A stretch of 64,000 nt of DNA from NCBI GenBank assembly GCA_946613195.1, contig CAMOFE010000001.1, positions 8,151 to 72,150 on the forward strand, in the 5' to 3' direction. The notes under the pieces were generated by a model. The model was not told the origin of the DNA and did no database searches. It saw only the letters and a program-made list of their open reading frames with translations. The stretch's first letter is position 1, and each line of letters begins with the position of its first letter. Positions 1 to 64,000 of the stretch are shown piece by piece. The DNA is from an uncultured Alphaproteobacteria bacterium (GTDB taxonomy: Bacteria; Pseudomonadota; Alphaproteobacteria; Rs-D84). Both the position numbers and the translations under genes were made by a program.

Positions 1-2
1 TA

Positions 3-143
3 ATTGCAATGGTTGATGGTAAAGATGCCAGACAAATTCGTGAAATGGATTTAGATGCCGAATTTGCCAGTCTGAATATACCGTTGGGGGCGGGGCGTAT
101 CAATGGTGTTAATTCTATGATTCGTTTTTTGCAAAATTTATGA
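3..143 (+). CDS. 5'-truncated CDS of unknown function, possibly the dcw-cluster gene upstream of ftsL
   Basis: Open frame runs in from the window edge and stops at TGA 141-143, directly upstream of the ftsL-like gene. The translation (..IAMVDGKDARQIREMDLDAEFASLNIPLGAGRINGVN..) matches no family I recognise. Confidence 0.3.
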   Translation: MAMVDGKDARQIREMDLDAEFASLNIPLGAGRINGVNSMIRFLQNL

Positions 144-184
144 TAAACTATAACAAGTTAAGAAAATAATCAGGTATTGTAGAT

Positions 185-475
185 ATGAGCGAAGACGAAA
201 AAATGTTTCATATTGGATTATGGTCGCTGGGGGCGGTTGTATTGCTGACCATTGCATTACAGGTATGCTATCGTACCCAAGATCGCGCGCGAAATCGTGT
301 GCGTGCCGATATTGTGCGTACACAACAAGAAATTGCTGTGGCGCAGGCAAATTTTGCATCTTTTGTGCGTCCCGAAGTTTTAAGAAATCTGGTCGGCAGC
401 ATCGCGCCAAAAAACGAAATTATCGGTTTTCATAAATCTGTATCCGTTGATGAATTGGAAAACAAAGAACAATAA
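185..475 (+). CDS. ftsL: FtsL-like cell-division protein (single TM, coiled-coil)
   Basis: 96 aa with one N-terminal TM segment (LWSLGAVVLLTIALQV) followed by a charged helical region. Its stop overlaps the ftsI ATG (TAATG), the classic dcw arrangement. Confidence 0.5.
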   Translation: MSEDEKMFHIGLWSLGAVVLLTIALQVCYRTQDRARNRVRADIVRTQQEIAVAQANFASFVRPEVLRNLVGSIAPKNEIIGFHKSVSVDELENKEQ

Positions 476-2100
476 TGTTTGAGATAGGGAGAGATATTTT
501 TAAGCATGGTTTTCGTGGTTGCAATACAAATATTGCTGGCCGTGGTCGCTTGCGCTTTATCTATTCTCTGTTTGTGTTGGCGTTTGTGATATTTGTTGCG
601 CGTACTTTGTTCTTGGCAATCCAGGGCACAGACAGAACGCGTCTGGCGGGTGCGGCGGGTCAATGGACGGTTCAACGCGCAGATATCGTTGATAGAAATG
701 GCGATATATTGGCAAAAAATATTATGTCAGGACACATAATGTTGCGCCCACAACAAATCAAAGACAAAGACAAAGCTGCGCGCGCAATTCACGATGCAAT
801 GCCGTATGAATATTCGTTGACGGATGCGTTGGCATTAGTAAATTCTGGTCGCAGATTTATGTATATTAAAAAGTATGCAAACCCGGCGGTGCGTGAAAAA
901 ATTGAATCTGCACGAATTCCAGGACTGGAAGTAGAAAAAATCCAAACACGTCGTTACCCAAAGCGCAGACTGTTTTCGCATGTGGTGGGTTTCGTTGGTA
1001 ATGATGGCCATGGGTTAGAAGGGGCAGAAAGAATATACGATGATTATTTGCGCGAAAATACATCGCCGTTGGTTCTATCTGTTGATTCGCGAATACAATC
1101 TGTGTTCTATGAACAATTATCAATCGCCATGCAAAAGTATCAAGCCAAAGGTGCCATGGGATTGTTAATAAATTCGCGCACAGGCGAAATGATTGCAATG
1201 GTATCTTTGCCAGATTATGATCCAGAAAATCTGGGAACTGGTTCAACGGCAAACCGTAAATTCCAACCATTACGCGGTTTGTTTGAGATGGGTTCAATAT
1301 TCAAGATATTTAACACAGCCATGGCATTTGAGAATCACATAAAAAAAGAATATTATGTTGCTGCACCATATAAAATCACAGATAAATTCGGTCGTGTGGC
1401 CGCAAAAATCAGCGATGTCAGAACTTTTAAGCCGCCGCGTCCAAATTTGTCTGTTGAAGAAATAATGTTGCATTCTTGCAATGCGGGCAGTGCACAAATT
1501 GCACTGGATTTACCAGATGGTGCACAAAAAGATTTCTTTGAGAGAATACACCTGAATAAACCGCTGGACCTGGAATTTGGCCGTACAGAACGAACATTGA
1601 TGCCGATGAAATGGGGACCGGTGGAACGTGCGACTGTGTCATTTGGACATGGTATATCTGTAACCCCAATGCATTTGTTGTTGGCGGTAAATGCGATGAC
1701 AAATGGCGGAATATATATTTACCCAACATTGCGCAAGCGCAGTATCGGTGCAGTAAATGGTGAACGCGTATTGGCACCAGAAATATCTGCAAAATTACGG
1801 GCAATTATGGTTCGTATCGCCGAAGAAACCAGTGGCAAGCAAGCGCGTGTGTCTGGAATTCAGATTGGCGGAAAAACTGCAACTGCGGAAAAACGTATAA
1901 ATGGGAAAATTGACCGCAAGAAAAATTTAACTGCGTTTGCAGGAATATTTCCTGCATCTGCCCCACAATATACAATATTAGTTATATTGGACGAACCCCA
2001 AGGTACAACAGAAACATGGGGATTGCGGACTGCGGCATGGAATGCGGTGCCGACCACTGGTAAAATATTAGATAGTATCCTGCCGTTGCTATTTGAGTAA
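475..2100 (+). CDS. ftsI: Peptidoglycan D,D-transpeptidase FtsI (PBP3)
   Basis: N-terminal TM anchor. Carries the SXXK (GSIFKIF), SXN (HSCNAG) and KT(G/A) (GGKTATAE) transpeptidase motifs. Position directly after ftsL fits. Confidence 0.85.
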   Translation: MFEIGRDIFKHGFRGCNTNIAGRGRLRFIYSLFVLAFVIFVARTLFLAIQGTDRTRLAGAAGQWTVQRADIVDRNGDILAKNIMSGHIMLRPQQIKDKDKAARAIHDAMPYEYSLTDALALVNSGRRFMYIKKYANPAVREKIESARIPGLEVEKIQTRRYPKRRLFSHVVGFVGNDGHGLEGAERIYDDYLRENTSPLVLSVDSRIQSVFYEQLSIAMQKYQAKGAMGLLINSRTGEMIAMVSLPDYDPENLGTGSTANRKFQPLRGLFEMGSIFKIFNTAMAFENHIKKEYYVAAPYKITDKFGRVAAKISDVRTFKPPRPNLSVEEIMLHSCNAGSAQIALDLPDGAQKDFFERIHLNKPLDLEFGRTERTLMPMKWGPVERATVSFGHGISVTPMHLLLAVNAMTNGGIYIYPTLRKRSIGAVNGERVLAPEISAKLRAIMVRIAEETSGKQARVSGIQIGGKTATAEKRINGKIDRKKNLTAFAGIFPASAPQYTILVILDEPQGTTETWGLRTAAWNAVPTTGKILDSILPLLFE

Positions 2101-2142
2101 ATTTCCTGTATAATAGTATTGATAATAAAAAAAGAGTAAAAG

Positions 2143-3906
2143 TTGAGAAAGATAGTGGAAAAATCCATGCTGGGTAATGCATGGGTTGTGTCGGCGCAGG
2201 GTTTGTCTGATAATCATGCCGGTGCAAATGATTTGGTTGCCAGAATATTGGAATCGCGTGGAATAACAGGTAATACGGCGGTGCAACGGTTTTTGCATCC
2301 CAGTATCAAGGAATATATGCCTGACCCGTTTGTCTTGCGTGATATGGAACGCGCTGTGAAAATAATCGCAGATTCTATACTGGCGGGTGAAAAAATAGCG
2401 ATTTATGGTGATTATGATGTTGATGGTATAACATCAACAGGTGTATTCGTAAAATATTTACGTGCATTGGGTTGTGATGTTGTTTGGCATTTGCCAACCC
2501 GCGAAGGCGAAGGTTATGGATTAAATACATCTGCAATTGATGAAATCGCAGATAGTGGCGTGCAACTGATGATAACCGTTGATTGCGGAATCAGTGGTGT
2601 AGCAGAGGTTGCACACGCACGTGCGCGTGGCATGCGTGTGGTTATAACAGACCATCATTCCCCAGACAGTGTTTTGCCAGATGCAGATGCGGTTGTTAAC
2701 CCAAAACGTGGTGATGATACATCAGAAATGTCTTACCTTGCGGGTGTCGGGGTTGCTTTTTTAACAGTTGTTGCATTAAATCGCGAATTAAAGTCGCGCA
2801 CATTGCCAGATGAGATGCGTCATACAATAGAAAATACAAATTTATTAAATTATATGGATTTTGTCGCACTGGGGACGATATGCGATACGATGCCGTTGAT
2901 TGGATTAAATCGGGCTTTTGTGGCAACAGGATTGAAAGTCTTGGATTTACGTCAGAACCTGGGGCTGCGCGTGTTGATGAATGTTGCAGGTATAAAACAC
3001 GCATCTGTTTATGCCGCAGGATTTGCAATTGGTCCGCGTCTGAATGCGGCGGGTCGCTTGTCTTCGGCGGCACCTGCATTGGAATTGTTGTTGACCGATA
3101 ATCCATTAATTGCAAATGATTTGGCGAATCGCTTGCATAATATGAACCAAGAAAGAATAGATATACAGAACGCAATAATGATACGCGCAGATGAAATTGC
3201 ACGCGAATGTTGCAGTGCAGGTCGGTGCAGTTTATTTGTTTGTGGCGAAAATTGGCATGGTGGCGTTATGGGCATTATTGCCGGACGATTAAAAGATAAA
3301 TATAATTTGCCGACATGTGTTGCGACAATATCAGATGGTGTTATAAATGGTTCTGGACGTTCTGTGCATGGCGTTGATTTGGGCAAAATAATACACCAGG
3401 CATTATCTGCGGGAATTATTACCGAAGGTGGCGGTCATGCGGCGGCGGCGGGTTTTTCATTAGATGCGACCAATCAAGATGAATTTTGCAAATTTTTGGA
3501 ACAGTCTGTATTGGAACAATTAAACGGTGTTCCGCCGTCTGACGAAATTACAGTTGATGCAGAAATAGATTCTGGGGCGGCAAATATGGAATTGGTGCGT
3601 GAATTATCTGCGCTGGCACCGTTTGGCCAGGGTAACCCAGAACCAACACTGGTTCTGCGTGGGGCGGTATTGCGATATGCGATACCTATGGGAAATGGTT
3701 CGCACTTGCGCGGTGTGGTTGCGACCAGCAATGGTTCAGATTTGTCTTTTGTTGGTTTTAATATGGTTGGAACGCCGGTTGGTGATTTTTTACTGGACGA
3801 TGCGAATACAAACACTAAAATAGCAATATTGGGTAAATTAAAAGAAAACGAATACAAAGGACATGTCAGTGCACAGTTCTTTTTAGACGACATCGCGATA
3901 ATATAA
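2143..3906 (+). CDS. recJ: Single-stranded-DNA-specific exonuclease RecJ
   Basis: DHH motifs (IYGDYDVDGITS, ITDHH), a DHHA1 region (GGGHAAAAG) and a C-terminal OB-like domain. 587 aa. Confidence 0.88.
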   Translation: MRKIVEKSMLGNAWVVSAQGLSDNHAGANDLVARILESRGITGNTAVQRFLHPSIKEYMPDPFVLRDMERAVKIIADSILAGEKIAIYGDYDVDGITSTGVFVKYLRALGCDVVWHLPTREGEGYGLNTSAIDEIADSGVQLMITVDCGISGVAEVAHARARGMRVVITDHHSPDSVLPDADAVVNPKRGDDTSEMSYLAGVGVAFLTVVALNRELKSRTLPDEMRHTIENTNLLNYMDFVALGTICDTMPLIGLNRAFVATGLKVLDLRQNLGLRVLMNVAGIKHASVYAAGFAIGPRLNAAGRLSSAAPALELLLTDNPLIANDLANRLHNMNQERIDIQNAIMIRADEIARECCSAGRCSLFVCGENWHGGVMGIIAGRLKDKYNLPTCVATISDGVINGSGRSVHGVDLGKIIHQALSAGIITEGGGHAAAAGFSLDATNQDEFCKFLEQSVLEQLNGVPPSDEITVDAEIDSGAANMELVRELSALAPFGQGNPEPTLVLRGAVLRYAIPMGNGSHLRGVVATSNGSDLSFVGFNMVGTPVGDFLLDDANTNTKIAILGKLKENEYKGHVSAQFFLDDIAII

Positions 3907-3909
3907 AAT

Positions 3910-4863
3910 ATGGAACAACAGAGTCTGAATTTATTTGTAGAAAAAATAAAGGCTGCGGAAAATATCGCAGTTATTGCACATAAAAATCCAGATGGTGATG
4001 CGTTGTGCAGTGTGTTGGCTATGGCACGATTGCTGGAAATAAATTATGACAAACAGTGTACATGTATATATGATGGAAATATTCCTGATAATTTGGATGC
4101 TGTGCCGTTGCGCAAATGGATGCATTACTATGCCAAGGTAGAAGAACCAACCAAATTTGATTTAACGATTTTGCTAGATTATGGGACGATACGTAATATT
4201 GGCGGCACGATTGATTTTATAAAAAATTCTGATTTTGTGATTGAAATTGATCATCATCAAAATGATGCGCCAATCGCACATATGTGCATGAATGATTCTG
4301 ATGCGGCGGCAACCGCGGTTCTGATTTATCGCATAATACAACAATTGGGTTGGGAATATGATTCGTCTGTTACAAATTTGTTAGCGGTTGCAATATTGAC
4401 AGATACGGGAAATTTCCGATTCACCAGAAATGGTGAAGCATTGCGGATAATGGCTGACTTGGTTGATTATGGGGTCAGTATTAGATATCTGCAAGATTTA
4501 ATGAATGATAAACCGCGCCGTGCTGTCCAGACTGAATCTGCGTGTGCCGCAAATGCAAAGTTTTATCATCATGGTCGGCTGGCGGTGGCGATAATTACAC
4601 ACAGTGATTACAAGCATCTGGATGGACGCGGTGAATTGGTGTTGTCTTTATTGCGTCAGATAAAAGGTGTTGAATATGTTGTGTTGTTAAAAGAACAACG
4701 GGAAAATCAAATTGGCGTTTCTTTCCGCGGACGTACATGTCCTGTGGATGGGGTTGCAACCGCATTTGGTGGTGGTGGTCATCGGTTCGCATCTGGGGCG
4801 GTGGTTCAGGATACGCTGGCAAATGTGGAAAAACGTGTCATAGATGCATTCAGGAGGTTATAA
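3910..4863 (+). CDS. DHH/DHHA1-family phosphoesterase (NrnA-like oligoribonuclease / pAp phosphatase)
   Basis: Motifs IAHKNPDGDALCS, DHHQND and GGGGH in a 317-aa protein, the typical NrnA size. There is a 4-nt gap to recJ. Confidence 0.7.
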   Translation: MEQQSLNLFVEKIKAAENIAVIAHKNPDGDALCSVLAMARLLEINYDKQCTCIYDGNIPDNLDAVPLRKWMHYYAKVEEPTKFDLTILLDYGTIRNIGGTIDFIKNSDFVIEIDHHQNDAPIAHMCMNDSDAAATAVLIYRIIQQLGWEYDSSVTNLLAVAILTDTGNFRFTRNGEALRIMADLVDYGVSIRYLQDLMNDKPRRAVQTESACAANAKFYHHGRLAVAIITHSDYKHLDGRGELVLSLLRQIKGVEYVVLLKEQRENQIGVSFRGRTCPVDGVATAFGGGGHRFASGAVVQDTLANVEKRVIDAFRRL

Positions 4864-5482
4864 AATGTTAAAAAAACTAATCATTGCTTGTTTATGTGCA
4901 TTGTTTGTGTATGGTGCAAATGCGGCTGTGGACAAACAGTTGGTTGTAAATGCTGAAAAATACTTGAATGCGATTACTGGTTTAACGGGGGACTTTACAC
5001 AAAAATCTGCAAAAAGAACAGATACAGGAAAGTTTTCAATGTTGCGTCCGGGACGTGTTCGTTTGGACTATAACGAAATGCCAATTCAATTAATCGCAGA
5101 CGGCAAAGATTTATATTTCTTTGATAAATCACTGGACCAGATAACGACTGTGCCATTAACCAGTACGCCTGCGGGTATTTTAATCAGAAAGAAAATAGAC
5201 TTGCGTAACGCCGATATAAATGTTGTTGATACGAATGAAAACAAAACATCTTTTTCGTTAAAGATGAATTTACGCGGTCAAGAAGGCTTGGGTAATATGA
5301 CGGTCGTGTTTGATAAATCGCCGGTTAAATTACAATCGTGGACGGTGGTTGATGCAACAGGTGCCACAACCAGCGTCGTGTTCAGTAATCTGAAAACTAA
5401 AACAAATTTTGACAAGAATTATTTCCAGATTTCCCGTCATAAAACAATCAGTGGTGGCGGTGGCGATGAATTCTATGATTAA
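4844..5482 (+). CDS. LolA-like outer-membrane lipoprotein carrier protein (periplasmic)
   Basis: Signal peptide (MLKKLIIACLCALFVYGANA) on a ~200-aa soluble domain with a LolA-like beta-sandwich pattern (GDFTQKS..). The real start is probably the internal MLKKL. Confidence 0.55.
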   Translation: MHSGGYKMLKKLIIACLCALFVYGANAAVDKQLVVNAEKYLNAITGLTGDFTQKSAKRTDTGKFSMLRPGRVRLDYNEMPIQLIADGKDLYFFDKSLDQITTVPLTSTPAGILIRKKIDLRNADINVVDTNENKTSFSLKMNLRGQEGLGNMTVVFDKSPVKLQSWTVVDATGATTSVVFSNLKTKTNFDKNYFQISRHKTISGGGGDEFYD

Positions 5483-5485
5483 AAA

Positions 5486-5758
5486 ATGTTCGGAATAAGT
5501 TTTGCAGAATTTTTAGTAATATTATTGGTTGCCATTTTGGTGATACCTGCCAAAAATTGGCCAGATGTGGCACGTTTTTTGGCGCGCATAGTTCGCGCTG
5601 TACGCACGATTTTGTGGCGTATAACAGATGCATCTGAAAAAATCAAAGAACAAATTGACTTGGAAAAACCGATTGATGATATAATTAAAACAACCACAGA
5701 CGATATGCTGGATGCGGTGTCTGTACGGCGAACACGGCGGGGCAGGGGCAAAAAATGA
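5486..5758 (+). CDS. Sec-independent translocase component, TatA/TatB family
   Basis: N-terminal MFGISFAEFLVILLVAILVI TM segment with an amphipathic helix and a charged tail. Its end overlaps the tatC start. Confidence 0.75.
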   Translation: MFGISFAEFLVILLVAILVIPAKNWPDVARFLARIVRAVRTILWRITDASEKIKEQIDLEKPIDDIIKTTTDDMLDAVSVRRTRRGRGKK

Positions 5759-6462
5759 AGAAAATGACACTAATGCAACATTTTTCTGAATTGCGACGCC
5801 GAATGATGTGTGTGTTGTTGATTTTTTTAATTTTATTTGGTGTCGGTTGGTATGTATCACCACATGTTCTAGATTTTATATCGCGCCCATTGTTTGATGT
5901 TTGGCCAAACGGTATCCTGTTGTATACAGGGCTGACAGATGGATTTATGATACGGTTATCGTTATCGGCATTGATTGGTTTGTGTGCAACTGTGCCAGCA
6001 ATATTATGGCACATTTGGGCGTTTATAACACCTGGATTAAAAATACGTGAACGTCGGTTTATATGGCCGATAATGATTGCATCGCCTGTACTGTTTGTAT
6101 TGGGTGCGGCATTTGCATTTTATTTATTGTTCCCGGTCGTATTTAGTTTCTTTATAGACATGAATAAATCAACTGCGGTTCCGGCAATGATAATGCCGGT
6201 TGTTCGTGATTATTTGTCTTTTTCATTGCGTTTATTAAAGATGTTTGGTTTGGCATTTCAGTTGCCATTGATAATGATAATGTTAAATCGTTGTGGGGTT
6301 TTGTCGCGTACGCGGGCATCTGGGATGCGGCGATATGCAATTTGTGGAATTGTAATAATTGCGGCTGTGTTAACACCACCAGATATCGTATCCCAGGTTT
6401 TATTAGCCGTGCCAATGTATTTGTTGTTTGAGGCAGGATTATTATTTATGCATCGCGATTAA
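5755..6462 (+). CDS. tatC: Sec-independent protein translocase TatC
   Basis: Six predicted TM segments and the conserved N-terminus (HFSELRRRMM.. / LTPPD..). 235 aa. Confidence 0.9.
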   Translation: MKKMTLMQHFSELRRRMMCVLLIFLILFGVGWYVSPHVLDFISRPLFDVWPNGILLYTGLTDGFMIRLSLSALIGLCATVPAILWHIWAFITPGLKIRERRFIWPIMIASPVLFVLGAAFAFYLLFPVVFSFFIDMNKSTAVPAMIMPVVRDYLSFSLRLLKMFGLAFQLPLIMIMLNRCGVLSRTRASGMRRYAICGIVIIAAVLTPPDIVSQVLLAVPMYLLFEAGLLFMHRD

Positions 6463-6473
6463 ATGTGCGTTAA

Positions 6474-7979
6474 TTGCTTTTTTGTGATATAATTGTTTTT
6501 GTGAAGAATTGGTTATTGGTTTTTGTATTTGGTTTAATGCCGATTTTATCGGCATGTGATTTACACCCAAAAATAACAAATATTCCAGATTCTGTTGGCG
6601 ATTTTATTGAAACAAGGTATCCTGCGTTGCTGGCAGATCCCGATACCCAGCCAGAAATTTATAATTCGGCGGCAACGGACTATGGCGTTTACGCATCGCC
6701 TGAATTATATGGCGGAACAACCCCAGATGATTATGTTTTGTATGCCAGTGTTGATGATTATATTTTGCCGCCTGATGATACATCAGATGATGCAGAATTA
6801 TTATCAGTACCCACAGAACGACCGCAAATTGAATATGTCCCAGACGAATCAGATACAGAAATATCAGACGATTTTTTAAGTGTGCCAAAATATACGCAAC
6901 CCACAGTACAGTCAAAAACTGAACCTGAAAAAAATTCTGGTGAAATAATTGTTGTTCGTGGTGATACATTATATGCGTTGGCGCGCGCAAACAACACAAC
7001 AGTTGATGCATTGGCGCGTGAAAATAATCTGAATCAGCCATATACACTGCGTGTGGGACAAAAACTAAAATTACCATCAGGAAAAGTTTCACAACCAAAA
7101 CCAGAATCAAAAACCGCGCCAAAAATAGAACAAAAACCGATTGTAAAACCGGAACCTAAACCTGTTGTAAAAGAAATACAAAAACCAGCGCCAAAGCCCG
7201 CACCAAAACCAAAAACGACACCCAAAACAACGACACGTGTGAATCTGACGGATATAACAGTTGGGGCAGGCGATACACTGTATTCACTGTCGCGAAAGTA
7301 TGCAGTGCCAGTCAATGATTTGGCGGTTATAAATAATTTATCTGCGCCGTTTACTTTACGCGTGGGCCAGAAAATCAAGGTTCCAAATGTTGCGGCGGCA
7401 AACGCGCGCGCCGCAAATGTATCAACCAAGACAGCATCGCCCAAACCAAAAACGGTAACCAAGCCAAAATCAGAACCTGTGAAGAAAAAAACAGAACCTA
7501 AAAAAGAAAGTGCAAAACCAAAAACGCAACCAGTCCAAACAAAAAGTCAGACCAAGATATCGTCTGACCCAACCCAGAAATTACCAAAGATTGCGGCGCG
7601 TTCGTCGTCCAAGTTTTCGTGGCCTGTGCGTGGTAAAATATTGTCTGCATATGGCACAAAGTCCACAGGTCTGTTTAATGATGGTATTAACATATCTGCA
7701 TCAATGGGCGCAAGCGTGCGTGCCGCAGAAAACGGTGTCGTTGCATATGCCGGGAACGAAGTAAAAGGTATGGGGAATTTAATAATAATTCAGCATAGTG
7801 ATGGTTGGATGACGGTATATGCGCATTTGGATACAATTGGTTTGCGCCACGGTGCGCGTGTTAATGTTGGTGATAAAATAGGAACTGTTGGAAAAACCGG
7901 CAAGGTATCAGAACCCCAGTTACATTTTGAGATTCGGCGTGGCACAAAATCATACAATCCAACAAAATACTTAAAATAA
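6474..7979 (+). CDS. LysM-domain M23 peptidase (NlpD/EnvC-like murein hydrolase activator), probably a lipoprotein
   Basis: Two LysM repeats (VVRGDTLYALA.., VGAGDTLYSLS..), a Pro/Lys-rich linker, and a C-terminal M23 domain (HSDGW..YAHL.., LHFEIRRG). The lipobox start is probably the internal MPILSAC. Confidence 0.85.
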   Translation: MLFCDIIVFVKNWLLVFVFGLMPILSACDLHPKITNIPDSVGDFIETRYPALLADPDTQPEIYNSAATDYGVYASPELYGGTTPDDYVLYASVDDYILPPDDTSDDAELLSVPTERPQIEYVPDESDTEISDDFLSVPKYTQPTVQSKTEPEKNSGEIIVVRGDTLYALARANNTTVDALARENNLNQPYTLRVGQKLKLPSGKVSQPKPESKTAPKIEQKPIVKPEPKPVVKEIQKPAPKPAPKPKTTPKTTTRVNLTDITVGAGDTLYSLSRKYAVPVNDLAVINNLSAPFTLRVGQKIKVPNVAAANARAANVSTKTASPKPKTVTKPKSEPVKKKTEPKKESAKPKTQPVQTKSQTKISSDPTQKLPKIAARSSSKFSWPVRGKILSAYGTKSTGLFNDGINISASMGASVRAAENGVVAYAGNEVKGMGNLIIIQHSDGWMTVYAHLDTIGLRHGARVNVGDKIGTVGKTGKVSEPQLHFEIRRGTKSYNPTKYLK

Positions 7980-7982
7980 CAA

Positions 7983-8007
7983 TCGCCCCATGTGGGGCGA
8001 TTTTTAA
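7983..8007 (+). terminator. Rho-independent terminator (GC hairpin CGCCCCATGTGGGGCG + T-tract)
   Basis: Perfect hairpin followed by TTTTT immediately after the M23 peptidase stop codon. Confidence 0.6.
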
Positions 8008-8060
8008 GTGAATAGTGAAAAGTGAATTAATGTATAAATACCCGCACAAACTGTGCGGGC
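8004..8060. repeat. Partial copy of dispersed palindromic repeat family A (TAAGTGAATAGTGAAAAGT.. with CCCGCAC..GTGCGGG hairpin)
   Basis: Shares the TAAGTGAATAGTGAAAAGTGAAT head and the CCCGCAC-loop-GTGCGGG hairpin with copies at 43.7 kb and 61.15 kb. Confidence 0.6.
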
Positions 8061-8073
8061 TAATAAATTTTTG

Positions 8074-8149
8074 TGGTGGACGCGCAGGGACTCGAACCCT
8101 GGACCCACTGATTAAGAGTCAGTTGCTCTACCAACTGAGCTACGCATCC
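8074..8149 (-). tRNA. tRNA-Lys (anticodon CTT)
   Basis: The reverse complement folds as a cloverleaf: acceptor GGATGCG/CGCGTCC, anticodon loop CTCTTAA, T-arm GGTTCGAGTCC, 3' CCA. 76 nt. Confidence 0.88.
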
Positions 8150-8304
8150 AAAACCGTACGCAACGCGCATTATAATCTTTTTTCTGCCAATTGCAAGTTT
8201 TTATCATATGTGGTTTGGGTATCCATACCTATATAAATCTGCGATTTCATCTGGTAAACTGATTATATGTTGATATCCAATCTTTATAACCAAAAGGAGA
8301 GAAA

Positions 8305-8919
8305 ATGAAGAAAATCTTAATATCAACTTTGGCCGTTATGATGTCTGTGCCGGCATTCGCTGGACACAGTGGTATGGCAGACAGCAGTGATTTACAGTTC
8401 ATGGGACTGGATGTATATATGGGATTGCGCGGGGGATTGGGGTATAACAACCTGAATTACCGTTTGGCAGATTCTAAAAAATCTATGACCGATACAGTAT
8501 GGCAAGGACGCGCGGCATTGGGCTTGGAAATGTGCGATACCGTACGCAGTGAAATTGAATGGTCGCTGTATGGAAAGTCAAAAGATACTGCAACATTTGG
8601 CGATGCCGGCAGAACATCTGTAAAGACAGAATTGCAGACATTGATGTGGAATTCATATTGGGAATACAGCGAATATGAAATCATTCGTCCGTTCATCGGT
8701 GTTGGTGCAGGTCTGGCATTTTCCAAAGTTAAACAAGATTCTGAATTCTATGGTTATGACAGCGATGCCAAAACACGTTTCACAGGTATGGGTTCAGTTG
8801 GTGTAACATTTGACTGGAATCGTTTTGCGGTTGATGTTGCGGCGCGTTATAATTATGTCAATATTGAATCTGGTTTACACAACTTTGGTGGCGATATCGG
8901 TGTCAGATTTATGTTCTAA
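8305..8919 (+). CDS. Small outer-membrane beta-barrel protein (OMP/opacity-porin-like surface antigen)
   Basis: Signal peptide (..SVPAFA), alternating amphipathic beta-strands, and a C-terminal aromatic residue (..RFMF) typical of OMP beta-barrels. Confidence 0.6.
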   Translation: MKKILISTLAVMMSVPAFAGHSGMADSSDLQFMGLDVYMGLRGGLGYNNLNYRLADSKKSMTDTVWQGRAALGLEMCDTVRSEIEWSLYGKSKDTATFGDAGRTSVKTELQTLMWNSYWEYSEYEIIRPFIGVGAGLAFSKVKQDSEFYGYDSDAKTRFTGMGSVGVTFDWNRFAVDVAARYNYVNIESGLHNFGGDIGVRFMF

Positions 8920-8921
8920 TA

Positions 8922-8948
8922 AAAAATCGGCGCAAGCCGATTTTTTTT
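8922..8948 (+). terminator. Rho-independent terminator
   Basis: AAAAAATCGGCGCAAGCCGATTTTTTTT after the OMP stop codon. Confidence 0.6.
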
Positions 8949-8983
8949 GGTTGCAGGTTGTATGTTGTTAGTGTTTTTTTATC

Positions 8984-9034
8984 ACAGGGCAGAGAGTAAC
9001 GAAAGGACCAGCAACCAAAAAATCATAAATCTTT
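8984..9034. repeat. Dispersed repeat family B (..CAGAGAG(T/C)AACGAAAG..ACCAGCAACCAAAAAATCATAAATC..)
   Basis: Near-identical ~50-nt element is also found at 37735-37792 and 45035-45085, each upstream of a gene start. Confidence 0.6.
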
Positions 9035-9043
9035 TTTGCCCCC

Positions 9044-11152
9044 TTGCAAATCGCTATTAAATATTTTACAATGTTACATATTATGAAATTCAAGAAGTTA
9101 GGTCGTGTTTTCCTGCATATTATATTCTGGTGCGTTGTCGCCGTGGTTGCGGCTTTAGCGGGATTGGTGCTGATATATGGAAATGATTTGCCTGATTATA
9201 AAAAATTGGCAACATATGCGCCACCGGTTGCAACACGACTGTATGCATCTGATGGGTCTTTGCTGATTGAATATGCCGAAGAACGGCGTGTGGTTATTGA
9301 TTTTAACGATATGCCGCCACAATTGGTTAATGCATTTGTTGCCGCCGAAGACCAAAATTTCTGGACACACCCGGGTATTGATGTTCAGGGAATTTTGCGC
9401 GCATCCGCCAATAATTTGATGCGTGCAGTTGGTTTTAATACAAAGTTTTCTGGCGCATCAACAATTACCCAACAGGTTGCCAAGAACTTTTTCCTGTCAT
9501 CGGACAGAACACTATCGCGCAAGGTAAAAGAAGCAATTTTGGCGTTGCGCCTGGAACGCACTTTTTCTAAGCAACATATTATGACACTGTATCTGAACCA
9601 GATATTCCTGGGGGCGCGTGCATATGGCGTTGGGTCGGCGGCATTGATGTATTTTAATAAGCCGGTTAAAGAATTGTCTTTGTCAGAATGTGCATTTTTG
9701 GCGTCCTTGCCCAAGGCACCAAATGATAGGGACAGGGCAGTAGAACGGCGAAACTATGTCTTGCATCGTATGGTTGCCGAAGGATTTATCAGTCGTGCAG
9801 ACGCAGATGCCGCCGCCGCCGAAGAATTAAATATTAACAGTGGATTTACCGCGCAAATGGCAGATGATTTTCAATACTTTGCCGAAGATGTGCGGCGGCA
9901 ACTGTTGGGAAAATTGGGACGTGATACATTATATAATGACGGTTTGTATATAAAAACAACCATTGTCCCAGAATTACAACGCGCAGCGGCGGCGGCGCTG
10001 AAAAAAGAACTGGATGCATATAATAACGGACGTGGTGATAAATTACAGGGCGCAATTATCGCAATGAATCCGCATACAGGACGCGTATTGGCAATGACGG
10101 GCGGTTATTCTTTTGCAGATAGTTCTTTTAACCGCGCAACCCAGGCATATCGTCAAATTGGCAGTACGATAAAACCTTTTATTTACTTGGCGGCACTGGA
10201 ACAAGGTATGTCGCCCCAGGCGCTGTTATTAGATGCACCGATTGTTGGTTGGCGCGAAGATGATAGTCTATGGAAACCTGAAAATTATGATAAAAAATTC
10301 TTGGGTGATGTGCCAATGCGTCTGTCGCTGGAAACATCACGCAATGTGCCAACTGTCAGATTAGTTGAACAAATTGGTGTGCGTACATCTATTGACACCG
10401 CCCAGCGATTCGGTGTGTATCCAGAAAATATGCGCAATATGAATTTGTCTTTGGCGTTGGGGTCGGGTGAAACAACACTGGAAAAATTGGTGTTGGGGTA
10501 TTCTGCGTTTGTAAATGGTGGACATAAAATTCAATCCAAACTGGTTGATTACATAGAAGACAGGTATGGTCGCGTTGTTGGTTCTGCGGTTCCTGATATG
10601 ATTGAATGGAATGATGAATTGTTACCGCCAGATATTGCAGATGCAACAGAACCATTGTCGGATGCGCAAAGTTTATATCAAATTGTATCAATTTTACAAG
10701 GGGCGGTTGAACGTGGTACTGGTCGCCAGGCCCAGGTCCCCGGTCATACAATTGCCGGGAAAACAGGTACAACGAACGATGTCAAAGATGTCTGGTTTGT
10801 AGGCTTTTCTAAAAATATTATTGCTGGGGTCTATCTGGGGTATGATACGCCACGTTCGCTGGGCAAGGGCGCAGGCAGTCATATGGCCGCCCGCGTGTTC
10901 GCAGATTTTATGAATGTTGCATTGGCAAACGAAAAGAATCAGCCGTTTTCTGTGCCAGACGGAATGAGTTTTGTGCGTGTTAATCGTCGCAGTGGTGCCG
11001 CCGCATCTGCCGACCCAGATGGCACAATTATTACCGAAGCGTTTAAGCCCGGTCAATCGCCAAATCCCGCACCTGTACAGGCATATTATAATAATGGTGA
11101 TGCTGAAAATCTTGCTCCTGCAAATGCACCTGTGGTTGGTGGCGTATTTTAA
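9044..11152 (+). CDS. mrcA: Penicillin-binding protein 1A (bifunctional transglycosylase/transpeptidase)
   Basis: GT51 motifs (EDQNFWTHPGID, ITQQVAKN), TM anchor, transpeptidase SXXK (GSTIKPF) and KTG (GKTGTT). Confidence 0.9.
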   Translation: MQIAIKYFTMLHIMKFKKLGRVFLHIIFWCVVAVVAALAGLVLIYGNDLPDYKKLATYAPPVATRLYASDGSLLIEYAEERRVVIDFNDMPPQLVNAFVAAEDQNFWTHPGIDVQGILRASANNLMRAVGFNTKFSGASTITQQVAKNFFLSSDRTLSRKVKEAILALRLERTFSKQHIMTLYLNQIFLGARAYGVGSAALMYFNKPVKELSLSECAFLASLPKAPNDRDRAVERRNYVLHRMVAEGFISRADADAAAAEELNINSGFTAQMADDFQYFAEDVRRQLLGKLGRDTLYNDGLYIKTTIVPELQRAAAAALKKELDAYNNGRGDKLQGAIIAMNPHTGRVLAMTGGYSFADSSFNRATQAYRQIGSTIKPFIYLAALEQGMSPQALLLDAPIVGWREDDSLWKPENYDKKFLGDVPMRLSLETSRNVPTVRLVEQIGVRTSIDTAQRFGVYPENMRNMNLSLALGSGETTLEKLVLGYSAFVNGGHKIQSKLVDYIEDRYGRVVGSAVPDMIEWNDELLPPDIADATEPLSDAQSLYQIVSILQGAVERGTGRQAQVPGHTIAGKTGTTNDVKDVWFVGFSKNIIAGVYLGYDTPRSLGKGAGSHMAARVFADFMNVALANEKNQPFSVPDGMSFVRVNRRSGAAASADPDGTIITEAFKPGQSPNPAPVQAYYNNGDAENLAPANAPVVGGVF

Positions 11153-11213
11153 GTGTACTTTTGCATAAAATTATGATAAAATCATAATCGTTAAATAAAT
11201 TGAAGGTGGGGCA

Positions 11214-11504
11214 ATGAAAAAAATACTTTTATGCACGTTGGCAGTATTTACTTTGGTTGCGTGTGAACGCGCGCCAAAAAGTAATATTATATGCGGTGAT
11301 TATAATATTCAGATGAATTTTTCCGAAGATGGTTCAATGTTGCATGCCATTATAAACGGCGATGATTTGGATTTAACATTGGCACCGTCTGCATCGGGCG
11401 CACGTTATGTCGGTGTGCTGAACGATACAAATGTAACCCTGTGGTCCAAGGGGGATGATTGGACAATGTTCTTGAATGACGAAGACCCGATTGAATGTAA
11501 ATAA
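11214..11504 (+). CDS. MliC-like (C-type lysozyme inhibitor) lipoprotein
   Basis: Lipobox LVAC, ~96 aa, conserved SASGARY motif and paired Cys typical of the MliC family. Confidence 0.5.
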   Translation: MKKILLCTLAVFTLVACERAPKSNIICGDYNIQMNFSEDGSMLHAIINGDDLDLTLAPSASGARYVGVLNDTNVTLWSKGDDWTMFLNDEDPIECK

Positions 11505-11574
11505 TTTCTATAATAAAATTTATTTCGTCATAGTTTTGTGATAAAATAGTCAGCATAAAGAAAAGGAGTTTTTT

Positions 11575-12666
11575 ATGCTGACTAATTTTTTTCTGTCGCG
11601 TGGCGTTGGATTTTTTGCCAGTGGTTGGACACAATTCGGTGCCGCGTTTGTGGTTGCGTTTGTAATAATGCTGCTGTGTATGCCTATGTTCATCAGATTG
11701 ATGCATCGCATCCAGGGACATGGACAGCCCATCAGTGAAAATGTGCCACAATCACATCGTAAAAAGTCTGGTACGCCGACAATGGGCGGTTTAATGGTTG
11801 TCTTGGCAATATTTATAGGCAGTATTTTATTTATGCCACTGCATAACCCAACGGGTTGGATTGCGCTGGCTGCATTGTTAATGTTTGGATTTTTAGGCTT
11901 TGTTGATGATTATAAAAAAGTTACATCGCAATCGCGCAAGGCTGCAAACGGATTGTCGCCGATGTTTCGTCTGGTGGCCGAAGCATTATTTGTAATCGTT
12001 CTGGCGTTTTTAATAAATAATACAATGCCGTTGTATGTTCCAGCACTGTCATTGTCTTTACCATTTGGAATGGTTTGGTCTTTGGGAATTTTCTATTATG
12101 TGTTTGCGTACTTTGTAATTTGCGGGTCGGCAAATGCAACAAATATTACAGATGGTTTGGATGGGATGCTGGGGAAATTATATTTGCCGGTGATGGTTGT
12201 GTTAATTGTTGCATTGTATGGTGCAACACGAATCGGTTTTATGGATACGGTATTGTTTTTACCCACAGCCAGCGGTCTGTACGCAGTACTGGGGGCAGTC
12301 GTTGGCGCAGTGTTGGGATTTATGTGGTATAATGTAAAGCCAGCTGCAATATTCATGGGGGACACCGGTTCGTTGGCATTGGGTGGACTGATGGGTACGG
12401 TTGCGATGCTGTTAAAATCAGAAATTGTGATGGCGGTTGCAGCGGGGATGATGGTTTTGATATTACTGTCTTCATTTATACAAACAACAGTTTTCAAGAT
12501 TACACGCAAAATAACAGGTACAGGTCGACGTGTGTTCTTGCGTGCACCACTGCATCATCATTTTGAGGAAAAAGGTTGGGATGAAACCAAGATTGTGGAC
12601 AGATTCTTTATAATCGGAATTTTGTTTGCGACATTGGCAATCGCATTGTTGAAATTCGCAGGATAA
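11575..12666 (+). CDS. mraY: Phospho-N-acetylmuramoyl-pentapeptide transferase MraY
   Basis: Polytopic membrane protein with NATNITDGLDGM and HHHFE motifs. 363 aa. Confidence 0.9.
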   Translation: MLTNFFLSRGVGFFASGWTQFGAAFVVAFVIMLLCMPMFIRLMHRIQGHGQPISENVPQSHRKKSGTPTMGGLMVVLAIFIGSILFMPLHNPTGWIALAALLMFGFLGFVDDYKKVTSQSRKAANGLSPMFRLVAEALFVIVLAFLINNTMPLYVPALSLSLPFGMVWSLGIFYYVFAYFVICGSANATNITDGLDGMLGKLYLPVMVVLIVALYGATRIGFMDTVLFLPTASGLYAVLGAVVGAVLGFMWYNVKPAAIFMGDTGSLALGGLMGTVAMLLKSEIVMAVAAGMMVLILLSSFIQTTVFKITRKITGTGRRVFLRAPLHHHFEEKGWDETKIVDRFFIIGILFATLAIALLKFAG

Positions 12667-12682
12667 ATAGGAAAATAAACCT

Positions 12683-13822
12683 ATGCTGAAACGCACCGAA
12701 GAAAGCAAATTAACCAGTTGGTATTTTGAGGTTGACCGGCGTCTGCTGGGGGCGATGATTGTCCTGATATTCGTGGGTATGCTGTTTATGATATCGGCGG
12801 GTTCGGTCGCTGCGGAACGTATTGGTCAACCATGGCATTTCTTTATTATCAAGGCATTACCGTTTTACTTTATCGGACTTGTTACATTGTTTGTTGCCAG
12901 TATGCTGAATAAAAAGTGGATGTTGCGTATATCGTGGCTGAATGTGGCGATTGGCTTGATGTTGTTGATGGTAACATTGGTGGCACCCCATGTGATAAAG
13001 GGTTCTGCGCGATTCGTGGCGTTGGGGCCGTTTAATGTTATGCCGTCTGATATTATGAAACCGGGCTTTGTTATATTGACCGCGTGGTTTTTGGCGCGGA
13101 TGCATGAAAAGTATGGCGCAGATATATTCAAGATTCGTGATGTATGGCGTATTCGTAATTTCGGTTGGTGGTGGTATTTGGCGGTGTTTATACCGACTGT
13201 TTGTATAATATTAAAGCACCCAGACTTTGGAACATTTATTTTGTATTTTTCTGTGTTTTCGGCGATGCTGTTTATGGCAGGATTGCCATTGATGGTGATA
13301 CCAGCACTGATTGGTACATTGGGGTTGGTTTTTGTGTTTGCGTTTTTCACAATGTCGCATGTTCACAATCGTGTTATATCGTGGGCAACAGGCATGGGTG
13401 ATACATACCAGGTTCAACAATCAATTGATTCTATTCGGCATGGGGGATTACTGGGCAGTGGGGATGATGCATTTATAAAGCAATCATTGCCTGATGCGCA
13501 TACAGACTTTATCTTTGCTGCCATTGTAGAAGACCTGGGCGCAATTTTGGGATGTGCGTTATTGTGTTTATTACTGTATGTATTAAAGCGATTAACAACT
13601 GATGCATTGGCGGCGCGTGATCCGTTTGTGTTCTATGCGACTGGTGGCGCGGCGGCGTTGTTCGGAACCCAGGTGTGTATTAATATGATGTCAACATTGC
13701 ATATCTTTGCGCCAAAAGGGATGACATTACCATTTATATCGTATGGCGGTTCATCGTTTGTCGCATTTTGTTTGTTATTCGGTATGGTAATTGCCGCAGT
13801 GCGCGAAGATAAATGGAAATAA
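12683..13822 (+). CDS. ftsW: Lipid II flippase / peptidoglycan polymerase FtsW (SEDS family)
   Basis: Ten TM helices, SEDS-family conserved C-terminal region (..DFIFAAIVEDLG..), and position between mraY and murG. Confidence 0.85.
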   Translation: MLKRTEESKLTSWYFEVDRRLLGAMIVLIFVGMLFMISAGSVAAERIGQPWHFFIIKALPFYFIGLVTLFVASMLNKKWMLRISWLNVAIGLMLLMVTLVAPHVIKGSARFVALGPFNVMPSDIMKPGFVILTAWFLARMHEKYGADIFKIRDVWRIRNFGWWWYLAVFIPTVCIILKHPDFGTFILYFSVFSAMLFMAGLPLMVIPALIGTLGLVFVFAFFTMSHVHNRVISWATGMGDTYQVQQSIDSIRHGGLLGSGDDAFIKQSLPDAHTDFIFAAIVEDLGAILGCALLCLLLYVLKRLTTDALAARDPFVFYATGGAAALFGTQVCINMMSTLHIFAPKGMTLPFISYGGSSFVAFCLLFGMVIAAVREDKWK

Positions 13823-13828
13823 TAAAAG

Positions 13829-14884
13829 GTGGAACGGATGAAAATATGGATTGCAACAGGTGGAACGGGTGGACATGTTTTTCCAGCCATGGCGGTGGCA
13901 AATGCGTTATCTGCGTGTGGTCATAAAATTACAATTTCGTGTGATGGACGTGTGCGCGATATGGTTAAAAAATCAAAACCAAAATCTGCGCGTATGGTGC
14001 ATATATGGGCATCGGGCGTTGGCGCAAAAAGCCGTATAAAACAAATATATGCTTTGTTCAAGATTGGGGTGTCCGCGATTGCATTAGTGGTGCGTTTTTT
14101 GTTTTCGCGCCCAACGCGCGTGGTGGCATTTGGTGGTTATGCATCTGTGCCAGCGGTTTTTGCGGCGCATCTGTGGCGAATTCCGACATTTTTGCATGAA
14201 CAGAATGCGGCAATCGGACGTGCGAATCGTTTTGCGATGCGCTGGGTTAAAACACTGATGACCAGTTTCCCATCTGTATCTGGAATCCCTGAAAAATCAA
14301 ATGCAAATGTTGTTTATACCGGATTGCCGGTGCGGGATGATTTCTTGCGTTTGGCGGGTGCAGCGGTTGCGGGTAAAAACAAATTGTTTATAACAGGTGG
14401 TTCATTGGGTGCACAGATTTTAGATGATGTTGTGCCGATTGCAGTTGCACAGATGAAGAACAAAAAGATTTTTGTAACGCATCAAACGCGACCAGAAAAT
14501 GTTGCGCGATTGCAACAATTTTATGCAGAAAATAAAATTCGTGCCAATGTTTTATCGTTTGTGCATGATATGGCAGGTACAATCGCAGATGCAGACTTGG
14601 TTATTTCACGTGGTGGTGCCAGCACAGTTATTGAACTGGAAACAATTGGACGTGCAGCGATAATTGTGCCATTGGGAATAAATCCAGACCAGGTTGCAAA
14701 CGCCGCCAGTTTTGCAAAGCGCGGTGGTGGCGTTGCAATAGAGCAGGCAAAATTTACCCCAAAATGGTTATCTGCACAATTAACAGATTTGTTTGATAAT
14801 CCGGCGCGACTGACCAAAATGGCAGAAAAAAGCAGGGTTGAAAATAGGGCTGTTGAATTAATTATAGACACTGTTACGAAATAA
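13829..14884 (+). CDS. murG: UDP-GlcNAc:MurNAc-pentapeptide-lipid GlcNAc transferase MurG
   Basis: G-loop GGTGGHVFPAMAVA, GT28 fold, 351 aa. Confidence 0.9.
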   Translation: MERMKIWIATGGTGGHVFPAMAVANALSACGHKITISCDGRVRDMVKKSKPKSARMVHIWASGVGAKSRIKQIYALFKIGVSAIALVVRFLFSRPTRVVAFGGYASVPAVFAAHLWRIPTFLHEQNAAIGRANRFAMRWVKTLMTSFPSVSGIPEKSNANVVYTGLPVRDDFLRLAGAAVAGKNKLFITGGSLGAQILDDVVPIAVAQMKNKKIFVTHQTRPENVARLQQFYAENKIRANVLSFVHDMAGTIADADLVISRGGASTVIELETIGRAAIIVPLGINPDQVANAASFAKRGGGVAIEQAKFTPKWLSAQLTDLFDNPARLTKMAEKSRVENRAVELIIDTVTK

Positions 14885-14912
14885 AAAAATCCCGCTGTGG
14901 CGGGATTTTTTG
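14885..14912 (+). terminator. Rho-independent terminator
   Basis: AAAAAAATCCCGCTGTGGCGGGATTTTTT directly after murG. Confidence 0.65.
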
Positions 14913-14991
14913 GGAAATCAAACCTGACGATATTTATAAATTTATGCGATAAAATGTTTTTCGTAACCATTAAACCAAAGGAAGGTAAAAA

Positions 14992-15510
14992 ATGAAAAAC
15001 TTTATTCGTGAAACATTTCTGTTTGCATCAATTATGGCTGTTGTCGCTATGTTGTCGGGTTGTATGATGTGTCCCGCCAAGAATCATCATGGTAAGCATC
15101 AGCCAAAACCAGATATGATATCATATCAATATAACCGCGCAGAAAATGATGACAATATGGTCAAGGCAACCATATACACCCGCAGTCGTCATGGTGGTGA
15201 TTGTGATATGGGATATATTAAGTTCAAGAATACTGATAATGGCATGAAAATGTACGCAAATCTGACAGATATGCGTCCGGGCGTTGATTATACAGTGCGT
15301 GTCCATATGTGCAGTCCATGTGGCGATGGTAATATGTGCTGTGATAAAACAGGTACAACAATGAATCTGCCAATGTTGCGTGCCGGCGACAGCAGAAAAC
15401 TGGAAACATCGCAAATGGTTCCAAATATGCGTGCAGAACAGTTGAAAAATGCCCAAATTTATCTGCAACGCGATGGTGGATATAATGCCGCGTGGGGCAC
15501 ATTAAAATAA
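14992..15510 (+). CDS. Cys/Met-rich putative lipoprotein, unknown function
   Basis: Lipobox (MLSGC), 172 aa, multiple CxxC/CC motifs (MCSPCGDGNMCCDKTG). Own terminator at 15531-15568. Confidence 0.5.
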   Translation: MKNFIRETFLFASIMAVVAMLSGCMMCPAKNHHGKHQPKPDMISYQYNRAENDDNMVKATIYTRSRHGGDCDMGYIKFKNTDNGMKMYANLTDMRPGVDYTVRVHMCSPCGDGNMCCDKTGTTMNLPMLRAGDSRKLETSQMVPNMRAEQLKNAQIYLQRDGGYNAAWGTLK

Positions 15511-15614
15511 TGTAAAACAGCATTTGTTAAAAATCCCAAGGTGTGTACTTGGGATTTTTTTGTTTTTTTATTTGTGAAATATTTCCTGGGGTGTTAACCT
15601 GACTTTCGTCAGGT

Positions 15615-17162
15615 ATGAAGTTTTTGCGTTTGTTTTCTTTTGGTTTGTGTCTGGTTGCGAATAGTACTCTCGCATCTGATTTTGTACATATATCATCTGA
15701 TATTTCAGATAGTAATTATAATATGTCGGAATATACTATTATTGATACAGGTGTAAATATAAACAACGTGCATATAACACAATCGTTATATTTACAAAAC
15801 TATGGAAATATAAATGGCAACATTAATGTCAATAATCCATTGCGTTTGTATATGTATAATTCCGGAACGATATCAGGACAAATAATATTAAATGGTAATG
15901 CCCAGTTTTTCCAAATGATAACAAACCCAAGTGATATAACACAATTATCGGTATCTGGGGCGCATACAATAAATGTTATAGATGCAAATATGTTGTCTTT
16001 ATCTGCAATTGCCAGTATCAAGGGTGAAACAGACACAATCATACTGGAAAATTCAACATTGATGTTGGATTGTGATTTTGCGGATTTAGGCACAGTCAGG
16101 TTGGTTGGAAATGTGTTTCTGTATGCGCCAGATGAAAACGGGATTTATAATCAAAGTGTGCCGTTGTCTGTATCGGGCGATGGGCGTGCGTATGTTTATT
16201 CTGGAACCTCAAATCCATTAATGACGTATCAAACAAGCGTGAATGATGGTCAATTATATGTGCGTGCGTTGCGCGAAACAGATTATGTTAAAATCTTGCA
16301 TAATAAAACAGGCGAATTCTTGAACAGGGTGCGCGAATCAAACCCAGATGATAAATTGTTGCGTGCACTTGATTCTGCGACCAGTATGGCAGAACTAAAC
16401 GATATAATGTCGCGCAGTGTTCGTATAAATCCGAAATTGATGATGCGGCCCATTCGCACATTTGATGATATGCTGGTGAATGAATTTGCTGCGCGTTCCG
16501 ATATGCCTGATGGGGCGGTGCGCGCAATGTATGTTATATCAGATGATTTCAGTATTTATTCTGGAAATTTCAATATAGGATTGCACACATCCCCAAATTT
16601 TTATGTTTCTGCATACGGCGCGCTTGGTGTGCTGGATTGGTCTGATGATATAAATGATTTTGGTGCAGTTATGTATGGTGGTGGTATTCGTGCAAATTAT
16701 AATATCAGTTATACAGATATTGTTCGCGCAACATTTGGTGCAACATATGCAGATTTTGATTCAGATTTTGTGTTTGATGGCGAATCGGCAAAATCAGCAA
16801 AATCTGGTACAGATATTTATGGTGCGATGGATTTTGAGCATCGTTTTTATTTTCAGAATAAATTCTTTGTTGCACCAATTATTGGTGTGGCATCACATCG
16901 CAGTGAAATTATCGGAATGTCAGAAACAGATTCCATATTGCGTGGTGGAATAAATGCAGGCTATGGATTTTTGACATATGGTTTGGGATACGGATATGGA
17001 TTTCGTGCGTATATGGACAGCAATCGCACATTAAATGCAGAAGCAAAGATGTCTATTTGGTCTGCCATGGATGCCGCGGGTGGCGATTTAACAATTGGCG
17101 TTGTGCGTGCAGATGATTATACGGCATATAAATTATCAGTTGGCGCGCATTTTATGTTCTAG
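15615..17162 (+). CDS. Autotransporter-like outer-membrane protein (Asn-rich passenger + C-terminal beta-barrel)
   Basis: Signal peptide; Asn/Ile-rich N-terminal half with a beta-helix-like periodicity; C-terminal ~250 aa of alternating aromatic strands ending ..HFMF. Confidence 0.5.
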   Translation: MKFLRLFSFGLCLVANSTLASDFVHISSDISDSNYNMSEYTIIDTGVNINNVHITQSLYLQNYGNINGNINVNNPLRLYMYNSGTISGQIILNGNAQFFQMITNPSDITQLSVSGAHTINVIDANMLSLSAIASIKGETDTIILENSTLMLDCDFADLGTVRLVGNVFLYAPDENGIYNQSVPLSVSGDGRAYVYSGTSNPLMTYQTSVNDGQLYVRALRETDYVKILHNKTGEFLNRVRESNPDDKLLRALDSATSMAELNDIMSRSVRINPKLMMRPIRTFDDMLVNEFAARSDMPDGAVRAMYVISDDFSIYSGNFNIGLHTSPNFYVSAYGALGVLDWSDDINDFGAVMYGGGIRANYNISYTDIVRATFGATYADFDSDFVFDGESAKSAKSGTDIYGAMDFEHRFYFQNKFFVAPIIGVASHRSEIIGMSETDSILRGGINAGYGFLTYGLGYGYGFRAYMDSNRTLNAEAKMSIWSAMDAAGGDLTIGVVRADDYTAYKLSVGAHFMF

Positions 17163-18451
17163 GCAAATTCCCCGCGCAGGGATGCTTTATTTGCATTGGT
17201 AATTTTTATTTTTGCCATTTGCGGTGCGGTATTTGGGTCAATGTTTACAATACATTGTTGCATATATGGCGTGCGGTATATGGTGTGTTTGCCGGTTTTA
17301 TCTGCGCCTTCGCATAAGCATTCCAGTGTTTTACCAACACACGATACATTAAATTCGCGTTGAATTTCAGACAGCATCGCATCCAATTTATACAGACGTT
17401 CCTTTTTTATGTTTTCAGGCACCTGGTCTGGCATAATTGCAGCGGCGGTGTGTGGACGTGGTGAATACTTGAATGTAAAAGAATTGATATATTTAATTCG
17501 TTGTGCGATATCCATTGTTTGCTGAAAATCATCATCCGATTCGCCTGGGAACCCAACAATAAAGTCAGATGATATTTGTATGTCTGGTCGCGCCACGCGC
17601 AGTTTGTTCACAATATCAATATATGAATCCAGTGAATATGGACGATTCATACGTTTCAGAACATCTGGCGAACCACTTTGTATCGGCATATTCAAGAACG
17701 GTAATAATTTTGGTTCAATGGCAAACATTTCAATTAAATCATCGGTCATCTCGGTTGGATAACTGGATGTGAAACGAATGCGTTTTATTTTGGGCAGGGT
17801 GGCGGCTGCACGAATTAAATCCGACAGCCGATAATTTTCATATTTATATCCATTTACATTTTGCCCCAGAAAACAAATTTCTATCGCGCCAGTTTGGGCG
17901 GCATGTTTTGTGTCGCGTACAACATCCGCATATGGACGCGATATTTCACGACCACGCGTAAATGGGACAATACAATATGTACAGACGTGATTACAACCTT
18001 CTTGGATTGGAATATATGCAACCGCCGGCGAAGAATCCATTTGTGGCATTTCGTCAAATTTTTCCAGGCCACCTAGGTCAATGTTTAATAATGGCGAATC
18101 GGGATTATCTAAAATTTGTGGTAATTTATGATAACTTTGCGGCCCCAACACAAAGTTTAATTCAGGTACACGCCGAAATGCGCCAGACCCAACTTCACGT
18201 GCAACGCAACCAACAATTCCCAACAATGCAGATGGTTTTTTGGCAAGTCTGATGCGCCCCAGTGCAGAAAAAACTTTATCCGTCGCCTTTTCGCGTACAG
18301 AACAAGTGTTTAATATGATTATGTCCGCATCACTCAGTTCAGATGTTTCAGTCATCCCGCGTGCGCGCAACATGGCAGCAATACGCATGCCATCATATAC
18401 ATTCATCTGGCAACCAAAAGTGTGAATAAAGAATTTCTGCATATGGTGCAA
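17159..18451 (-). CDS. miaB: tRNA-2-methylthio-N6-dimethylallyladenosine synthase MiaB
   Basis: UPF0004 N-terminal domain (FIHTFGCQMNVYD), radical-SAM CxxxCxxC (CNHVCTYC), TRAM C-terminus. 430 aa. Confidence 0.9.
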   Translation of the reverse strand: MHHMQKFFIHTFGCQMNVYDGMRIAAMLRARGMTETSELSDADIIILNTCSVREKATDKVFSALGRIRLAKKPSALLGIVGCVAREVGSGAFRRVPELNFVLGPQSYHKLPQILDNPDSPLLNIDLGGLEKFDEMPQMDSSPAVAYIPIQEGCNHVCTYCIVPFTRGREISRPYADVVRDTKHAAQTGAIEICFLGQNVNGYKYENYRLSDLIRAAATLPKIKRIRFTSSYPTEMTDDLIEMFAIEPKLLPFLNMPIQSGSPDVLKRMNRPYSLDSYIDIVNKLRVARPDIQISSDFIVGFPGESDDDFQQTMDIAQRIKYINSFTFKYSPRPHTAAAIMPDQVPENIKKERLYKLDAMLSEIQREFNVSCVGKTLECLCEGADKTGKHTIYRTPYMQQCIVNIDPNTAPQMAKIKITNANKASLRGEFA

Positions 18452-18452
18452 T

Positions 18453-18689
18453 TTATTTCTGTTTTGCCGACATCAATAATGCCGCGGTTGCTGCGCGTTC
18501 ACGATTTTTTGCACGATCTGATACGTACACTGTGCGTGTATGCTTTACATTTTTGCCATGCACATTTGATGTGTATTTTAATTTTTGTGTTGATATTTTA
18601 TGTGGCGCATCAAAAGACAATAATTGTACATTTTTCAATGAATATTTGCTGCCTGTGATAATATCATAATCTAATTGTATTATTTGCAT
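18453..18689 (-). CDS. Small basic protein, unknown function (translationally coupled to miaB)
   Basis: 78 aa, pI very basic, 1-nt gap to the miaB start, in-operon position between gatB and miaB. Confidence 0.35.
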   Translation of the reverse strand: MQIIQLDYDIITGSKYSLKNVQLLSFDAPHKISTQKLKYTSNVHGKNVKHTRTVYVSDRAKNRERAATAALLMSAKQK

Positions 18690-18701
18690 ATCTTTATCCT
18701 T

Positions 18702-18920
18702 TTATTTATGCATTGTTCTGTTAAATGATTTTTGTTTATTCTGAATAACTGTGCGTTTGGCATTATATGCATCACGGTATTTTTCATGTGTCGCATCTGG
18801 TTTAATATCTGTACGCAACGCAGATTTATAACCCATTTCCATACGCATTTTTTGTATTTTTTTAATTTGTTGATTTATAAATTTTTCTATAAATTTTGCA
18901 ATTGTTAACATTTTTTTCAT
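18702..18920 (-). CDS. Small Lys-rich protein, unknown function
   Basis: 72 aa. Its start overlaps the gatB stop (ATGA-type coupling). Lys-rich. Confidence 0.35.
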   Translation of the reverse strand: MKKMLTIAKFIEKFINQQIKKIQKMRMEMGYKSALRTDIKPDATHEKYRDAYNAKRTVIQNKQKSFNRTMHK

Positions 18921-20437
18921 CCTAATTTTTTCTTTAATATTTCATTTACAACCGCCGGGTTTGCCTGACCCGCCGTTGCCTTCATCACATTCCCAACAAA
19001 GAAGCCCAGCAAGCCAACTTTGCCCCCGCGATATTGTTCTACTTGTGCTGGATTTGCAGCAATAACCGCATCCACCGCTGATTCGATTGCGGATGTATCG
19101 GTGATTTGTTCCATACCGAATTTTTTCGCAATTTCATGTGGTGTGCCGGTTTCGCCGTCCAACATTTTAATAAAGATTTCTTTGGCTTGTTTACCGTTGA
19201 TTTCAGATGCTGCAATCATATCAACCAATTCTGCTAAATCAGATGGTGTTATTATGCGCATACCGTCAACTGTGCCAGACTTTTGATTTTCTATATCATA
19301 GTTTTCTGGGTGTGCAAACAATTCAGAAATCATCCAGTTTGCAATCGGTTTGGCACGTATCGGTTTATCACCAACCGCCGCATCATACCAATGTGAAACA
19401 TCTGTTGTTTCTGTCAGGCGCGTTGCGTCATATTCCGACAGACCATATTGCCCCATATACCGCGCACGTGTCGCCGCCGGCAATTCTGGTAATGTCTTGC
19501 GAATGCGTTCAATCATATCATCAGTTATAACCAGTGGTAATAAGTCTGGGTCTGGGAAATAGCGATAGTCCAACGCATCTTCTTTACTGCGCATAACGCT
19601 GGTGGTGCCATCATCTGCGTGGAAACGCATAGTATCCTGGGAAACTTCGCCACCATTTTCATATATTTCAATTTGACGGCGTGCCTCATACTCAATGGCG
19701 GTTTTAATAAACTTAAACGACACCATATTTTTGGTTTCTGTACGTGTGCGGAATGTTTTTTCACCAACGCGTCTTACCGAAACATTTACATCGGCACGCA
19801 TAGAACCTTCTTCCATATTTGCGCGTGATACGCCCAGGGCGCGCGCGATTTCGCGAATTTGTCGCAGGTATCTTTCGGCTTCATCTGGGGACGAAATGTA
19901 CGAATTATTTTCTGGATTTTTTGTGTCCAGGAATGTAACGATTTCCAACAATGCAACACCTGTACGATTATAATCGGCAAAAGATTTTGTTGGATGTACA
20001 TCGTGTTTTAATTTTCCTGCATCTTGTTCCAGGTGCGCACGTTCAATTAAAATCTTTTTTGGATTGCCATCATCGCCGATAATTTCAATATGGCCGCGAC
20101 CAACAATTGGTGCGACTTCGGGTGGTTGTGAAATCTGATATCCCTGGGGCAGGTCAGGATAGAAATATTGTTTACGGGCAAAAATGCTGCGTTTTGATAT
20201 TTCTGCATTTATCCCCAGACCAAATTTAATTGCCTGTTCAACGCAATATTTATTTAATACAGGCAACATGCCAGGCATTGCCACATCAACCATTGAAACC
20301 TGGGTATTGGGGGCAACGGTCGGATTATAGTCCGCAGATGCACCACTGAATAACTTGGAATTAGACAGCACTTCTATATGTGTTTCCAACCCAATTACCA
20401 ATTCCCAATCGCCTGTTTTGCCGTGTATAGTGAACAT
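18917..20437 (-). CDS. gatB: Asp/Glu-tRNA(Asn/Gln) amidotransferase subunit B
   Basis: Full-length GatB (506 aa) with the conserved N-terminus (WE.VIGLE.H..L) and C-terminal YqeY-like tail. Confidence 0.95.
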   Translation of the reverse strand: MFTIHGKTGDWELVIGLETHIEVLSNSKLFSGASADYNPTVAPNTQVSMVDVAMPGMLPVLNKYCVEQAIKFGLGINAEISKRSIFARKQYFYPDLPQGYQISQPPEVAPIVGRGHIEIIGDDGNPKKILIERAHLEQDAGKLKHDVHPTKSFADYNRTGVALLEIVTFLDTKNPENNSYISSPDEAERYLRQIREIARALGVSRANMEEGSMRADVNVSVRRVGEKTFRTRTETKNMVSFKFIKTAIEYEARRQIEIYENGGEVSQDTMRFHADDGTTSVMRSKEDALDYRYFPDPDLLPLVITDDMIERIRKTLPELPAATRARYMGQYGLSEYDATRLTETTDVSHWYDAAVGDKPIRAKPIANWMISELFAHPENYDIENQKSGTVDGMRIITPSDLAELVDMIAASEINGKQAKEIFIKMLDGETGTPHEIAKKFGMEQITDTSAIESAVDAVIAANPAQVEQYRGGKVGLLGFFVGNVMKATAGQANPAVVNEILKKKLG

Positions 20438-20489
20438 TTTTTATTTTTCCTTGCTTTTTTGTTTTTTGTGCCTTATTATTTGCCCCGTT

Positions 20490-20565
20490 GGCTAGGTAGC
20501 TCAGTTGGTAGAGCAAGGGACTGAAAATCCCTGTGTCAGCGGTTCGATTCCGTTCCTAGCCACCA
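20490..20565 (+). tRNA. tRNA-Phe (anticodon GAA)
   Basis: Cloverleaf: acceptor GGCTAGG/CCTAGCC, D-arm AGCTCAGTTGGTAGAGC, anticodon loop CTGAAAA, T-arm GGTTCGATTCC, CCA end. Confidence 0.9.
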
Positions 20566-20577
20566 TTTTTTTTACCT

Positions 20578-20763
20578 TTATCTTATTCTTGCTATTGAAT
20601 CATTGATTGCAGATTGTTTCATTGCTTGTTCATATTTGGTTTTGTCTTGGTTTAATCGCATTTGCGAACGTTTGCATTCATTAATCGCAATTCCGCATAA
20701 TGCAGATAATAAAACAATATATAAACATCCATCCAGTCTAAAAGTAATCTTTTTTTCTTCCAT
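20578..20763 (-). CDS. Possible small single-TM membrane protein downstream of gatA
   Basis: 61 aa; its start lies 4 nt after the gatA stop and it has one hydrophobic helix. Could be spurious. Confidence 0.25.
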   Translation of the reverse strand: MEEKKITFRLDGCLYIVLLSALCGIAINECKRSQMRLNQDKTKYEQAMKQSAINDSIARIR

Positions 20764-20766
20764 TTT

Positions 20767-22233
20767 TTATTCACCCATAATGATTGTTGGACGATTATCA
20801 ATATTTGCAAATTGTTCAATATGGCGTGCCATACGCATCATGTCCATATCATGAAACATTGGTGCAACAACCTGAACCCCCAACGGCAGACCATTTTCTG
20901 CCAATCCTGCGGGTACAGATACCGCCGGGATGCCCGCCAGATTCATTGCCACAGTAAATAAATCCAATGCATAGTATTCCAATGGTGTTAAATCTGAATC
21001 CAATGGTAATGCGGTGTTTGCCCCCGATGGACATATGATAAAATCGCAATTTTGGAATGCAGAATTAAATGCGTTTGCAATTAAACGACGCACACGTGCG
21101 GCCTGCATAAAATATACATCGTATGATTCACTGGACAACACTGCTGTACCGATAATCAATCGGCGTTGTACTTCATCACCAAAACCGGCGGCGCGCGTCT
21201 TTTTGTATGTATCAACCAAATCAGAACCTTCTACACGCAGACCATAACGCATACCGTCATATCGTGCCAGGTTTGATGAAGCCTCGGCTGGGGCGATGAT
21301 ATAATACGCCGCCAATGCATCCAATATGTTTGGAATTGAAACCTCTACTATTTCGGCACCGTTTGATTTCAAGTCGGCGATTCGCGCATCCATCACGCGT
21401 TTCATATCTGGCGAAACATCAACATTTGCAAATTCCTTTACAACACCAACGCGAATTTTTTTGCCAGTATTCAGTATCGGTTTTAATTCGCCATCAAAAT
21501 CAAAAGAATGATAAGACGATGTTGAATCTTTATCATCGTGTCCTGTCATAACAGATAACATTAACGCCGCATCATTTACTGTGCGTGCAATGGGCCCTGG
21601 GGTATCTAAACTGGATGCAAACGCAACACAACCCCAACGCGAACACAAACCGTATGTTGGCTTTACCCCAACCAACCCCGTAATAGATGCCGGAAAACGA
21701 ATTGATCCCCCGGTGTCTGTGCCGGTTGCGCCCATGGCCAGACCCGATGCCACCGCCGATGTAGAACCACCCGATGATCCGCCAGCCGTTAATTTACGTG
21801 TTCTTTGCCATGGGTTAATTGGTGCACCGAAATATGATGTTTTACTGAAAGTGCCCATCGCAAATTCGTCCAGGTTTGTTTTACCCAACAATACAGAACC
21901 CGAATCGATAAACTTTTGTGAAACAGTTGATTCATATTCCGGGACAAAATTTTCCAGCATTTTTGATGCCGCAGTTGTGCGAATACCGCGGGTCGCAAAC
22001 AAATCTTTCATTCCAATTGGTATCCCATCCAATGCGCGCGCAGTGCCGTCTGCATAGTGTTTGTCGGCATTTGCCGCATCGCTTAGTGCGCGTTCGGGTG
22101 TGGTTGTAATATAGCAATTTAATTCCGTACCATATTTTTCAATACGCGCAATATGTGCACGCGCCAATTCGGTCGCAGATATTTCGCGCGATTTTAATTT
22201 CTTTAATGCCTCTGTTATGGTCAGGTTTATCAT
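20767..22233 (-). CDS. gatA: Glutamyl-tRNA(Gln) amidotransferase subunit A
   Basis: Amidase signature (GGSSGGS), 488 aa. Confidence 0.95.
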   Translation of the reverse strand: MINLTITEALKKLKSREISATELARAHIARIEKYGTELNCYITTTPERALSDAANADKHYADGTARALDGIPIGMKDLFATRGIRTTAASKMLENFVPEYESTVSQKFIDSGSVLLGKTNLDEFAMGTFSKTSYFGAPINPWQRTRKLTAGGSSGGSTSAVASGLAMGATGTDTGGSIRFPASITGLVGVKPTYGLCSRWGCVAFASSLDTPGPIARTVNDAALMLSVMTGHDDKDSTSSYHSFDFDGELKPILNTGKKIRVGVVKEFANVDVSPDMKRVMDARIADLKSNGAEIVEVSIPNILDALAAYYIIAPAEASSNLARYDGMRYGLRVEGSDLVDTYKKTRAAGFGDEVQRRLIIGTAVLSSESYDVYFMQAARVRRLIANAFNSAFQNCDFIICPSGANTALPLDSDLTPLEYYALDLFTVAMNLAGIPAVSVPAGLAENGLPLGVQVVAPMFHDMDMMRMARHIEQFANIDNRPTIIMGE

Positions 22234-22235
22234 AT

Positions 22236-22703
22236 TTATTTACCTTTGGTGTTTTTCATAATTAAATTTGTCAAAAATTGTAATTGGGCATTGCAATTGA
22301 TTTTCTGTTTTTCCAGTTCCTGTATTGCTTGGGTATGTTCTGCAATTTTCCGTTTGTGTTCGGCGATTTTTAATTGAATATCGCGGGATTGTTGTTGCAG
22401 CGTTTGACTGGCTGTCTGCATTTCAGATACAGTTTTATATTTCATATTTTCATTAAAATACATGGCCAGTTTCATATTTATTTCACCCAAGGTGATTTTA
22501 CCCATATTGCGTATATGGTGTAAATTATCTTGATGTTTTAACAATTCACCAATGGTGCGTATATCCCCATAACCTTTTAAGGTATTAGATGCACGTGTTG
22601 ATAAATTCAACACATCAATAGAAACATCAAATTCATCGTTTTTCATATTATTCTCCATCCATAACTTTTGGTACAGCAAAGTATCCACGTGATACGCCGG
22701 CAT
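22236..22703 (-). CDS. RNA polymerase alpha-subunit C-terminal-domain (alpha-CTD)-like protein with C-terminal coiled coil
   Basis: Segment DVLNLSTRASNTLKGYGDIRTIGELL resembles the alpha-CTD helix-hairpin-helix, followed by a heptad-rich tail (IAEHKRKIAEHTQAIQELEKQK). The likely start is an internal Met just after the gatC stop. Lies between gatC and gatA. Confidence 0.45.
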   Translation of the reverse strand: MPAYHVDTLLYQKLWMENNMKNDEFDVSIDVLNLSTRASNTLKGYGDIRTIGELLKHQDNLHHIRNMGKITLGEINMKLAMYFNENMKYKTVSEMQTASQTLQQQSRDIQLKIAEHKRKIAEHTQAIQELEKQKINCNAQLQFLTNLIMKNTKGK

Positions 22704-22944
22704 TATCAGGTGCGTTTTTTAACACACTGTCGCGAATACCGCCGTCTGTTACCACATCATCGCGCCATGGTAATTCATGTTCTGCGGGGTTTAACATTGC
22801 ATCAACCCCGGTTGTATCAATTCTTTGTAATTTATCCAGCCATTCAATCACAGAATCAATATTCATTTTTTCCAGTTTGTCATCCGTGATATCAATTCGT
22901 ATCAGGTCTGCAAATTTATGTAATTGTTGCTTGCTAAATGCCAT
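22648..22944 (-). CDS. gatC: Glutamyl-tRNA(Gln) amidotransferase subunit C
   Basis: 98 aa with the typical GatC helices (..LARIDI.D..LE....L..IL.W...L). Confidence 0.85.
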   Translation of the reverse strand: MAFSKQQLHKFADLIRIDITDDKLEKMNIDSVIEWLDKLQRIDTTGVDAMLNPAEHELPWRDDVVTDGGIRDSVLKNAPDNAGVSRGYFAVPKVMDGE

Positions 22945-23434
22945 TTCTAATCCTATATTAAAAAGTAAAAGGAATTATACAATGATTTTGCCAGATTTCA
23001 AGGACTTTCCGCGCGTGGGGCGCATAATTGGAATTGATTGGGGGGCGGCGCGCGTTGGGGTTGCGGTGTCTGGTCCAGACCGTGTATTTATTTTTACGCG
23101 TCCTGCGGTGCGTGGGGGAATAGACGCCACACAGCGTATTGCTGATTTGGCAAAATCCGAAAGGTGTGTTGGTATTGTAATTGGGTTGCCTTTGCGGATG
23201 GATGGGGGTGAATCTGATACAACATTGCGCGTGCGCGAATTTGCAAATGATTTGGCGAAAATTACAGATTTACCGATATGCTTTATTGATGAAACATTGT
23301 CGTCTGCATTTGCCCAAGAATCAATGGGACGCGTGCACGTTCGTGATATCAAAGAAAAATTGGATTCAGAATCTGCCCGTGTAATTTTGGAAAATGCAAT
23401 CAGTGTTATGAACAGGTTAAACAATATTAACTAA
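22877..23434 (+). CDS. ruvX: Putative pre-16S rRNA nuclease / Holliday-junction resolvase-like RuvX (YqgF)
   Basis: RNase H-like motifs GIDWGAARVGVAVS and DETLSS. The true start is probably the internal MILPDF (~150 aa). Confidence 0.8.
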   Translation: MSSVISIRIRSANLCNCCLLNAISNPILKSKRNYTMILPDFKDFPRVGRIIGIDWGAARVGVAVSGPDRVFIFTRPAVRGGIDATQRIADLAKSERCVGIVIGLPLRMDGGESDTTLRVREFANDLAKITDLPICFIDETLSSAFAQESMGRVHVRDIKEKLDSESARVILENAISVMNRLNNIN

Positions 23435-23452
23435 TAACACAAAACAAGATTA

Positions 23453-24496
23453 TCAATCTTCTTTTTTATCTGGAATGTTTCCATCGGCCGACAACAACAC
23501 AGCAATCCAACGTGTTGAATCAAATTGTGCGGTGATAATAAATGTTGCCACCAATAATGGTACACTGAAAAACATACCTGCCACACCCCAAATCATACCC
23601 CAGAACACCAGGTTTATTAAAATTGCCAGTGTTGATAGGTTTAATGTTTTTCCTGTTAACTTTGGTTCCAAAATATTTCCAAATAAAATCTGTAATCCAA
23701 TCAAACCCGCAGCAGTTAAAATTGGTAAATGCAGTGTTGTTGATACAGTCATCGCAAACAATATCGGCATTGCGCACGCAATAATAGAACCGATTGTTGG
23801 TATGTAATTCATCATAAATATTATGAATGCCCACACGCCTGGAAATTCCAGTCCGATTGTTCGTAACCATAAATACGACATTATTCCTGTTGCCGCAGAA
23901 ATCATAGTCTTCATAAACAAGTATTTTTTCATATTGTCATCAATACTGTCCAAGATATAACGCATCTTTTTAGATTGTGTTTTGTTTGTAACCAAATGCG
24001 CAAACTTTTTATTAAATGTACTCTGTTCAACAAACATAAACAGTATGTATATCAACACCAAACCAATAGATGTTGCGAAACCAGCCGCCGCCGTTCCCAA
24101 CTTGGACGCGATTTCTGATATATTCGGCACCAACGACATATCAAACGCGATTCCGATTTCGTCAGATATATATTCCCCCATGTCTGCGATTTTATCTTGA
24201 ATCTGGGGCAGGGCATACATCAGTTCTGTAAACATTGGTTGAATTTGTGTAACAAATACATAAATTATTCCACCCAATGTCAAAATAGATAAAACAATCG
24301 CCAGCCAATTAGAAAATATACATAACCAATTACGCGAATGTACTTCACAGTAATAGGGTGGCATTACCTTGCGATAATATGCGGCAACAGCATTTATTAA
24401 ATACCATAAAAACGCCGCCACCATCAGCGGAATTATAATAGACCGCCCCAGCCACAGAAAAAATACCAGACCAGAAAATATCAGAAATCCGCGCAT
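23453..24496 (-). CDS. AI-2E family transporter (PerM/YdiK-like permease)
   Basis: 347 aa, 8 TM, AI-2E family pattern (GLEFP..W..IIF..NYIP.IGS). Confidence 0.8.
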   Translation of the reverse strand: MRGFLIFSGLVFFLWLGRSIIIPLMVAAFLWYLINAVAAYYRKVMPPYYCEVHSRNWLCIFSNWLAIVLSILTLGGIIYVFVTQIQPMFTELMYALPQIQDKIADMGEYISDEIGIAFDMSLVPNISEIASKLGTAAAGFATSIGLVLIYILFMFVEQSTFNKKFAHLVTNKTQSKKMRYILDSIDDNMKKYLFMKTMISAATGIMSYLWLRTIGLEFPGVWAFIIFMMNYIPTIGSIIACAMPILFAMTVSTTLHLPILTAAGLIGLQILFGNILEPKLTGKTLNLSTLAILINLVFWGMIWGVAGMFFSVPLLVATFIITAQFDSTRWIAVLLSADGNIPDKKED

Positions 24497-24510
24497 ATTG
24501 CTACCTTTGT

Positions 24511-25479
24511 TTATTCTGTGATTGGTTGGATGGTGTCTGTTATATCAATAACATCCATATTTGGTTGTGTTGGTTGTACTGTTGTTGCCGTTCCCAACAT
24601 ATATGCCAATATCATAATATTTATAATAACCGCGATTGTCGCGAATGTTTTGTTTATTGTTTTTTGTAAATGTTCTTTCCCAACAATTCCACGCCAGATA
24701 AAGAACAGAACAACAGGCGTTAATACAACGGTCAAATTCCACAGCACACCGCCACCCCACAGACACAATAATTCTGTGATACACAGTAATGCCAATGCAA
24801 TATATGAATTGCGTGGGTGGGCAACAATCCAATCTGTTAATGTGGTAAATGTGCGACTGCGAATTTCAACACGTGAATCTAATTTTTTTGCATCGTTCAT
24901 AATATAGCCCGGCACCCACATTACGCAAAATGGTAATGTTAATAATGCTTTGATTCGCGACATACCCAGACCAATCCCACGCAAGTAACACGCATACATA
25001 ATTACAACGCCCAGTCCCATTATATATGTTGCAATTAATGCAATCATCAACACGCCAATTAAACCAAAGATTAATTTTGTGTTTGATACAGCATAAGTAT
25101 TCCATAACACAGGTGCAACAAGCATAAATATTGCTGCAAATAATGCCATTGCAAAACACGCGGCAATCGCGGAACTGGTTAAAACTGCGACAGAACTGCG
25201 TCTGTCAAACAAATCTGTTCGTAACCATTTAACCAGTTTATATATTCCAAACAGATTTATTATTGTCGCCAATATCGCGACAGTTTTGCCGGACATTGAC
25301 CAATCTAATGCAGTTGCCAATGCGCCATAAATCAAACTGATAAATATAGATAAACACAAAACTAATGTGGCAAATTTAATTGGTGTCCGCCAAATCCATG
25401 ATGCCAAAGTGCGTGTGGCAACATTTGATTTTTTTTGTGTTGCTTGTGATGTTTTTTTTGCTGTTTTTTTCTTTAACAT
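24511..25479 (-). CDS. Polytopic inner-membrane protein, unknown function
   Basis: 322 aa, Lys-rich N-terminus then ~8 hydrophobic helices. No motif I recognise. Confidence 0.5.
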   Translation of the reverse strand: MLKKKTAKKTSQATQKKSNVATRTLASWIWRTPIKFATLVLCLSIFISLIYGALATALDWSMSGKTVAILATIINLFGIYKLVKWLRTDLFDRRSSVAVLTSSAIAACFAMALFAAIFMLVAPVLWNTYAVSNTKLIFGLIGVLMIALIATYIMGLGVVIMYACYLRGIGLGMSRIKALLTLPFCVMWVPGYIMNDAKKLDSRVEIRSRTFTTLTDWIVAHPRNSYIALALLCITELLCLWGGGVLWNLTVVLTPVVLFFIWRGIVGKEHLQKTINKTFATIAVIINIMILAYMLGTATTVQPTQPNMDVIDITDTIQPITE

Positions 25480-25508
25480 CTTTCTTTCCTTTTTTATTAA
25501 CGATGTGT

Positions 25509-26186
25509 TTATTTTATCACAATTTGCCCGTTTGACAAAGTGCTTATATCTGTGATTTTTATCATATCTGCAAATTGTTTTTGATGACTGATTATTAAAA
25601 ATGTGGTGTTGTGTTGTTGTGAAATTGTATCTGCAATTAACCCCAGTGTGTCAGCATCTGCACCAGAATCTGGTTCGTCCAGTATTGCAAATTTTGGTTC
25701 TGTCATACGTAATTGTAATAACATCAGTCTTTTGCGTTCGCCACCAGAAAAACCAACATTTACACTGCGGTTCAACCATTCGCGTGGAATGTTTAACGAT
25801 TCGCGCAACCGTTCCAATTTTTCCAAAAATTCAGCCATTGATAAATCGCGACCTGTATTAAAATGTGTGTGCGCCGCCGCAGAATGTTTTAATAAACTGA
25901 TAACTGTCAGTCCTGGAATTTCTGGTACATGTTGTGCGCCCAAAAATATTCCCATCAGTGCACGCGTGGTTGCGTTTTCATCTGTTATATCGTGTCCATC
26001 AAAAATAATTTTCCCAGAATCTATTTTATATTCTGGATTGCCTGAAATTGCGTGCGCCAATGTGGATTTACCACTGCCGTTATGTCCGCGCAAAAGCACG
26101 CGTGCCCCACGTTTTATGTTCAGGTTTATATCTTGTAATAATTGTTTGTCGCCCATTGATACGGACAAGTTTTTTATTTCTAACAT
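25509..26186 (-). CDS. sufC: Fe-S cluster assembly ATPase SufC
   Basis: ABC ATPase with Walker A GHNGSGKST, signature LSGGERKR and Walker B ILDEPDSG. 225 aa. Confidence 0.9.
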   Translation of the reverse strand: MLEIKNLSVSMGDKQLLQDINLNIKRGARVLLRGHNGSGKSTLAHAISGNPEYKIDSGKIIFDGHDITDENATTRALMGIFLGAQHVPEIPGLTVISLLKHSAAAHTHFNTGRDLSMAEFLEKLERLRESLNIPREWLNRSVNVGFSGGERKRLMLLQLRMTEPKFAILDEPDSGADADTLGLIADTISQQHNTTFLIISHQKQFADMIKITDISTLSNGQIVIK

Positions 26187-26189
26187 TTT

Positions 26190-27509
26190 TTAGTCTTTTG
26201 ATATTGCCATTTGTATTAATTGTTTTGATTCTACCAAAAATTCCATTGGCAGTCGTGATAAAATCGGTGCCGCCGTTGCGCCAATTATCAGTGCAGTGGC
26301 GGTATCTGTATCCAGACCGCATTGTTCCAGGTACAATAATTGCTTTGCATCAATTGCGCCTGTGGATGCCTCGTGGCTTTGCACGTTTTCACCATTGTTG
26401 TGAACAATTGTCGGAATTGTGTTTGCTGTGGCGGTGTTGCCAATTATGCGCGTATCGCATTTTGATGCGTTCCTGGATTCGTATCCGTTAAAAGACACTA
26501 AACTGCGAAATGTTTGGACAGATTTATCCATTGCAACGCCATACGATATAATATTAGAAACAGTGTTATTTCCAATATGAATCATTTTTGTGCCTGTATC
26601 AGATTGTTGCATATCGCGCGTAATTGTTAATGAATAAAAATCTGATTTTGCATTGTCGCCAGATAATACAGTTGATGGATATTTCCAAGTCATAGCAGAG
26701 CCAATCTCTACCTGGGTCCAATCCAGTCGTGCATTTGTATCACACCGACCGCGTTTAGTTACAAAATTTAATATCCCCCCATCACCATTTTTATCGCCAC
26801 GATACCAATTTTGCACAGTTGCATATTTTACATATGCATTATCGTGTACAACGATTTCAACAACACCACTGTGTAATTGGTGGTTTGGGCGACGTGGGGC
26901 ACTGCAACCTTCCATATAAGATAATTCAGCACCAGAATCGGCGATAATAAGCGTTCGCTCAAACTGACCGATTTTGGCGGTTTCAATTCTGAAATAACTG
27001 GCCAAATCAATGGGGCATTTGGTGTTTGGCGGAACATATACAAATGTACCATCTGAAAATACCGCTGCATTCAGTGCCGCATAAAAATTATCTGTATTTG
27101 ATACAACAGTCCCCAGGTATTTTTTTACTAAATCTGGATAGTCGCGCACAGCATCAGAAAAAGGCAAAAATATTATCCCCAGTCTTTTTAATTCATCTGT
27201 GAATGATGTGTGAACAGATTTGCTGTCAATTACCGTATCTGTTGCCATTCCCATCAACGCACGTTGTTCTGATTCTGGCAACCCCATTTTTTCATAGGTT
27301 TGTTTTAATTCGCTGTTATCAATTTGTGGATGTTCATTAAAGTAATTTAATGAATTATAATCAATCGGCGCATAATTAATTTCGCCCCAGTGTGGCTCGT
27401 GCATTTTTTTCCATGCATCCAATGCCGCCAGTCGCCATTGCAACAACCAATCTGGTTCATTGCGTATCGCGGATATTTTATGCACAAGATTTTCAGATAT
27501 TTTTGCCAT
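26190..27509 (-). CDS. sufB: Fe-S cluster assembly protein SufB (SufB/SufD family)
   Basis: 439 aa, beta-helix SufBD domain, lies directly upstream of sufC. Confidence 0.8.
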   Translation of the reverse strand: MAKISENLVHKISAIRNEPDWLLQWRLAALDAWKKMHEPHWGEINYAPIDYNSLNYFNEHPQIDNSELKQTYEKMGLPESEQRALMGMATDTVIDSKSVHTSFTDELKRLGIIFLPFSDAVRDYPDLVKKYLGTVVSNTDNFYAALNAAVFSDGTFVYVPPNTKCPIDLASYFRIETAKIGQFERTLIIADSGAELSYMEGCSAPRRPNHQLHSGVVEIVVHDNAYVKYATVQNWYRGDKNGDGGILNFVTKRGRCDTNARLDWTQVEIGSAMTWKYPSTVLSGDNAKSDFYSLTITRDMQQSDTGTKMIHIGNNTVSNIISYGVAMDKSVQTFRSLVSFNGYESRNASKCDTRIIGNTATANTIPTIVHNNGENVQSHEASTGAIDAKQLLYLEQCGLDTDTATALIIGATAAPILSRLPMEFLVESKQLIQMAISKD

Positions 27510-27559
27510 AGCAATTGTTAATATAAATCAGAAATTTGCAATCGGCAATCAGAATTATA

Positions 27560-28180
27560 TTAATTTTCTTGGGTTGCCAATGCTTTTGCCTGGGCAAACA
27601 GGGTCAGTGATTGTCCCAACAATCCATTTGTAAATGTTTGCGCCAAAATACCGTCTGGTTCTGTATTGCCCAAGTGTTGCAACAATCTGTCTGCGTGCGA
27701 CATATAATTATCCAGGTTGCGTGCAACCTCGGTATCTAATTTAATTGCGCGTCGCAACTTTTCCAATGCAAACGGATTTTTTGCATATTCATCCATAATG
27801 CCGCCAATCGCCCGCCATAACGGGTGTTCAGATGTCTGGCGGGGCATTATATCAATCGCCGCCATAATCGGAATCAAACATTGTAACAAGTCTTGATAAA
27901 TAATTTCTGCGTGTTCTGCAACCGCATTGGTGGCATATTTGCTTTTTAATACAGATTGCATTTTTACAATCAAATTATACTGATATTCCAGAGTTTTGTT
28001 TATTTGCTTGTTTTGTACAGATATACGATAAATTGACCATGCAATTATGCCACATATAACGGCAATAATGCCCAATATTATAAAAACAAAAGTGTCTTGC
28101 ATTTCTTTTCCCTGGTTTTGGACATACCCAAGTATATCATGTTTTTCCGATTCGCGCGATTTTATCTTTTGGTAAATCAC
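27560..28180 (-). CDS. Membrane-anchored hypothetical protein
   Basis: One TM (FVFIILGIIAVICGIIAWSI) then a ~150-aa helical domain. Diverges from the secretin operon. Confidence 0.45.
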   Translation of the reverse strand: MIYQKIKSRESEKHDILGYVQNQGKEMQDTFVFIILGIIAVICGIIAWSIYRISVQNKQINKTLEYQYNLIVKMQSVLKSKYATNAVAEHAEIIYQDLLQCLIPIMAAIDIMPRQTSEHPLWRAIGGIMDEYAKNPFALEKLRRAIKLDTEVARNLDNYMSHADRLLQHLGNTEPDGILAQTFTNGLLGQSLTLFAQAKALATQEN

Positions 28181-28285
28181 ACAAAATCATTTTTTAGAGT
28201 GTTTTTTAGGTCTTGCACAGATTCGGTCAAGTTGATATAATAAGCAAGAAAGAAGGTATAAAAAATATTAGGAAAGGATAATCTT

Positions 28286-29233
28286 ATGTTTCGTAAGATA
28301 TTGATAATAGCGATGTTTGCAACTGCGGCGGGTTATTGTTTCGCCGAAGATAATGTTCACCAAGTTGTAACGAGTGAGGTTTTTTATGACGAAGAATATC
28401 GTCGGATTGATGATAATGTGTATGAAGATATCGTTGAAGAAACCGAAGTGCCTGCGTGGCCATTAGTTGGTTCTGATGCAGACGTAGAAGTTACATGTGA
28501 TCGTGGTGCGTGCAGTAATGTGCGTACACCTGTGGTCGCGCAAACGCCTGTGCCACGACGCGCAGATAATATTCGTATTGTTTCCAAAATTGGTGATGAT
28601 ATGGTTGTTGAAAATAATATAAATATGAGCGGTGCCGGTAACCAATGGTCGGGTGGTGCAGATATGGTGCATGGTATGCAAATCCCGGCGGGGTTTGATA
28701 ACGAATGTTATAATGGCGCAGAAATGCCGTTGTTGCATCGTGAAATTCTGGAAGATGACGGTGGCAGTGTATTGGCTGTATCACGTGGACCATACAATCG
28801 TTGTGGTGGATATGTAAACGATTACGATACATATGTTGCGAAAAGTAAATTAAGCGAAACAGAAAAATTGCGTTGGTTGGCGATGGATGATGCAACAACA
28901 GAATCAACAAAATCTGTTCGCGGTGATATTGTTGTTGATGTAACAACAGATGCGGATGCGGCCCCAGAATTACCAGACCAGGTGCGGTCTTGGGTTGTTG
29001 CAAATGGACAAACATTACGCGAAGTTTTGCAAAGTTGGTGTGATAAAGATGGTTGGGATTTAGTATGGGCAACATCGCGCGAATACCCGATAGAGGCCAG
29101 TGCGGTGTTCAAGGGACGTTTCGTTGATGTTGCATCTGCGCTGGTGCGGAACTTTGGTCGTGCAACACCAATCCCATATGCAAAATTTTACAAGGGAAAT
29201 CGTGTTTTAGTCGTATCCACCACCGAGGAGTAA
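28286..29233 (+). CDS. Secreted TcpQ-domain protein (type IVb pilus secretin partner, TcpQ/PilM-like)
   Basis: Signal peptide (..AAGYCFA|ED). C-terminal ~90 aa (..WVVANGQTLREVLQSWCDKDGWDLVWATSREYPIEASAVFKGRFVDVASALV..FYKGNRVLVV) matches the TcpQ family pattern. Located immediately upstream of a lipoprotein secretin, as tcpQ is to tcpC. Confidence 0.5.
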   Translation: MFRKILIIAMFATAAGYCFAEDNVHQVVTSEVFYDEEYRRIDDNVYEDIVEETEVPAWPLVGSDADVEVTCDRGACSNVRTPVVAQTPVPRRADNIRIVSKIGDDMVVENNINMSGAGNQWSGGADMVHGMQIPAGFDNECYNGAEMPLLHREILEDDGGSVLAVSRGPYNRCGGYVNDYDTYVAKSKLSETEKLRWLAMDDATTESTKSVRGDIVVDVTTDADAAPELPDQVRSWVVANGQTLREVLQSWCDKDGWDLVWATSREYPIEASAVFKGRFVDVASALVRNFGRATPIPYAKFYKGNRVLVVSTTEE

Positions 29234-29274
29234 TAATCCATTAACAGGATGACACATTTGGGAGAGCATAGGAA

Positions 29275-30903
29275 ATGAAAAAAGTATTAAAACTTTTTGT
29301 GTTATGTTTGGCTGTCGGCACGATGGTGGCAGGTTGTGCAAAAAAAGAATCTGCCAAGGTTGCGGCCGCAGTTGATCAAAACTTTATCAATGCGTATGAC
29401 GCGTTTGAGATGGCAAAAAATCCACGCGCCAAGGTCGCCAGTGGCGATACTGTTTCTATGTCCGAAGGTGTTTGGTTGGGTAATAAATCAACCGTGTTGG
29501 AACACAAAAATAATCTGCCATCCCAGTTTGAGACGGATACAGGTGTAACAATTTTGTTAAACGAACCTGTTACACTGCAAGTGTTTGCAAATAATATAAA
29601 TTCCATTACAGGTATCCAGGTAAAAATAGACAGCCAAATTAATTCTGAAAAATTAAAAAGGACAATGAATATTGCCTACACTGGGAAACTGTCGGATTTG
29701 TTGTCCCAGGTCGCAACAGATTTAGATTTGCTGTGGTACTATGACAAAAGTTCTATTGTGTTTTACGAAACAGAAACAAAAACATTTACATTATATGCGC
29801 TGGGGACAGATGTGTCGTATCAATCATCTGTTCAGACAGATGAAGGAACGCAGGTGTCTTTGGAATCAACATTGCGCGAATGGGAAGAGGTTGAAAAGAC
29901 AATCGCATCTATTATTGGTAATACTGATAACGCGGAATTTACCGTTTCGCGCAGTTTAGGAACAATAACAGTTACCGCGCCACCGTCTGTGCAGACGCGT
30001 GTTGGTGAATATATTGCGCGTCAAAACCGCAGATTGTCGCAACTGGTAACGATTGATGTAAAAGTATTACAGGTATCAATTACTAATAATTCGGCATTTG
30101 GCCTGAATTTGGCGGCGGCGATTAACGCGGCATCAGGATTGAATATCGTTGCAAATCCCAAGAATAATTTAGCCGCGACCGAGGCCAGTTCAATGAATAT
30201 TGCTGTATTATCTAATACATTGTCGGCAATGACAGGTGCAACGCATTTGGTTAATGGTGTTGAAACAGCCGGCGCATATACATCTGATGATATAAACAAT
30301 GGTTCGTTGTCTGGTGTTGCAGGTTCCAGTGCGCTGATAGAGGCATTGGCCAAGCAGGGTAAAGTGTCTTTAGTTACAAATGTTGGTGTTACAACGCGTA
30401 ATAATCGTGTTGCCCCGGTAAATAATACGCGTACCACAGGTTATATTAAACGATTTGAATCGCGTACATTTACATCTGTGGAATCATCAACTGTGGATCA
30501 AGATAACTTGGAAACAGGTTTTGCTATGCAGTTGTTGCCAAATGTGCTGGAAAACGGGAAAATATTGTTGCTGTTCAGAATGTCTGTGCGTGAATTAATC
30601 AAAATGTCCAGCCAAACGATTGGCGAGGTTACCTTGCAATTACCCGAAGTTGAAGAACGCAGTTTTATGCAAGAAGTTATTATGGAATCAGGTCAAATGT
30701 TGGTCGTGTCCGGGTTTGAGAAGCAAACAAATAACGATACGCGTTATGGTTTGGGCGATCCTGATTTTATGGCGTTATCTGGTTCGCGTGAATCTGCTGC
30801 GCAACGCGATGTTTTGGTTGTTATATTAACACCACAAGTTTTGGTCAGTCCAATGGATGCCGAACGTAGTATTCAGCAACATTGGGGTGCACCATTAAAT
30901 TAA
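29275..30903 (+). CDS. Lipoprotein secretin of the type IVb pilus class (TcpC/BfpB/PilN-like)
   Basis: Lipobox (MVAGC). C-terminal secretin domain (..GQMLVVSGFEKQTNNDTRYGLGDPDFMALSGSRESAAQRDVLVVILTPQVL). 542 aa, the size of T4b secretins. Confidence 0.7.
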   Translation: MKKVLKLFVLCLAVGTMVAGCAKKESAKVAAAVDQNFINAYDAFEMAKNPRAKVASGDTVSMSEGVWLGNKSTVLEHKNNLPSQFETDTGVTILLNEPVTLQVFANNINSITGIQVKIDSQINSEKLKRTMNIAYTGKLSDLLSQVATDLDLLWYYDKSSIVFYETETKTFTLYALGTDVSYQSSVQTDEGTQVSLESTLREWEEVEKTIASIIGNTDNAEFTVSRSLGTITVTAPPSVQTRVGEYIARQNRRLSQLVTIDVKVLQVSITNNSAFGLNLAAAINAASGLNIVANPKNNLAATEASSMNIAVLSNTLSAMTGATHLVNGVETAGAYTSDDINNGSLSGVAGSSALIEALAKQGKVSLVTNVGVTTRNNRVAPVNNTRTTGYIKRFESRTFTSVESSTVDQDNLETGFAMQLLPNVLENGKILLLFRMSVRELIKMSSQTIGEVTLQLPEVEERSFMQEVIMESGQMLVVSGFEKQTNNDTRYGLGDPDFMALSGSRESAAQRDVLVVILTPQVLVSPMDAERSIQQHWGAPLN

Positions 30904-30955
30904 AAAAGTAAAAAAACATGTTGTGTTACATAGTGATTTTGTGATATAAATCATT

Positions 30956-31387
30956 ATGAAAAAAAGAGAGGGACCGCAAGCGCGGATATTAAGGGACTTA
31001 GAGATGCGTTTGTTAAAGTTATGTTTAGGATGTTCTGTGATTATTGCAACATTTAATTGTTGTATATTCAATGCGGATGCTGAAATTGCCAGTGTTGGTT
31101 ATGTTACCAGCAAGATATCAAATACTGTTTCAGATCAATCAACAAATGACCAGGCAGCCAGTGCGGCCGCAACATATACATTCAGTTCTAATGCCAATAA
31201 TTTAACATCTGGTACTGTTGCGCCTGCGCGTTTACCAGATGCAACCACATCCGCCAAAGGTGCGGTTATGATTGGCACAACGGCCAGCACGGTTGCTGTT
31301 GGAAATGATCAACGGTTTGATACGGTCGCAACAACTGCACCATCGGGCAGTCCAGATACAGGTCGTGCATTTATTTGGTTTCAATAA
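30956..31387 (+). CDS. Small secreted Ser/Thr/Ala-rich protein with phage-tail-fibre-like repeat
   Basis: Hydrophobic/Cys N-terminal segment (LLKLCLGCSVIIATFNCC), then ..NLTSGTVAPARLPDATTSAKGAVMIGTTASTVAVGNDQR.., which resembles the phage tail-fibre repeat (ATT..KG.V.LAT....AGTD..KAVTP..L). Confidence 0.4.
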   Translation: MKKREGPQARILRDLEMRLLKLCLGCSVIIATFNCCIFNADAEIASVGYVTSKISNTVSDQSTNDQAASAAATYTFSSNANNLTSGTVAPARLPDATTSAKGAVMIGTTASTVAVGNDQRFDTVATTAPSGSPDTGRAFIWFQ

Positions 31388-31413
31388 AAAATCCCGCAAA
31401 GTGGGATTTTTTA
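31386..31413. terminator. Bidirectional Rho-independent terminator
   Basis: AAAAAATCCCGCAAAGTGGGATTTTTTA between two convergent genes. Confidence 0.6.
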
Positions 31414-31899
31414 TTTTTGTTTAGTATTTATTTGATTTATAAATTTATTTCGTATTTGTATTTGATGATTCATATCTTGTCTGGATGCGTGATTCATTCG
31501 TTCCAGCGGATTAACAACGCACGCCATAACAATATTTGTTGGATACAGTTGTAATACAGGTTCGCCTGTTTCTTTGTCCAGATATTCAACAATTGTGCTG
31601 GCCAATTTTTCGCCCATAACAGGTTTCAGTGTATCAAATGCATTGACCATATTGTTTGCACCGGGATTTGGAAATTGTGTGGTGTGCAACCAATCAGAAG
31701 TATTTTGCACTGTTTCGCCGTTTAACACAATAACCGCCAAAGGCGTCATTTGACATAATTCCCATGCAGATAGATTTGCCATAACATCAGATATTTTTAC
31801 AATATATGTATTTTTTTTCTTGCGTGTTGGACCAAAAGTTTTATTTTTTTCGCTTTGTACTGGTGTTTTATTATTATCGCGTTTGCCGAAAAGTTTCAT
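31411..31899 (-). CDS. Hypothetical protein with Lys-rich N-terminus
   Basis: 162-aa ORF with good coding periodicity. No motif recognised. Confidence 0.45.
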   Translation of the reverse strand: MKLFGKRDNNKTPVQSEKNKTFGPTRKKKNTYIVKISDVMANLSAWELCQMTPLAVIVLNGETVQNTSDWLHTTQFPNPGANNMVNAFDTLKPVMGEKLASTIVEYLDKETGEPVLQLYPTNIVMACVVNPLERMNHASRQDMNHQIQIRNKFINQINTKQK

Positions 31900-32010
31900 G
31901 GTAATATCCTTTGGTTATATTGAATATATAACACAGTTGCACAATTTGTCAATATTGGTTCATAAAAAAATACCCCATTTTGGGGTACAAAAATATTAAA
32001 TTATAAAAAT

Positions 32011-32271
32011 CTATGCCATTTTGGACAATTTTTGCGCCAAACGTGAAACCTTGCGTTGTGCACGACCGCGTGGGGTAACCTTGCCAACGGATTTCATAAT
32101 TTTGCTTTCTGCGTTACGTACCGCAGCCGTTGCCGCAGCCTTGTCCCCAGATTCAATGGCGACCAATGCTTTCTTGGTTGCTGTCTTAACAGCACTGCGA
32201 CGTGCGTTGTTAATTGCGTTCTTTTTGGCCGAAACCAAAATTCTTTTATCAGATGACTTGTGATTTGCCAC
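32011..32271 (-). CDS. rpsT: 30S ribosomal protein S20
   Basis: 86 aa (MANHKSSDKRILVSAKKNAINNARRSAVKTATKK..), a canonical S20. Confidence 0.92.
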   Translation of the reverse strand: MANHKSSDKRILVSAKKNAINNARRSAVKTATKKALVAIESGDKAAATAAVRNAESKIMKSVGKVTPRGRAQRKVSRLAQKLSKMA

Positions 32272-32344
32272 TTTATTTTCCTTTTATTTTTAACAAGTTT
32301 TTGATATTTTATAAAAAACAAACAGAAAATCAAGGAAAAATAAT

Positions 32345-32932
32345 ATGGTATATGTTTTATGTGTTTTATTATCTTATTTATTGGGCAGTATTCCCATGGG
32401 ATTGTTACTGACGCGTATCACAGGGCGGGGCGATTTGCGCCGCGTCGGCAGCGGGAATATCGGCGCAACAAATGTTATGCGTGTTGGCGGATTGCGATTG
32501 GCGGGCTTGACATGGATTTTAGATATGGCCAAGGCGGCAATCGCAGTTATTCTGGGTGGCGCATTTGGGGATATTACATTTGCTGCGATTTGTGGACTGG
32601 GGGCTATTATTGGGCATTGTTATCCTGTTTGGTTGCGTTTTCGTGGTGGCAAGGGTATTTCCGCAATGTTTGGTGTGATTTTGGCAATCAATCCAGTGTT
32701 GTTTATTATATGTGGCATTGAATGGTTGATTGTTGCATTGTCCAGTGGTTTTTCATCACTGGGGGCAATTATTGTATTATGTTTACTGCCATTTTTAGGT
32801 TTTGCGATTGGTTGTGGTGTTGGTTTTGTGTTTTTAGCAATATCTATATTATGCCTGTGGCGACACCGTGAAAATATTGGGCGTTTGGTCGGTGGAACAG
32901 AATCCAAAGTTCAATGGAAATGGAAAAAATAA
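32345..32932 (+). CDS. plsY: Glycerol-3-phosphate acyltransferase PlsY
   Basis: GSIPMG..R..GSGNIGATNV and GGKG motifs, 195 aa. Confidence 0.9.
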   Translation: MVYVLCVLLSYLLGSIPMGLLLTRITGRGDLRRVGSGNIGATNVMRVGGLRLAGLTWILDMAKAAIAVILGGAFGDITFAAICGLGAIIGHCYPVWLRFRGGKGISAMFGVILAINPVLFIICGIEWLIVALSSGFSSLGAIIVLCLLPFLGFAIGCGVGFVFLAISILCLWRHRENIGRLVGGTESKVQWKWKK

Positions 32933-32938
32933 TTTTTT

Positions 32939-32965
32939 ATCCGCGAAAATTCGCGGATTTTTTAT
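32939..32965 (+). terminator. Rho-independent terminator
   Basis: TTATCCGCGAAAATTCGCGGATTTTTTAT after plsY. Confidence 0.6.
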
Positions 32966-33026
32966 TTGTATATTGTTTTTTATGTAAATTTGTGATATAA
33001 TATGGTCGTTATTATGGGGAAAGAGA

Positions 33027-33836
33027 ATGAAAAAAACAGTTATCTTTTTAATATCTGCTTTGCTTTTAATGCCGGCATTTGCGGCGCCTGGGGATTCTGC
33101 ACGGCGCAGTATGTCTGATCAAATGGTTGCCGCACCACGTGCAACGGCATCGGTGGGTCAGTTAAATGCGACATCGGCGGCCAAAAAGTCCAGTATCAAG
33201 GTTGAAACAGATATGATTGCGGCACCGGTTGCAGATGAACAAAATCGCCGTGATAAAGAAAAAGAAGCGTGCCAGGGTAATAATATCGGTATTGGAAATA
33301 CTTTTGTTTGGGCGTCGCGTTACAGTAATTCATCCAGTTATGCATCTATGGTAGAAGATGTCAACAACCCTGAAAATAACGTTTGTTTTGTCAAGGTTGA
33401 TATGAAATCCAGCGATTCGCGTATAAATTTATCTGATATCCCCAGTAAATATTTTGTTATGGGTAATACAATTAATTGTGGTTCTTGGGTTGACGAAGAC
33501 GCATTACAAAAACGTATCTTGGATGCCAAGAAAACAGGACGCGCGTTGGCAACCGTTGGCGGTGTTGTTGGTGGTGCGGGCTTGGGCGTTGGCGCAATGG
33601 AATTGTTTGGTAACAAATTAATTGGTGGCAAGGTTATGGGTCAAAAAGATGAAAAACTGACAGAAACCGAAGTGTTTGTATCCCAGATGTTGGTTCTGAA
33701 ACAAGAAAATCGCGCAGAATATGATAAAATAATTAAAGAGTTGGAAAGCATACAATCGGAATGCAAGAATAATAACATTAAAGAATGTGCTGAATTGGAT
33801 TATGCCGCTTTGCTGAAAACACAGGATAACCAATAA
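33027..33836 (+). CDS. Secreted hypothetical protein with Gly-zipper segment
   Basis: Signal peptide (..LLMPAFA). 269 aa. Gly-zipper GGVVGGAGLGVGAMELFG near the C-terminal third, then a charged helical tail with 2 Cys. Confidence 0.5.
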   Translation: MKKTVIFLISALLLMPAFAAPGDSARRSMSDQMVAAPRATASVGQLNATSAAKKSSIKVETDMIAAPVADEQNRRDKEKEACQGNNIGIGNTFVWASRYSNSSSYASMVEDVNNPENNVCFVKVDMKSSDSRINLSDIPSKYFVMGNTINCGSWVDEDALQKRILDAKKTGRALATVGGVVGGAGLGVGAMELFGNKLIGGKVMGQKDEKLTETEVFVSQMLVLKQENRAEYDKIIKELESIQSECKNNNIKECAELDYAALLKTQDNQ

Positions 33837-33843
33837 TTTAATA

Positions 33844-33868
33844 AAATCCCGCATTGCGGGATTTTTTG
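33844..33868 (+). terminator. Rho-independent terminator
   Basis: AAAATCCCGCATTGCGGGATTTTTTG. Confidence 0.6.
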
Positions 33869-33899
33869 TTGTACTTTTTTTATATAAATTCCGTATAGT

Positions 33900-34928
33900 A
33901 TGCATATGTCTGAATTATTTGCGCGTTTGTTGATTTTGCGTACACCTGGAATTGGCCCGGCGAAATATAGTGCACTGATTCGTAAATTTGGCGATGTTCG
34001 TACCGCCGCAGATAGTTTACAATCAAACACCGCGCATTGTGATATGGTGCGCCGTGAAATGGATTTGGCGGCACAATTAAATATACATTATATATGTGAT
34101 GACGATTCGGTATATCCTGCAAATTTGCGGATGGTTAAAAATCATCCACCTGTAATCAGTGTGCGCGGAAATATTGAAACATTATCGCGACCGATTGTGT
34201 CAATTGTTGGTACACGTCATGCAACAGGTGTTGGTATGCGATTCGTTGCAGATTTATCACGTGAATTTGCATCGCGTGGTTTTGCTGTTGCATCTGGGAT
34301 GGCGATTGGATGTGATACCGCCGCGCATCGTGGTGCATTAAATGTGGTTGGCACGAATCAGACTATTGCAGTTTTGGCGGGTGGTGTGGATTATATCTGG
34401 CCGGCTGAAAACGAATCGCTGTATTGGGAAATTGTCGCGCGCGGTGCGGTTATCAGTGAAATGCCTGTGGGTTTTGTCCCCATCGCAACTAATTTTATTC
34501 AACGTAATCGTTGGGTTGCAGGATTGTGTGATAAATTAATACTGGGCGAGGCGGATATAAATTCAGGCAGTATGGCAACAGCCCGATTCGCAATAGAATA
34601 CGGTCGCGAAATTTGGGCGATACCGTCGCATCCCGCAGATTCGCGCAGCACGGGCCCAAATTCGTTGATTGCGTCCCACGCGGCGAAATTATGTTCGGGG
34701 GTATCGGACTTTTTTGGCGATGACAAAACATCTGCCAAATCAGAAAAAAATGAAAAAAATTTAGATTCGGAAAATTCTGTTTTAGATGCGTTGGGAACAA
34801 TTCCTGTGTCTGAATCTGTATTGGCACAAATTGTCAAAAAATCTGTTTCGGAAATAAAACGCGAATTGGTCGTGTTAGAATTACAAGGTTTGGCGCGCAA
34901 AACAGATACAGGTTATGTCCGTATATGA
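33900..34928 (+). CDS. dprA: DNA-processing protein A (DprA/Smf)
   Basis: Rossmann-like DprA core (IVGTRHAT..G......LA..G..VASGMA.G.D..AH.GAL) and a C-terminal winged-helix tail. 342 aa. Confidence 0.85.
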   Translation: MHMSELFARLLILRTPGIGPAKYSALIRKFGDVRTAADSLQSNTAHCDMVRREMDLAAQLNIHYICDDDSVYPANLRMVKNHPPVISVRGNIETLSRPIVSIVGTRHATGVGMRFVADLSREFASRGFAVASGMAIGCDTAAHRGALNVVGTNQTIAVLAGGVDYIWPAENESLYWEIVARGAVISEMPVGFVPIATNFIQRNRWVAGLCDKLILGEADINSGSMATARFAIEYGREIWAIPSHPADSRSTGPNSLIASHAAKLCSGVSDFFGDDKTSAKSEKNEKNLDSENSVLDALGTIPVSESVLAQIVKKSVSEIKRELVVLELQGLARKTDTGYVRI

Positions 34929-35195
34929 AAGATTTCTTGTATATACAGTGTATATACAAAGCGCAGAAATCAGGCATAAAACCGAATCGTTGTCAAAAAA
35001 TAAATCGTAAAAAAACATTTAACATTTGGTTGCAAACGAATATTTATATTCTACATTATCAAACGTAATCAGAACGATAAAAAATCTTTTTTGTGATTAC
35101 ACAACAAACTTACGCGGAGAGGGATGAAACACAGTAGGGGCACAAACATAAATACTAAATTTTTTTCGTAAATTACGGATAAATTTGGCGTTTAT

Positions 35196-36539
35196 GTGCG
35201 GGTGGTTTTTACACTCTTGCGCGGGCAGGAAACTCTTTTAAGGAAGGAAAGGAGAAACGGCATGCAGGCAGCGGCAACAAAACAAATAATAAACTTGGAA
35301 AACATCCGGGGTGCGATTGCCGCCAAAATTGATTCTGCCGCGTTTACTTCTTGGATTGAACCACTGAAATTTAGTATTTGTGATGGCGTGCTGGTATTGG
35401 GTGCACAAAATCAATTCTCGGCTGATTATATAGCCAGTGTTTATAATGGTGTGTTATCTGCTGTTGCGGCTGAATTTGGTTTGACATTGTCAATATATGT
35501 TGCGTCTGTGCCTGTTGCGACAACAAAAATCGCGAACGACAACAACACACAAAATTATGCGCCGGCGACACCAGATGTTACGGCGCATATTGCATTTGAT
35601 GATTTTGTATCGTCTGATGAAAATGCATTTGTATTATCTGCGGCGCGCAGGGTCGCGACAGGCGCAGTATCTTTTTCACCACTGTTTATATATGGGCCGG
35701 CGGGTTGTGGTAAAACATTATTGGCAAATTGTATAAATTCATCTGCCACGGGTCGTGTTGTTATGATGTCTGGGGCACAATTTGTTGCAGAATTTACACG
35801 CAGTTTGGCGACACACACAATTTTCGCATTCAAGGATTTTTGTCGCAATTGTGATACATTTATTCTGGACGATATTCAGGTCTTGGCGGGCAAGCGCGCA
35901 ACAATGGACGAATTTATGCAACTGGTTATTGATTTACGCGAAGCGGGCAAAAACGTTGTGTTAACATCTGCGCAATCCCCAAACAATTTATCTGGGTTTG
36001 ACAGACGCGCACAATCATTATTGGCATCGGGCTTGGTTGCGGATATGGTGGCACCTGATAAAAACGCGCGTCGTACAATTTTGATTCGTTCTGGCGTTGC
36101 AAATGATGTTGCAGAATATATTGCCGCGCATACAACTGCAAATGGTCATACAATTGCCGGCGTTGCAAATAAAATCAAAACATACAGTGAATTAATGGGT
36201 CAATCGGTTGATATTGATACTGCATCGCGCCTGTTGGCAGATACACTGGAAAAATCCAAGACACCGATTGCGATGGTACGCGATATGTGTGAAAAACTGG
36301 GCGTGTCGTATGATTCTGTGTGCGGGGCAGGGCGTGGTCGTCGTTTGGTCTTGGCACGCCAGATAATGATGGTTGTATTAAAAGATGTTACAAATTTATC
36401 ATTGGCGGAAATTGGGAATATGGTTGGTGGTCGCGATCATGCAACGGTTTTGTATGCGATTCGCCAGATAGAAAAATTAAAACAGTCAGACTTGGTTTTG
36501 TCTGCGCAAATTAATCAGTTTATTTCAGATTGCAGATAG
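35196..36539 (+). CDS. dnaA: Chromosomal replication initiator DnaA (divergent)
   Basis: AAA+ P-loop (GPAGCGKTLL), sensor motifs, and C-terminal domain IV with HTH (..GGRDHATVLYAIRQIEKL..). The likely true start is the internal MQAAATK, preceded by a GGAAAGGAGA RBS. Confidence 0.8.
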   Translation: MRVVFTLLRGQETLLRKERRNGMQAAATKQIINLENIRGAIAAKIDSAAFTSWIEPLKFSICDGVLVLGAQNQFSADYIASVYNGVLSAVAAEFGLTLSIYVASVPVATTKIANDNNTQNYAPATPDVTAHIAFDDFVSSDENAFVLSAARRVATGAVSFSPLFIYGPAGCGKTLLANCINSSATGRVVMMSGAQFVAEFTRSLATHTIFAFKDFCRNCDTFILDDIQVLAGKRATMDEFMQLVIDLREAGKNVVLTSAQSPNNLSGFDRRAQSLLASGLVADMVAPDKNARRTILIRSGVANDVAEYIAAHTTANGHTIAGVANKIKTYSELMGQSVDIDTASRLLADTLEKSKTPIAMVRDMCEKLGVSYDSVCGAGRGRRLVLARQIMMVVLKDVTNLSLAEIGNMVGGRDHATVLYAIRQIEKLKQSDLVLSAQINQFISDCR

Positions 36540-36592
36540 GTTGGATTTAGTGCTGAATAACTTTTTGTTAAATTGTTTTTGTTTGTTGTTGT

Positions 36593-36620
36593 AAAAAATC
36601 CGGCGATGCCGGATTTTTTA
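36593..36620 (+). terminator. Rho-independent terminator
   Basis: AAAAAATCCGGCGATGCCGGATTTTTTAT after dnaA. Confidence 0.65.
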
Positions 36621-36651
36621 TTATGAATAATGTGAATTTTGTGATAAAATA

Positions 36652-37701
36652 ATGCGTGAATGTAATGCGATGGGGGAAATTCCAATGTTATTAAAACGTT
36701 TTGCAATATTTACAATTCTGGCGGGTGTGTTTGCAACATATGCTGCCACCGCCGCGGTTGACCCAAGAACAGAGTGTGTAAGAGAGGGTTGGTATACTAC
36801 TTATTATTATAATACTTCTGAAATAATTCAGGCAGATTATGCCATTTATTTTGATAATAATGTATCAACTATACCTGAAGATTGTAAAACAGAAGTGCAA
36901 AGTGTAATTAATGAATTGAAAAAGAAAAACAACGATATTGAAACAATATTATTGTTTGGTTCGGCAGATGCAACAGCGGGTGCAAATAGGGATGCAGAAT
37001 TAGGTATGAAACGTGCAAATACTGTTGCTAATTTATTAAAATATGCTGGTTTGGATTTTTGTTATTCTGAAAAATGTGATAATAGAACAGCAAAAGTATC
37101 CATGGGTGACGCAATGAATCGGGCGCAAGGATATATGGATTCTGATTTTTTTGCACGTGCTGTTTATATGTTCGTGATTTACAAGGGTGATGTTTGCAAT
37201 AAATCTACTATGGGCAGTATAGATGGTTTGTTAAGTCGCGTTAATAAACTATTAACAGAAAAACCAAATGATACGACATTAACAAAGGTAAAATCACAGT
37301 TAGAAACGGCAAAACAAACTTGTGGCGAAGTGAATAAAGTATTATTCCGTTCAGAACGTGAAAGTATTATGACGGCAATCAAATATGCAATTGATAATTT
37401 CCCTGAATTAAAATCTGTGGTAACTGTTGATGTCAGTTTATCTGCGCGAATAATGGCAATCAGGGCACGGTTGTCGGGAATGAAACGTTCTGCATGGAAA
37501 ACGACAGACGGTAAATTTAACACTGCGCGTCTGGCATCGGATTCAGTTGCGGGTGTTGTGCTGGGAACCGCCGGCGGTTTAATCACCAGTCATCTGGTTA
37601 AAAAGAGCCAATTAAAGAAAGGTATGGAAGATATTAAATGTGCAATCGGTGGACAAGAGGTTGCATCATACGGTGATGACTTTACTGTTGGGGTACGCTA
37701 A
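36652..37701 (+). CDS. Secreted protein with OmpA/MotB-like peptidoglycan-binding domain in its N-terminal half
   Basis: Signal peptide. ..ILLFGSADATAGANRDAELGMKRANTVANLL..FFARAVYMFVI resembles the OmpA_C-like core (G.TD..G....N..LS..RA..V...L, NRRVE.). The C-terminal 170 aa are unknown. Confidence 0.5.
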   Translation: MRECNAMGEIPMLLKRFAIFTILAGVFATYAATAAVDPRTECVREGWYTTYYYNTSEIIQADYAIYFDNNVSTIPEDCKTEVQSVINELKKKNNDIETILLFGSADATAGANRDAELGMKRANTVANLLKYAGLDFCYSEKCDNRTAKVSMGDAMNRAQGYMDSDFFARAVYMFVIYKGDVCNKSTMGSIDGLLSRVNKLLTEKPNDTTLTKVKSQLETAKQTCGEVNKVLFRSERESIMTAIKYAIDNFPELKSVVTVDVSLSARIMAIRARLSGMKRSAWKTTDGKFNTARLASDSVAGVVLGTAGGLITSHLVKKSQLKKGMEDIKCAIGGQEVASYGDDFTVGVR

Positions 37702-37728
37702 AAAAATCCGGCAACGCCGGATTTTTTA
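37702..37728 (+). terminator. Rho-independent terminator
   Basis: AAAAAATCCGGCAACGCCGGATTTTTTAT. Confidence 0.65.
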
Positions 37729-37734
37729 TTAAAA

Positions 37735-37792
37735 CGCAGAGAGCAAAGAGCAACGAAAGTACCAGCAACCAAAAAATCATAAATCATAAATC
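37735..37792. repeat. Dispersed repeat family B copy
   Basis: CAGAGAGCAAAGAGCAACGAAAGTACCAGCAACCAAAAAATCATAAATCATAAATC, matching 8984-9034 and 45035-45085. Confidence 0.6.
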
Positions 37793-39715
37793 TTGAACAG
37801 TGTCTTGTTTTATGATAAAATTGCATTCAGAGAGAATATGAAATCAATTACGCGTTTTTTTGCGTTTGTTTTATGCGCGGTGCCACTGTGCGCGGCGGCT
37901 GCGCCTGTTGCAACCACCGCCGGCAGTAATTTAACCGCATATAATCCAACCACAGGTGCAACAAATAATAATATGTGGAATACACTGATGAATGGACGCG
38001 GTGCGGCGGGCGGAAATAACGCGGCACCGGCAGATTTTGGAAACTGTAATGCACTGATAATTCGTTGCGCATCACCAAAGTGTGCTAATGGTGGATGCAC
38101 AGATATGGATGTCGCATCATCTATTGTGCGCGGATGTGTTAATTCCAATGAAAATTGTAAAAAATATGGCGATGATTTGGTTGAATACATATCTGCACAG
38201 TTGGTCGCATCTTCTAATGCAAAAATAAATGCTGCCAATGTTGCGGCGCAAAATGCCACTGCTGCGGCTGTGGCACAACAAAATGCCCAGCAAATGGCAG
38301 AAATGCAACAACAGATGCAACAGATGCAGGCAGAAATGGCGCAACAAAATGCGGCAACTGTTCAGGCAATGCAGGCGGCACTGGATGAACAGAAACAATT
38401 AACCGCAGATGCAATCGCAAATGCAAACGCAACACAACAAAGTGCGCCGTCTTATACTGCGCCGGTGCCAACAAATTCAGAATATGATAATGGGTTAACC
38501 AACGCCCAGATTATTGCGGCGCAAAATGGTGTGTCTGCGGATGTTTTGGCGCGTGAACAAATTGTTGGTGAAATAATGTCAAAACTGGAAAATGCAGAAA
38601 CCGCATTAAAGACATTAAAGACCACAATGCAAGATGCATTTGATTATGCGGGTTGTGATTCATTTGGTAATAATTGCAGTGGGCCAAAACGCGTGTCTGC
38701 GTTCAAGTCGCGTGCGATAAAATTCTTTGATCCATATAATACGGTGTTGGACGAATTATATGATGCGTTAATCACTGCCCAGGCCGCCGGTGTTGATATA
38801 ACAGATATCTATATGATGCTGGAAGGGTCATGTAATGTCTGGGGACAATATTTGTGTTCACAGACAGAACTTGGTGCGTATGCCGATGGGAGTAGTTTGC
38901 CAAAAAGTTGTGATAAGAATACTGGTAAAAGTATAAAATCTGGCAGTACCAAAGGGGGGCGTGATTGTGTAATTGGGCAACCAATTCCCCCCGAAGACAG
39001 TCCATTGTGCACACTGCAAAAAACATACGCCGATGGCGAAAGTGTGCGTCGCGCATGGTTGTACCCCGAAGAAGGTGATGATGAAACCCAGGGTGGTGCA
39101 ATACGCGTTGGGTGTGCGTCGTCTGCGCTGGATAATTCTAAATTCTTTCGCAGTCGCAAAAAACAGGCACAAATTGATATTGAAATACTGGAACGTATAA
39201 TTGAACAAGATGCATCTGCGTCCAGTGGTTTTACCATGTTTGGTGCGCGCCGGGACGATGGCGCACGTCGTGAACAAACATACGGTGCATGTGCGATTGG
39301 CGAAACAATGTATGCAGATTTGCAGAAAATAACCGCAACAAAAAAATTGCCAGACAAAATATGTATGAAACAACGCGATGCGATTGAAAAAGTCCGCAAT
39401 GATGCCCCATTGGCACTTGCAACAGGTGGCATGTCCAAGACAATCTTGAAATATCACGAACAATGTGAAAAAGAAGATAGAGAGAGTGTTACGGATTATT
39501 GGGAATGTTTGTGTCCAAAAATAGGTAATGGTTACACAAAATCTAGTGAAGGTGAATATTGTTCTTGCGGAACGGATTCTAATAAATATTGGGGCAAGGA
39601 TAATTATTACGAATGTTTGACCGATGACCAAATATGCACACGTAAACAGTTTTGTACAGGTACACAAAAATCACAATGGAATCAGACTGAAAAAACATGT
39701 GGTGATTGCAAATAA
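37793..39715 (+). CDS. Large secreted Cys-rich protein with Ala/Gln-rich coiled-coil segment, unknown function
   Basis: Signal peptide at the internal MKSITRFFAFVLCAVPLCAAAAP. ~30 Cys in CxxC/CxnC patterns in the N- and C-terminal regions. Central region QQNAQQMAEMQQQMQQMQAEMAQQNAATVQAMQAAL. 640 aa. Confidence 0.5.
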   Translation: MNSVLFYDKIAFRENMKSITRFFAFVLCAVPLCAAAAPVATTAGSNLTAYNPTTGATNNNMWNTLMNGRGAAGGNNAAPADFGNCNALIIRCASPKCANGGCTDMDVASSIVRGCVNSNENCKKYGDDLVEYISAQLVASSNAKINAANVAAQNATAAAVAQQNAQQMAEMQQQMQQMQAEMAQQNAATVQAMQAALDEQKQLTADAIANANATQQSAPSYTAPVPTNSEYDNGLTNAQIIAAQNGVSADVLAREQIVGEIMSKLENAETALKTLKTTMQDAFDYAGCDSFGNNCSGPKRVSAFKSRAIKFFDPYNTVLDELYDALITAQAAGVDITDIYMMLEGSCNVWGQYLCSQTELGAYADGSSLPKSCDKNTGKSIKSGSTKGGRDCVIGQPIPPEDSPLCTLQKTYADGESVRRAWLYPEEGDDETQGGAIRVGCASSALDNSKFFRSRKKQAQIDIEILERIIEQDASASSGFTMFGARRDDGARREQTYGACAIGETMYADLQKITATKKLPDKICMKQRDAIEKVRNDAPLALATGGMSKTILKYHEQCEKEDRESVTDYWECLCPKIGNGYTKSSEGEYCSCGTDSNKYWGKDNYYECLTDDQICTRKQFCTGTQKSQWNQTEKTCGDCK

Positions 39716-40437
39716 TGAATAATAGACAGAATATCTTTTATAGGTTTTTATATGGCGCGGTGGCGTGTGTGTTTGCGTGCGTTGTTTCGTCTGGCGCGTT
39801 TGCCGCGGGTGATGGCGGGTGCGATAATGAAGAAAATGATTACATAAATCCTGAACTGGCGCTGTGTTCGGTGCATGCATATAATATGGGACTGGATGAA
39901 AACCCCAGCAGTGATATGCGCCCGGTTATGCGTGGAGTGGTGGGACTGAAAACCACGGTTATCACGCAACAGATGAAAAAACAGTATGATTATATGGACG
40001 CGATGATTCGTCGTTTTCGTGTACAATTACAAAAGGCGACATTACAAACAAAATTACAGGCTGCCGGTGCTGCTGCATCTGATTCATCGGGTGGTTCTGA
40101 ACGATTCGTTTCCAACGACCGTAATATATTTATCGCCGGCGTTAATAATTGTAACAATGAAATAACATCATTAAAAAAATATGAATGTTTATATAATAAT
40201 CTGAATACTATTACTAATTCGTCGGCAAACGGGTCAAATGTTACAGTTGAGTTAAAGAAACAATTGGCAAATGATTATAGCCTTACCAAAGGCAGCAAGT
40301 CTGAATGCAGGAAATACACAGATATAAAAACTAGAAAAATATTTCAGACTTGTTTAGATGATTTAAGGGACGTAGTTCGCACAGAGTATGAAAAAGAACA
40401 ACGCGAAGATATGAAAGCTCGAAATAGCAGATATTAA
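39706..40437 (+). CDS. Secreted hypothetical protein, co-transcribed with the preceding gene
   Basis: 10-nt overlap with the upstream gene. Signal peptide (..SSGAFAAGDGGC). 243 aa with a helical, charged C-terminus. Confidence 0.45.
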   Translation: MQIMNNRQNIFYRFLYGAVACVFACVVSSGAFAAGDGGCDNEENDYINPELALCSVHAYNMGLDENPSSDMRPVMRGVVGLKTTVITQQMKKQYDYMDAMIRRFRVQLQKATLQTKLQAAGAAASDSSGGSERFVSNDRNIFIAGVNNCNNEITSLKKYECLYNNLNTITNSSANGSNVTVELKKQLANDYSLTKGSKSECRKYTDIKTRKIFQTCLDDLRDVVRTEYEKEQREDMKARNSRY

Positions 40438-40463
40438 AATCCGCGCAATGCGCGGATTTTTTA
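40436..40463. terminator. Bidirectional Rho-independent terminator
   Basis: AAAATCCGCGCAATGCGCGGATTTTTTAT between convergent genes. Confidence 0.65.
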
Positions 40464-42440
40464 TACAAACAAATCTTTAACAAACTGGGCGTGTTCAGTG
40501 ATGAACTTGAAACGAAACTCTGGTTTCTTGCCCATCAATTCCGATACAATCGTGCGTGTTTTTTCTGTATCTTCGGCACCGTCATCTGTACGTGGGGGTA
40601 ATTCAACGCGTATCAATCGGCGTGTTTTCGGCGACATAGTAGTTTCTTTTAATTGATTCGGCATCATTTCACCCAACCCCTTGAATCGCGATATTTCAAC
40701 CTTTTTACCACGATACTTGCCGTTCTTTAATTCTTCCAGTTCTTCATCTGTATCAATATAAATTGATTCTGTTCCGTGTGTTAATTTATACAACGGCGGA
40801 CAAGACAAGTATAAATGTCCACCATAAATTAATTGGGGCATCATCTGATAAAAGAACGCCATCAACAACGATGCAATATGCGAACCATCAACATCCGCAT
40901 CAGTCATCACAATAATTTTTTCATATCGCAGTTTTGATTCGTCCCAATCTTTGACAGTTCCTGCACCGATAATATCAATTAATTCGTTCAGTTCTTTGTT
41001 ATTACCGAATCGTTCATCAGAATTAGATACAACATTTAACACCTTGCCACGCAATGGCATAATCGCCTGGGTCGCGCGGTCGCGCGCCTGTTTGGCGGTG
41101 CCACCGGCGGATTCCCCCTCTACTATAAACAATTCTGTGCCGTCAATTCCGTGTTTAGAACAATCAGCCAATTTCGCCGGCATACGTGCGCGTTTAGTCG
41201 GGGTCTTGCGCGCAATTTCTTTGACTTGTTTTGTTTTAATTCGTGCATTTGCCAGATTGATTACAAAATCCAAAACCGCGTTCGCTGTTTTTGGATCAGA
41301 TGCCAAGAACATATCCCACGGATCACGCAGTGCATTTTCTGTATATCGTGCAATTTCCGGATTTGATAATTTTTCTTTGGTTTGACCCAAGAATTGTGGC
41401 GTTTTGTAAAATACAGATACAATTGCCGCAACCGAATCAAAAACATCTTCGCCGATAATTGTTTGTGCGGCCTTGTTATTAATTTTTTCACCGTACGCCT
41501 TTAATCCACGGGTTATCGCAGACTTGAACCCGGTTTCATGTGTGCCGCCGTCCACGGTTGCAATTGTATTACAGTATGATGCAAAGAACCCATCGTCGGA
41601 CGCCGCGCCATTTTCATCTGTTAAAAATGTCAACGCCCATTCCACACGCCCCATGTCATCTGGAAAATCAACCGTGCCACTGAAAATTCGGGGCAATATG
41701 CGTGGTTTAGAATCAGTCTTTTCTGCCAAGAAATCAGCAACACCATTTGGGTAATAGAATGTTGTGGTGTTTGGAATATTCATATCTTCGGTAAGTAACG
41801 CCGGATTACAATTCCAATCAATTTTTACCCCACGCGACAGAAATGCCTTGGCACGCGCCATACGAAAGATTTTAACAGACTTGAACACAGCGTTCGCGCC
41901 AAATATTTCATCATCAATAGTAAAACGGATTTTTGTTCCATGTGCGCGCGTTGCATCCCCGCGTGTAATTGGCGATGTTGTAACCCCGCGTGAAAAAGTC
42001 TGGTGCCAGACATATCCATCGCGCGATATATCAACAATCATTTCTTTTGATAATGCATTTACGACCGCCGACCCCACACCATGCAGACCGCCACTGGTTT
42101 TATAAACATTGTTATTAAATTTGCCCCCTGAATGCAGGGTTGTCAAAATAACTTCTAATGCAGATTTACCCGGATATTTTGGATGTTCATCAACTGGGAT
42201 TCCGCGTCCGTCATCCGCAATTTCAATTGTTTTGGCATCAATCAGGTTTACAGTAATTTTCTTGGCGAATCCGGCGACCGCTTCATCAATAGAATTATCC
42301 ATAATTTCCACAGGCAAATGGTGCCACGCCTTTTCATCTGTGCCACCAATGTACATCCCCGGGCGCAAACGCACAGGTTCCAAGCCTTCCAGTACCTGGA
42401 TATCAGATGCATCATATGAATGTGTATTATTTTCAGCCAT
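40461..42440 (-). CDS. parE: DNA topoisomerase IV subunit B (ParE)
   Basis: GHKL ATPase (..GLHHLV.EI.DNS.DE), Toprim (EGDSA), 659 aa and no GyrB-specific insert, so ParE rather than GyrB. Confidence 0.85.
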   Translation of the reverse strand: MAENNTHSYDASDIQVLEGLEPVRLRPGMYIGGTDEKAWHHLPVEIMDNSIDEAVAGFAKKITVNLIDAKTIEIADDGRGIPVDEHPKYPGKSALEVILTTLHSGGKFNNNVYKTSGGLHGVGSAVVNALSKEMIVDISRDGYVWHQTFSRGVTTSPITRGDATRAHGTKIRFTIDDEIFGANAVFKSVKIFRMARAKAFLSRGVKIDWNCNPALLTEDMNIPNTTTFYYPNGVADFLAEKTDSKPRILPRIFSGTVDFPDDMGRVEWALTFLTDENGAASDDGFFASYCNTIATVDGGTHETGFKSAITRGLKAYGEKINNKAAQTIIGEDVFDSVAAIVSVFYKTPQFLGQTKEKLSNPEIARYTENALRDPWDMFLASDPKTANAVLDFVINLANARIKTKQVKEIARKTPTKRARMPAKLADCSKHGIDGTELFIVEGESAGGTAKQARDRATQAIMPLRGKVLNVVSNSDERFGNNKELNELIDIIGAGTVKDWDESKLRYEKIIVMTDADVDGSHIASLLMAFFYQMMPQLIYGGHLYLSCPPLYKLTHGTESIYIDTDEELEELKNGKYRGKKVEISRFKGLGEMMPNQLKETTMSPKTRRLIRVELPPRTDDGAEDTEKTRTIVSELMGKKPEFRFKFITEHAQFVKDLFV

Positions 42441-42564
42441 AGCAGGTCTATTATTATAACAAATTTACAATTTTCGCAAGTGAAACAATTTGCATTGCTG
42501 GTACTTGATTTTTTGTTTTTGGGGTCTATATATTTATGGACATAAATTTATGGAATGATAAAAA

Positions 42565-43689
42565 ATGAATAAAAATCCGTATGAAGTGTTAGGTGTGGCG
42601 CGTGATGCGTCAGATACTGATATTAAAAAGGCGTATCATAAACTGGTTATGAAATACCACCCTGATAAAAATCCAGGGGACAAGGGTGCCGAAGAAAAAT
42701 TCAAGGAAGTAAATAACGCGTTTGATATTCTAAAAGACCCACAAAAACGTGCAGCGTATGACCGATTCGGTGATGCGGCGTTTGCCGGTGGTAACGGCGC
42801 ATCTGCGGGTGCGGGTGGTTTTGGCGGTAATCCATTTGGTGGTGGTTTTCACTTTGATATGGGTGGCGCAGGCATGGATGATATTTTACGCCAGGCGATG
42901 CGTGGCTTCGGTTTTGATATGGGCGATGGTCCGCGTGGTGCGTCCGTGGCGCGTTCGGGTCGCGATTTATTGGACGAAGTACAAATATCACTGCGTGATG
43001 CGTATTTTGGCAAAACGCATACTGTTAAATTTTCAACAAATGTTGCGTGTGATAAATGTAATGGTTATGGCACGGCGGATGGTAAACCGGCGCTGGTATG
43101 TCCGCGTTGTAATGGACGTGGAACAGTTGCGGCACGCCAAGGATTCTTTGCGGTTGAAATGCCATGTCCAGAATGTAATGGTTTGGGACACAAAATTGAC
43201 AAGAAATGCACAAAATGCGGTGGGGATGGCACGGTAAATAAACAACGCACATTGGATGTTAAAATCCCAGCCGGCATTATGGATGGTGCGCGATTGCGCC
43301 TGGCAGGCCAGGGCGAGGCGGGACAAAACGGTGCGCCAGCGGGGGATTTTTACCTGGATGTGCGTGTGATGCCAGATGACAAGTTTACGCGTGATGGCGA
43401 TGATTTGATTCAACGGGTTGAAGTGCCATTTACAACATTGGCGTTGGGTGGCGATATAGATGTTGAAACAATTGATGATAAAAAATTGTCTGTATCTATT
43501 TCATCTGGTACCCAGGTTGGCGCAAAATTGCGTGTACGTGGGCATGGTATGCCGCGTGCGCGTGGTGGCGGTATGGGTGATATGTATATTGATGTTGCGA
43601 TTCGGATTCCAACAAAATTAAATGATAAGCAAAAGAAAGCATTATCTGAATTTGCCGGAATCAAAAATGATAAAAAAGGTTGGTTCTGA
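42565..43689 (+). CDS. dnaJ: Chaperone DnaJ
   Basis: J-domain with HPD, Gly/Phe region, four CxxCxGxG zinc-finger repeats. 374 aa. Confidence 0.92.
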   Translation: MNKNPYEVLGVARDASDTDIKKAYHKLVMKYHPDKNPGDKGAEEKFKEVNNAFDILKDPQKRAAYDRFGDAAFAGGNGASAGAGGFGGNPFGGGFHFDMGGAGMDDILRQAMRGFGFDMGDGPRGASVARSGRDLLDEVQISLRDAYFGKTHTVKFSTNVACDKCNGYGTADGKPALVCPRCNGRGTVAARQGFFAVEMPCPECNGLGHKIDKKCTKCGGDGTVNKQRTLDVKIPAGIMDGARLRLAGQGEAGQNGAPAGDFYLDVRVMPDDKFTRDGDDLIQRVEVPFTTLALGGDIDVETIDDKKLSVSISSGTQVGAKLRVRGHGMPRARGGGMGDMYIDVAIRIPTKLNDKQKKALSEFAGIKNDKKGWF

Positions 43690-43715
43690 TAAACAATCGC
43701 GCCATGTGCACAATT

Positions 43716-43848
43716 GTTTAAGTGAATAGTGAAAAGTTAATAGTGAATAATGTATGAACGCCCGCACGATTTATCGTGCGGGTGCATTAATTAATGTTGA
43801 GCCGACAAAATGTCGGCGCACAAACACTGTTCACTTAAAAAAACTATT
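43716..43848. repeat. Full copy of dispersed palindromic repeat family A (MITE-like, ~130 bp)
   Basis: TAAGTGAATAGTGAAAAGTTAATAGTGAATAATG..CCCGCACGATTTATCGTGCGGG..GCCGACAAAATGTCGGCG..CACTGTTCACTTA. Inverted termini and two internal hairpins. Nearly identical to 61153-61272. Confidence 0.7.
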
Positions 43849-44018
43849 GCATGTTTTTTTTTCTTGCGTTTGTTCTGATAGTTTTTATACACTGGCAAAT
43901 GAAAAATGCGGGGGAACAGAAATGAGCAAGGCATATGGCATAGGGCATAAAGCATATATAAGCAATAGAACAAAGCAATTAAATCATAAATCAGCAATCC
44001 GAAATCATAAATTAATGA

Positions 44019-44759
44019 TTGTTTTTTGCATTATGCACTATGCCCGTTGCCATTTGCATTAGTCCAGTCAATGCAGAAGAATACTGTGTTCCGACAAATT
44101 ATACAATAACATATCAATTGGGCGGTGGTTGTAATGGTACCGCGCCATCATCTGTAACGGTTGCCCGTGGTGCGAATTTTACGACACCAAATGCCGCAAC
44201 GGCGTGTGGCGACAATACCGTTACAAAATGGAAAATAGACGGCACAAATGATTACATAACATCAAACACAACATTGCCATACGTGTGGACGAATGATATA
44301 ACATTGGTTGCAGGCGCCACCGTTGTCAGCCTATCTGCGCCGTATTCTGTAAATACCAGCATACACGGTTATCAGAACGACAGTCGTAGTGCATACGGTG
44401 CAGAGTCATTCAATTGCACCGGATGCAACGATAATGAATGGCATGCGGACTTCAGTTATGGCACGGTAACTGGCATTGCCAGTTGTAACAGCACCCCTGG
44501 CGATAATCAGGATATGAAATGGACAAATCCGACAACAGCCAGTTCAGACAGTATGAGCAGCAGCAGTACCGGTCAATATTGCTGGTGTAAAATGACAGGC
44601 TTTGCCGGGCAGTCATTGTCGGTTGCGCCGTGGGGGTTCTTCTACGACTACGACAGTGCGGACAGTTGCGCGGCCGGCTGTGCGTCCCACGTTGCCGCTC
44701 ATCCCGGATTCCGCGGGGCGGTGTATAACGCATCGGGCGTGATTAATTCCGAAGAATAA
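44019..44759 (+). CDS. Secreted Cys-rich hypothetical protein
   Basis: Probable signal peptide (..ICISPVNA|EEYC). 246 aa with ~14 Cys and Thr/Asn-rich beta-like segments. Start is uncertain (TTG/ATG). Confidence 0.45.
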   Translation: MFFALCTMPVAICISPVNAEEYCVPTNYTITYQLGGGCNGTAPSSVTVARGANFTTPNAATACGDNTVTKWKIDGTNDYITSNTTLPYVWTNDITLVAGATVVSLSAPYSVNTSIHGYQNDSRSAYGAESFNCTGCNDNEWHADFSYGTVTGIASCNSTPGDNQDMKWTNPTTASSDSMSSSSTGQYCWCKMTGFAGQSLSVAPWGFFYDYDSADSCAAGCASHVAAHPGFRGAVYNASGVINSEE

Positions 44760-45120
44760 AGTTAAATATCCATCTGTGCATCGGTATAGCAGCGATTAAG
44801 GCACAGGGCAAAAGTTCCCCTCTGGCTAGAGGGGTGCCGCGAAAGCGGCGGGGTGTCGTGAAAAAAAAAGAGCACAGAGCAGAGAGTACAGAGCACAGTG
44901 TTCTACCGCCACTGTCATACTCGGGCTTGACCCGAGTACCCAGGTAAATAATGCAGCGCGCAATGCGCGCACAAATAAACCTGGATTCCACGGTCAAGCC
45001 GTGGAATGACAGGAAAAGAGAGTAATGACAAAAATAGAGCACAGAGAGCAACCAACAACCAGCAACCTAAAAATCATAAATTCAGTAATTGCTGGATTTT
45101 ATTCTTGCTTTTTAATCATT
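44760..45120. repeat. Composite intergenic repeat region (multiple perfect palindromes plus family B repeat)
   Basis: Palindromes CCCCTCTGGCTAGAGGGG, ACTCGGGCTTGACCCGAGT, TTCCACGGTCAAGCCGTGGAA and CAGCGCGCAATGCGCGC; AGAGCACAGAGCAGAGAGTACAGAGCACAG reiterations; family B copy at 45035-45085. Confidence 0.65.
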
Positions 45121-45170
45121 AAAAAGTATAATAATTGCCAGTCTTAATGAAATAAACCAAGGTTTCTGAT

Positions 45171-45623
45171 ATGAAACGCAAAGAATATGTTCGTTTGATG
45201 GGACGTGCGCTGATTATGTTTGACAGATTGGCGGATGGATTAAAGTTACGTCCAGAAAAACTGGACGGTTTTACGCGCCAACAAATGACTGTGCTGGTAC
45301 GATTGCTGTTGGATGGCCGTGCCAAGTTAAAAGATATTGCGCGTCGCGAAATGGTATCTGCGCCGAATCTGTGCGCAACATTTCGGAAACTGGAACACGA
45401 TGGTTTGGTGTTGCGTACGGTTGATGAATCAGACAGACGAAACACGTGGTATTCTGTTACGCGTTCTGGGGAACGGGTTGCGCGTCGCGCCATTGAACAA
45501 TTTTATGATATGATGGAAAAAATGTTCGCAGATTTGGATTCAGATGATGAACAAGAATTAACAGGCGCATTGGAATCAATGAACGAAATTTTAACAAAGG
45601 TGGTAAAAAATCATGTTGGGTAA
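45171..45623 (+). CDS. MarR-family transcriptional regulator
   Basis: Winged HTH (..QMTVLVRLLLDGRAKLKDIARREMVSAPNLCATFRKLEHDGLVLRTVDESDRRNTWYSVTRSGE). 150 aa, first gene of the efflux operon. Confidence 0.8.
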   Translation: MKRKEYVRLMGRALIMFDRLADGLKLRPEKLDGFTRQQMTVLVRLLLDGRAKLKDIARREMVSAPNLCATFRKLEHDGLVLRTVDESDRRNTWYSVTRSGERVARRAIEQFYDMMEKMFADLDSDDEQELTGALESMNEILTKVVKNHVG

Positions 45624-46950
45624 AAAGTATTATTTGATTGGTGGTATTATTTGTGCGCTGGTTTCGGCGCCGTCTTTTGGTATGGATTTATCACTGGAAT
45701 CGGCGGTGGAAAAAATTATCGCAGAATCCCAAGATATTAAGAAAGCAGATGCAAATGTTAAACAGGCCCAAGCGCAATTGGATGCGGTAAACGCGAATCG
45801 TTGGTTTAATATTTCTGCAAATGCATCGTATATGAATCTGATAAATGTTAAAAAGCCATTTGATTCCACGGGAATGGAATTGCCTGATAATCTGAACATG
45901 GTAAAACATTTCTTGAATAATGCCGAAGATTTGGATTTGTCTAATCTTGCAATCCCAGATAATATATTTATGGCAGGTGTGAAAATAACCCAACCGATAT
46001 ATACATTTGGTAAAATCGGTCATGCCGTGGACAGTGTGCGTGACGCAATTTCTATGTCCGAATCGGGACGTGAATTGACTATGCGCGAAGTTCGGTACAG
46101 TGCCACTGATTTATATTGGACCGCCAAAATGACAGATGAAATTGTGAAACTGGCGGAAAAAGATTTGCAATCTGCGCGCCAGGCTAAAAATAATGTGGCG
46201 GCGGTTGGTCGTGCGAATCGCAGTAACTTGGTTAAAATTGAATCTGATATTGCAGCAAAACAAATAAACCTGTCGGATGCAGAATTTAATCGTGATACCG
46301 CGTACAGAATGTTGAAAATTTTGGCGGGCATTGATATAAATGAAGATATTGTTTTAACAGATGAATTTCCATCTGAATTTGCAGACCTGGATGCAGGCGA
46401 ATTTACCACCACACCAAAATTGGATATGTTAAGCAAGCAGGCAAAAATGTATGAATCCCAGGCAAAATCAAAACGCGCAGATGCGTACCCAACACTGGCG
46501 GCAATGGGGTCATACAGTTATATGACAATGGACGAATCGTTCCGTGATATGTTTAATCGCAATAATTCGCAATCTGCGTATTGGGGATTGGCGCTGGAAG
46601 TGCCGATATTTACAGGTGGCTTGAACCGTGCAAATGCAACAGTCAGCGCAATGAATGCCGAAGCCGCCCGTCAAGACCTGGACAAGGCAAAGAAATTAAC
46701 CGCCGAAGAATATAATCGTGCAATTGCACAATATAATCATTTGCGTGGTAATTTGGAAAACTTGCAAAACGCACGCGATTTGGCAGCCAAGGCATATCAA
46801 TTTTCCGAAGAAAGATTTGCCGCCGGCCAAACATCTGCGGTGGAATTATCTGATGTCGCCGCAGGGTTGTATCAACTGGATATGGCACTGTTAAATTCTA
46901 AATATAAAATTTTAATGTCAGCAGAATCTGTTAAAAAATTGGGGAATTAA
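45613..46950 (+). CDS. TolC-like outer-membrane efflux protein (OMF family)
   Basis: Signal peptide. Two OEP repeats with coiled-coil and beta-strand pattern. 445 aa. Confidence 0.8.
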   Translation: MLGKKYYLIGGIICALVSAPSFGMDLSLESAVEKIIAESQDIKKADANVKQAQAQLDAVNANRWFNISANASYMNLINVKKPFDSTGMELPDNLNMVKHFLNNAEDLDLSNLAIPDNIFMAGVKITQPIYTFGKIGHAVDSVRDAISMSESGRELTMREVRYSATDLYWTAKMTDEIVKLAEKDLQSARQAKNNVAAVGRANRSNLVKIESDIAAKQINLSDAEFNRDTAYRMLKILAGIDINEDIVLTDEFPSEFADLDAGEFTTTPKLDMLSKQAKMYESQAKSKRADAYPTLAAMGSYSYMTMDESFRDMFNRNNSQSAYWGLALEVPIFTGGLNRANATVSAMNAEAARQDLDKAKKLTAEEYNRAIAQYNHLRGNLENLQNARDLAAKAYQFSEERFAAGQTSAVELSDVAAGLYQLDMALLNSKYKILMSAESVKKLGN

Positions 46951-46954
46951 AAAG

Positions 46955-47581
46955 ATGAAAACACTAGATAAAATTCGCAAGTGGTTTGCGGGGCTGAATA
47001 TTGCGCGCATAAAAAAAGTTTTTTATATCGCGTGTATGGCGATAATGGTGCTGTGGGTTATATACAGATTTGTGTCTGTCGCACTGGAAAGTCGGCGTGA
47101 TGTGTTTAATACTGCGCGTGATGCGGCGGTAAATGGTGTGCCAGTGCATGTTATTGAAATGCATAAAACAAATGGCGTATTGCGTGAACCTGTGTTTGTA
47201 ACACATAATCGTATTTATGTATCTGGGGCGCGTATAAACTTGTTCCGTACTGGTATGCGTGTGGGCGAAGGTGAAGTTGTATCTGTATCGCATAATATTG
47301 ATTATGATACAGGTATGCATATTGTAACAACACGTGGTGTGGGGGACGGTGCGAACTTTGCCGAATATTCTGCAAACGGATTTTTTGTGCCAGTTTATGC
47401 AATATCAGATGGTGCTGTGTTTGTTGTTAGTGGTGAACACGCATCGCGTCGTGATATATCTGTATCGCGTATGGATTCTGAAAACGCACTGGTATCCCAG
47501 GGGTTGTCGGATGGCGATATGGTGATTTTATCACATATCACAGACGGCGAAAAAGTCAGTATTAAAATTACAGAAAAATAA
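46955..47581 (+). CDS. Short membrane-anchored periplasmic adaptor-like protein (truncated MFP/HlyD-like?)
   Basis: 208 aa with an N-terminal TM then beta-rich domains, in the adaptor position between OMF and RND genes. About 150 aa shorter than canonical MFPs. Confidence 0.4.
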   Translation: MKTLDKIRKWFAGLNIARIKKVFYIACMAIMVLWVIYRFVSVALESRRDVFNTARDAAVNGVPVHVIEMHKTNGVLREPVFVTHNRIYVSGARINLFRTGMRVGEGEVVSVSHNIDYDTGMHIVTTRGVGDGANFAEYSANGFFVPVYAISDGAVFVVSGEHASRRDISVSRMDSENALVSQGLSDGDMVILSHITDGEKVSIKITEK

Positions 47582-47582
47582 T

Positions 47583-50500
47583 TTGTGGGGGGATTTTGTT
47601 ATGTTAAAGTTTTTTGTTCGCAGACCTGTTACAACAATAATGTTTGTTTTGGTATGGGTTGTGTTGGGCTTGGTGTCCATTCCAAAAATGAATATTGAAC
47701 GCACACCGTCCTTGGATTTTCCAATGGTAACTGTTCGGTTTATATATCCCGGCGCATCCAGTGAAGAAATAGAATCCCAGGTTATTAAAAAAGCCGAAGA
47801 TGCCGTATCCGAAGTCCCAGAATTAAAACACATAACATCCCGTATTTTTGAGAATGGCGGATATATTATGACTGAATTCAACCTGGGGGTTGATGCAAAT
47901 GATAAAGCATCCGAAGTCAAATCAAAAATAGATGCATTAGCATCTGAATTCCCAGATGAATTAAAGCAGCCTGTGGTTGAAAAATTAAACCCATTGCAAG
48001 AATCTGTGGTAGATATTGTTTTGCGCGGTGCAGATGCACGCGATTTGGAAAAATATGTTGATGATGTATTGTCTAATAAAATTACTGCAATTCCAGGTGT
48101 AGCCAAGGTATCAACATTTGGTGGACGCAATCGTGCAATTCGTGTTGCGATGAATCCTGACTTAATGGCGGCACGTGGTGTTACGATAATGGATGTTGTA
48201 TCGGCATTGGGTAATAAAAATCTGAATGTGCCAGGTGGTAAATTGGAATATGGAACAACATCTGAAAACGTGCGATTTATTGGTGAATTTGCATCTGTGG
48301 ACGAAATAAGTCAATTACGAATCACAACAGCCGAAGGGCAAAATTTTAGATTGTCAGATATCGCATCTGTATCTGATGGTGCGCGTGATATTGAAACAGG
48401 CGCATTGTACAGTGGCGAATCGGTTGTTATCGCATCTGTGGAAAAAGCATCAGATGGCAACGCAATTAAAATTTCGCGTGAATTGCGTAAACACCTGGGG
48501 GAATATCAATCAGATATGCAATCGCGATTCCCAGATGCAACAATGACAATCGCAACAGATTCATCGGTTACCGTTATGGACGAAACACTGGATACCATGT
48601 GGGGTATTATACTGGGGATTGTGTTCACAGTATTGGTCTTGTTGGCGTTTACGCGTAATTGGCGTTCAACAATTATCGCAGGTGTTGTGATTCCTGCATC
48701 ATTATTGGCTGGATTTACATTTATGTCCGCCAGTGGATTTACCATAAATGTTATGACACTGTTGGCATATTCATCTGCATTGGGGACATTGGTTGCGAAT
48801 GCTATTATTTTGATAGAGGCCGCCCTGCAAGAATTGCGTGCAGGTAAATCACCCGAAGATGCTGCAATTGATGGAACTAAAAAAGTCGCTGTATCTGTAT
48901 TGGCGGGCGTTGGAACAAATGTTGTGGTGTTCTTGCCACTGGCGTTTATGGGCGGAATCGTCGGTATGTTTATGGTGCAATTTGGTCTGACGGTTGTGTA
49001 TTTAACATTGTTATCATTGGTATTCTCGTTCACTTTAACGCCAATGATGATTGCAAAAATATTGCGTTTGACCCCAGGTGATAAAAAAGCCGCAAAACCG
49101 TCTGTTCAGAAAAAACGCAGTACAGGTTGGATGCGAAAAATATTCGTATCCCAGGTGCGACATCCAGGTCGCTTTGCGATTACGGCGGTGGTTGCGCTGG
49201 TTGCATCAACAATGTTGATGCGGTTTGTTGGAAATGAATTCTCGCCATCAACAGATGCAAATGAAATAAATATTACTGCGCGTGCACCAGTTGGCGCAAC
49301 ATATGAAAAATCTGAATCTATTGCGCGACAAATAGAAAAAAATATTTCTGATATACCCGAAGTTTTGGCAACCACAGTCAAAATCGGCGACCAAGGATTA
49401 CAGAATATATCGGTCAAAGTAACATTGGTTGATAATTCTGAACGCGGTAAATCTGATAAACGTTTGGCCCAGGAAATGTTGCCACGTCTGGCGGTGATTC
49501 CAGATGCAGAAATTCAGATTCGTGCAGGTCAAGCAATGGGTTCTGTATCATCTGATATGGTTCTGAATATATATGGTCCAGATGATGCAGTGCGTGAAAA
49601 GTACGCAAATGATATTATCGCAATGGCAAATCAAATAACCGCAGTGCAAAGTGCTGTTCTGGCGCAACAGGTGGCTGGTAATGAAATTAAATTTATCCCA
49701 GATGCGGAAAAAATGAATTTCTGGGGTATAAAAAATTCGTATGCTGGGGCAACTTTGCGTGCAGCGTTGTACGGGAACGATGATTACAAATATAAAGAAA
49801 ATGGCGATGAATATCCGATTATATTGGAATATGACAGCGCATTCCAAAACCATGCAATGTTTGATATGGTTTATGTAAATTCACCAAAAGGGATGGTGCC
49901 ACTGTCCAGCCTGGGTGAAATACAGACTGCGCGTGCAACCCCTGATATTCGCCGTTTGGACAAAAGTCGTATTACAGAAATTGATATCAATATTGGTAAG
50001 TCAACATTGGGACCGGTGCAAGCAAAAATAGAATCTGGTCTGAAAAAAATGGATTGGCAACCTGGGTATCATTATGAATTTGGTGGAATGTCAGAAACAC
50101 AATCAGAATCCACAGGCGAAATCGGCAGCGCATTCTTGTTGGCGACAATATTGACATTTATGTTGTTGGCGGCAATTCTGAATTCGTTTACCCATCCATT
50201 AACAATCGCAACATCAATTATAACCAGTTTCTTTGGTGTGTTTATAATGCTGTTCTTGTCAGGTGCATCAATGAATGTTGGTGCGATGGTGGCGTTTGTT
50301 ATGTTGGTGGGCTTGGTTGTGAATAACAGTATTCTGGTACTGGAACCTGCGTTGGCGCGTGTTCGCCGTGGCGAAGATAAAACAGACGCGATATGGGCAG
50401 AATTAACATCGCGTCGTTCAATGGTAATGATGACATCTATCGCCATTGTAACAGGTATGTTGCCCCAGTTGTGGAGTACCAATGGTATGAAAGCCGCCAT

Positions 50501-50612
50501 GGCGGCGGTAATGATTGGCGGTATGTTGGCCAGTATGCTGTTCACATTTATGTTGACCCCGGCTTTGTTCTTTTTGATGGAAAGTTTGCGGGGCAGGGTA
50601 AAGAAAAAGTGA
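47583..50612 (+). CDS. RND-family efflux transporter (AcrB/HAE1-like)
   Basis: ~1000 aa, 12 TM in a 1+5/1+5 topology with two large periplasmic loops. Typical AcrB N-terminus (MLKFFVRRPVTT..). The true start is probably the internal MLKFF. Confidence 0.9.
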   Translation: MWGDFVMLKFFVRRPVTTIMFVLVWVVLGLVSIPKMNIERTPSLDFPMVTVRFIYPGASSEEIESQVIKKAEDAVSEVPELKHITSRIFENGGYIMTEFNLGVDANDKASEVKSKIDALASEFPDELKQPVVEKLNPLQESVVDIVLRGADARDLEKYVDDVLSNKITAIPGVAKVSTFGGRNRAIRVAMNPDLMAARGVTIMDVVSALGNKNLNVPGGKLEYGTTSENVRFIGEFASVDEISQLRITTAEGQNFRLSDIASVSDGARDIETGALYSGESVVIASVEKASDGNAIKISRELRKHLGEYQSDMQSRFPDATMTIATDSSVTVMDETLDTMWGIILGIVFTVLVLLAFTRNWRSTIIAGVVIPASLLAGFTFMSASGFTINVMTLLAYSSALGTLVANAIILIEAALQELRAGKSPEDAAIDGTKKVAVSVLAGVGTNVVVFLPLAFMGGIVGMFMVQFGLTVVYLTLLSLVFSFTLTPMMIAKILRLTPGDKKAAKPSVQKKRSTGWMRKIFVSQVRHPGRFAITAVVALVASTMLMRFVGNEFSPSTDANEINITARAPVGATYEKSESIARQIEKNISDIPEVLATTVKIGDQGLQNISVKVTLVDNSERGKSDKRLAQEMLPRLAVIPDAEIQIRAGQAMGSVSSDMVLNIYGPDDAVREKYANDIIAMANQITAVQSAVLAQQVAGNEIKFIPDAEKMNFWGIKNSYAGATLRAALYGNDDYKYKENGDEYPIILEYDSAFQNHAMFDMVYVNSPKGMVPLSSLGEIQTARATPDIRRLDKSRITEIDINIGKSTLGPVQAKIESGLKKMDWQPGYHYEFGGMSETQSESTGEIGSAFLLATILTFMLLAAILNSFTHPLTIATSIITSFFGVFIMLFLSGASMNVGAMVAFVMLVGLVVNNSILVLEPALARVRRGEDKTDAIWAELTSRRSMVMMTSIAIVTGMLPQLWSTNGMKAAMAAVMIGGMLASMLFTFMLTPALFFLMESLRGRVKKK

Positions 50613-50701
50613 ATAGTGAACAGTGAATAGTGTTTGTGCGCCGACATTTTATCGGCGCAACATTCATTTATTATTCACTATTAACTGTTCACTATTCACT
50701 A
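50608..50701. repeat. Family A repeat variant with perfect terminal inverted repeats
   Basis: GTGAATAGTGAACAGTGAATAGTG..GCGCCGACATTTTATCGGCGC..CACTATTAACTGTTCACTATTCAC. The element begins inside/at the RND stop codon (AAGTGAATAG). Confidence 0.65.
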
Positions 50702-50703
50702 AA

Positions 50704-50732
50704 TAAAAATCGCCCAAATGGGCGATTTTTTA
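50704..50732. terminator. Bidirectional Rho-independent terminator
   Basis: AAAAATCGCCCAAATGGGCGATTTTTTAT between the RND gene and convergent pgsA. Confidence 0.6.
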
Positions 50733-51329
50733 TTTTATCTTTTTTATTTTTTCTGCAAATGTTCGTGTGTATTGGGTGGCAGACCATAAACTGAATACCA
50801 ATGATGCCCAGATACCAATAATTCCAATTTGGGATAATGAATTCATTATCAACAAATATGTACGCGAAATATTTGCAGGTGTGATAAATGTGCTGAATGC
50901 AAATAATCCCAGGAATGCGACTATTGTTAACATTTGACACGCGGTCTTAATCTTGCCCAGTGAAAAACGTGCATGTGGTACGGGCATCTCAATCTTTTGT
51001 GTGCCCAAGAATTCACGCAGACCGCTGACATACAATTCGCGTGAAATCATAATTATTGTTGGGACAATAATAAACCATGTCGGCATCATAATGCACAACA
51101 TAATCAATGTATTCGCGACCAAGAATTTATCGCCAATATGATCAATCACACCACCGATTTTTGTGCATACATTATATTTGCGTGCCAAGAATCCATCCAG
51201 CCAATCAGAAATTGCCGCCAATATAAATACAATAAACGCACACCAATACCAACGATACATCAATAATGGTATAATCGCAAACGATGCGAAAATGCGAAAA
51301 GCAGATAAAAAGTTTACAAAAAATTTCAT
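50730..51329 (-). CDS. pgsA: CDP-diacylglycerol--glycerol-3-phosphate 3-phosphatidyltransferase
   Basis: CDP-alcohol phosphatidyltransferase motif D(W)LDG..AR......G...D...DK. 199 aa. Adjacent to uvrC as in many proteobacteria. Confidence 0.85.
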   Translation of the reverse strand: MKFFVNFLSAFRIFASFAIIPLLMYRWYWCAFIVFILAAISDWLDGFLARKYNVCTKIGGVIDHIGDKFLVANTLIMLCIMMPTWFIIVPTIIMISRELYVSGLREFLGTQKIEMPVPHARFSLGKIKTACQMLTIVAFLGLFAFSTFITPANISRTYLLIMNSLSQIGIIGIWASLVFSLWSATQYTRTFAEKIKKIK

Positions 51330-51365
51330 AGTTAATACTCCTTTTTATATTATTTTTACGCCTAA

Positions 51366-52811
51366 TTATACCACGTCTGAATGGAAATATGCATATATTT
51401 TTTCTGCGGCGGCTTTACCCAGATTTGGAACCTGAATCAAACTGGCCAGGGGCGCATCCATAATTGCACGGACACTGCCATAATGATTTAACAGGGCGCG
51501 TTTGCGAACAGCACCGATGCCGTCAATTTCGTCCAATACAGATGCAGTCATTTGTTTTGCGCGCACTGTTCTGTGATATGTAATGACGAAACGGTGTGCT
51601 TCGTCACGGACGGCGCGCAACATTAAAAACAAAGGTGAATCTTTTGGCATATCGCGATATTCAGAACCATCTGGCATAATAAAGTGTTCATCGCCATTTC
51701 TGACTTCGCCCTTGGTAACACCAAATATTGGAATATGGGGTGCGGTTTCATGTGCGATATTCCATTGTGCCGGACCACCATCAACAATTATTAAATCCAG
51801 TTTTGGACCGCGTGAAATTGCACGTGATACAAATTCATTCATCATCGCAATATCATTCCCAGCGCGCGCCGAATCATTTAACTTGAAATGTCGGTACCCT
51901 GATTTATCAAATCCATTATGACCAAATGTTATCATGGCACCCACAGGACTGCGACCGAACAGGTGAGAATTATCAAACACGCCTGCTAAATTTATTTTAA
52001 TGCCTAATAATTTTTCTAAATCTGATACATTTTTATCCCAATCAAAATTCGTGCTATACAGCGGTTTTGCCTGTATACCGCGATTTGATGTGTGTGTTAA
52101 TGCCGCAATTTTATCACGGTAAATTGCAGCCATCTCAAAATCCATTTTGTCGGATGCGCGTTTCATTGCATCAGATAAATCTGTAATAATTGGTTCGCTG
52201 TCGCCACGCAATATACGTCGTGCCAAATGTACATTTTCAGAATAGTGTTTCTGGGGCAGTGTACATGGCGCACTGCATCGGCCGATTTGATATAATAAAC
52301 ACGGGCGCGTACGATTGTTCATAAATGTGTCTGTACAGGTCCGAATCTGGCATACCTTTTGTATTGTTTTAATTGTTTCATTTAATGCGGTAACAGATGG
52401 ATATGGACCGAATACATCGCGTCGTTGGGAAATCTTTCCGCGAAATTTTAATAATCGTGGAAATTCATGATTAGTCAGTGCAATCATCGGATACATTTTC
52501 CCATCGGTCAGCATTATGTTGTATTTTGGCTTTAATGTTTTTATCAGTTCTTGTTCGCGAACCAATGCATCCGATTCGGTTGGGGTAACTTCCCATTCAA
52601 CGCGGGTAACCAGCGTGCGCATAACCTGTTTATGTGTTTCCAGTTTTGACACATCTGTATATTGTTTCAGACGATTAAACAGATTCTTGGCCTTGCCCAC
52701 GTACAGCAACGCACCACCCGCATCATACATCTTGTAAATGCCGGGTGCTTTGGGACTATTTTCAATCAAATCAGAAAATTGAATATTCATAACCTTTATG
52801 ATAGAATACAA
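51366..52811 (-). CDS. uvrC: Excinuclease ABC subunit C (compact form)
   Basis: N-terminal GIY-YIG (PGIYKMYDAGGALLYVGKAKNL..R), C-terminal RNase H-like domain and (HhH)2 (GIGAVRKRALLNHYGS). Only 481 aa. Confidence 0.8.
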   Translation of the reverse strand: MYSIIKVMNIQFSDLIENSPKAPGIYKMYDAGGALLYVGKAKNLFNRLKQYTDVSKLETHKQVMRTLVTRVEWEVTPTESDALVREQELIKTLKPKYNIMLTDGKMYPMIALTNHEFPRLLKFRGKISQRRDVFGPYPSVTALNETIKTIQKVCQIRTCTDTFMNNRTRPCLLYQIGRCSAPCTLPQKHYSENVHLARRILRGDSEPIITDLSDAMKRASDKMDFEMAAIYRDKIAALTHTSNRGIQAKPLYSTNFDWDKNVSDLEKLLGIKINLAGVFDNSHLFGRSPVGAMITFGHNGFDKSGYRHFKLNDSARAGNDIAMMNEFVSRAISRGPKLDLIIVDGGPAQWNIAHETAPHIPIFGVTKGEVRNGDEHFIMPDGSEYRDMPKDSPLFLMLRAVRDEAHRFVITYHRTVRAKQMTASVLDEIDGIGAVRKRALLNHYGSVRAIMDAPLASLIQVPNLGKAAAEKIYAYFHSDVV

Positions 52812-52832
52812 TTATGTAAATAGCAAATAAAG

Positions 52833-53306
52833 GTGTGTGCAATGAAACAAGAATCTGGACGCTCTATGATTGAAATGATGGGCGTGTTGGCAATTATGGG
52901 GGTTATCACGGTTGGGGCGACATTGTTGATATCAACAGCAATGCGCACACAAAAACGCAGCCAAGTTAACGATGAAATTATTCAACTGGTTGTCGGTGTG
53001 CGCCAATTATTGGGCGAATATGACGATTATTCGCATATTAACAACAGCACTATATTTGGTGCGATTGGTATGTCGGATAAAAACCCATATGGCGGAACGT
53101 ATGAAATTTCTGTAAATCCGTCAAATACGCGCCAGTTCGTGATTTCTATCAATGGTTTGCCAAAATCTGATTGCGAATATTTAATCACACGCGCATGGTC
53201 TGATTCTGTGGGATATACTGTGTCTGGCGGACGTGAAGGCGGTGCAACCGGCAATTGTGGTGATACAGACGCACGAAATTCTGTTCAGATAATATATGGT
53301 GAATAA
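52833..53306 (+). CDS. Type IV pilin (class III signal peptide; prepilin)
   Basis: ..KQESG|RSMIEMMGVLAIMGVITVGATLLI. Gly at -1, Glu at +5, ~20-residue hydrophobic helix, and a C-terminal Cys pair (SDCEYL...GNCGD) for the D-region disulfide. 157 aa. Confidence 0.65.
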   Translation: MCAMKQESGRSMIEMMGVLAIMGVITVGATLLISTAMRTQKRSQVNDEIIQLVVGVRQLLGEYDDYSHINNSTIFGAIGMSDKNPYGGTYEISVNPSNTRQFVISINGLPKSDCEYLITRAWSDSVGYTVSGGREGGATGNCGDTDARNSVQIIYGE

Positions 53307-53324
53307 TGCTATGGGTGGTGCAAT

Positions 53325-54296
53325 ATGGCCGCACAAATAATAGAAGTTCCAAAAACCGAAGACGGAACACGATTGTTGCGTTGGTTCTTGCGACGTTTTC
53401 CATCAATGCCCCAGCGTGAATTTTATAAACTGTGTCGTGGTGGACAAATTCGCGTAAATTCGTCGCGTTGCGCAGGAATGGAAATTTTACGTGCTGGCGA
53501 TCATGTACGCATTCCACCAACAATTGCCAGTTATGCAGTACCAGCCGTAAAAAAAACAGAATCTGGGGATGCATATTCACTGACGGATTTAGAAATATTG
53601 CGTAAATGTATTATTCATAATGATGATGACATTGTTGTATTTAATAAACCTGCTGGTATGGCGGTCCAAGGTGGCAGCGGAATTCGTAAATCAATTGATA
53701 AAATGGCATCTGCATTGTTCCCGTATGCCAAGGTGTCGTTGGTTCATCGTCTGGACAAGGATACCAGTGGTATATTGGTTGTTGCTAAAACACAACATTC
53801 TGCCCAGGTTTTATCATCTGCATTTCAGACCAAATCTGCACATAAAGAATATTTAGCGTTGTTAAAAGGTAATGTTCAATCGGCCAGTGGCACTATTGAT
53901 AATTATATGGTCAAGGGTATGATAACAGACAGTCCGATGCGTGCAAATGGTGGCGTTGGACAACGACCACAACGCGCAATTACAGATTATCGTGTTTTGG
54001 CGCATGCGGGTGGTTTAAGTTGGGTTTTGTTTTCGCCAAAAACTGGTCGTACGCACCAGTTACGCCTGCATAGCGCGTTTTCATTGAATGCGCCAATTGT
54101 TGGTGATACATTATATGGTGGTGAAATAAAAATGGATCCGATGATGGGGTCAATGCTGTCAACAAATAACTTGTATTTATTTGCATACAAGATAACATTT
54201 CGGCATCCGACAAGTGGAAAGTTGGTAACTTTTCGTGCAGATTTGCCAGATTTTATGCAGTCTGTGATAAAGTTTTTAGAATTTCCATTGCCATAA
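53325..54296 (+). CDS. 23S rRNA pseudouridine synthase, RluA/RluC-RluD family
   Basis: S4-like N-terminus, catalytic HRLDKDTSG motif. 323 aa. Confidence 0.85.
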   Translation: MAAQIIEVPKTEDGTRLLRWFLRRFPSMPQREFYKLCRGGQIRVNSSRCAGMEILRAGDHVRIPPTIASYAVPAVKKTESGDAYSLTDLEILRKCIIHNDDDIVVFNKPAGMAVQGGSGIRKSIDKMASALFPYAKVSLVHRLDKDTSGILVVAKTQHSAQVLSSAFQTKSAHKEYLALLKGNVQSASGTIDNYMVKGMITDSPMRANGGVGQRPQRAITDYRVLAHAGGLSWVLFSPKTGRTHQLRLHSAFSLNAPIVGDTLYGGEIKMDPMMGSMLSTNNLYLFAYKITFRHPTSGKLVTFRADLPDFMQSVIKFLEFPLP

Positions 54297-54305
54297 AGTT
54301 ATTAA

Positions 54306-56393
54306 ATGAAAAAACAAAAGAAAAAGTTTTTTACAGTATTTCGCATCGCCAGCATATTTTTGTTGGGGTTGTTGGTTGCAATAATTATTGCGTTTTGTCG
54401 GGTAAATCTTGAAACATTGCGTGGCAATGTTATAAAAATGATTCAGGATGCAACGAACACCCCAGTAGAAGTTGCAGGCGCTGTATCGTGGAAATTTTCA
54501 TTGCGTCCACAAATAGAGTTAAATGATGTGCGTGTGCCAAATTATGATTGGGCAAAATGCAAATATGCATTAACCGCAAAAAAAATAGATGTCAGATTAA
54601 ATTTAATTTCATTATTTCACAGCAGTCCGACAATACAAAATATTCGTGTATACGGCGCAAATGCCTGTATAGAACGAAATTCAGATGGCGTGTTGTCTGT
54701 AAAAAGAATATCACAAAACGATTCGGAAACGAATCAAGAATCGCGTTCTGAAACCCCGGATAAATATCTGTTTTCTGACCCTGGATTTGGCGGGTTAGAA
54801 ATTAAAAAGTTAACCGCAAAAATTTTCGGCGAATCGTATAGTCTGGCAGGTTTCCAAATACGTCATGCATCGCATACAGATGCGAATGAATATTCTGGGT
54901 GGATTAAGTTTAATACGGATGTTTTCCCGTTCATATTTTCTTATTCAGAATATGATGCAGAACGCAATGTGTATCCGATTCGTTTGGCGGTGTCTATGGG
55001 TGGGGATGCGTTAATTGCTGATTTGTTTGTTCATAATACAGATACACCGATTGTTGATTTTAATGCATCTGGTGATGTTTCTGATATAACAACATTGGGG
55101 CGCGTATTTGGTGTTGATATGCCGACAATGCAAAAAATAAGTATTAATCTGAATGGTACATTAAGTCGTGATAGGGTTGTGTTTAATAAATCTGTTATAA
55201 ATGCACGTGGAACAGAATTAAACTTTTCTTGTAATTATAATTGGGCAAAAAACAAAATTAAATTACAATTAAACGCCCAAAAAATTACATTATACGAATT
55301 GTTGCCAGAATTATTTGTGCCGTCTGGGCCTGTACAAAATCGTGAATTAAATGTGTTTCATGATATGCCATTGTATGGTGATGTGTTGCGCAATATGAAT
55401 GTGGATGTTGATGCACAAATAAAACGACTGGTTATGTATCGCAATTTGCGGTTAGATAATACAAATCTGAAATTAAAGTTATCAGATGCACACGGGCGTT
55501 TAGATTTGCGTTCTGGAATTGCAGATGGTGATATTCGTATTGCTGCCGATATTGATATTGATGCAGATGGTGTTTTACATATAGTCGCAGGTGGTGTAGG
55601 GCAAAGAATAACGGTTGGTACAATTTTAAGTCAAATAAACATTCGTGATTTTATATCTGGGTTACCTGTGAATTTGGAATTTTATTTACGCGGTTCAGGA
55701 CGTGATATACGCGAATTGATGCATACGGTAAATGGTCCTGTACAGATGTTTTCGGTTGATTCGGGTTATGCACATTCGCAACTGGTTGCAAATATATATG
55801 GCACAGATTTTTTAACATCACTGCGACATGGAATCCAAGATTTGTTCCGTTCAGAAAAGAAACATAATCAAATGAAGATATCTTGTGTGGCTGTAAACAC
55901 TAAATTGCGTGATGGATTTTTAGATACAGACAACGGTATTGCCGCAGAAACAGCAGCGATAAATGTTGGTCTGTCCGGCGATTTAGATTTAGGCGCAGAA
56001 AAAATTAACATGGCATTAAATACAGTGCCTGTACGCGGAATAAAATTGTCTTTGACAGGTAATGTTGTAAATTCTATCAGTATCAGTGGCAATCTGGCAG
56101 AACCAGATGTTAAAATCAGTGGTGCTGCCGTTGCGGGCAAGGTTGCATCGGCCACAGGGTTTGGTTTATTATTGGCACCATTAACTGGTGGACTGGGGTT
56201 GGTTGCGGGCGCAGGTGTCGGTTTGTTGGCGGGGGATTTGCTGGAAAATTGGTTGGCGGATGGCAAACCGTGTGAAACAGCTATGCGTCGTGGTGCGCCA
56301 CATCGCCGGCACGATCCAGAATGGTTTGATACGCCAATAGAAGAATTAATAGGCGCGATTTTTAATCCCGAAACAAATGAAGTAAAGGAGTAA
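54306..56393 (+). CDS. AsmA-family envelope protein
   Basis: N-terminal TM anchor, ~700-aa periplasmic beta-rich body, AsmA-like C-terminal region. Annotation by architecture only. Confidence 0.55.
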   Translation: MKKQKKKFFTVFRIASIFLLGLLVAIIIAFCRVNLETLRGNVIKMIQDATNTPVEVAGAVSWKFSLRPQIELNDVRVPNYDWAKCKYALTAKKIDVRLNLISLFHSSPTIQNIRVYGANACIERNSDGVLSVKRISQNDSETNQESRSETPDKYLFSDPGFGGLEIKKLTAKIFGESYSLAGFQIRHASHTDANEYSGWIKFNTDVFPFIFSYSEYDAERNVYPIRLAVSMGGDALIADLFVHNTDTPIVDFNASGDVSDITTLGRVFGVDMPTMQKISINLNGTLSRDRVVFNKSVINARGTELNFSCNYNWAKNKIKLQLNAQKITLYELLPELFVPSGPVQNRELNVFHDMPLYGDVLRNMNVDVDAQIKRLVMYRNLRLDNTNLKLKLSDAHGRLDLRSGIADGDIRIAADIDIDADGVLHIVAGGVGQRITVGTILSQINIRDFISGLPVNLEFYLRGSGRDIRELMHTVNGPVQMFSVDSGYAHSQLVANIYGTDFLTSLRHGIQDLFRSEKKHNQMKISCVAVNTKLRDGFLDTDNGIAAETAAINVGLSGDLDLGAEKINMALNTVPVRGIKLSLTGNVVNSISISGNLAEPDVKISGAAVAGKVASATGFGLLLAPLTGGLGLVAGAGVGLLAGDLLENWLADGKPCETAMRRGAPHRRHDPEWFDTPIEELIGAIFNPETNEVKE

Positions 56394-56396
56394 AAA

Positions 56397-57155
56397 ATGT
56401 TTAGTTGGTTGGTTTTAATCCAAGTTATTATTATTGCCGCGATAATACTGTTTGTGTATCGCACATTTGTAGAGAATACATCATCTGAAAAAATGGTGCG
56501 TGGATTATTTGGATTGGCATTACTGTGGATTCTCAGTTTTGCACTGTATTGGGCGCATTTGGATTTGTTGGGGCGGTTCTTTCATTGGACAGCATTATTT
56601 TTATCGTTATCACTGGTTGTTGTGTTTCAACCAGAATTGCGTAAATTTATGGCACTGTTGGGAAATGTCCAAGGTTGGCGGCGCATTTTTATGCGCGGTG
56701 GCGTATCAACCAAGAACACATCCGCGCTGGATGCGATTTGTACTGCAACTGAATATATGTCATCAAAACATACGGGTGCATTAATTGTGTTCCCCAGTAC
56801 ATTGGATGAAAGTGCAATTGAAAAAAAAGGTGTTAAAATTGATGCCGAAATTACCAGTGAATTATTGCTGACGATATTCTTTAATAAAACGCCATTACAT
56901 GATGGTGCAGTTATTATTGAAAACAATCGTATAGCGTATGCAGGTGGTATTTTGCCACTGTCGCAAAATAATCTGAATTGGAAATATGGTACGCGTCATC
57001 GTGCGGCACTGGGGTTGTCCGAGGTTTCCAGTGCAACAATCTTGGTTGTATCCGAAGAAAGCGGTGATATATCAATCGCAGAAAAGGGCAAGTTTACTAA
57101 ATATGACGATATGAAAAAATTACGCGCAAAATTAGAAAAAGTATTGAATAAGTAA
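56397..57155 (+). CDS. cdaA: Membrane-anchored diadenylate cyclase CdaA (DacA; c-di-AMP synthase)
   Basis: Three N-terminal TM helices plus a DAC (DisA_N) domain with catalytic signatures ..TPLHDGAVII.. and ..GTRHRAALG.SE..DA.ILVVSEESGDIS. 252 aa. Confidence 0.8.
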   Translation: MFSWLVLIQVIIIAAIILFVYRTFVENTSSEKMVRGLFGLALLWILSFALYWAHLDLLGRFFHWTALFLSLSLVVVFQPELRKFMALLGNVQGWRRIFMRGGVSTKNTSALDAICTATEYMSSKHTGALIVFPSTLDESAIEKKGVKIDAEITSELLLTIFFNKTPLHDGAVIIENNRIAYAGGILPLSQNNLNWKYGTRHRAALGLSEVSSATILVVSEESGDISIAEKGKFTKYDDMKKLRAKLEKVLNK

Positions 57156-57181
57156 AAAAAAACGGCATACGCCGTTTTTTT
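57154..57181 (+). terminator. Rho-independent terminator
   Basis: AAAAAAAAACGGCATACGCCGTTTTTTT after cdaA. Confidence 0.6.
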
Positions 57182-57321
57182 ACGGACAGGAAATTTTAGA
57201 AAATTGGTTAACTGTTTACTTTATTATTTACCCCTTGCGCCGAATCGGCATTTTTTGCTAAAATCGGTATAGCGAAAAACAGAATGTAGGCGCATAATTA
57301 AATTAAACAGGAGCAAACATT

Positions 57322-58440
57322 ATGGAATTTTCAGTTTATCGTCAGGTACTGATTCGTGCGCTGGGGCACATGCAATCAATCGTTGAAAAACGTGCAACTT
57401 TGCCGATTCTAATGAATGTAAAGTTAGAAGTGTCGGATACATTGATATTATCTGCAACAAATGTTGACTTGGAATTGGTTGAACATGTGGCGGCTGATAT
57501 CACACTGGGGGGCAAGACGACTGTGCCGGTTCAGATGTTATATGACATTGTGCGTAAGTTGCCAGATGATGCAGAAATTAGTTTCAAGCAATCGGGGGAT
57601 CAACTGGTTGTGTCGGCGGCACGTGCAGTATTCCATTTGCCAACATTGCCGGCGGAAAATTTCCCAGCCATGGCGGGCAGTAATCTGACCACTAAATTCC
57701 AGATGACGACTGGGGATTTGGCGCATTTGATTAACCAGACAAAATTTGCAATTCCAACAGATGATGTGCGTTATCATCTGGGGGGGATTTATTTCCATAT
57801 TGCAGACGAGGGCAAAGATAAAAAATTAACTGCGGTTGCCACCGATGCCCAGCGTTTGGCGTTGTGTGCAATGACCGCCCCAGATGGCGCAACAGAAATG
57901 CCATCGGTTATTTTACCACGTCGCGTGATTGGTGAATTGTCTAAATTATTAGAAGATGCAAATGTTGATGATGTAACGGTTGAATTATCTGATACCAAGG
58001 CGCGCTTTACGGTTGGTGCCGCCACATTGACCAGTAAACTGGTTGATGCGCAATATCCAAATTATCGCGTTGTTATACCAAAAGGGAACGACAAAATTGC
58101 GATTCTGGACAGGAAACAGTTTATAAACGCAGTGGACTTGGTGTCTGTTGCGTCCCAAGACAAGACAAAATCTGTTCAGTTGACATTTACAATGAATAAA
58201 TTGGTTGTAAACGCATCCAGTCCAGATGCTGGTACTGCAACCCAGGAACTAGATGTTGAATACAATGGCGACAGTTCGTTTACAGTTGTATTTAATGTAA
58301 AATTCTTGTTGGATGTTGCCGGTCAAGTAGAAGGGGAAAAATTCCAGATGGAAATGCAAGACCCGTTATCGCCAACCAAGATAAATTCTACAGATAAAAA
58401 TACAGATGCATTGTTTGTATTAATGCCAATGCGGATGTAA
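57322..58440 (+). CDS. dnaN: DNA polymerase III beta sliding clamp
   Basis: Three-domain clamp, 372 aa, conserved N-terminus (..L...L..V...V.KR.T.PIL.NV.LE). Confidence 0.9.
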   Translation: MEFSVYRQVLIRALGHMQSIVEKRATLPILMNVKLEVSDTLILSATNVDLELVEHVAADITLGGKTTVPVQMLYDIVRKLPDDAEISFKQSGDQLVVSAARAVFHLPTLPAENFPAMAGSNLTTKFQMTTGDLAHLINQTKFAIPTDDVRYHLGGIYFHIADEGKDKKLTAVATDAQRLALCAMTAPDGATEMPSVILPRRVIGELSKLLEDANVDDVTVELSDTKARFTVGAATLTSKLVDAQYPNYRVVIPKGNDKIAILDRKQFINAVDLVSVASQDKTKSVQLTFTMNKLVVNASSPDAGTATQELDVEYNGDSSFTVVFNVKFLLDVAGQVEGEKFQMEMQDPLSPTKINSTDKNTDALFVLMPMRM

Positions 58441-58468
58441 AAAAACGCGCCATTGGCGCGTTTTTTTT
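58441..58468. terminator. Bidirectional Rho-independent terminator
   Basis: AAAAAACGCGCCATTGGCGCGTTTTTTTT. Confidence 0.6.
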
Positions 58469-58703
58469 AGTGAATCAACGCTTTTAATGGACGATGTGTA
58501 AAGTCAATAAAGCAAATTAATTGAAACACCGTTGGTGTAATTTTTCCATTAATTAATTTATAATAATCAGGTTCATCTATGCCCAACGTGTTGCACATAA
58601 TATATACCGGAATATTCAATTCTTGGCGAATTAGTTCTATTTCGCGTCCGATTGCGTGGCGGTGGCGAAATAAATCATATGTTTCATTTTTGTTAGACAT
58701 CAT
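58467..58703 (-). CDS. Small XRE-type HTH protein (putative)
   Basis: 78 aa. ..IRQELNIPVYIMCNTLGIDEPDYYKLINGKITPTVFQL.. fits the XRE HTH pattern. Confidence 0.35.
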   Translation of the reverse strand: MMSNKNETYDLFRHRHAIGREIELIRQELNIPVYIMCNTLGIDEPDYYKLINGKITPTVFQLICFIDFTHRPLKALIH

Positions 58704-59008
58704 TAACCCCCGACTGTTTTAACAAACAAAAAACCATCGGAATAAATTCAGATGGTTGGAGTCACACAGCAATCTTATAGAAAATTGCGCGCCTTATTCA
58801 ATATACTCGGCGCACTCCAACCAAGTGGTTGGAGGATTTAACGCAATCCTTTGCGTCTACAAGATGGACTGTGTGGTCCAACAACGACAACTGTCGCTGC
58901 AAATACATTATATAACAGGTGTGTTATGAAATACAATAAAAAAAACTTGCGAAAATATAACAAGATATTTATAATCTGTCCGGTATTTTCAATAAAAGAG
59001 GTATTAAA

Positions 59009-59578
59009 ATGGCATCATACATTGCAAATGATATGCGTGTTGGTTGGGTTATTTCCCACAATGGTAAACGTTATTCTGTCACATCTATTACCAAGGTTAA
59101 ACCAGGCAAGGGCGGCGCATTCGTCCAGGCAGACCTGCGCGATATTGATTCTGGTAACAAAGGTGGCGATCGTTGGCGCGCCGAAGACAAGGTTGAAAAG
59201 TTAATGGTAGAAGATGTTGAATGTCAATATCTGTATTCAGACGGCACAGATGCGTATTTTATGAATTTGTCTGATTATGAACAATTTACGATGCCAAATG
59301 ATTCTTTGGGTGAACAAATGAAATTCTTGGCACCAGAAATGAATGTAAAGGCAAATATGGTAGAAGGCAATCCTGTATCAATTACATTGCCAAAAACAGT
59401 TATCGCAACTGTGGAAGAAACAGAACCTGCATTAAAGGGTCAAACCGCAACCAGCAGTGGTGGCAAACCGGCGATATTGGACAACGGTGTTCGGGTTCAG
59501 GTGCCTGTATTTATTGAACAAGGCGAACGCATTGTGGTAAATACAGAAACACTGGAATATGTAGAACGCGCCAAATAA
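59009..59578 (+). CDS. efp: Elongation factor P
   Basis: 189 aa with KOW-like N-domain (..KPGKGGAFVQADLRD..) and two OB domains. Confidence 0.95.
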   Translation: MASYIANDMRVGWVISHNGKRYSVTSITKVKPGKGGAFVQADLRDIDSGNKGGDRWRAEDKVEKLMVEDVECQYLYSDGTDAYFMNLSDYEQFTMPNDSLGEQMKFLAPEMNVKANMVEGNPVSITLPKTVIATVEETEPALKGQTATSSGGKPAILDNGVRVQVPVFIEQGERIVVNTETLEYVERAK

Positions 59579-59616
59579 ATTATAACGGCGCATCTGCACC
59601 ATTCTAATTCATTTAC

Positions 59617-59645
59617 AAAAATCCGCAATTTGCGGATTTTTTTTA
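59617..59645. terminator. Bidirectional Rho-independent terminator
   Basis: AAAAATCCGCAATTTGCGGATTTTTTTT between efp and convergent fba. Confidence 0.6.
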
Positions 59646-59652
59646 CCAACAA

Positions 59653-60702
59653 TTAACAACCAACAACCTTATCATTGCTGGCCATAATATTTTTTATCTC
59701 GTCCATGCAGTTTTCGGTTATGTTTTGCATCGCCAACCCCATCCAATCGCGCGGATTAAAGTTTTCAGGGTGTGCGGTCAAAAATTCACGCACACCCGCG
59801 GTGAACGCCAGACGTGAATCACTGTCCACATTTATTTTGCAGATGTTCATTTGTGTGGCGCGCCTTAGTTGTGCGGTGTCAATTCCGCGGGCATCACCCA
59901 GTTTCCCACCGTGCGCATTTATTGATTTAACCAAGTGTGCTGGCACAGATGATGCACCATGCAGCACCAGTGGAAATTTTGGTAATTTTTTTGCTATTTT
60001 TTCCAAGATATCAAATCGTAACGATTCATCATCGGATTTTCGCTTATATGCGCCATGACTGGTGCCGATGGCGATTGCCAATGAATCAACATTTGTGTCT
60101 TTTACAAATTTCACAACATCGTCTGGGTTTGTGTATTGTGAATATTCTGATTTTGTGTTTTCGTCTTCTATGCCAGACAGTGTGCCCAGTTCTGCCTCTA
60201 CACAAACATCGTATTTATGTGCGTATTCGGCAACGCGTCGCGACAGTTTTGTATTTTCATCATATGGCATTGCAGATGCATCAATCATAACAGATGAAAA
60301 GCCCAAGTCTATCGCGTGCTGGCATAAATCATACGAATGACCATGATCCAGGTGCAGTGCCACACATTCTGAATCTGATAATTTTAATCCGCCAATCATT
60401 GACATCAGCATATCGTCCCCCATATATTTTAGCGCACTTTCTGATACCGCCAATATAACAGGACTGTGTGTTTTGCGTGCCGCCGCCATAATCGCGGTCA
60501 GTGTTTCCATATTATAAAAATTAAATGCCGGTACTGCATAATTGCGCGTAATTGCATCACTGAACATATCACGGGTGTTAACCAGACCGAATTTGGAATA
60601 TTTTCTCATTTGTGTTCCTTTGTTTTTGTTTATTATATCACAGTGCAAGGGGCTGTGTAAGTGGTTAGTTAGTCCTTGACAACAGGCTGATTTGTGCAAC
60701 AA
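59653..60702 (-). CDS. fba: Class II fructose-bisphosphate aldolase
   Basis: ..AVPAFNFYNMETLTAIM..PVIL.., HLDHG zinc-binding motif and ..HGASS... The likely start is the internal MRKYSK. Confidence 0.9.
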   Translation of the reverse strand: MLHKSACCQGLTNHLHSPLHCDIINKNKGTQMRKYSKFGLVNTRDMFSDAITRNYAVPAFNFYNMETLTAIMAAARKTHSPVILAVSESALKYMGDDMLMSMIGGLKLSDSECVALHLDHGHSYDLCQHAIDLGFSSVMIDASAMPYDENTKLSRRVAEYAHKYDVCVEAELGTLSGIEDENTKSEYSQYTNPDDVVKFVKDTNVDSLAIAIGTSHGAYKRKSDDESLRFDILEKIAKKLPKFPLVLHGASSVPAHLVKSINAHGGKLGDARGIDTAQLRRATQMNICKINVDSDSRLAFTAGVREFLTAHPENFNPRDWMGLAMQNITENCMDEIKNIMASNDKVVGC

Positions 60703-61125
60703 TTATCTACGAATCGGGGGAGATGCAAGAGACCAACCATACAAAAGGAAAAACATATGAAGAATTTAATTGCTTGTTTGTTTGCGGTTGCCACATTGGC
60801 AGGTTGCACATATTACGATTATTACAAAGGCGGCGTTCGCTATACCCAGGATGGCGATGATTGTATTTATTATGCAGACGAAGCAGGTCGTCGTTTTTCT
60901 GACAATGTAAATTCAATGAATCAAGATAAAAAGATTGTTTATCGCAACACACGTTGTGCAGACTTGTTTAATCGCGATACAGAAAAATTGGACAAGCCAG
61001 CAATCACACGTTCTGTAATTGCGCCGGCATATGTTGCGCCATCGGCACCTGTTATGCCAACATGCGGTTGCAACACATGTGGTCAACCACAGCCGATTGT
61101 TCGTCGTACATATGTGATGTATTAA
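60694..61125 (+). CDS. Small lipoprotein, unknown function
   Basis: The internal start MKNLIACLFAVATLAGC gives a lipobox. ~120-aa mature protein with 6 Cys. Confidence 0.5.
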   Translation: MQQLSTNRGRCKRPTIQKEKHMKNLIACLFAVATLAGCTYYDYYKGGVRYTQDGDDCIYYADEAGRRFSDNVNSMNQDKKIVYRNTRCADLFNRDTEKLDKPAITRSVIAPAYVAPSAPVMPTCGCNTCGQPQPIVRRTYVMY

Positions 61126-61152
61126 AAAAAACGCCCCACGGGGCGTTTTTTT

Positions 61153-61272
61153 TTAAGTGAATAGTGAAAAGTTAAAAGTGAATAATGGACGAATGCCCAC
61201 ACGATGAATCATGTGGGCGCATCAATTAATGTTGCACCAACAAAATGTCGGCGCACAAACACTATTCACTAT
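61153..61272. repeat. Full copy of dispersed palindromic repeat family A
   Basis: TAAGTGAATAGTGAAAAGTTAAAAGTGAATAATG..GCCCACACGATGAATCATGTGGGC..ATGTCGGCGCACAAACACTATTCACTA, ~85% identical to 43716-43848. Confidence 0.7.
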
Positions 61273-61333
61273 AATTAGTTTGTATTCCCTTAAAAAATGT
61301 GATAAAATATTATAAAACAAAAGGGGATTTATT

Positions 61334-61687
61334 ATGAGAAAATTGAAAAAAATACAAACAAAATTAAGTTTCGCGATTTTGGCGATAATGACATCTGTGC
61401 CTGCATTTGCAGATCCGTTATGTGATTTAATTAAAGAAATGTCGGGTGTTTTTAAGATTTTGCGTACGCTTGCATTTGTTGGTGCTGCGTTTATTATCGC
61501 TGGTTGGGCATGGGGCTTTATAAAAGATGCCAAGGTAGATATGGATGATTTACGCAAAAAGGGTACGGGTATGTTGGTTGGTTTTATTCTGTTATTTACC
61601 ATTGGTATAGTATTAAGTTTCTTTTTATCTCAGGCTGGTGGTGATTTGCTTGGATGTAAAGATGAAATATTAAATTGGGGTAAATAG
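61334..61687 (+). CDS. VirB2/TrbC-like type IV secretion pilin-like small membrane protein (putative)
   Basis: 26-residue signal peptide (..SVPAFA), then two hydrophobic helices separated by a charged loop (..LRTLAFVGAAFIIAGWAWGFI..KDAKVD..GMLVGFILLFTIGIVLSFFL..) with flanking Cys. 117 aa. The topology and size are those of T-pilin. Confidence 0.45.
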   Translation: MRKLKKIQTKLSFAILAIMTSVPAFADPLCDLIKEMSGVFKILRTLAFVGAAFIIAGWAWGFIKDAKVDMDDLRKKGTGMLVGFILLFTIGIVLSFFLSQAGGDLLGCKDEILNWGK

Positions 61688-61697
61688 ACCCAAGTAT

Positions 61698-61726
61698 AAA
61701 AATCGCCCCATTGGGGCGATTTTTAT
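61698..61726. terminator. Bidirectional Rho-independent terminator
   Basis: AAAAATCGCCCCATTGGGGCGATTTTTAT. Confidence 0.6.
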
Positions 61727-61962
61727 TTGTCTTCTATATTTGCCAGGGAAAATAGAACTGATGATATCAATGATTGATAGGGGACATGTTGCTGTTCCGC
61801 CAGTTCTTTTATCTTGTCTAAAATGGGGCGCGGAATACGCATATTTATAACACAGTCTGATTTATTAAATGTACGATACGCCGCATATTCCCGCAGCAGC
61901 GTTTCAATATTCATTATAAACAATTGTTGCATAACATTTGGCATGGGCAATCTCCTATACAC
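61723..61962 (-). CDS. Ribbon-helix-helix (CopG/BrnA-like) antitoxin-like protein
   Basis: 79 aa. C-terminal ..MRIPRPILDKIKELAEQQHVPYQSLISSVLF.. fits an RHH DNA-binding fold. No cognate toxin ORF is adjacent. Confidence 0.4.
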   Translation of the reverse strand: MYRRLPMPNVMQQLFIMNIETLLREYAAYRTFNKSDCVINMRIPRPILDKIKELAEQQHVPYQSLISSVLFSLANIEDK

Positions 61963-62154
61963 TGGACAATACCAGCGTGATTACAATTGACTATATCATC
62001 GTATATACGATTGTCAATACAAATATGTTTACAACTGTAATTACTGTTGTAATCACGGTTGTGATGGCAGGTGTGTTGGGGTTGTGCAAGCCGTGCGGGG
62101 TTTTGTCCTGTGTTTTCACTTTTCATTATTCTTTATTTCCCCTTGGCTTGATTT

Positions 62155-63522
62155 TTGTTTTGTGTATGTATAAAATTTGTTCATCGTATTAATAAAAAGG
62201 AAAGGGATATGTTGAAAAAAATATTGTACGCGTTTGCTGCGTTATTGTTTATATTGCCGGCACGCGCCGAATTACGCGTTGATATTGTTGCGGGTGGCGC
62301 AGATCCGATTTCAATCGCGGTGCAAAAAATAGAAACCGCCGATGGTGTATCCAGCAAAGATGCCGCAACTGTACGCGCAGTGGTTGAAAATGACCTGAAA
62401 TCCACAGGCTTGTTTCGGATTGTGTCGCATGACGCGTTCCCAGAATATGTTAAAATGAACGATATGCCAAAATTCAAGTCGTGGGCGGCAATAAAAACGC
62501 AAGTCCTGGTCCAGGGTAAAATGACGGTAGAAAAAGGTAAATATAAACTGGAATTCTATGTTTGGGATGTTAATGGTTCTGAACAGATAGAGGCGCAATC
62601 ATTGGTTGCATCAAAAAAGTCAGTTCGCCGTCTGGGACATATTATGGCGGATGCAATATATGAACGATTGACTGGGGAAACAGGCTATTTTGATACACAA
62701 ATTGTCTTTATCGCCGAATCAGGTCCGGTTGGCAACCGTACAAAACGTATGGCGATTATGGACCAAGACGGATTTGGAATGCGTTATTTGTCTGATAAAA
62801 ATACTTTTGTAATGTCGCCACATTTTTCGCCAAATATGCAAACTATTGTATTCTTGTCTTATTATAATAATGACCCGATGGTTTGGTCGTTGGACTTAAA
62901 TACCGGGGAACAGCGCAGGCTGGGACAATTCGGTGGAATGAATTTTGCACCACGATTTTCACCTGATGGTCGGCGCATCGCGTTATCTTTGGTCAAAGAC
63001 GGTATTACACATATATATGAATACGATATTGAATCCAAAGCATTACGCCAGTTAACATTTGGTAATTCTATTAATACCAGTCCGTCTTATTCCCCAGATG
63101 GTAAAAAAATGGCGTTTAATTCTGACCGTTCGGGACGTCAACAGATTCATGTGCTGGATTTACAGAGTCTGGATGAAGAACGTATCACATATGGTGATGG
63201 TCGCTATGCGACACCGGCATGGTCGCCAGATGGGCAATTTATCGCGTTTACAAAAATTGCAGATGATACTTTTTATATTGGCATAATGTCCCCAAATGGT
63301 CGGAACGAGAAAATATTAGCAGGTGGCTGGTTTATGGAGGCACCATCCTGGGCACCAGGTTCACGCCGCTTGGTTTATTATGAAACAGAACGTGCGCTGG
63401 ACGATATAGAACGCATCAGTCATATTCGCAGTGTTGATATAACTGGGCAAAATCTGTACGATATTGAATTGCCTGATGATATAAATGGAACGGAACCAAC
63501 ATGGTCGCCACGCTTGCCATAG
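62155..63522 (+). CDS. tolB: Tol-Pal system periplasmic protein TolB
   Basis: Signal peptide at the internal MLKKILYAFAALLFILPARA; N-terminal alpha/beta domain plus six-bladed beta-propeller with repeated ..SP(D/N)G.. blades. Confidence 0.9.
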   Translation: MFCVCIKFVHRINKKERDMLKKILYAFAALLFILPARAELRVDIVAGGADPISIAVQKIETADGVSSKDAATVRAVVENDLKSTGLFRIVSHDAFPEYVKMNDMPKFKSWAAIKTQVLVQGKMTVEKGKYKLEFYVWDVNGSEQIEAQSLVASKKSVRRLGHIMADAIYERLTGETGYFDTQIVFIAESGPVGNRTKRMAIMDQDGFGMRYLSDKNTFVMSPHFSPNMQTIVFLSYYNNDPMVWSLDLNTGEQRRLGQFGGMNFAPRFSPDGRRIALSLVKDGITHIYEYDIESKALRQLTFGNSINTSPSYSPDGKKMAFNSDRSGRQQIHVLDLQSLDEERITYGDGRYATPAWSPDGQFIAFTKIADDTFYIGIMSPNGRNEKILAGGWFMEAPSWAPGSRRLVYYETERALDDIERISHIRSVDITGQNLYDIELPDDINGTEPTWSPRLP

Positions 63523-63543
63523 TTAGTTGTTAGTTGTTGGTGG

Positions 63544-63972
63544 TTGGTGTTTAGGATTATATCATTTTTTATAATGTTAATATGCGGTGTTGGTGTGGCA
63601 AATGCCACACCCGCCACGGTTAGTTATATTATAGATGGTGATACTTTTGCGGCATATGTAAAATTAGAAGATGGTATTAAAATATCTGTGCGTGTGCGTA
63701 TTCGCAATGTTGATACACCTGAAATTCATGGGGAATGCGAATCGGAAATAAGACGGGCATACCTGGCCAAGGAACATTTATCAAAACTGATTCCGGTGGG
63801 GACGGATGTTGAATTAACAAATATCAAAGATGATAAATATTTAGGGCGAATTGATGCAAATGTTCTGGATGGTGCGGGACGCGATGTGGGTGCTGTTATG
63901 ATTAAATCTGGGTTTGGGCGACCGTATAATGGTGGGCGGCGTGTTGGTTGGTGTGAAAATTCCCAAAAATAA
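63544..63972 (+). CDS. Secreted thermonuclease (staphylococcal-nuclease-like, SNase fold)
   Basis: Signal peptide; ..VSYIIDGDTFAAYVKLEDG..VRVRIRNVDTPE.., ..YLGRIDANVLDG...DVGAVMIKSG. matches SNase catalytic Arg/Glu and Ca-binding Asp positions. Confidence 0.75.
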   Translation: MVFRIISFFIMLICGVGVANATPATVSYIIDGDTFAAYVKLEDGIKISVRVRIRNVDTPEIHGECESEIRRAYLAKEHLSKLIPVGTDVELTNIKDDKYLGRIDANVLDGAGRDVGAVMIKSGFGRPYNGGRRVGWCENSQK

Positions 63973-64000
63973 TTGTTGCAAATCATATTTTTATAAATAC

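Follow-up and report, generated by a model that had tools for sequence, protein, structure and literature searches.

A gene for an apparent type IV pilin that lies among housekeeping genes raises the question of whether it belongs to a pilus at all and, if so, where the rest of that pilus is encoded. The gene was found in a 64-kb stretch of DNA, the whole of which is called the window here, and a preliminary description placed it between uvrC and a pseudouridine synthase gene, an arrangement that the ORF and its neighbours confirmed. The ORF list and the translation of the window give a + strand frame ending in a stop at position 53306. Its start had been put at GTG 52833, but that codon lies inside a Shine-Dalgarno-like AAAGGTG, and since the orthologs are mostly 154 aa long and all open with M-x-x-E-x-G-R-S-M-I-E, the alignments place the true start almost certainly at ATG 52842. 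The resulting gene (52842..53306, + strand), assigned by homology, conservation and modelling, encodes a 154 aa prepilin of what we call the "GRS" family, in the type IVb class of PilS, TcpA and bundlin. The ORF is not a chance one, given 718 homologs in the database, 1093 representatives of 50% clusters in the family at E<=1e-3, and a median dN/dS of 0.17 (maximum 0.30), values that indicate purifying selection at the sequence level. The frame is intact, and mostly 154 aa long, in more than 100 clusters.

The N-terminus had been called a textbook prepilin leader, and this holds in part. The predicted leader peptide, MKQESG (52842..52859, + strand), is followed by RSMIEMMGVLAIMGVITVGATLLISTAM, with cleavage predicted after Gly6, a residue invariant in the orthologs and in the wider family. 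A class III signal peptide (IPR012902) is defined by a hydrophilic leader whose last residue is Gly or Ala and by a subsequent stretch of 20-25 residues, most of them hydrophobic (PMC10191384); here, the hydrophobic helix after the leader runs to about 27 residues. The hydrophobic alpha1-N of the predicted mature pilin (R7-M34; 52860..52943, + strand), delimited from the sequence, the alignments, the AF2 helix at residues 7-57, and an alignment to the alpha1 of TcpA, carries Glu at +5 (E11), which is invariant in all three ortholog and wider-family alignments. What departs from the textbook is the invariant Arg at +1 where Phe or Met was expected, and we know of no characterised pilin with Arg at that position. 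This residue probably lowers the N-methylation-motif scores, which fall short of the curated thresholds: the window pilin reaches 17.8 bits against Pfam N_methyl (PF07963; gathering score 21.2) and 11.7 bits against TIGR02532 (cutoff 16.3). Among 26 relatives, 12 match the motif HMM at E<0.01. The residues G6, R7, S8, M9, I10, E11, C111, and C139 are invariant in 25 of 25 orthologs, and a six-frame translation of the window contains a single N-terminus of the M-x-x-E-x-G-R-S-M-I-E type. The protein is a class III prepilin whose sole oddity is its invariant Arg at +1.

Of the C-terminal disulfide claimed earlier, the two conserved cysteines stand, while the bond itself is a prediction. C111 (codon 53172-53174) is invariant across the broad family and C139 (codon 53256-53258) is conserved at 90% or more; in the family profile, each lines up with a cysteine of bundlin (1zwt), and together they would close a D-region spanning 53172..53258 (+ strand). 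The AF2 model (pLDDT 74, pTM 0.68) combines the helix with a beta-sheet head of 4-5 strands at pLDDT 75-90, the N-terminal 25 residues being of low confidence. The predicted long alpha1 packed on an antiparallel beta-sheet head is the lollipop fold of pilins, and Foldseek likewise matched the model to pilins alone.

The type IV pilin identity given in the preliminary description is supported by profile comparison, Foldseek, and hhalign, which agree on the type IVb class. When the AF2 model was searched against the PDB with Foldseek, the sole significant matches were the type IVb pilins TcpA, CofA (CFA/III), and PilS, and the top 12 matches were type IVb pilins throughout (for TcpA and CofA, E 1.9e-4, probability 1.0, TM 0.49-0.64, identity 18-29%). 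The family profile matched TcpA (8uhf) at E 3.9e-11 over residues 12-119, i.e., alpha1 and the first strands, the N-terminally truncated structure of the EPEC pilin bundlin (BfpA, 1zwt) at E 6.6e-9 over residues 34-153, and CofA at E 7e-4. TcpA and CofA are thus the best structural matches, TcpA being also the best sequence-profile match, and the bundlin match covers the globular domain alone. The window pilin itself gave no match at E<=10 to Pfam PilS (PF08805) or Bundlin (PF05307), whereas 10 of 26 family members match PilS, including a paralog in the related locus L072 at 60.5 bits, and 4 of 26 match Bundlin. An hhalign comparison of the orthologs with operon-linked paralogs that do match PilS or Bundlin was full-length (152 columns, 99.6% probability, E 1.9e-24).

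The size of the protein points the other way. With a leader of 6 aa and a mature chain of 148 aa, it is T4a-like and falls outside the classical T4b definition of a leader of about 15-30 aa and a mature pilin of about 180-200 aa. TcpA, from the toxin-coregulated pilus (TCP) of Vibrio cholerae, and CofA, from CFA/III of ETEC, are major pilins with leaders of 25-30 aa, Met at +1, and mature chains of about 190-200 aa, and for each a single operon includes the pilin gene and the machinery genes; the window pilin differs from them in its 6-aa leader and in the scattering of the associated genes. Nevertheless, leader length and size are now considered non-discriminatory for T4b pilins (PMC10191384), and on the sequence and model comparisons above the window protein is a type IVb-class pilin.

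The pilin is flanked by pgsA and uvrC on the - strand and by rluC/D, asmA, DAC, and dnaN on the + strand; no pilus gene adjoins it in the window, as had been noted from the sequence, and it is not clustered with assembly machinery. It heads a pilin-rluC/D-asmA-DAC string divergent from uvrC, and the uvrC-pilin-rluC/D order is shared by about 50 species, down to 40% pilin identity. A consensus scan located a putative sigma-70-like promoter, TTGAAT-17 nt-TAGAAT with a TG-extended -10 (52779..52807, + strand), the -35 of which overlaps the first codons of the divergent uvrC. Across 45 orthologous upstream regions, the promoter block AATTGAATATTCAT...TATGATAgAATA shows conservation of 80% or more. 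The predicted 5' leader (52808..52841, + strand) contains a conserved AAATAGCAAATA element and the Shine-Dalgarno-like AAAGGTG (about 52829-52835), and this leader, with the AAATAGCAAA element, is kept in the upstream alignment of 45 species. The conservation of this strong-looking promoter suggests constitutive expression of the pilin. An Rfam scan of the window returned two tRNAs only, with no match near the pilin.

The other pilus-linked genes of the window form the separate secretin module that had been placed at 29.3 kb, which proved to be a pair. A TcpQ-domain protein with an N-terminal signal sequence (28286..29233, + strand; Pfam TcpQ, 62.7 bits, GA 27) is a likely PilL/TcpQ-like secretin partner; its C-terminal 85 aa are 54% identical to the TcpQ lipoprotein encoded in the complete L072 operon. 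It is followed by a predicted PilN-like type IVb secretin lipoprotein (29275..30903, + strand; Pfam Secretin, 50.1 bits) with a lipobox, VAGC, at residues 18-21. The best NCBIfam match of the secretin is the type IVB PilN family TIGR02520, at 235 bits and under the cutoff of 287.65; to the L072 secretin it is 31% identical over 569 aa (E 3e-71). Both TcpQ and Secretin score above GA, the combination of PilN-type secretin and PilL/TcpQ partner found in R64-type systems. The two genes adjoin in 72 of 80 related loci, and the secretin is 75-88% identical across the 80 metagenomic loci. A conserved single-TM protein encoded divergently from the TcpQ gene (27560..28180, - strand; weak DUF4064 match) lies beside TcpQ in 59 of the 80 and is possibly, though uncertainly, part of the same outer-membrane module. 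The window thus contains homologs of the TcpQ protein, secretin, and pilin of the L072 operon, and the uvrC-linked pilin and the secretin module also occur together in three related loci (L116, L128, L146).

PilO2, PilP, the assembly ATPase, and the platform protein are absent from the 64-kb window. In other gut Alphaproteobacteria, four loci (L062, L070, L072, L073) carry intact operons with a TcpQ lipoprotein, a secretin, PAP_PilO, a 520-aa protein, a T2SSE ATPase, a T2SSF platform, and pilins; in L072 and L073 the gene for a PilT-like ATPase comes next. It is only for the paralogs in these four loci that the pilin is clustered with machinery; "GRS"-type paralogs are otherwise many and scattered in other gut Alphaproteobacteria. 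Relatives of the Enterousia type carry a module composed of DUF374-lpxK-lpxC, a 104-aa lipoprotein, PilO2, a PilP-like protein, T2SSE, and T2SSF. Where the two lie on the same contig (L151, L177, L178), this lpxC-linked module and a TcpQ-secretin pair are 7 kb apart, and the secretin of that pair shares 79% identity with the one in the window. In the relatives' loci sampled, no contig carried both the ATPase/platform module and the pilin, and a search by proximity of NCBI protein accessions gave no pilin-PilO2 pair from one assembly. With the L072 ATPase as query, the best 120 matches were all close relatives of that ATPase, at least 82% identical to it. The PilP-like protein, like the secretin, scores under its NCBIfam equivalog cutoff. 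By sequence comparison, the operon of the Enterousia lineage is split into at least three parts: TcpQ-secretin, the lpxC-linked PilO2/PilP-like/ATPase/platform module (relatives only), and the pilin.

The window and some 180 related loci yielded no gene for a prepilin peptidase, a minor pilin, or a retraction ATPase. A screen of all loci for an A24 prepilin peptidase by motif and hydropathy found none, its candidates being phosphoglycerate kinase and PlsY false positives. A screen for GspE-type Walker A motifs near pilin orthologs retrieved ORFs of 424-448 aa, judged ClpX-like by size and motif, and also short ORFs of 236-250 aa. The unannotated 189-aa, 104-aa, 246-aa, and 255-aa ORFs around the PilO2 module were judged by eye to be neither peptidase nor pilin. 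A second prepilin-like N-terminus of any class was likewise missing from the window and about 130 Enterousia-type loci.

We consider it probable, at roughly 0.7, that the gene encodes a structural pilin, most likely the major one, and that the pilus is a chromosomally encoded type IVb pilus of the same kind as the R64 thin pilus, TCP, and BFP, in the Candidatus Enterousia (order Rs-D84) lineage. The preliminary description had offered a dispersed type IV pilus and a substrate of the T4b-like secretin as alternatives; the two merge here, pilin and secretin being of the same kind of system and the remaining module being present in the same lineage. The processing, assembly, expression, and function of such a pilus are inferred from what was observed: homology, synteny, conservation, the class of fold, and the presence of the other modules in the lineage. 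The class III signal peptide would direct insertion of the prepilin into the inner membrane, where an A24 prepilin peptidase would cut after Gly6, so that the mature chain would begin with R-S-M-I-E. A PilQ/GspE-type ATPase and a GspF-type platform with PilO2 and PilP-like partners, four components known in relatives only and presumably supplied by the lpxK-lpxC-linked module found there, would polymerise the pilin, and the fibre would exit through the PilN-like lipoprotein secretin and its TcpQ-domain partner (28.3-30.9 kb). A single ancestral operon, still intact in other gut Alphaproteobacteria, would have been broken into at least three pieces among housekeeping genes, with the pilin becoming first in the pilin-rluC/D-asmA-DAC string behind its conserved, strong-looking promoter. 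By analogy with the functions of characterised T4b pili, and given the partner-dependent lifestyle proposed for the lineage, such a pilus would likely attach or aggregate the bacterium to a partner cell, host mucus, or epithelium.

The closest comparison is the R64 thin-pilus variant (PilL-PilV of R64, pilL2-pilV2 of PAPI-1, and Tfp7 of Burkholderia pseudomallei with TcpQ2), which has the same component set. The window supplies the TcpQ/PilL-type protein, the PilN-type lipoprotein secretin, and the PilS-class pilin; the PF06864 PilO2, the PilP-like protein, the GspE-type ATPase, and the GspF-type platform are known in relatives only. The R64 variant is encoded in one operon or mobile element, whereas the present lineage has at least three loci among housekeeping genes, and no PilV-type minor pilin, shufflon, or PilT lytic transglycosylase was seen in it. 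The pilin here also differs in its 6-aa leader, 148-aa mature chain, and Arg at +1. PilU peptidase, as well as PilV, was missing from the sampled loci; in PAPI-1 and B. pseudomallei Tfp7, too, the pilU/peptidase gene is not in the cluster (PMC3984277). The bundle-forming pilus offers a second comparison, its BfpC being homologous to PilO2 (PMC3984277). It differs from the present system in that no retraction ATPase was seen in the Enterousia-type loci. The PilT-like ATPase of the intact L072 and L073 operons is comparable to BfpF.

A more speculative reading, tentative at best, is that the "GRS" pilins (Gly-Arg-Ser-Met-[Ile/Val]-Glu, short leader, small T4b head) are a distinct, undescribed type IVb sub-class forming a near-essential, constitutive attachment or uptake filament directed at a partner cell, with Arg at +1 marking non-canonical processing or assembly. 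If so, the filament would be analogous to the type IV pili of Saccharibacteria, and the Arg would be explained by a dedicated peptidase or by an Arg1-Glu5 salt bridge replacing the N-methyl amine contact.

In one alternative, which we regard as unlikely, the gene encodes the subunit of a short periplasmic pseudopilus and not of a long adhesive fibre; the pseudopilus would drive T2SS-like secretion of proteins via the secretin, much as TcpF is exported by TCP. Public annotations name the protein as a T2SS protein or GspH family protein, no retraction ATPase is found in Enterousia-type loci, and the genome encodes many uncharacterised Cys-rich secreted proteins. Housekeeping-like conservation (dN/dS 0.17) is atypical for an exposed major pilin and would suit a non-exposed structure. 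However, the GspH (TIGR01708) and PilA equivalog HMMs match the N-terminal helix only (residues 5-38 for GspH), scoring 17 bits where the cutoff is 80, and we reject the T2SS name; what the window pilin has in common with GspG and GspH is the class III signal peptide and hydrophobic helix. Its globular domain and the partner genes (TcpQ, the PilN-like secretin, PilO2) are of T4b pilus types, and no GspC/L/M or GspI/J/K-like genes were seen.

Less probable still is the DNA-uptake (competence) pilus suggested in the preliminary description, which would work with DprA and RecJ to feed a cell unable to make nucleotides. Some type IV pili do take up DNA, and the window contains dprA (33900..34928, from the Pfam/ORF annotation) and recJ (2143-3906). 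To our knowledge, both proteins are near-universal, and dprA, being so widespread, is no argument for competence. TCP, BFP, CFA/III, and R64/PAPI-1 pili are known for adhesion, aggregation, or mating and not for transformation. The Rs-D84 genomes are described as having lost the biosynthesis of key metabolites (PMC12306168), which fits a need for uptake. The machinery is T4b/R64-like and not Com-like, with no comEC, comEA, or Com-type pilin features in the regions sampled and no Com pilin HMM match to the window pilin; the sole Com match, to ComP_DUS, is a weak one in 1 of 26 relatives (E 0.007). The competence interpretation has gained nothing beyond the presence of dprA.

It is more doubtful again that the pilin is a minor or accessory one with the major subunit elsewhere in the genome. 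Minor pilins are present in every known type 4 filament (PMC10191384), scattered "GRS"-type paralogs are many in other gut Alphaproteobacteria, and conservation this strong is more often a feature of core minor pilins. Against this, the protein retains Glu5, which tip subunits are without; it has the only prepilin-like N-terminus in the window and about 130 Enterousia-type loci; it is a full-length ortholog of pilins in the PilS position of intact operons; and its conserved promoter and Shine-Dalgarno sequence look strong. Finally, a decaying, functionless remnant of a lost operon, which the fragmented operon and the lack of a peptidase in the sampled regions might suggest, is effectively refuted by conservation: of the frame in over 100 clusters at dN/dS 0.17, of the promoter, of the secretin (75-88%), and of intact PilO2, ATPase, and platform in relatives, in genomes without pseudogene accumulation (PMC12306168).

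Taken as part of a type IVb pilus, the gene is fairly ordinary for a pilus gene, though its genomic layout is unusual, and a mechanism like that of known T4b pili is otherwise expected. The lineage would keep a complete-looking type IVb pilus whose genes are split among housekeeping operons and conserved like housekeeping genes. The database naming as T2SS/GspH is corrected accordingly, and pilus detection based on operons would miss dispersed systems of this kind. Arg at +1 is a small oddity that bears on prepilin peptidase specificity and filament packing. Enterousia/Rs-D84 are widespread, uncultured gut Alphaproteobacteria with genomes under 1 Mb, no respiration, few biosynthetic pathways, and a proposed dependence on partners, and type IV pilus genes were reported for the unrelated UBA9783 lineage only, with none listed for Rs-D84 (PMC12306168). 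The proposed pilus makes a concrete candidate for the structure with which these bacteria attach to other cells or to a host.

The pilin gene is read from the plus strand of the window as an ORF that stops at 53306 and that yields a 154 aa product when started from the ATG at 52842. The GTG at 52833, from which the preliminary description began it, falls within a Shine-Dalgarno-like AAAGGTG, and the ATG fits the homolog length instead, nearly all of the database homologs listed being 154 aa long and all of these opening with M-x-x-E-x-GRSMIE. The N-terminus runs MKQESG and then RSMIEMMGVLAIMGVITVGATLLISTAM, i.e., a short, hydrophilic leader with Gly at its end, then a mostly hydrophobic stretch of about 27 residues with Glu at +5, which matches the definition of a class III signal peptide (criteria from PMC10191384); by six-frame translation it is the sole N-terminus of its type in the window. 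G6, R7 (the +1 residue), S8, M9, I10, E11, C111, and C139 are invariant among 25 orthologs at 70-84% identity. The leader had been called textbook; it is recognizable yet not textbook, because the curated N-terminal motif HMMs PF07963 (17.8 bits, threshold 21.2) and TIGR02532 (11.7 bits, threshold 16.3) both score it below threshold. The Arg at +1 is the obvious departure from the standard, and we know of no precedent for it among characterised pilins. The 6 aa leader and 148 aa mature size resemble those of T4a pilins, two features that are no longer decisive for T4a versus T4b (PMC10191384).

The encoded protein is a type IVb pilin belonging to a system like those of R64, TCP, and BFP. Modelled by AlphaFold2 from the ortholog alignment (pLDDT 74, pTM 0.68), it has a helix spanning residues 7-57 and a small alpha/beta head, the first 25 residues being of low confidence. 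Searched against the PDB with Foldseek, the model meaningfully matches type IVb pilins only: TcpA as the filament 8uhf (E 1.9e-4, probability 1.0) and as 3hrv, ETEC CFA/III 9iuf, CofA 3s0t, and PilS of S. Typhi (1q5f). When a family HMM made from 26 diverse members was searched against the PDB, it retrieved TcpA (E 3.9e-11, residues 12-119), bundlin 1zwt (E 6.6e-9, residues 34-153, both cysteines aligned), and CofA (E 7e-4); since the 1zwt chain is without the N-terminal helix, the bundlin match rests on the globular domain. Pfam PilS is matched by 10 of the 26 aligned members and Bundlin by 4, the window pilin itself matching neither. An exhaustive representative search found the family to be broad (1093 clusters at E<=1e-3, 108 at E<=1e-10), with members of 145-270 aa, and scanning a single genome for each GTDB species gave at least 576 relatives. 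The motif [S/A]GR[S/T][M/I/L][I/V/L]E opens all 21 full-length relatives read, and G-1, E+5, the first cysteine, and the Arg at +1 are invariant across the whole family.

The surroundings of the pilin are housekeeping genes, with pgsA and uvrC on the minus strand and rluC/D, asmA, a DAC-domain gene, dnaN, and efp on the plus strand. The remaining window genes include cell-wall, tRNA-amidotransferase, Suf, DnaA, GyrB, DnaJ, and AcrB-type efflux genes, and none of the window ORFs of 50 aa or more contains a GspE-type Walker A motif. The divergence of pgsA-uvrC from pilin-rluC/D-asmA is common to about 50 species-level genomes, and its pgsA-uvrC/pilin part is kept even in lineages where pilin identity drops to 40-47%. 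Upstream of the pilin lie a promoter (TTGAAT-17-TAGAAT with a TG extension) and, between its -10 box and the Shine-Dalgarno, a 5' leader element AAATAGCAAATA at 52808-52835, conserved in about 45 species; promoter, element, and GAGG/GGGG Shine-Dalgarno are conserved at 80% or more in 45 species. The gap to rluC/D is short (18 nt in the window, 5 nt in relatives) and holds no terminator, so a housekeeping transcription unit probably starts with the pilin.

Across species, the pilin is 54-75% identical to that of the window, as against 62-81% for uvrC, 56-73% for rluC/D, and 34-54% for asmA, and thus evolves like its housekeeping neighbors. Over 185 ortholog pairs, its Nei-Gojobori dN/dS is 0.17 at the median and at most 0.30, the C-terminal region being the most variable, though still constrained. 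An exposed major pilin is not usually conserved at such a housekeeping level, and this keeps alive both the reading of the protein as part of a pseudopilus or secretion system and that of a minor pilin. A competence pilin has as its sole basis dprA (33900-34928) and recJ, which to our knowledge are near-universal.

To return to the type IVb pilin, the separate secretin module noted in the preliminary description is real, consisting of a TcpQ-domain protein (28286-29233; TcpQ, 62.7 bits) and a secretin with a lipobox (29275-30903; 50.1 bits). With the window secretin as query, a metagenome scan gave 80 loci at 75-88% identity; TcpQ adjoins the secretin in 72, and three loci (L116, L128, and L146) carry the TcpQ-secretin pair and uvrC-pilin within 20 kb. 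A 206 aa single-TM protein (27560-28180, minus strand), divergent beside the TcpQ gene and placed likewise in 59 of the 80 loci, may be a module component that has gone unrecognised. Directly 3' of the secretin, a 143 aa ORF (30956-31387, plus strand) has no Pfam or NCBIfam match, and its homologs, found in only 6 of the 80 loci, vary widely in length (120-582 aa).

Four paralog loci of other gut Alphaproteobacteria (L062, L070, L072, and L073) hold a full pilus operon: a TcpQ lipoprotein, a secretin, PAP_PilO (PF06864), a 520 aa protein, a T2SSE ATPase (219 bits), a T2SSF platform, a weak pilin-like ORF, one or two pilins with the family's Gly-Arg-Ser (GRS) N-terminus (PilS 60.5 bits, Bundlin 50.3 bits), and, in L072 and L073 only, a PilT-like ATPase. 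The component set is that of the R64 thin-pilus variant of type IVb pili (defined in PMC3984277). By hhalign, orthologs from Enterousia, the lineage of the window's host, match the operon-linked pilins with 99.6% probability (E 1.9e-24, 152 columns). Exactly three operon genes have window homologs: that for the TcpQ protein is 54% identical over the domain, that for the secretin 31% identical over 569 aa (E 3e-71), and that for the pilin 35% identical. The alternative first offered, that the pilin is the substrate of the T4b-like secretin, is best supported. GRS-type paralogs are also expanded in other gut Alphaproteobacteria, in tandem (at most three in a row) and scattered over several loci per genome, most of them far from the pilus operon (L056 9983-12301; L070 6287-7491; L073 8443-9762; L075, L076, and L079).

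In one of the 80 secretin loci, L151, a PilO-like gene, together with the 5' part of an ATPase gene, lies 7 kb downstream of the secretin. This PilO retrieved 867 homologs, some named by NCBI 'type 4b pilus protein PilO2', whose contexts share a conserved module of DUF374, lpxK, lpxC, a 104 aa lipoprotein, PilO2 (416 aa), a PilP-like protein (TIGR03021 29 bits, below cutoff), a T2SSE ATPase (540 aa), and a T2SSF platform (356 aa); L177 and L178 have this module and TcpQ-secretin on a single contig. The core T4b machine of the lineage, as pieced together across several contigs, is therefore split over at least three separate places, and the initial view of an orphan type IV pilin in a dispersed system was essentially right. 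Neither the window nor any of the other loci retrieved, of which about 130 are Enterousia-type, yielded an A24 peptidase, a second prepilin class, or a retraction ATPase; the PAPI-1 and B. pseudomallei Tfp7 operons are also without a peptidase, which is borrowed from elsewhere (PMC3984277). Two other genes were seen near these modules: an ART-PolyVal (PF18760) ADP-ribosyltransferase-like gene between the secretin and lpxK-PilO2 modules of L177 (3708-4346, minus strand), and, on an Enterousia-type contig (L169 and L170, 5279-5752, minus strand) and about 4 kb upstream of its PilO2 module, a gene with the domain Mtd_N (PF18454), which in diversity-generating retroelements forms the N-terminal part of the tropism determinant.

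Close homologs of the pilin occur in MAGs of animal and human gut origin that carry the label Candidatus Enterousia or uncultured Alphaproteobacteria/Rickettsiales. Contigs with GRS pilins also occur in bins whose record titles read Muribaculaceae, Bacteroides fragilis, or Bacteroidaceae (L009, L045, L055, and L075, the first three with full Enterousia-type synteny), probably through wrong binning in public MAGs. Enterousia, of the order Rs-D84, has genomes of 0.75-1.0 Mb that are devoid of respiration and of most biosynthetic capacity, and it has been proposed to live in dependence on a partner; type IV pilus genes are reported only for a different lineage, UBA9783, with none listed for Rs-D84 (PMC12306168). 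The same source states that Rs-D84 genomes lack fructose-bisphosphate aldolase, whereas the window has a class II family gene at 59653-60702 (minus strand; PF01116, 308.9 bits) that is conserved in relatives. A stand-alone 155 aa protein (22236-22703, minus strand) has an RNA polymerase alpha C-terminal-domain-like region (PF03118, 46.9 bits) and a tail that looks coiled-coil by eye. Cysteine-rich secreted or surface proteins without family assignment (33027-33836, 36652-37701, and 37793-39715, plus strand; L169 14766-15533), one with an OmpA domain, may be surface or interaction proteins of this reduced-genome organism.

By homology at every step, biogenesis would be that of a standard type 4 filament: Sec/SRP would put the prepilin into the membrane, an A24 peptidase would cut after Gly6, a PilQ-like ATPase and PilR-like platform would, with PilO2/PilP, extract and polymerise the pilin, and the fibre would exit via the PilN-like secretin, aided by the TcpQ-domain protein. 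What is notable is an operon broken up among the core genes of a reduced genome, the strong conservation, and the invariant Arg at +1. Characterised T4b pili (TCP, BFP, CFA/III, R64/PAPI-1) serve in adhesion, aggregation, or mating-pair formation. Given these roles and the partner-dependent lifestyle proposed for Rs-D84, the most likely role of the pilus, by analogy, would be attachment to a partner cell or host surface.

Follow-up and report, generated by a model that had tools for sequence, protein, structure and literature searches.

A lineage-wide CdaA-type diadenylate cyclase in the reduced-genome, gut-dwelling alphaproteobacteria of order Rs-D84

The cdaA locus

We analysed a window of 64,000 nucleotides, the whole stretch of DNA considered here, which covers about 7% of the roughly 0.9-Mb genome of an uncultured alphaproteobacterium. 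It contains an intact gene for a membrane-anchored diadenylate cyclase, cdaA, which is the last gene of an rluC–asmA–cdaA unit and is followed by dnaN. The features on which our analysis draws are as follows:

3910-4863, + strand: stand-alone DHH/DHHA1 phosphodiesterase of the NrnA/TmPDE/CnpB type (Pfam DHH and DHHA1), 52 kb from cdaA and adjoining recJ
53325-54296, + strand: rluC-like pseudouridine synthase (TIGR00005, 207 bits), first gene of the rluC–asmA–cdaA run, with a 9-nt gap to asmA and conserved order
54306-56393, + strand: AsmA-family envelope protein, 695 aa (PF05170, E=1.3e-24)
56385-56390, + strand: Shine-Dalgarno sequence of cdaA (AAGGAG), inside the 3' end of asmA, read directly from the sequence
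56397-57155, + strand: cdaA, membrane-anchored diadenylate cyclase, 252 aa, ATG start (open reading frame, TIGR00159, PDB and fold matches)
56397-56627, + strand: N-terminal membrane domain of CdaA, residues 1-77, with three transmembrane helices (hydropathy and model helices)
56742-57092, + strand: DAC catalytic domain, residues 116-232 (PF02457), containing GALI127, HDGA168-171, TRHR199-202 and SEESG219-223
57156-57181, + strand: intrinsic terminator (A-run, GC stem, T-run) directly after the cdaA stop (terminator scan and sequence)
57322-58440, + strand: dnaN (TIGR00663, 279.5 bits), a separate transcription unit

The genes of the unit are tightly packed, with the asmA stop codon (TAA, 56391-56393) lying 3 nt ahead of the cdaA start. 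The upstream protein clears the PF05170 cut-off comfortably (87 bits against 29.8) and also matches PF13116 (49 bits). Its N-terminal part has a transmembrane anchor (residues 11-29) and a domain of the AsmA/YhdP type, and towards the C-terminus residues 571-660 are conserved. On the other side, dnaN follows only after a 166-nt gap that contains the terminator, and an equivalent hairpin with a T-run, differing in sequence, follows cdaA in 64 of the 79 species compared. Moreover, dnaN is displaced in several relatives (loci L085, L016, L076, L037, L043, L048 and L054), in which the asmA–cdaA pair stays intact. For these reasons we reject a functional link between cdaA and dnaN, a neighbourhood that the preliminary description had pointed out.

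That description had also remarked that cdaA stands without its usual partners, and this holds: we found no match to YbbR/CdaR or GlmM, adjacent or elsewhere, among the scanned open reading frames of the 64-kb window. Instead of the cdaA–cdaR–glmM module of Firmicutes, the neighbours are asmA and dnaN, in the same order in 80 relatives.

Identity and fold of the cyclase

Several comparisons identify the open reading frame as a genuine CdaA. Its product passes the NCBIfam equivalog model for diadenylate cyclase CdaA (TIGR00159; residues 9-247 of 252 align and score 193.9 bits, the cut-off being 188.8), and the Pfam DAC model (DisA_N, PF02457) covers residues 116-232 almost end to end (model positions 2-118 of 119, E=4.7e-39, 133 bits). 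A sequence search of the PDB gave a full-length match to the solved CdaA chain 9g69_C (E=1.9e-37). Kyte-Doolittle hydropathy places three transmembrane helices at residues 2-20, 37-55 and 58-76, and the AlphaFold (AF2) model has helices at 4-25, 31-52 and 56-77 (mean pLDDT 79). Pfam CdaA_N scored 17.2 bits on this protein, under its cut-off of 23.8, which indicates that the membrane domain is divergent in sequence. The architecture proposed earlier, three transmembrane helices plus a DAC domain with DGA and RHR motifs, is thus borne out.

The catalytic apparatus is likewise complete. The DGA (169-171), RHR (200-202), GALI (127) and VSEESG (218-223) motifs are all in place and match solved CdaA chains position by position, including the His/Asp and Glu that bind metal. 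The predicted DAC domain superposes on CdaA/DacA structures with TM-scores of 0.85-0.91 and an rmsd of 1.7-2.3 A, and all of the top 50 Foldseek matches in the PDB are CdaA, DacA, DacM or CdaM (target-normalised TM-score 0.75-0.91, E ~1e-17). Across 236 clade members the catalytic motifs are at least 98% invariant, and they are invariant in alignment A1; dN/dS for cdaA in the clade is 0.06-0.08. This invariance led us to reject an inactive pseudo-enzyme. From these features we infer that the protein synthesizes c-di-AMP. The protein is already annotated automatically as CdaA in public metagenome-assembled genomes (MAGs) and is a conventional enzyme.

The upstream AsmA-family gene

The constancy of the pairing with asmA raises the idea that the AsmA-like protein, as a co-transcribed bridge or lipid-transfer protein, has taken over from the canonical extracytoplasmic regulator CdaR (YbbR) and now partners or regulates the cyclase at the membrane. 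Production of c-di-AMP would then respond to the state of the outer membrane or of phospholipid transport in a diderm. In all 80 species asmA lies directly 5' of cdaA; the two genes are -8 to +47 nt apart in 77 of them, the Shine-Dalgarno sequence lies within asmA, and the pair persists in deep relatives (L083-L085) in which CdaA is only ~50% identical, even where dnaN has moved. Outgroup CdaAs are paired with or fused to YbbR, never AsmA, and the window has no YbbR gene. In a mirror-tree comparison, the highest partial-Mantel correlation of CdaA was with AsmA (0.48, against -0.01 to 0.17 for other genes). However, the whole uvrC/pilin-like/rluC/asmA/cdaA block has stayed fixed in these reduced genomes, which rearrange little, so that adjacency does not point specifically to a partnership. 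The correlation is positive but equally non-specific, as AsmA tracks RluC just as well (0.46) and UvrC to a degree (0.29), and the signal probably stems from the fast evolution of AsmA. Judged by sequence, AsmA and CdaA share no domain and are not fused: among nine long CdaA homologues scanned, none was an AsmA fusion, whereas six were CdaA–YbbR fusions and one had four DAC stretches. We therefore regard the partnership as unlikely. If true, it would give c-di-AMP signalling an input particular to diderms, in a bacterium reportedly unable to make its own lipids.

Breakdown, reception and possible targets of c-di-AMP

The preliminary description had pointed to a DHH protein far upstream of cdaA as a candidate degradative partner, and the phosphodiesterase at 3910-4863 is indeed an intact two-domain DHH/DHHA1 protein. 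Its best PDB matches are TmPDE (TM1595, E=1.9e-25) and Rv2837c, with the DHH and GGGH motifs aligned, and it is a plausible candidate pApA or c-di-AMP hydrolase. It shares domain architecture and motifs with TM1595/TmPDE of T. maritima, Rv2837c/CnpB of M. tuberculosis and NrnA of B. subtilis. Unlike NrnA equivalogs, it falls far under the cut-off of the NrnA model, which aligns over its full length at 99 bits against the 350 required. The assignment as a degradative partner is plausible but not specific, given that enzymes of this type also degrade nanoRNA in general; by sequence, candidate substrates are nanoRNA, pAp, pApA and c-di-AMP.

Other parts of a c-di-AMP circuit did not appear in the window. 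The 64 kb hold no GdpP or PgpH, and Pfam scans of the same stretch recovered no known c-di-AMP receptor (RCK_C K+ transporter subunits, DarA/PstA or CBS proteins); reading the window's intergenic gaps by eye gave no recognisable small receptor open reading frame. The ydaO riboswitch, which the preliminary description had proposed to look for, gave no match in the window, either with the Rfam gathering cut-off or with the limit relaxed to E<=1. Weak Rfam 'Leu_leader' matches in the window resemble terminators.

It had further been suggested that the messenger could be relevant to host sensing through STING or RECON, and released c-di-AMP might in principle act mainly on an animal host in this way, or on a microbial partner. 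Such a role can be argued by analogy: chlamydial c-di-AMP activates STING (PMC13463777), and a dependence of Rs-D84 bacteria on partner cells has been suggested (PMC12306168). Against it, cdaA is not associated with any exporter, link to secretion or gene for host interaction, the bacteria live in the gut lumen and show no sign of intracellular life in animal cells, and their CdaA is of the standard housekeeping type. Nothing in our analysis supports the STING/RECON proposal, and we consider an outward-directed signal very improbable.

Host lineage and descent

The closest relatives of the locus are gut MAGs labelled Ca. Enterousia or simply 'Alphaproteobacteria bacterium'. NCBI taxonomy places Ca. 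Enterousia within Alphaproteobacteria. In GTDB it belongs to order Rs-D84, whose members dwell in the gut, have genomes of <1 Mb and may, it has been proposed, rely on a partner organism (PMC12306168). These relatives uphold the alphaproteobacterial placement on which the preliminary description had made its reading conditional.

Reviews describe c-di-AMP signalling as absent from Alpha-, Beta- and Gammaproteobacteria (PMC10745434), and on that view a cdaA gene here might have been imported recently, as a foreign gene or as part of an island. The nearest homologues outside the clade, from other phyla, are moreover only 41-45% identical. However, cdaA is carried by at least 109 species-level genomes, with identical synteny across the 80 loci compared, and is kept in relatives with CdaA only ~50% identical, the deeper tier of homologues reaching down to 49%. 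The alphaproteobacterial CdaAs are monophyletic in 100 of 100 neighbour-joining (NJ) bootstraps. No mobile-element genes flank cdaA, and its composition is unremarkable (GC 0.42 around the gene, 0.37-0.44 across the window). Finally, CdaA distances are congruent with those of UvrC, RluC and DnaN combined (Mantel r 0.786, against 0.75-0.83 among those housekeeping genes), although these genes are linked to cdaA, so that transfer of the whole block is formally still allowed. Breadth, synteny and congruence lead us to reject recent lateral transfer, which we rate as extremely unlikely. We conclude that cdaA has been inherited vertically throughout the Ca. Enterousia/Rs-D84 lineage under strong purifying selection. 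Within the lineage, this wide presence among close relatives, with descent congruent with linked housekeeping genes, is the kind of outcome that the preliminary description had itself named as refuting its reading. Of the two readings that it had offered, the lineage-specific system stands, in the form of a lineage-wide one, and recent acquisition does not.

That the contig truly belongs to Firmicutes or Cyanobacteria and was wrongly assembled or binned has a negligible chance of being right. Mis-binning does happen in these data sets, as two loci are labelled as something other than alphaproteobacteria (L006 as 'Bacteroides fragilis', L041 as 'Muribaculaceae'), but both share Enterousia synteny and identity levels, which marks them as Enterousia contigs in the wrong bins. 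The artefact is refuted by contiguity: both in the window and on contigs of up to 922 kb, cdaA is physically joined to genes that include dnaA, dnaN, uvrC and efp.

Vertical descent within the lineage is compatible with an older origin elsewhere. A single ancient acquisition by the lineage ancestor is possible, potentially from a Vampirovibrionia-like source. Vampirovibrionia CdaAs (Gastranaerophilales/Vampirovibrionales) are among the nearest non-clade relatives, at 41-45% identity (P0123, 217 bits), the labels resting on P0390 (Vampirovibrionales) and P0466 (Gastranaerophilales), and they group with the alphaproteobacterial CdaAs at 48/100 support by NJ only. They are longer (~300-346 aa) and have different neighbours, cdaA being followed by a YitT/DUF2179 gene in L081 and standing between a lysA-like gene and ispD, in that order, in L086. 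Gastranaerophilales are a gut lineage, as are Enterousia. The immediate sister sequence, P0126, sits on a 1.7-kb contig without informative neighbours.

Discussion

Taken together, our results are very probably best explained by a functional CdaA, encoded in a conserved rluC–asmA–cdaA unit and inherited vertically across the lineage, which sustains an important c-di-AMP signalling system. By comparison with characterised CdaA enzymes, the three N-terminal helices would anchor the protein in the inner membrane, and a linker helix would connect them to the cytoplasmic DAC domain. Two DAC domains meeting face to face would then condense two ATP into c-di-AMP, with a divalent metal probably bound by the conserved His-Asp of HDGA and the Glu of VSEE. 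The gene is the final cistron of rluC–asmA–cdaA, near the replication origin. By analogy, the messenger probably controls osmotic, potassium or envelope homeostasis, and it would be broken down at least partly by the NrnA/TmPDE-like DHH/DHHA1 enzyme. Lineage-wide vertical inheritance under strong purifying selection suggests that c-di-AMP signalling is important here and possibly essential, as it is in other small-genome producers of c-di-AMP.

Among related systems, the Firmicutes CdaA/DacA proteins of Listeria monocytogenes, Bacillus subtilis and Staphylococcus aureus (PDB 4rv7, 6hvl, 6huw, 6gyw and 9g69) have the same three transmembrane helices, linker helix and DAC domain, with HDGA, TRHR, VSEExG and GAL common to both, and the DAC domains are ~40-44% identical with an rmsd of ~1.8-2.3 A. 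Unlike its Firmicutes counterparts, the protein described here is compact, with a membrane domain under the CdaA_N threshold, and its gene, in a diderm alphaproteobacterium, comes after a gene of the AsmA family and is not part of a cdaA–cdaR–glmM operon. Chlamydia trachomatis, with DacA and YbbR, offers a second parallel: it too is a Gram-negative with a reduced genome and a CdaA-type cyclase, and it has no dedicated c-di-AMP phosphodiesterase annotated (PMC13463777). In Chlamydia, however, YbbR lies in the DacA operon and is essential for DacA function, whereas here an AsmA-like gene is adjacent and no YbbR is nearby. Mycoplasma CdaM/DacM (8ofj and 7dfx) is also a DAC enzyme in a minimal genome and has a similar DAC fold, but it has a single transmembrane helix instead of three, and the CdaM model scores the protein from our window at 114 bits, well short of its 225 cut-off.

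Overall, the advance offered by this locus is distributional and contextual rather than mechanistic. The CdaA of Rs-D84 is a real, lineage-wide exception to the reviewed distribution of c-di-AMP signalling: a whole alphaproteobacterial lineage keeps a canonical CdaA despite genomes of <1 Mb, which extends the known range of the messenger. It also provides a natural instance in which neither CdaR nor GlmM is encoded next to CdaA. Finally, these bacteria join Mycoplasma and Chlamydia as a further example of a reduced-genome organism in which c-di-AMP is probably indispensable.

Identity of the protein and its locus

By every testable criterion, the 252-aa product of the ATG-initiated ORF at 56397-57155 (+) belongs to the CdaA family. 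Pfam places a DAC domain (PF02457) at residues 116-232 with E=4.7e-39, and the protein passes the NCBIfam CdaA equivalog model TIGR00159 (193.9 bits against a cut-off of 188.8), with scores far under the cut-offs of the CdaS, CdaM and DisA models. Hydropathy marks three hydrophobic helices (2-20, 37-55 and 58-76), and an AlphaFold2 model (input alignment of 60 sequences, mean pLDDT 79) has helices at 4-25, 31-52 and 56-77, then a linker helix and an alpha/beta domain. This domain superposes on CdaA/DacA structures from Listeria, Bacillus, Staphylococcus, Streptococcus and Enterococcus (target-normalised TM mostly 0.8-0.9, rmsd ~1.8-2.3 Å, identity ~40-44%); by sequence alignment, the best solved chain is 9g69_C (E=1.9e-37). 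The segments GALI, TPLHDGAVI, GTRHRAA and VVSEExG match the solved chains residue for residue, with motifs at protein positions GALI127, HDGA168-171, RHR200-202 and SEESG219-223. The preliminary description's reading of three transmembrane segments and a DAC domain with DGA and RHR motifs is thus confirmed, with all catalytic motifs intact. The Pfam model of the CdaA N-terminal transmembrane domain stays sub-threshold (17.2 bits against a cut-off of 23.8); the topology of the membrane domain is present, and its sequence is divergent.

The gene has the following neighbors:

opposite strand to cdaA, beyond the pilin-like ORF: uvrC
52833-53306: small pilin-like ORF upstream of rluC, with a weak, sub-threshold N_methyl match
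53325-54296: RluC-like pseudouridine synthase, upstream of asmA
54306-56393: AsmA-family protein of 695 aa, directly upstream of cdaA (PF05170, E=1.3e-24)
57322-58440: dnaN, downstream of cdaA, followed by efp and a class-II aldolase gene

asmA ends in a stop codon at 56391-56393, 3 nt ahead of the cdaA ATG, the cdaA Shine-Dalgarno sequence (AAGGAG, 56385-56390) falls within the 3' end of asmA, and a hairpin (A-run, GC-stem, T-run; 57156-57181) directly follows the cdaA stop in the 166-nt gap before dnaN. By these features, the rluC-asmA-cdaA run ends with cdaA as its last cistron, and dnaN forms a separate unit; the dnaN context described earlier is one of gene order only. Weak, sub-threshold Rfam 'Leu_leader' matches at other gene ends (50606-50733, 40405-40463 and 58388-58469) are most likely intrinsic terminators, not leaders.

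We found no YbbR/CdaR gene, GlmM or recognisable c-di-AMP receptor in the 64-kb window, and no ydaO riboswitch there even with matches at E<=1 included. As had been noted, then, cdaA has no cdaR or glmM partner gene beside it, unlike in the Firmicutes-type cdaA-cdaR-glmM module; asmA adjoins it instead. Other genes of the window are chromosomal housekeeping genes (PBPs, recJ, lolA, tatC, mraY, ftsW, murG, gatA/B, sufB, dprA, dnaA, a gyrB-type topoisomerase subunit, dnaJ, an efflux system and tolB).

Inheritance within the lineage

Among genomes taken one per GTDB species, at least 109 species encode a close relative of this CdaA, and 80 loci were retained (CdaA identity to the window 72-89%), nearly all from gut or rumen MAGs named Candidatus Enterousia, 'Alphaproteobacteria bacterium' or 'uncultured Rickettsiales'. 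NCBI taxonomy assigns Ca. Enterousia to the Alphaproteobacteria, and GTDB places it in order Rs-D84, whose genomes (~0.75-1.0 Mb) are without respiration or the TCA cycle and hold few biosynthetic pathways, and for which a partner-dependent lifestyle has been proposed (PMC12306168). CdaA homologues number in the thousands in a large protein collection, and the best 120 are all 251-255 aa long and 77-94% identical; because the named records among them read 'diadenylate cyclase CdaA [Alphaproteobacteria bacterium]', the gene is already auto-annotated publicly. Two loci, CAVGNU010000020.1 ('Bacteroides fragilis') and CAZJGX010000004.1 ('Muribaculaceae'), carry the full Enterousia uvrC/pilin-like/rluC/asmA/cdaA synteny at Enterousia-level identities, the former with dnaN as well, and appear to be Enterousia contigs that mis-binning has placed among Bacteroidota MAGs.

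In every one of the 80 loci asmA directly precedes cdaA, at a spacing of -8 to +47 nt in 77 of the 80 species, and the block uvrC(-)/pilin-like/rluC/asmA/cdaA is unbroken wherever the contig extends. CdaA averages 77.8% identity to its window counterpart, next to 77.1% for UvrC, 69.9% for RluC, 51.7% for AsmA, 91.7% for DnaN and 91.3% for EF-P. In the set of 63 sequences that carry all five genes (the window and 62 species loci), CdaA distances follow those of concatenated UvrC, RluC and DnaN (Mantel r=0.786, p=0.001); the latter three give 0.75-0.83 among themselves. The gene is constrained (dN/dS 0.06-0.08 against its closest relatives), its catalytic motifs are at least 98% invariant across 236 clade sequences, and a terminator of varying sequence is predicted 3' of cdaA in 64 of 79 species.

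A deeper tier of CdaAs, 49-65% identical to the window protein and recorded as Rickettsiales, Alphaproteobacteria or Proteobacteria bacterium, retains the order uvrC(-)/small ORF/rluC/asmA/cdaA on contigs of 45-52% GC, with DnaN 72-84% and UvrC 57-63% identical. In two of these loci (L083 and L084) dnaA and pgsA(-) also lie immediately upstream of uvrC, and in L085 dnaN is relocated, but asmA and cdaA are still 2 nt apart. The lateral acquisition proposed in the preliminary description does not hold within the lineage, where the gene is broadly present in close relatives and its distances are congruent with those of housekeeping genes.

Deeper origin

In a library of cluster representatives at 50% identity, similarity falls off a cliff, from 57% for the clade's own representative to 40-45% for the next best full-length matches. 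Neighbor-joining trees (200-204 sequences, 100 bootstraps) recover the alphaproteobacterial CdaAs as monophyletic in 100/100 replicates. Their immediate sister is a protein on a 1.7-kb contig (P0126), and next comes a group of ~23 sequences including P0123 and P0142; P0466, 81% identical to P0123, is labelled Candidatus Gastranaerophilales, and P0390, a cluster mate of P0142, Vampirovibrionales. Support for joining this group to the alphaproteobacterial clade is only 48/100. asmA is absent from all the outgroup neighborhoods examined, which are heterogeneous (PMT_2-family gene, cdaA, YitT/DUF2179 gene; lysA-like gene, cdaA, ispD; rny, cdaA, hup; cdaA then ybbR). Most economically, cdaA in the Rs-D84-like lineage would trace back to one ancient origin: perhaps an early transfer, with a Vampirovibrionia-like donor possible, or perhaps retention of a gene that has disappeared from the rest of the class.

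A further locus (L088 6001-8307, GCA_965332085.1) encodes P0124, a CdaA homologue of 768 aa that combines CdaA_N with four distinct DAC-domain stretches; the next gene has a YbbR domain. Such a multi-DAC architecture is unusual.

The adjacent asmA and cdaA genes

The one unusual feature of the system is the absence of the canonical partner genes together with an AsmA-like gene in the adjacent position lineage-wide. We consider a true regulatory partnership between AsmA and CdaA improbable. The strongest residual correlation of CdaA is with AsmA (partial Mantel 0.48), but this signal is not specific, since AsmA and RluC give a similar 0.46. Among nine long CdaA homologues, six are CdaA-YbbR fusions and none is an AsmA fusion. 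The AsmA-like protein evolves fast (~52% mean identity in the genus); its most conserved part, the C-terminal region 571-660 (~0.82 column identity), holds a Gly-rich hydrophobic segment (621-645) and then a charged tail, and this conservation has no bearing on CdaA.

Other features of the window

A ~14-kb block (36652-50612) separates dnaA (35196-36539) from pgsA(-)/uvrC(-) and holds OmpA-like, gyrB/parE-like, dnaJ, MarR and TolC-like OEP genes, two ORFs without a family match, a 208-aa ORF and a 1009-aa ORF that is presumably an RND-type pump. In L083 and L084, pgsA(-) and uvrC(-) come directly after dnaA, and the block appears to reflect an insertion or rearrangement close to the origin in the Enterousia branch. 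Further features are:

59653-60702 (-): class-II fructose-bisphosphate aldolase family gene (PF01116, E=4.5e-92), matched in 57 of 80 related loci
28286-29233: TcpQ-domain protein
29275-30903: secretin
22236-22703 (-): 155-aa ORF just upstream of gatA/gatB on the minus strand, its sole match the RNA polymerase alpha C-terminal domain (PF03118)
14992-15510, 15615-17162, 24511-25479, 27560-28180, 33027-33836, 37793-39715, 39706-40437, 44019-44759, 46955-47581: nine ORFs of 172-640 aa in a well-annotated housekeeping region, with no match in Pfam (or NCBIfam, where run)

Rs-D84 genomes are said to be without fructose-bisphosphate aldolase (PMC12306168); the gene found here could encode another class-II aldolase, for instance one acting on tagatose-bisphosphate, or could point to an annotation gap in that study. 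The pilin-like ORF, conserved in 74 of 80 loci, the TcpQ-domain protein and the secretin could be components of a type IV pilus or of secretion machinery, in a genome of <1 Mb; type IV pili have been reported for UBA9783 only, not Rs-D84 (PMC12306168). Either the 155-aa ORF encodes an alpha-CTD-like protein that stands alone, or its start has been called wrongly.

Proposed function and significance

CdaA enzymes are membrane-anchored dimers that use a divalent metal to join two ATP into c-di-AMP at the interface between their DAC domains; elsewhere, c-di-AMP controls envelope homeostasis and the transport of potassium and osmolytes, and is often essential. The sequence points to an intact, constrained, membrane-anchored DAC enzyme, probably co-transcribed with an envelope protein, that would dimerise and condense two ATP to c-di-AMP in the same way. 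Its retention in a genome of <1 Mb at a dN/dS of ~0.07 argues for an important role in this lineage.

For degradation, an intact stand-alone DHH/DHHA1 protein (3910-4863) with DHH and GGGH motifs has as its best solved relatives the pApA-degrading TmPDE (TM1595; E=1.9e-25), Rv2837c/CnpB and NrnA. It is a reasonable candidate pApA hydrolase, possibly with c-di-AMP as a further substrate, although its presence is not specific evidence because enzymes of this type also clear nanoRNA generally. The closest biological analogue is Chlamydia, which is without an annotated PDE and in which DacA function depends on a YbbR partner (PMC13463777). The earlier suggestion of host sensing through STING or RECON is unsupported.

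One review describes Alphaproteobacteria as without c-di-AMP signalling (PMC10745434), and another omits them from its list of c-di-AMP producers (PMC10118264); our literature search found no paper linking CdaA to Rickettsiales or reporting c-di-AMP in Alphaproteobacteria. The CdaA described here is therefore a modest but real extension of the known distribution of CdaA.
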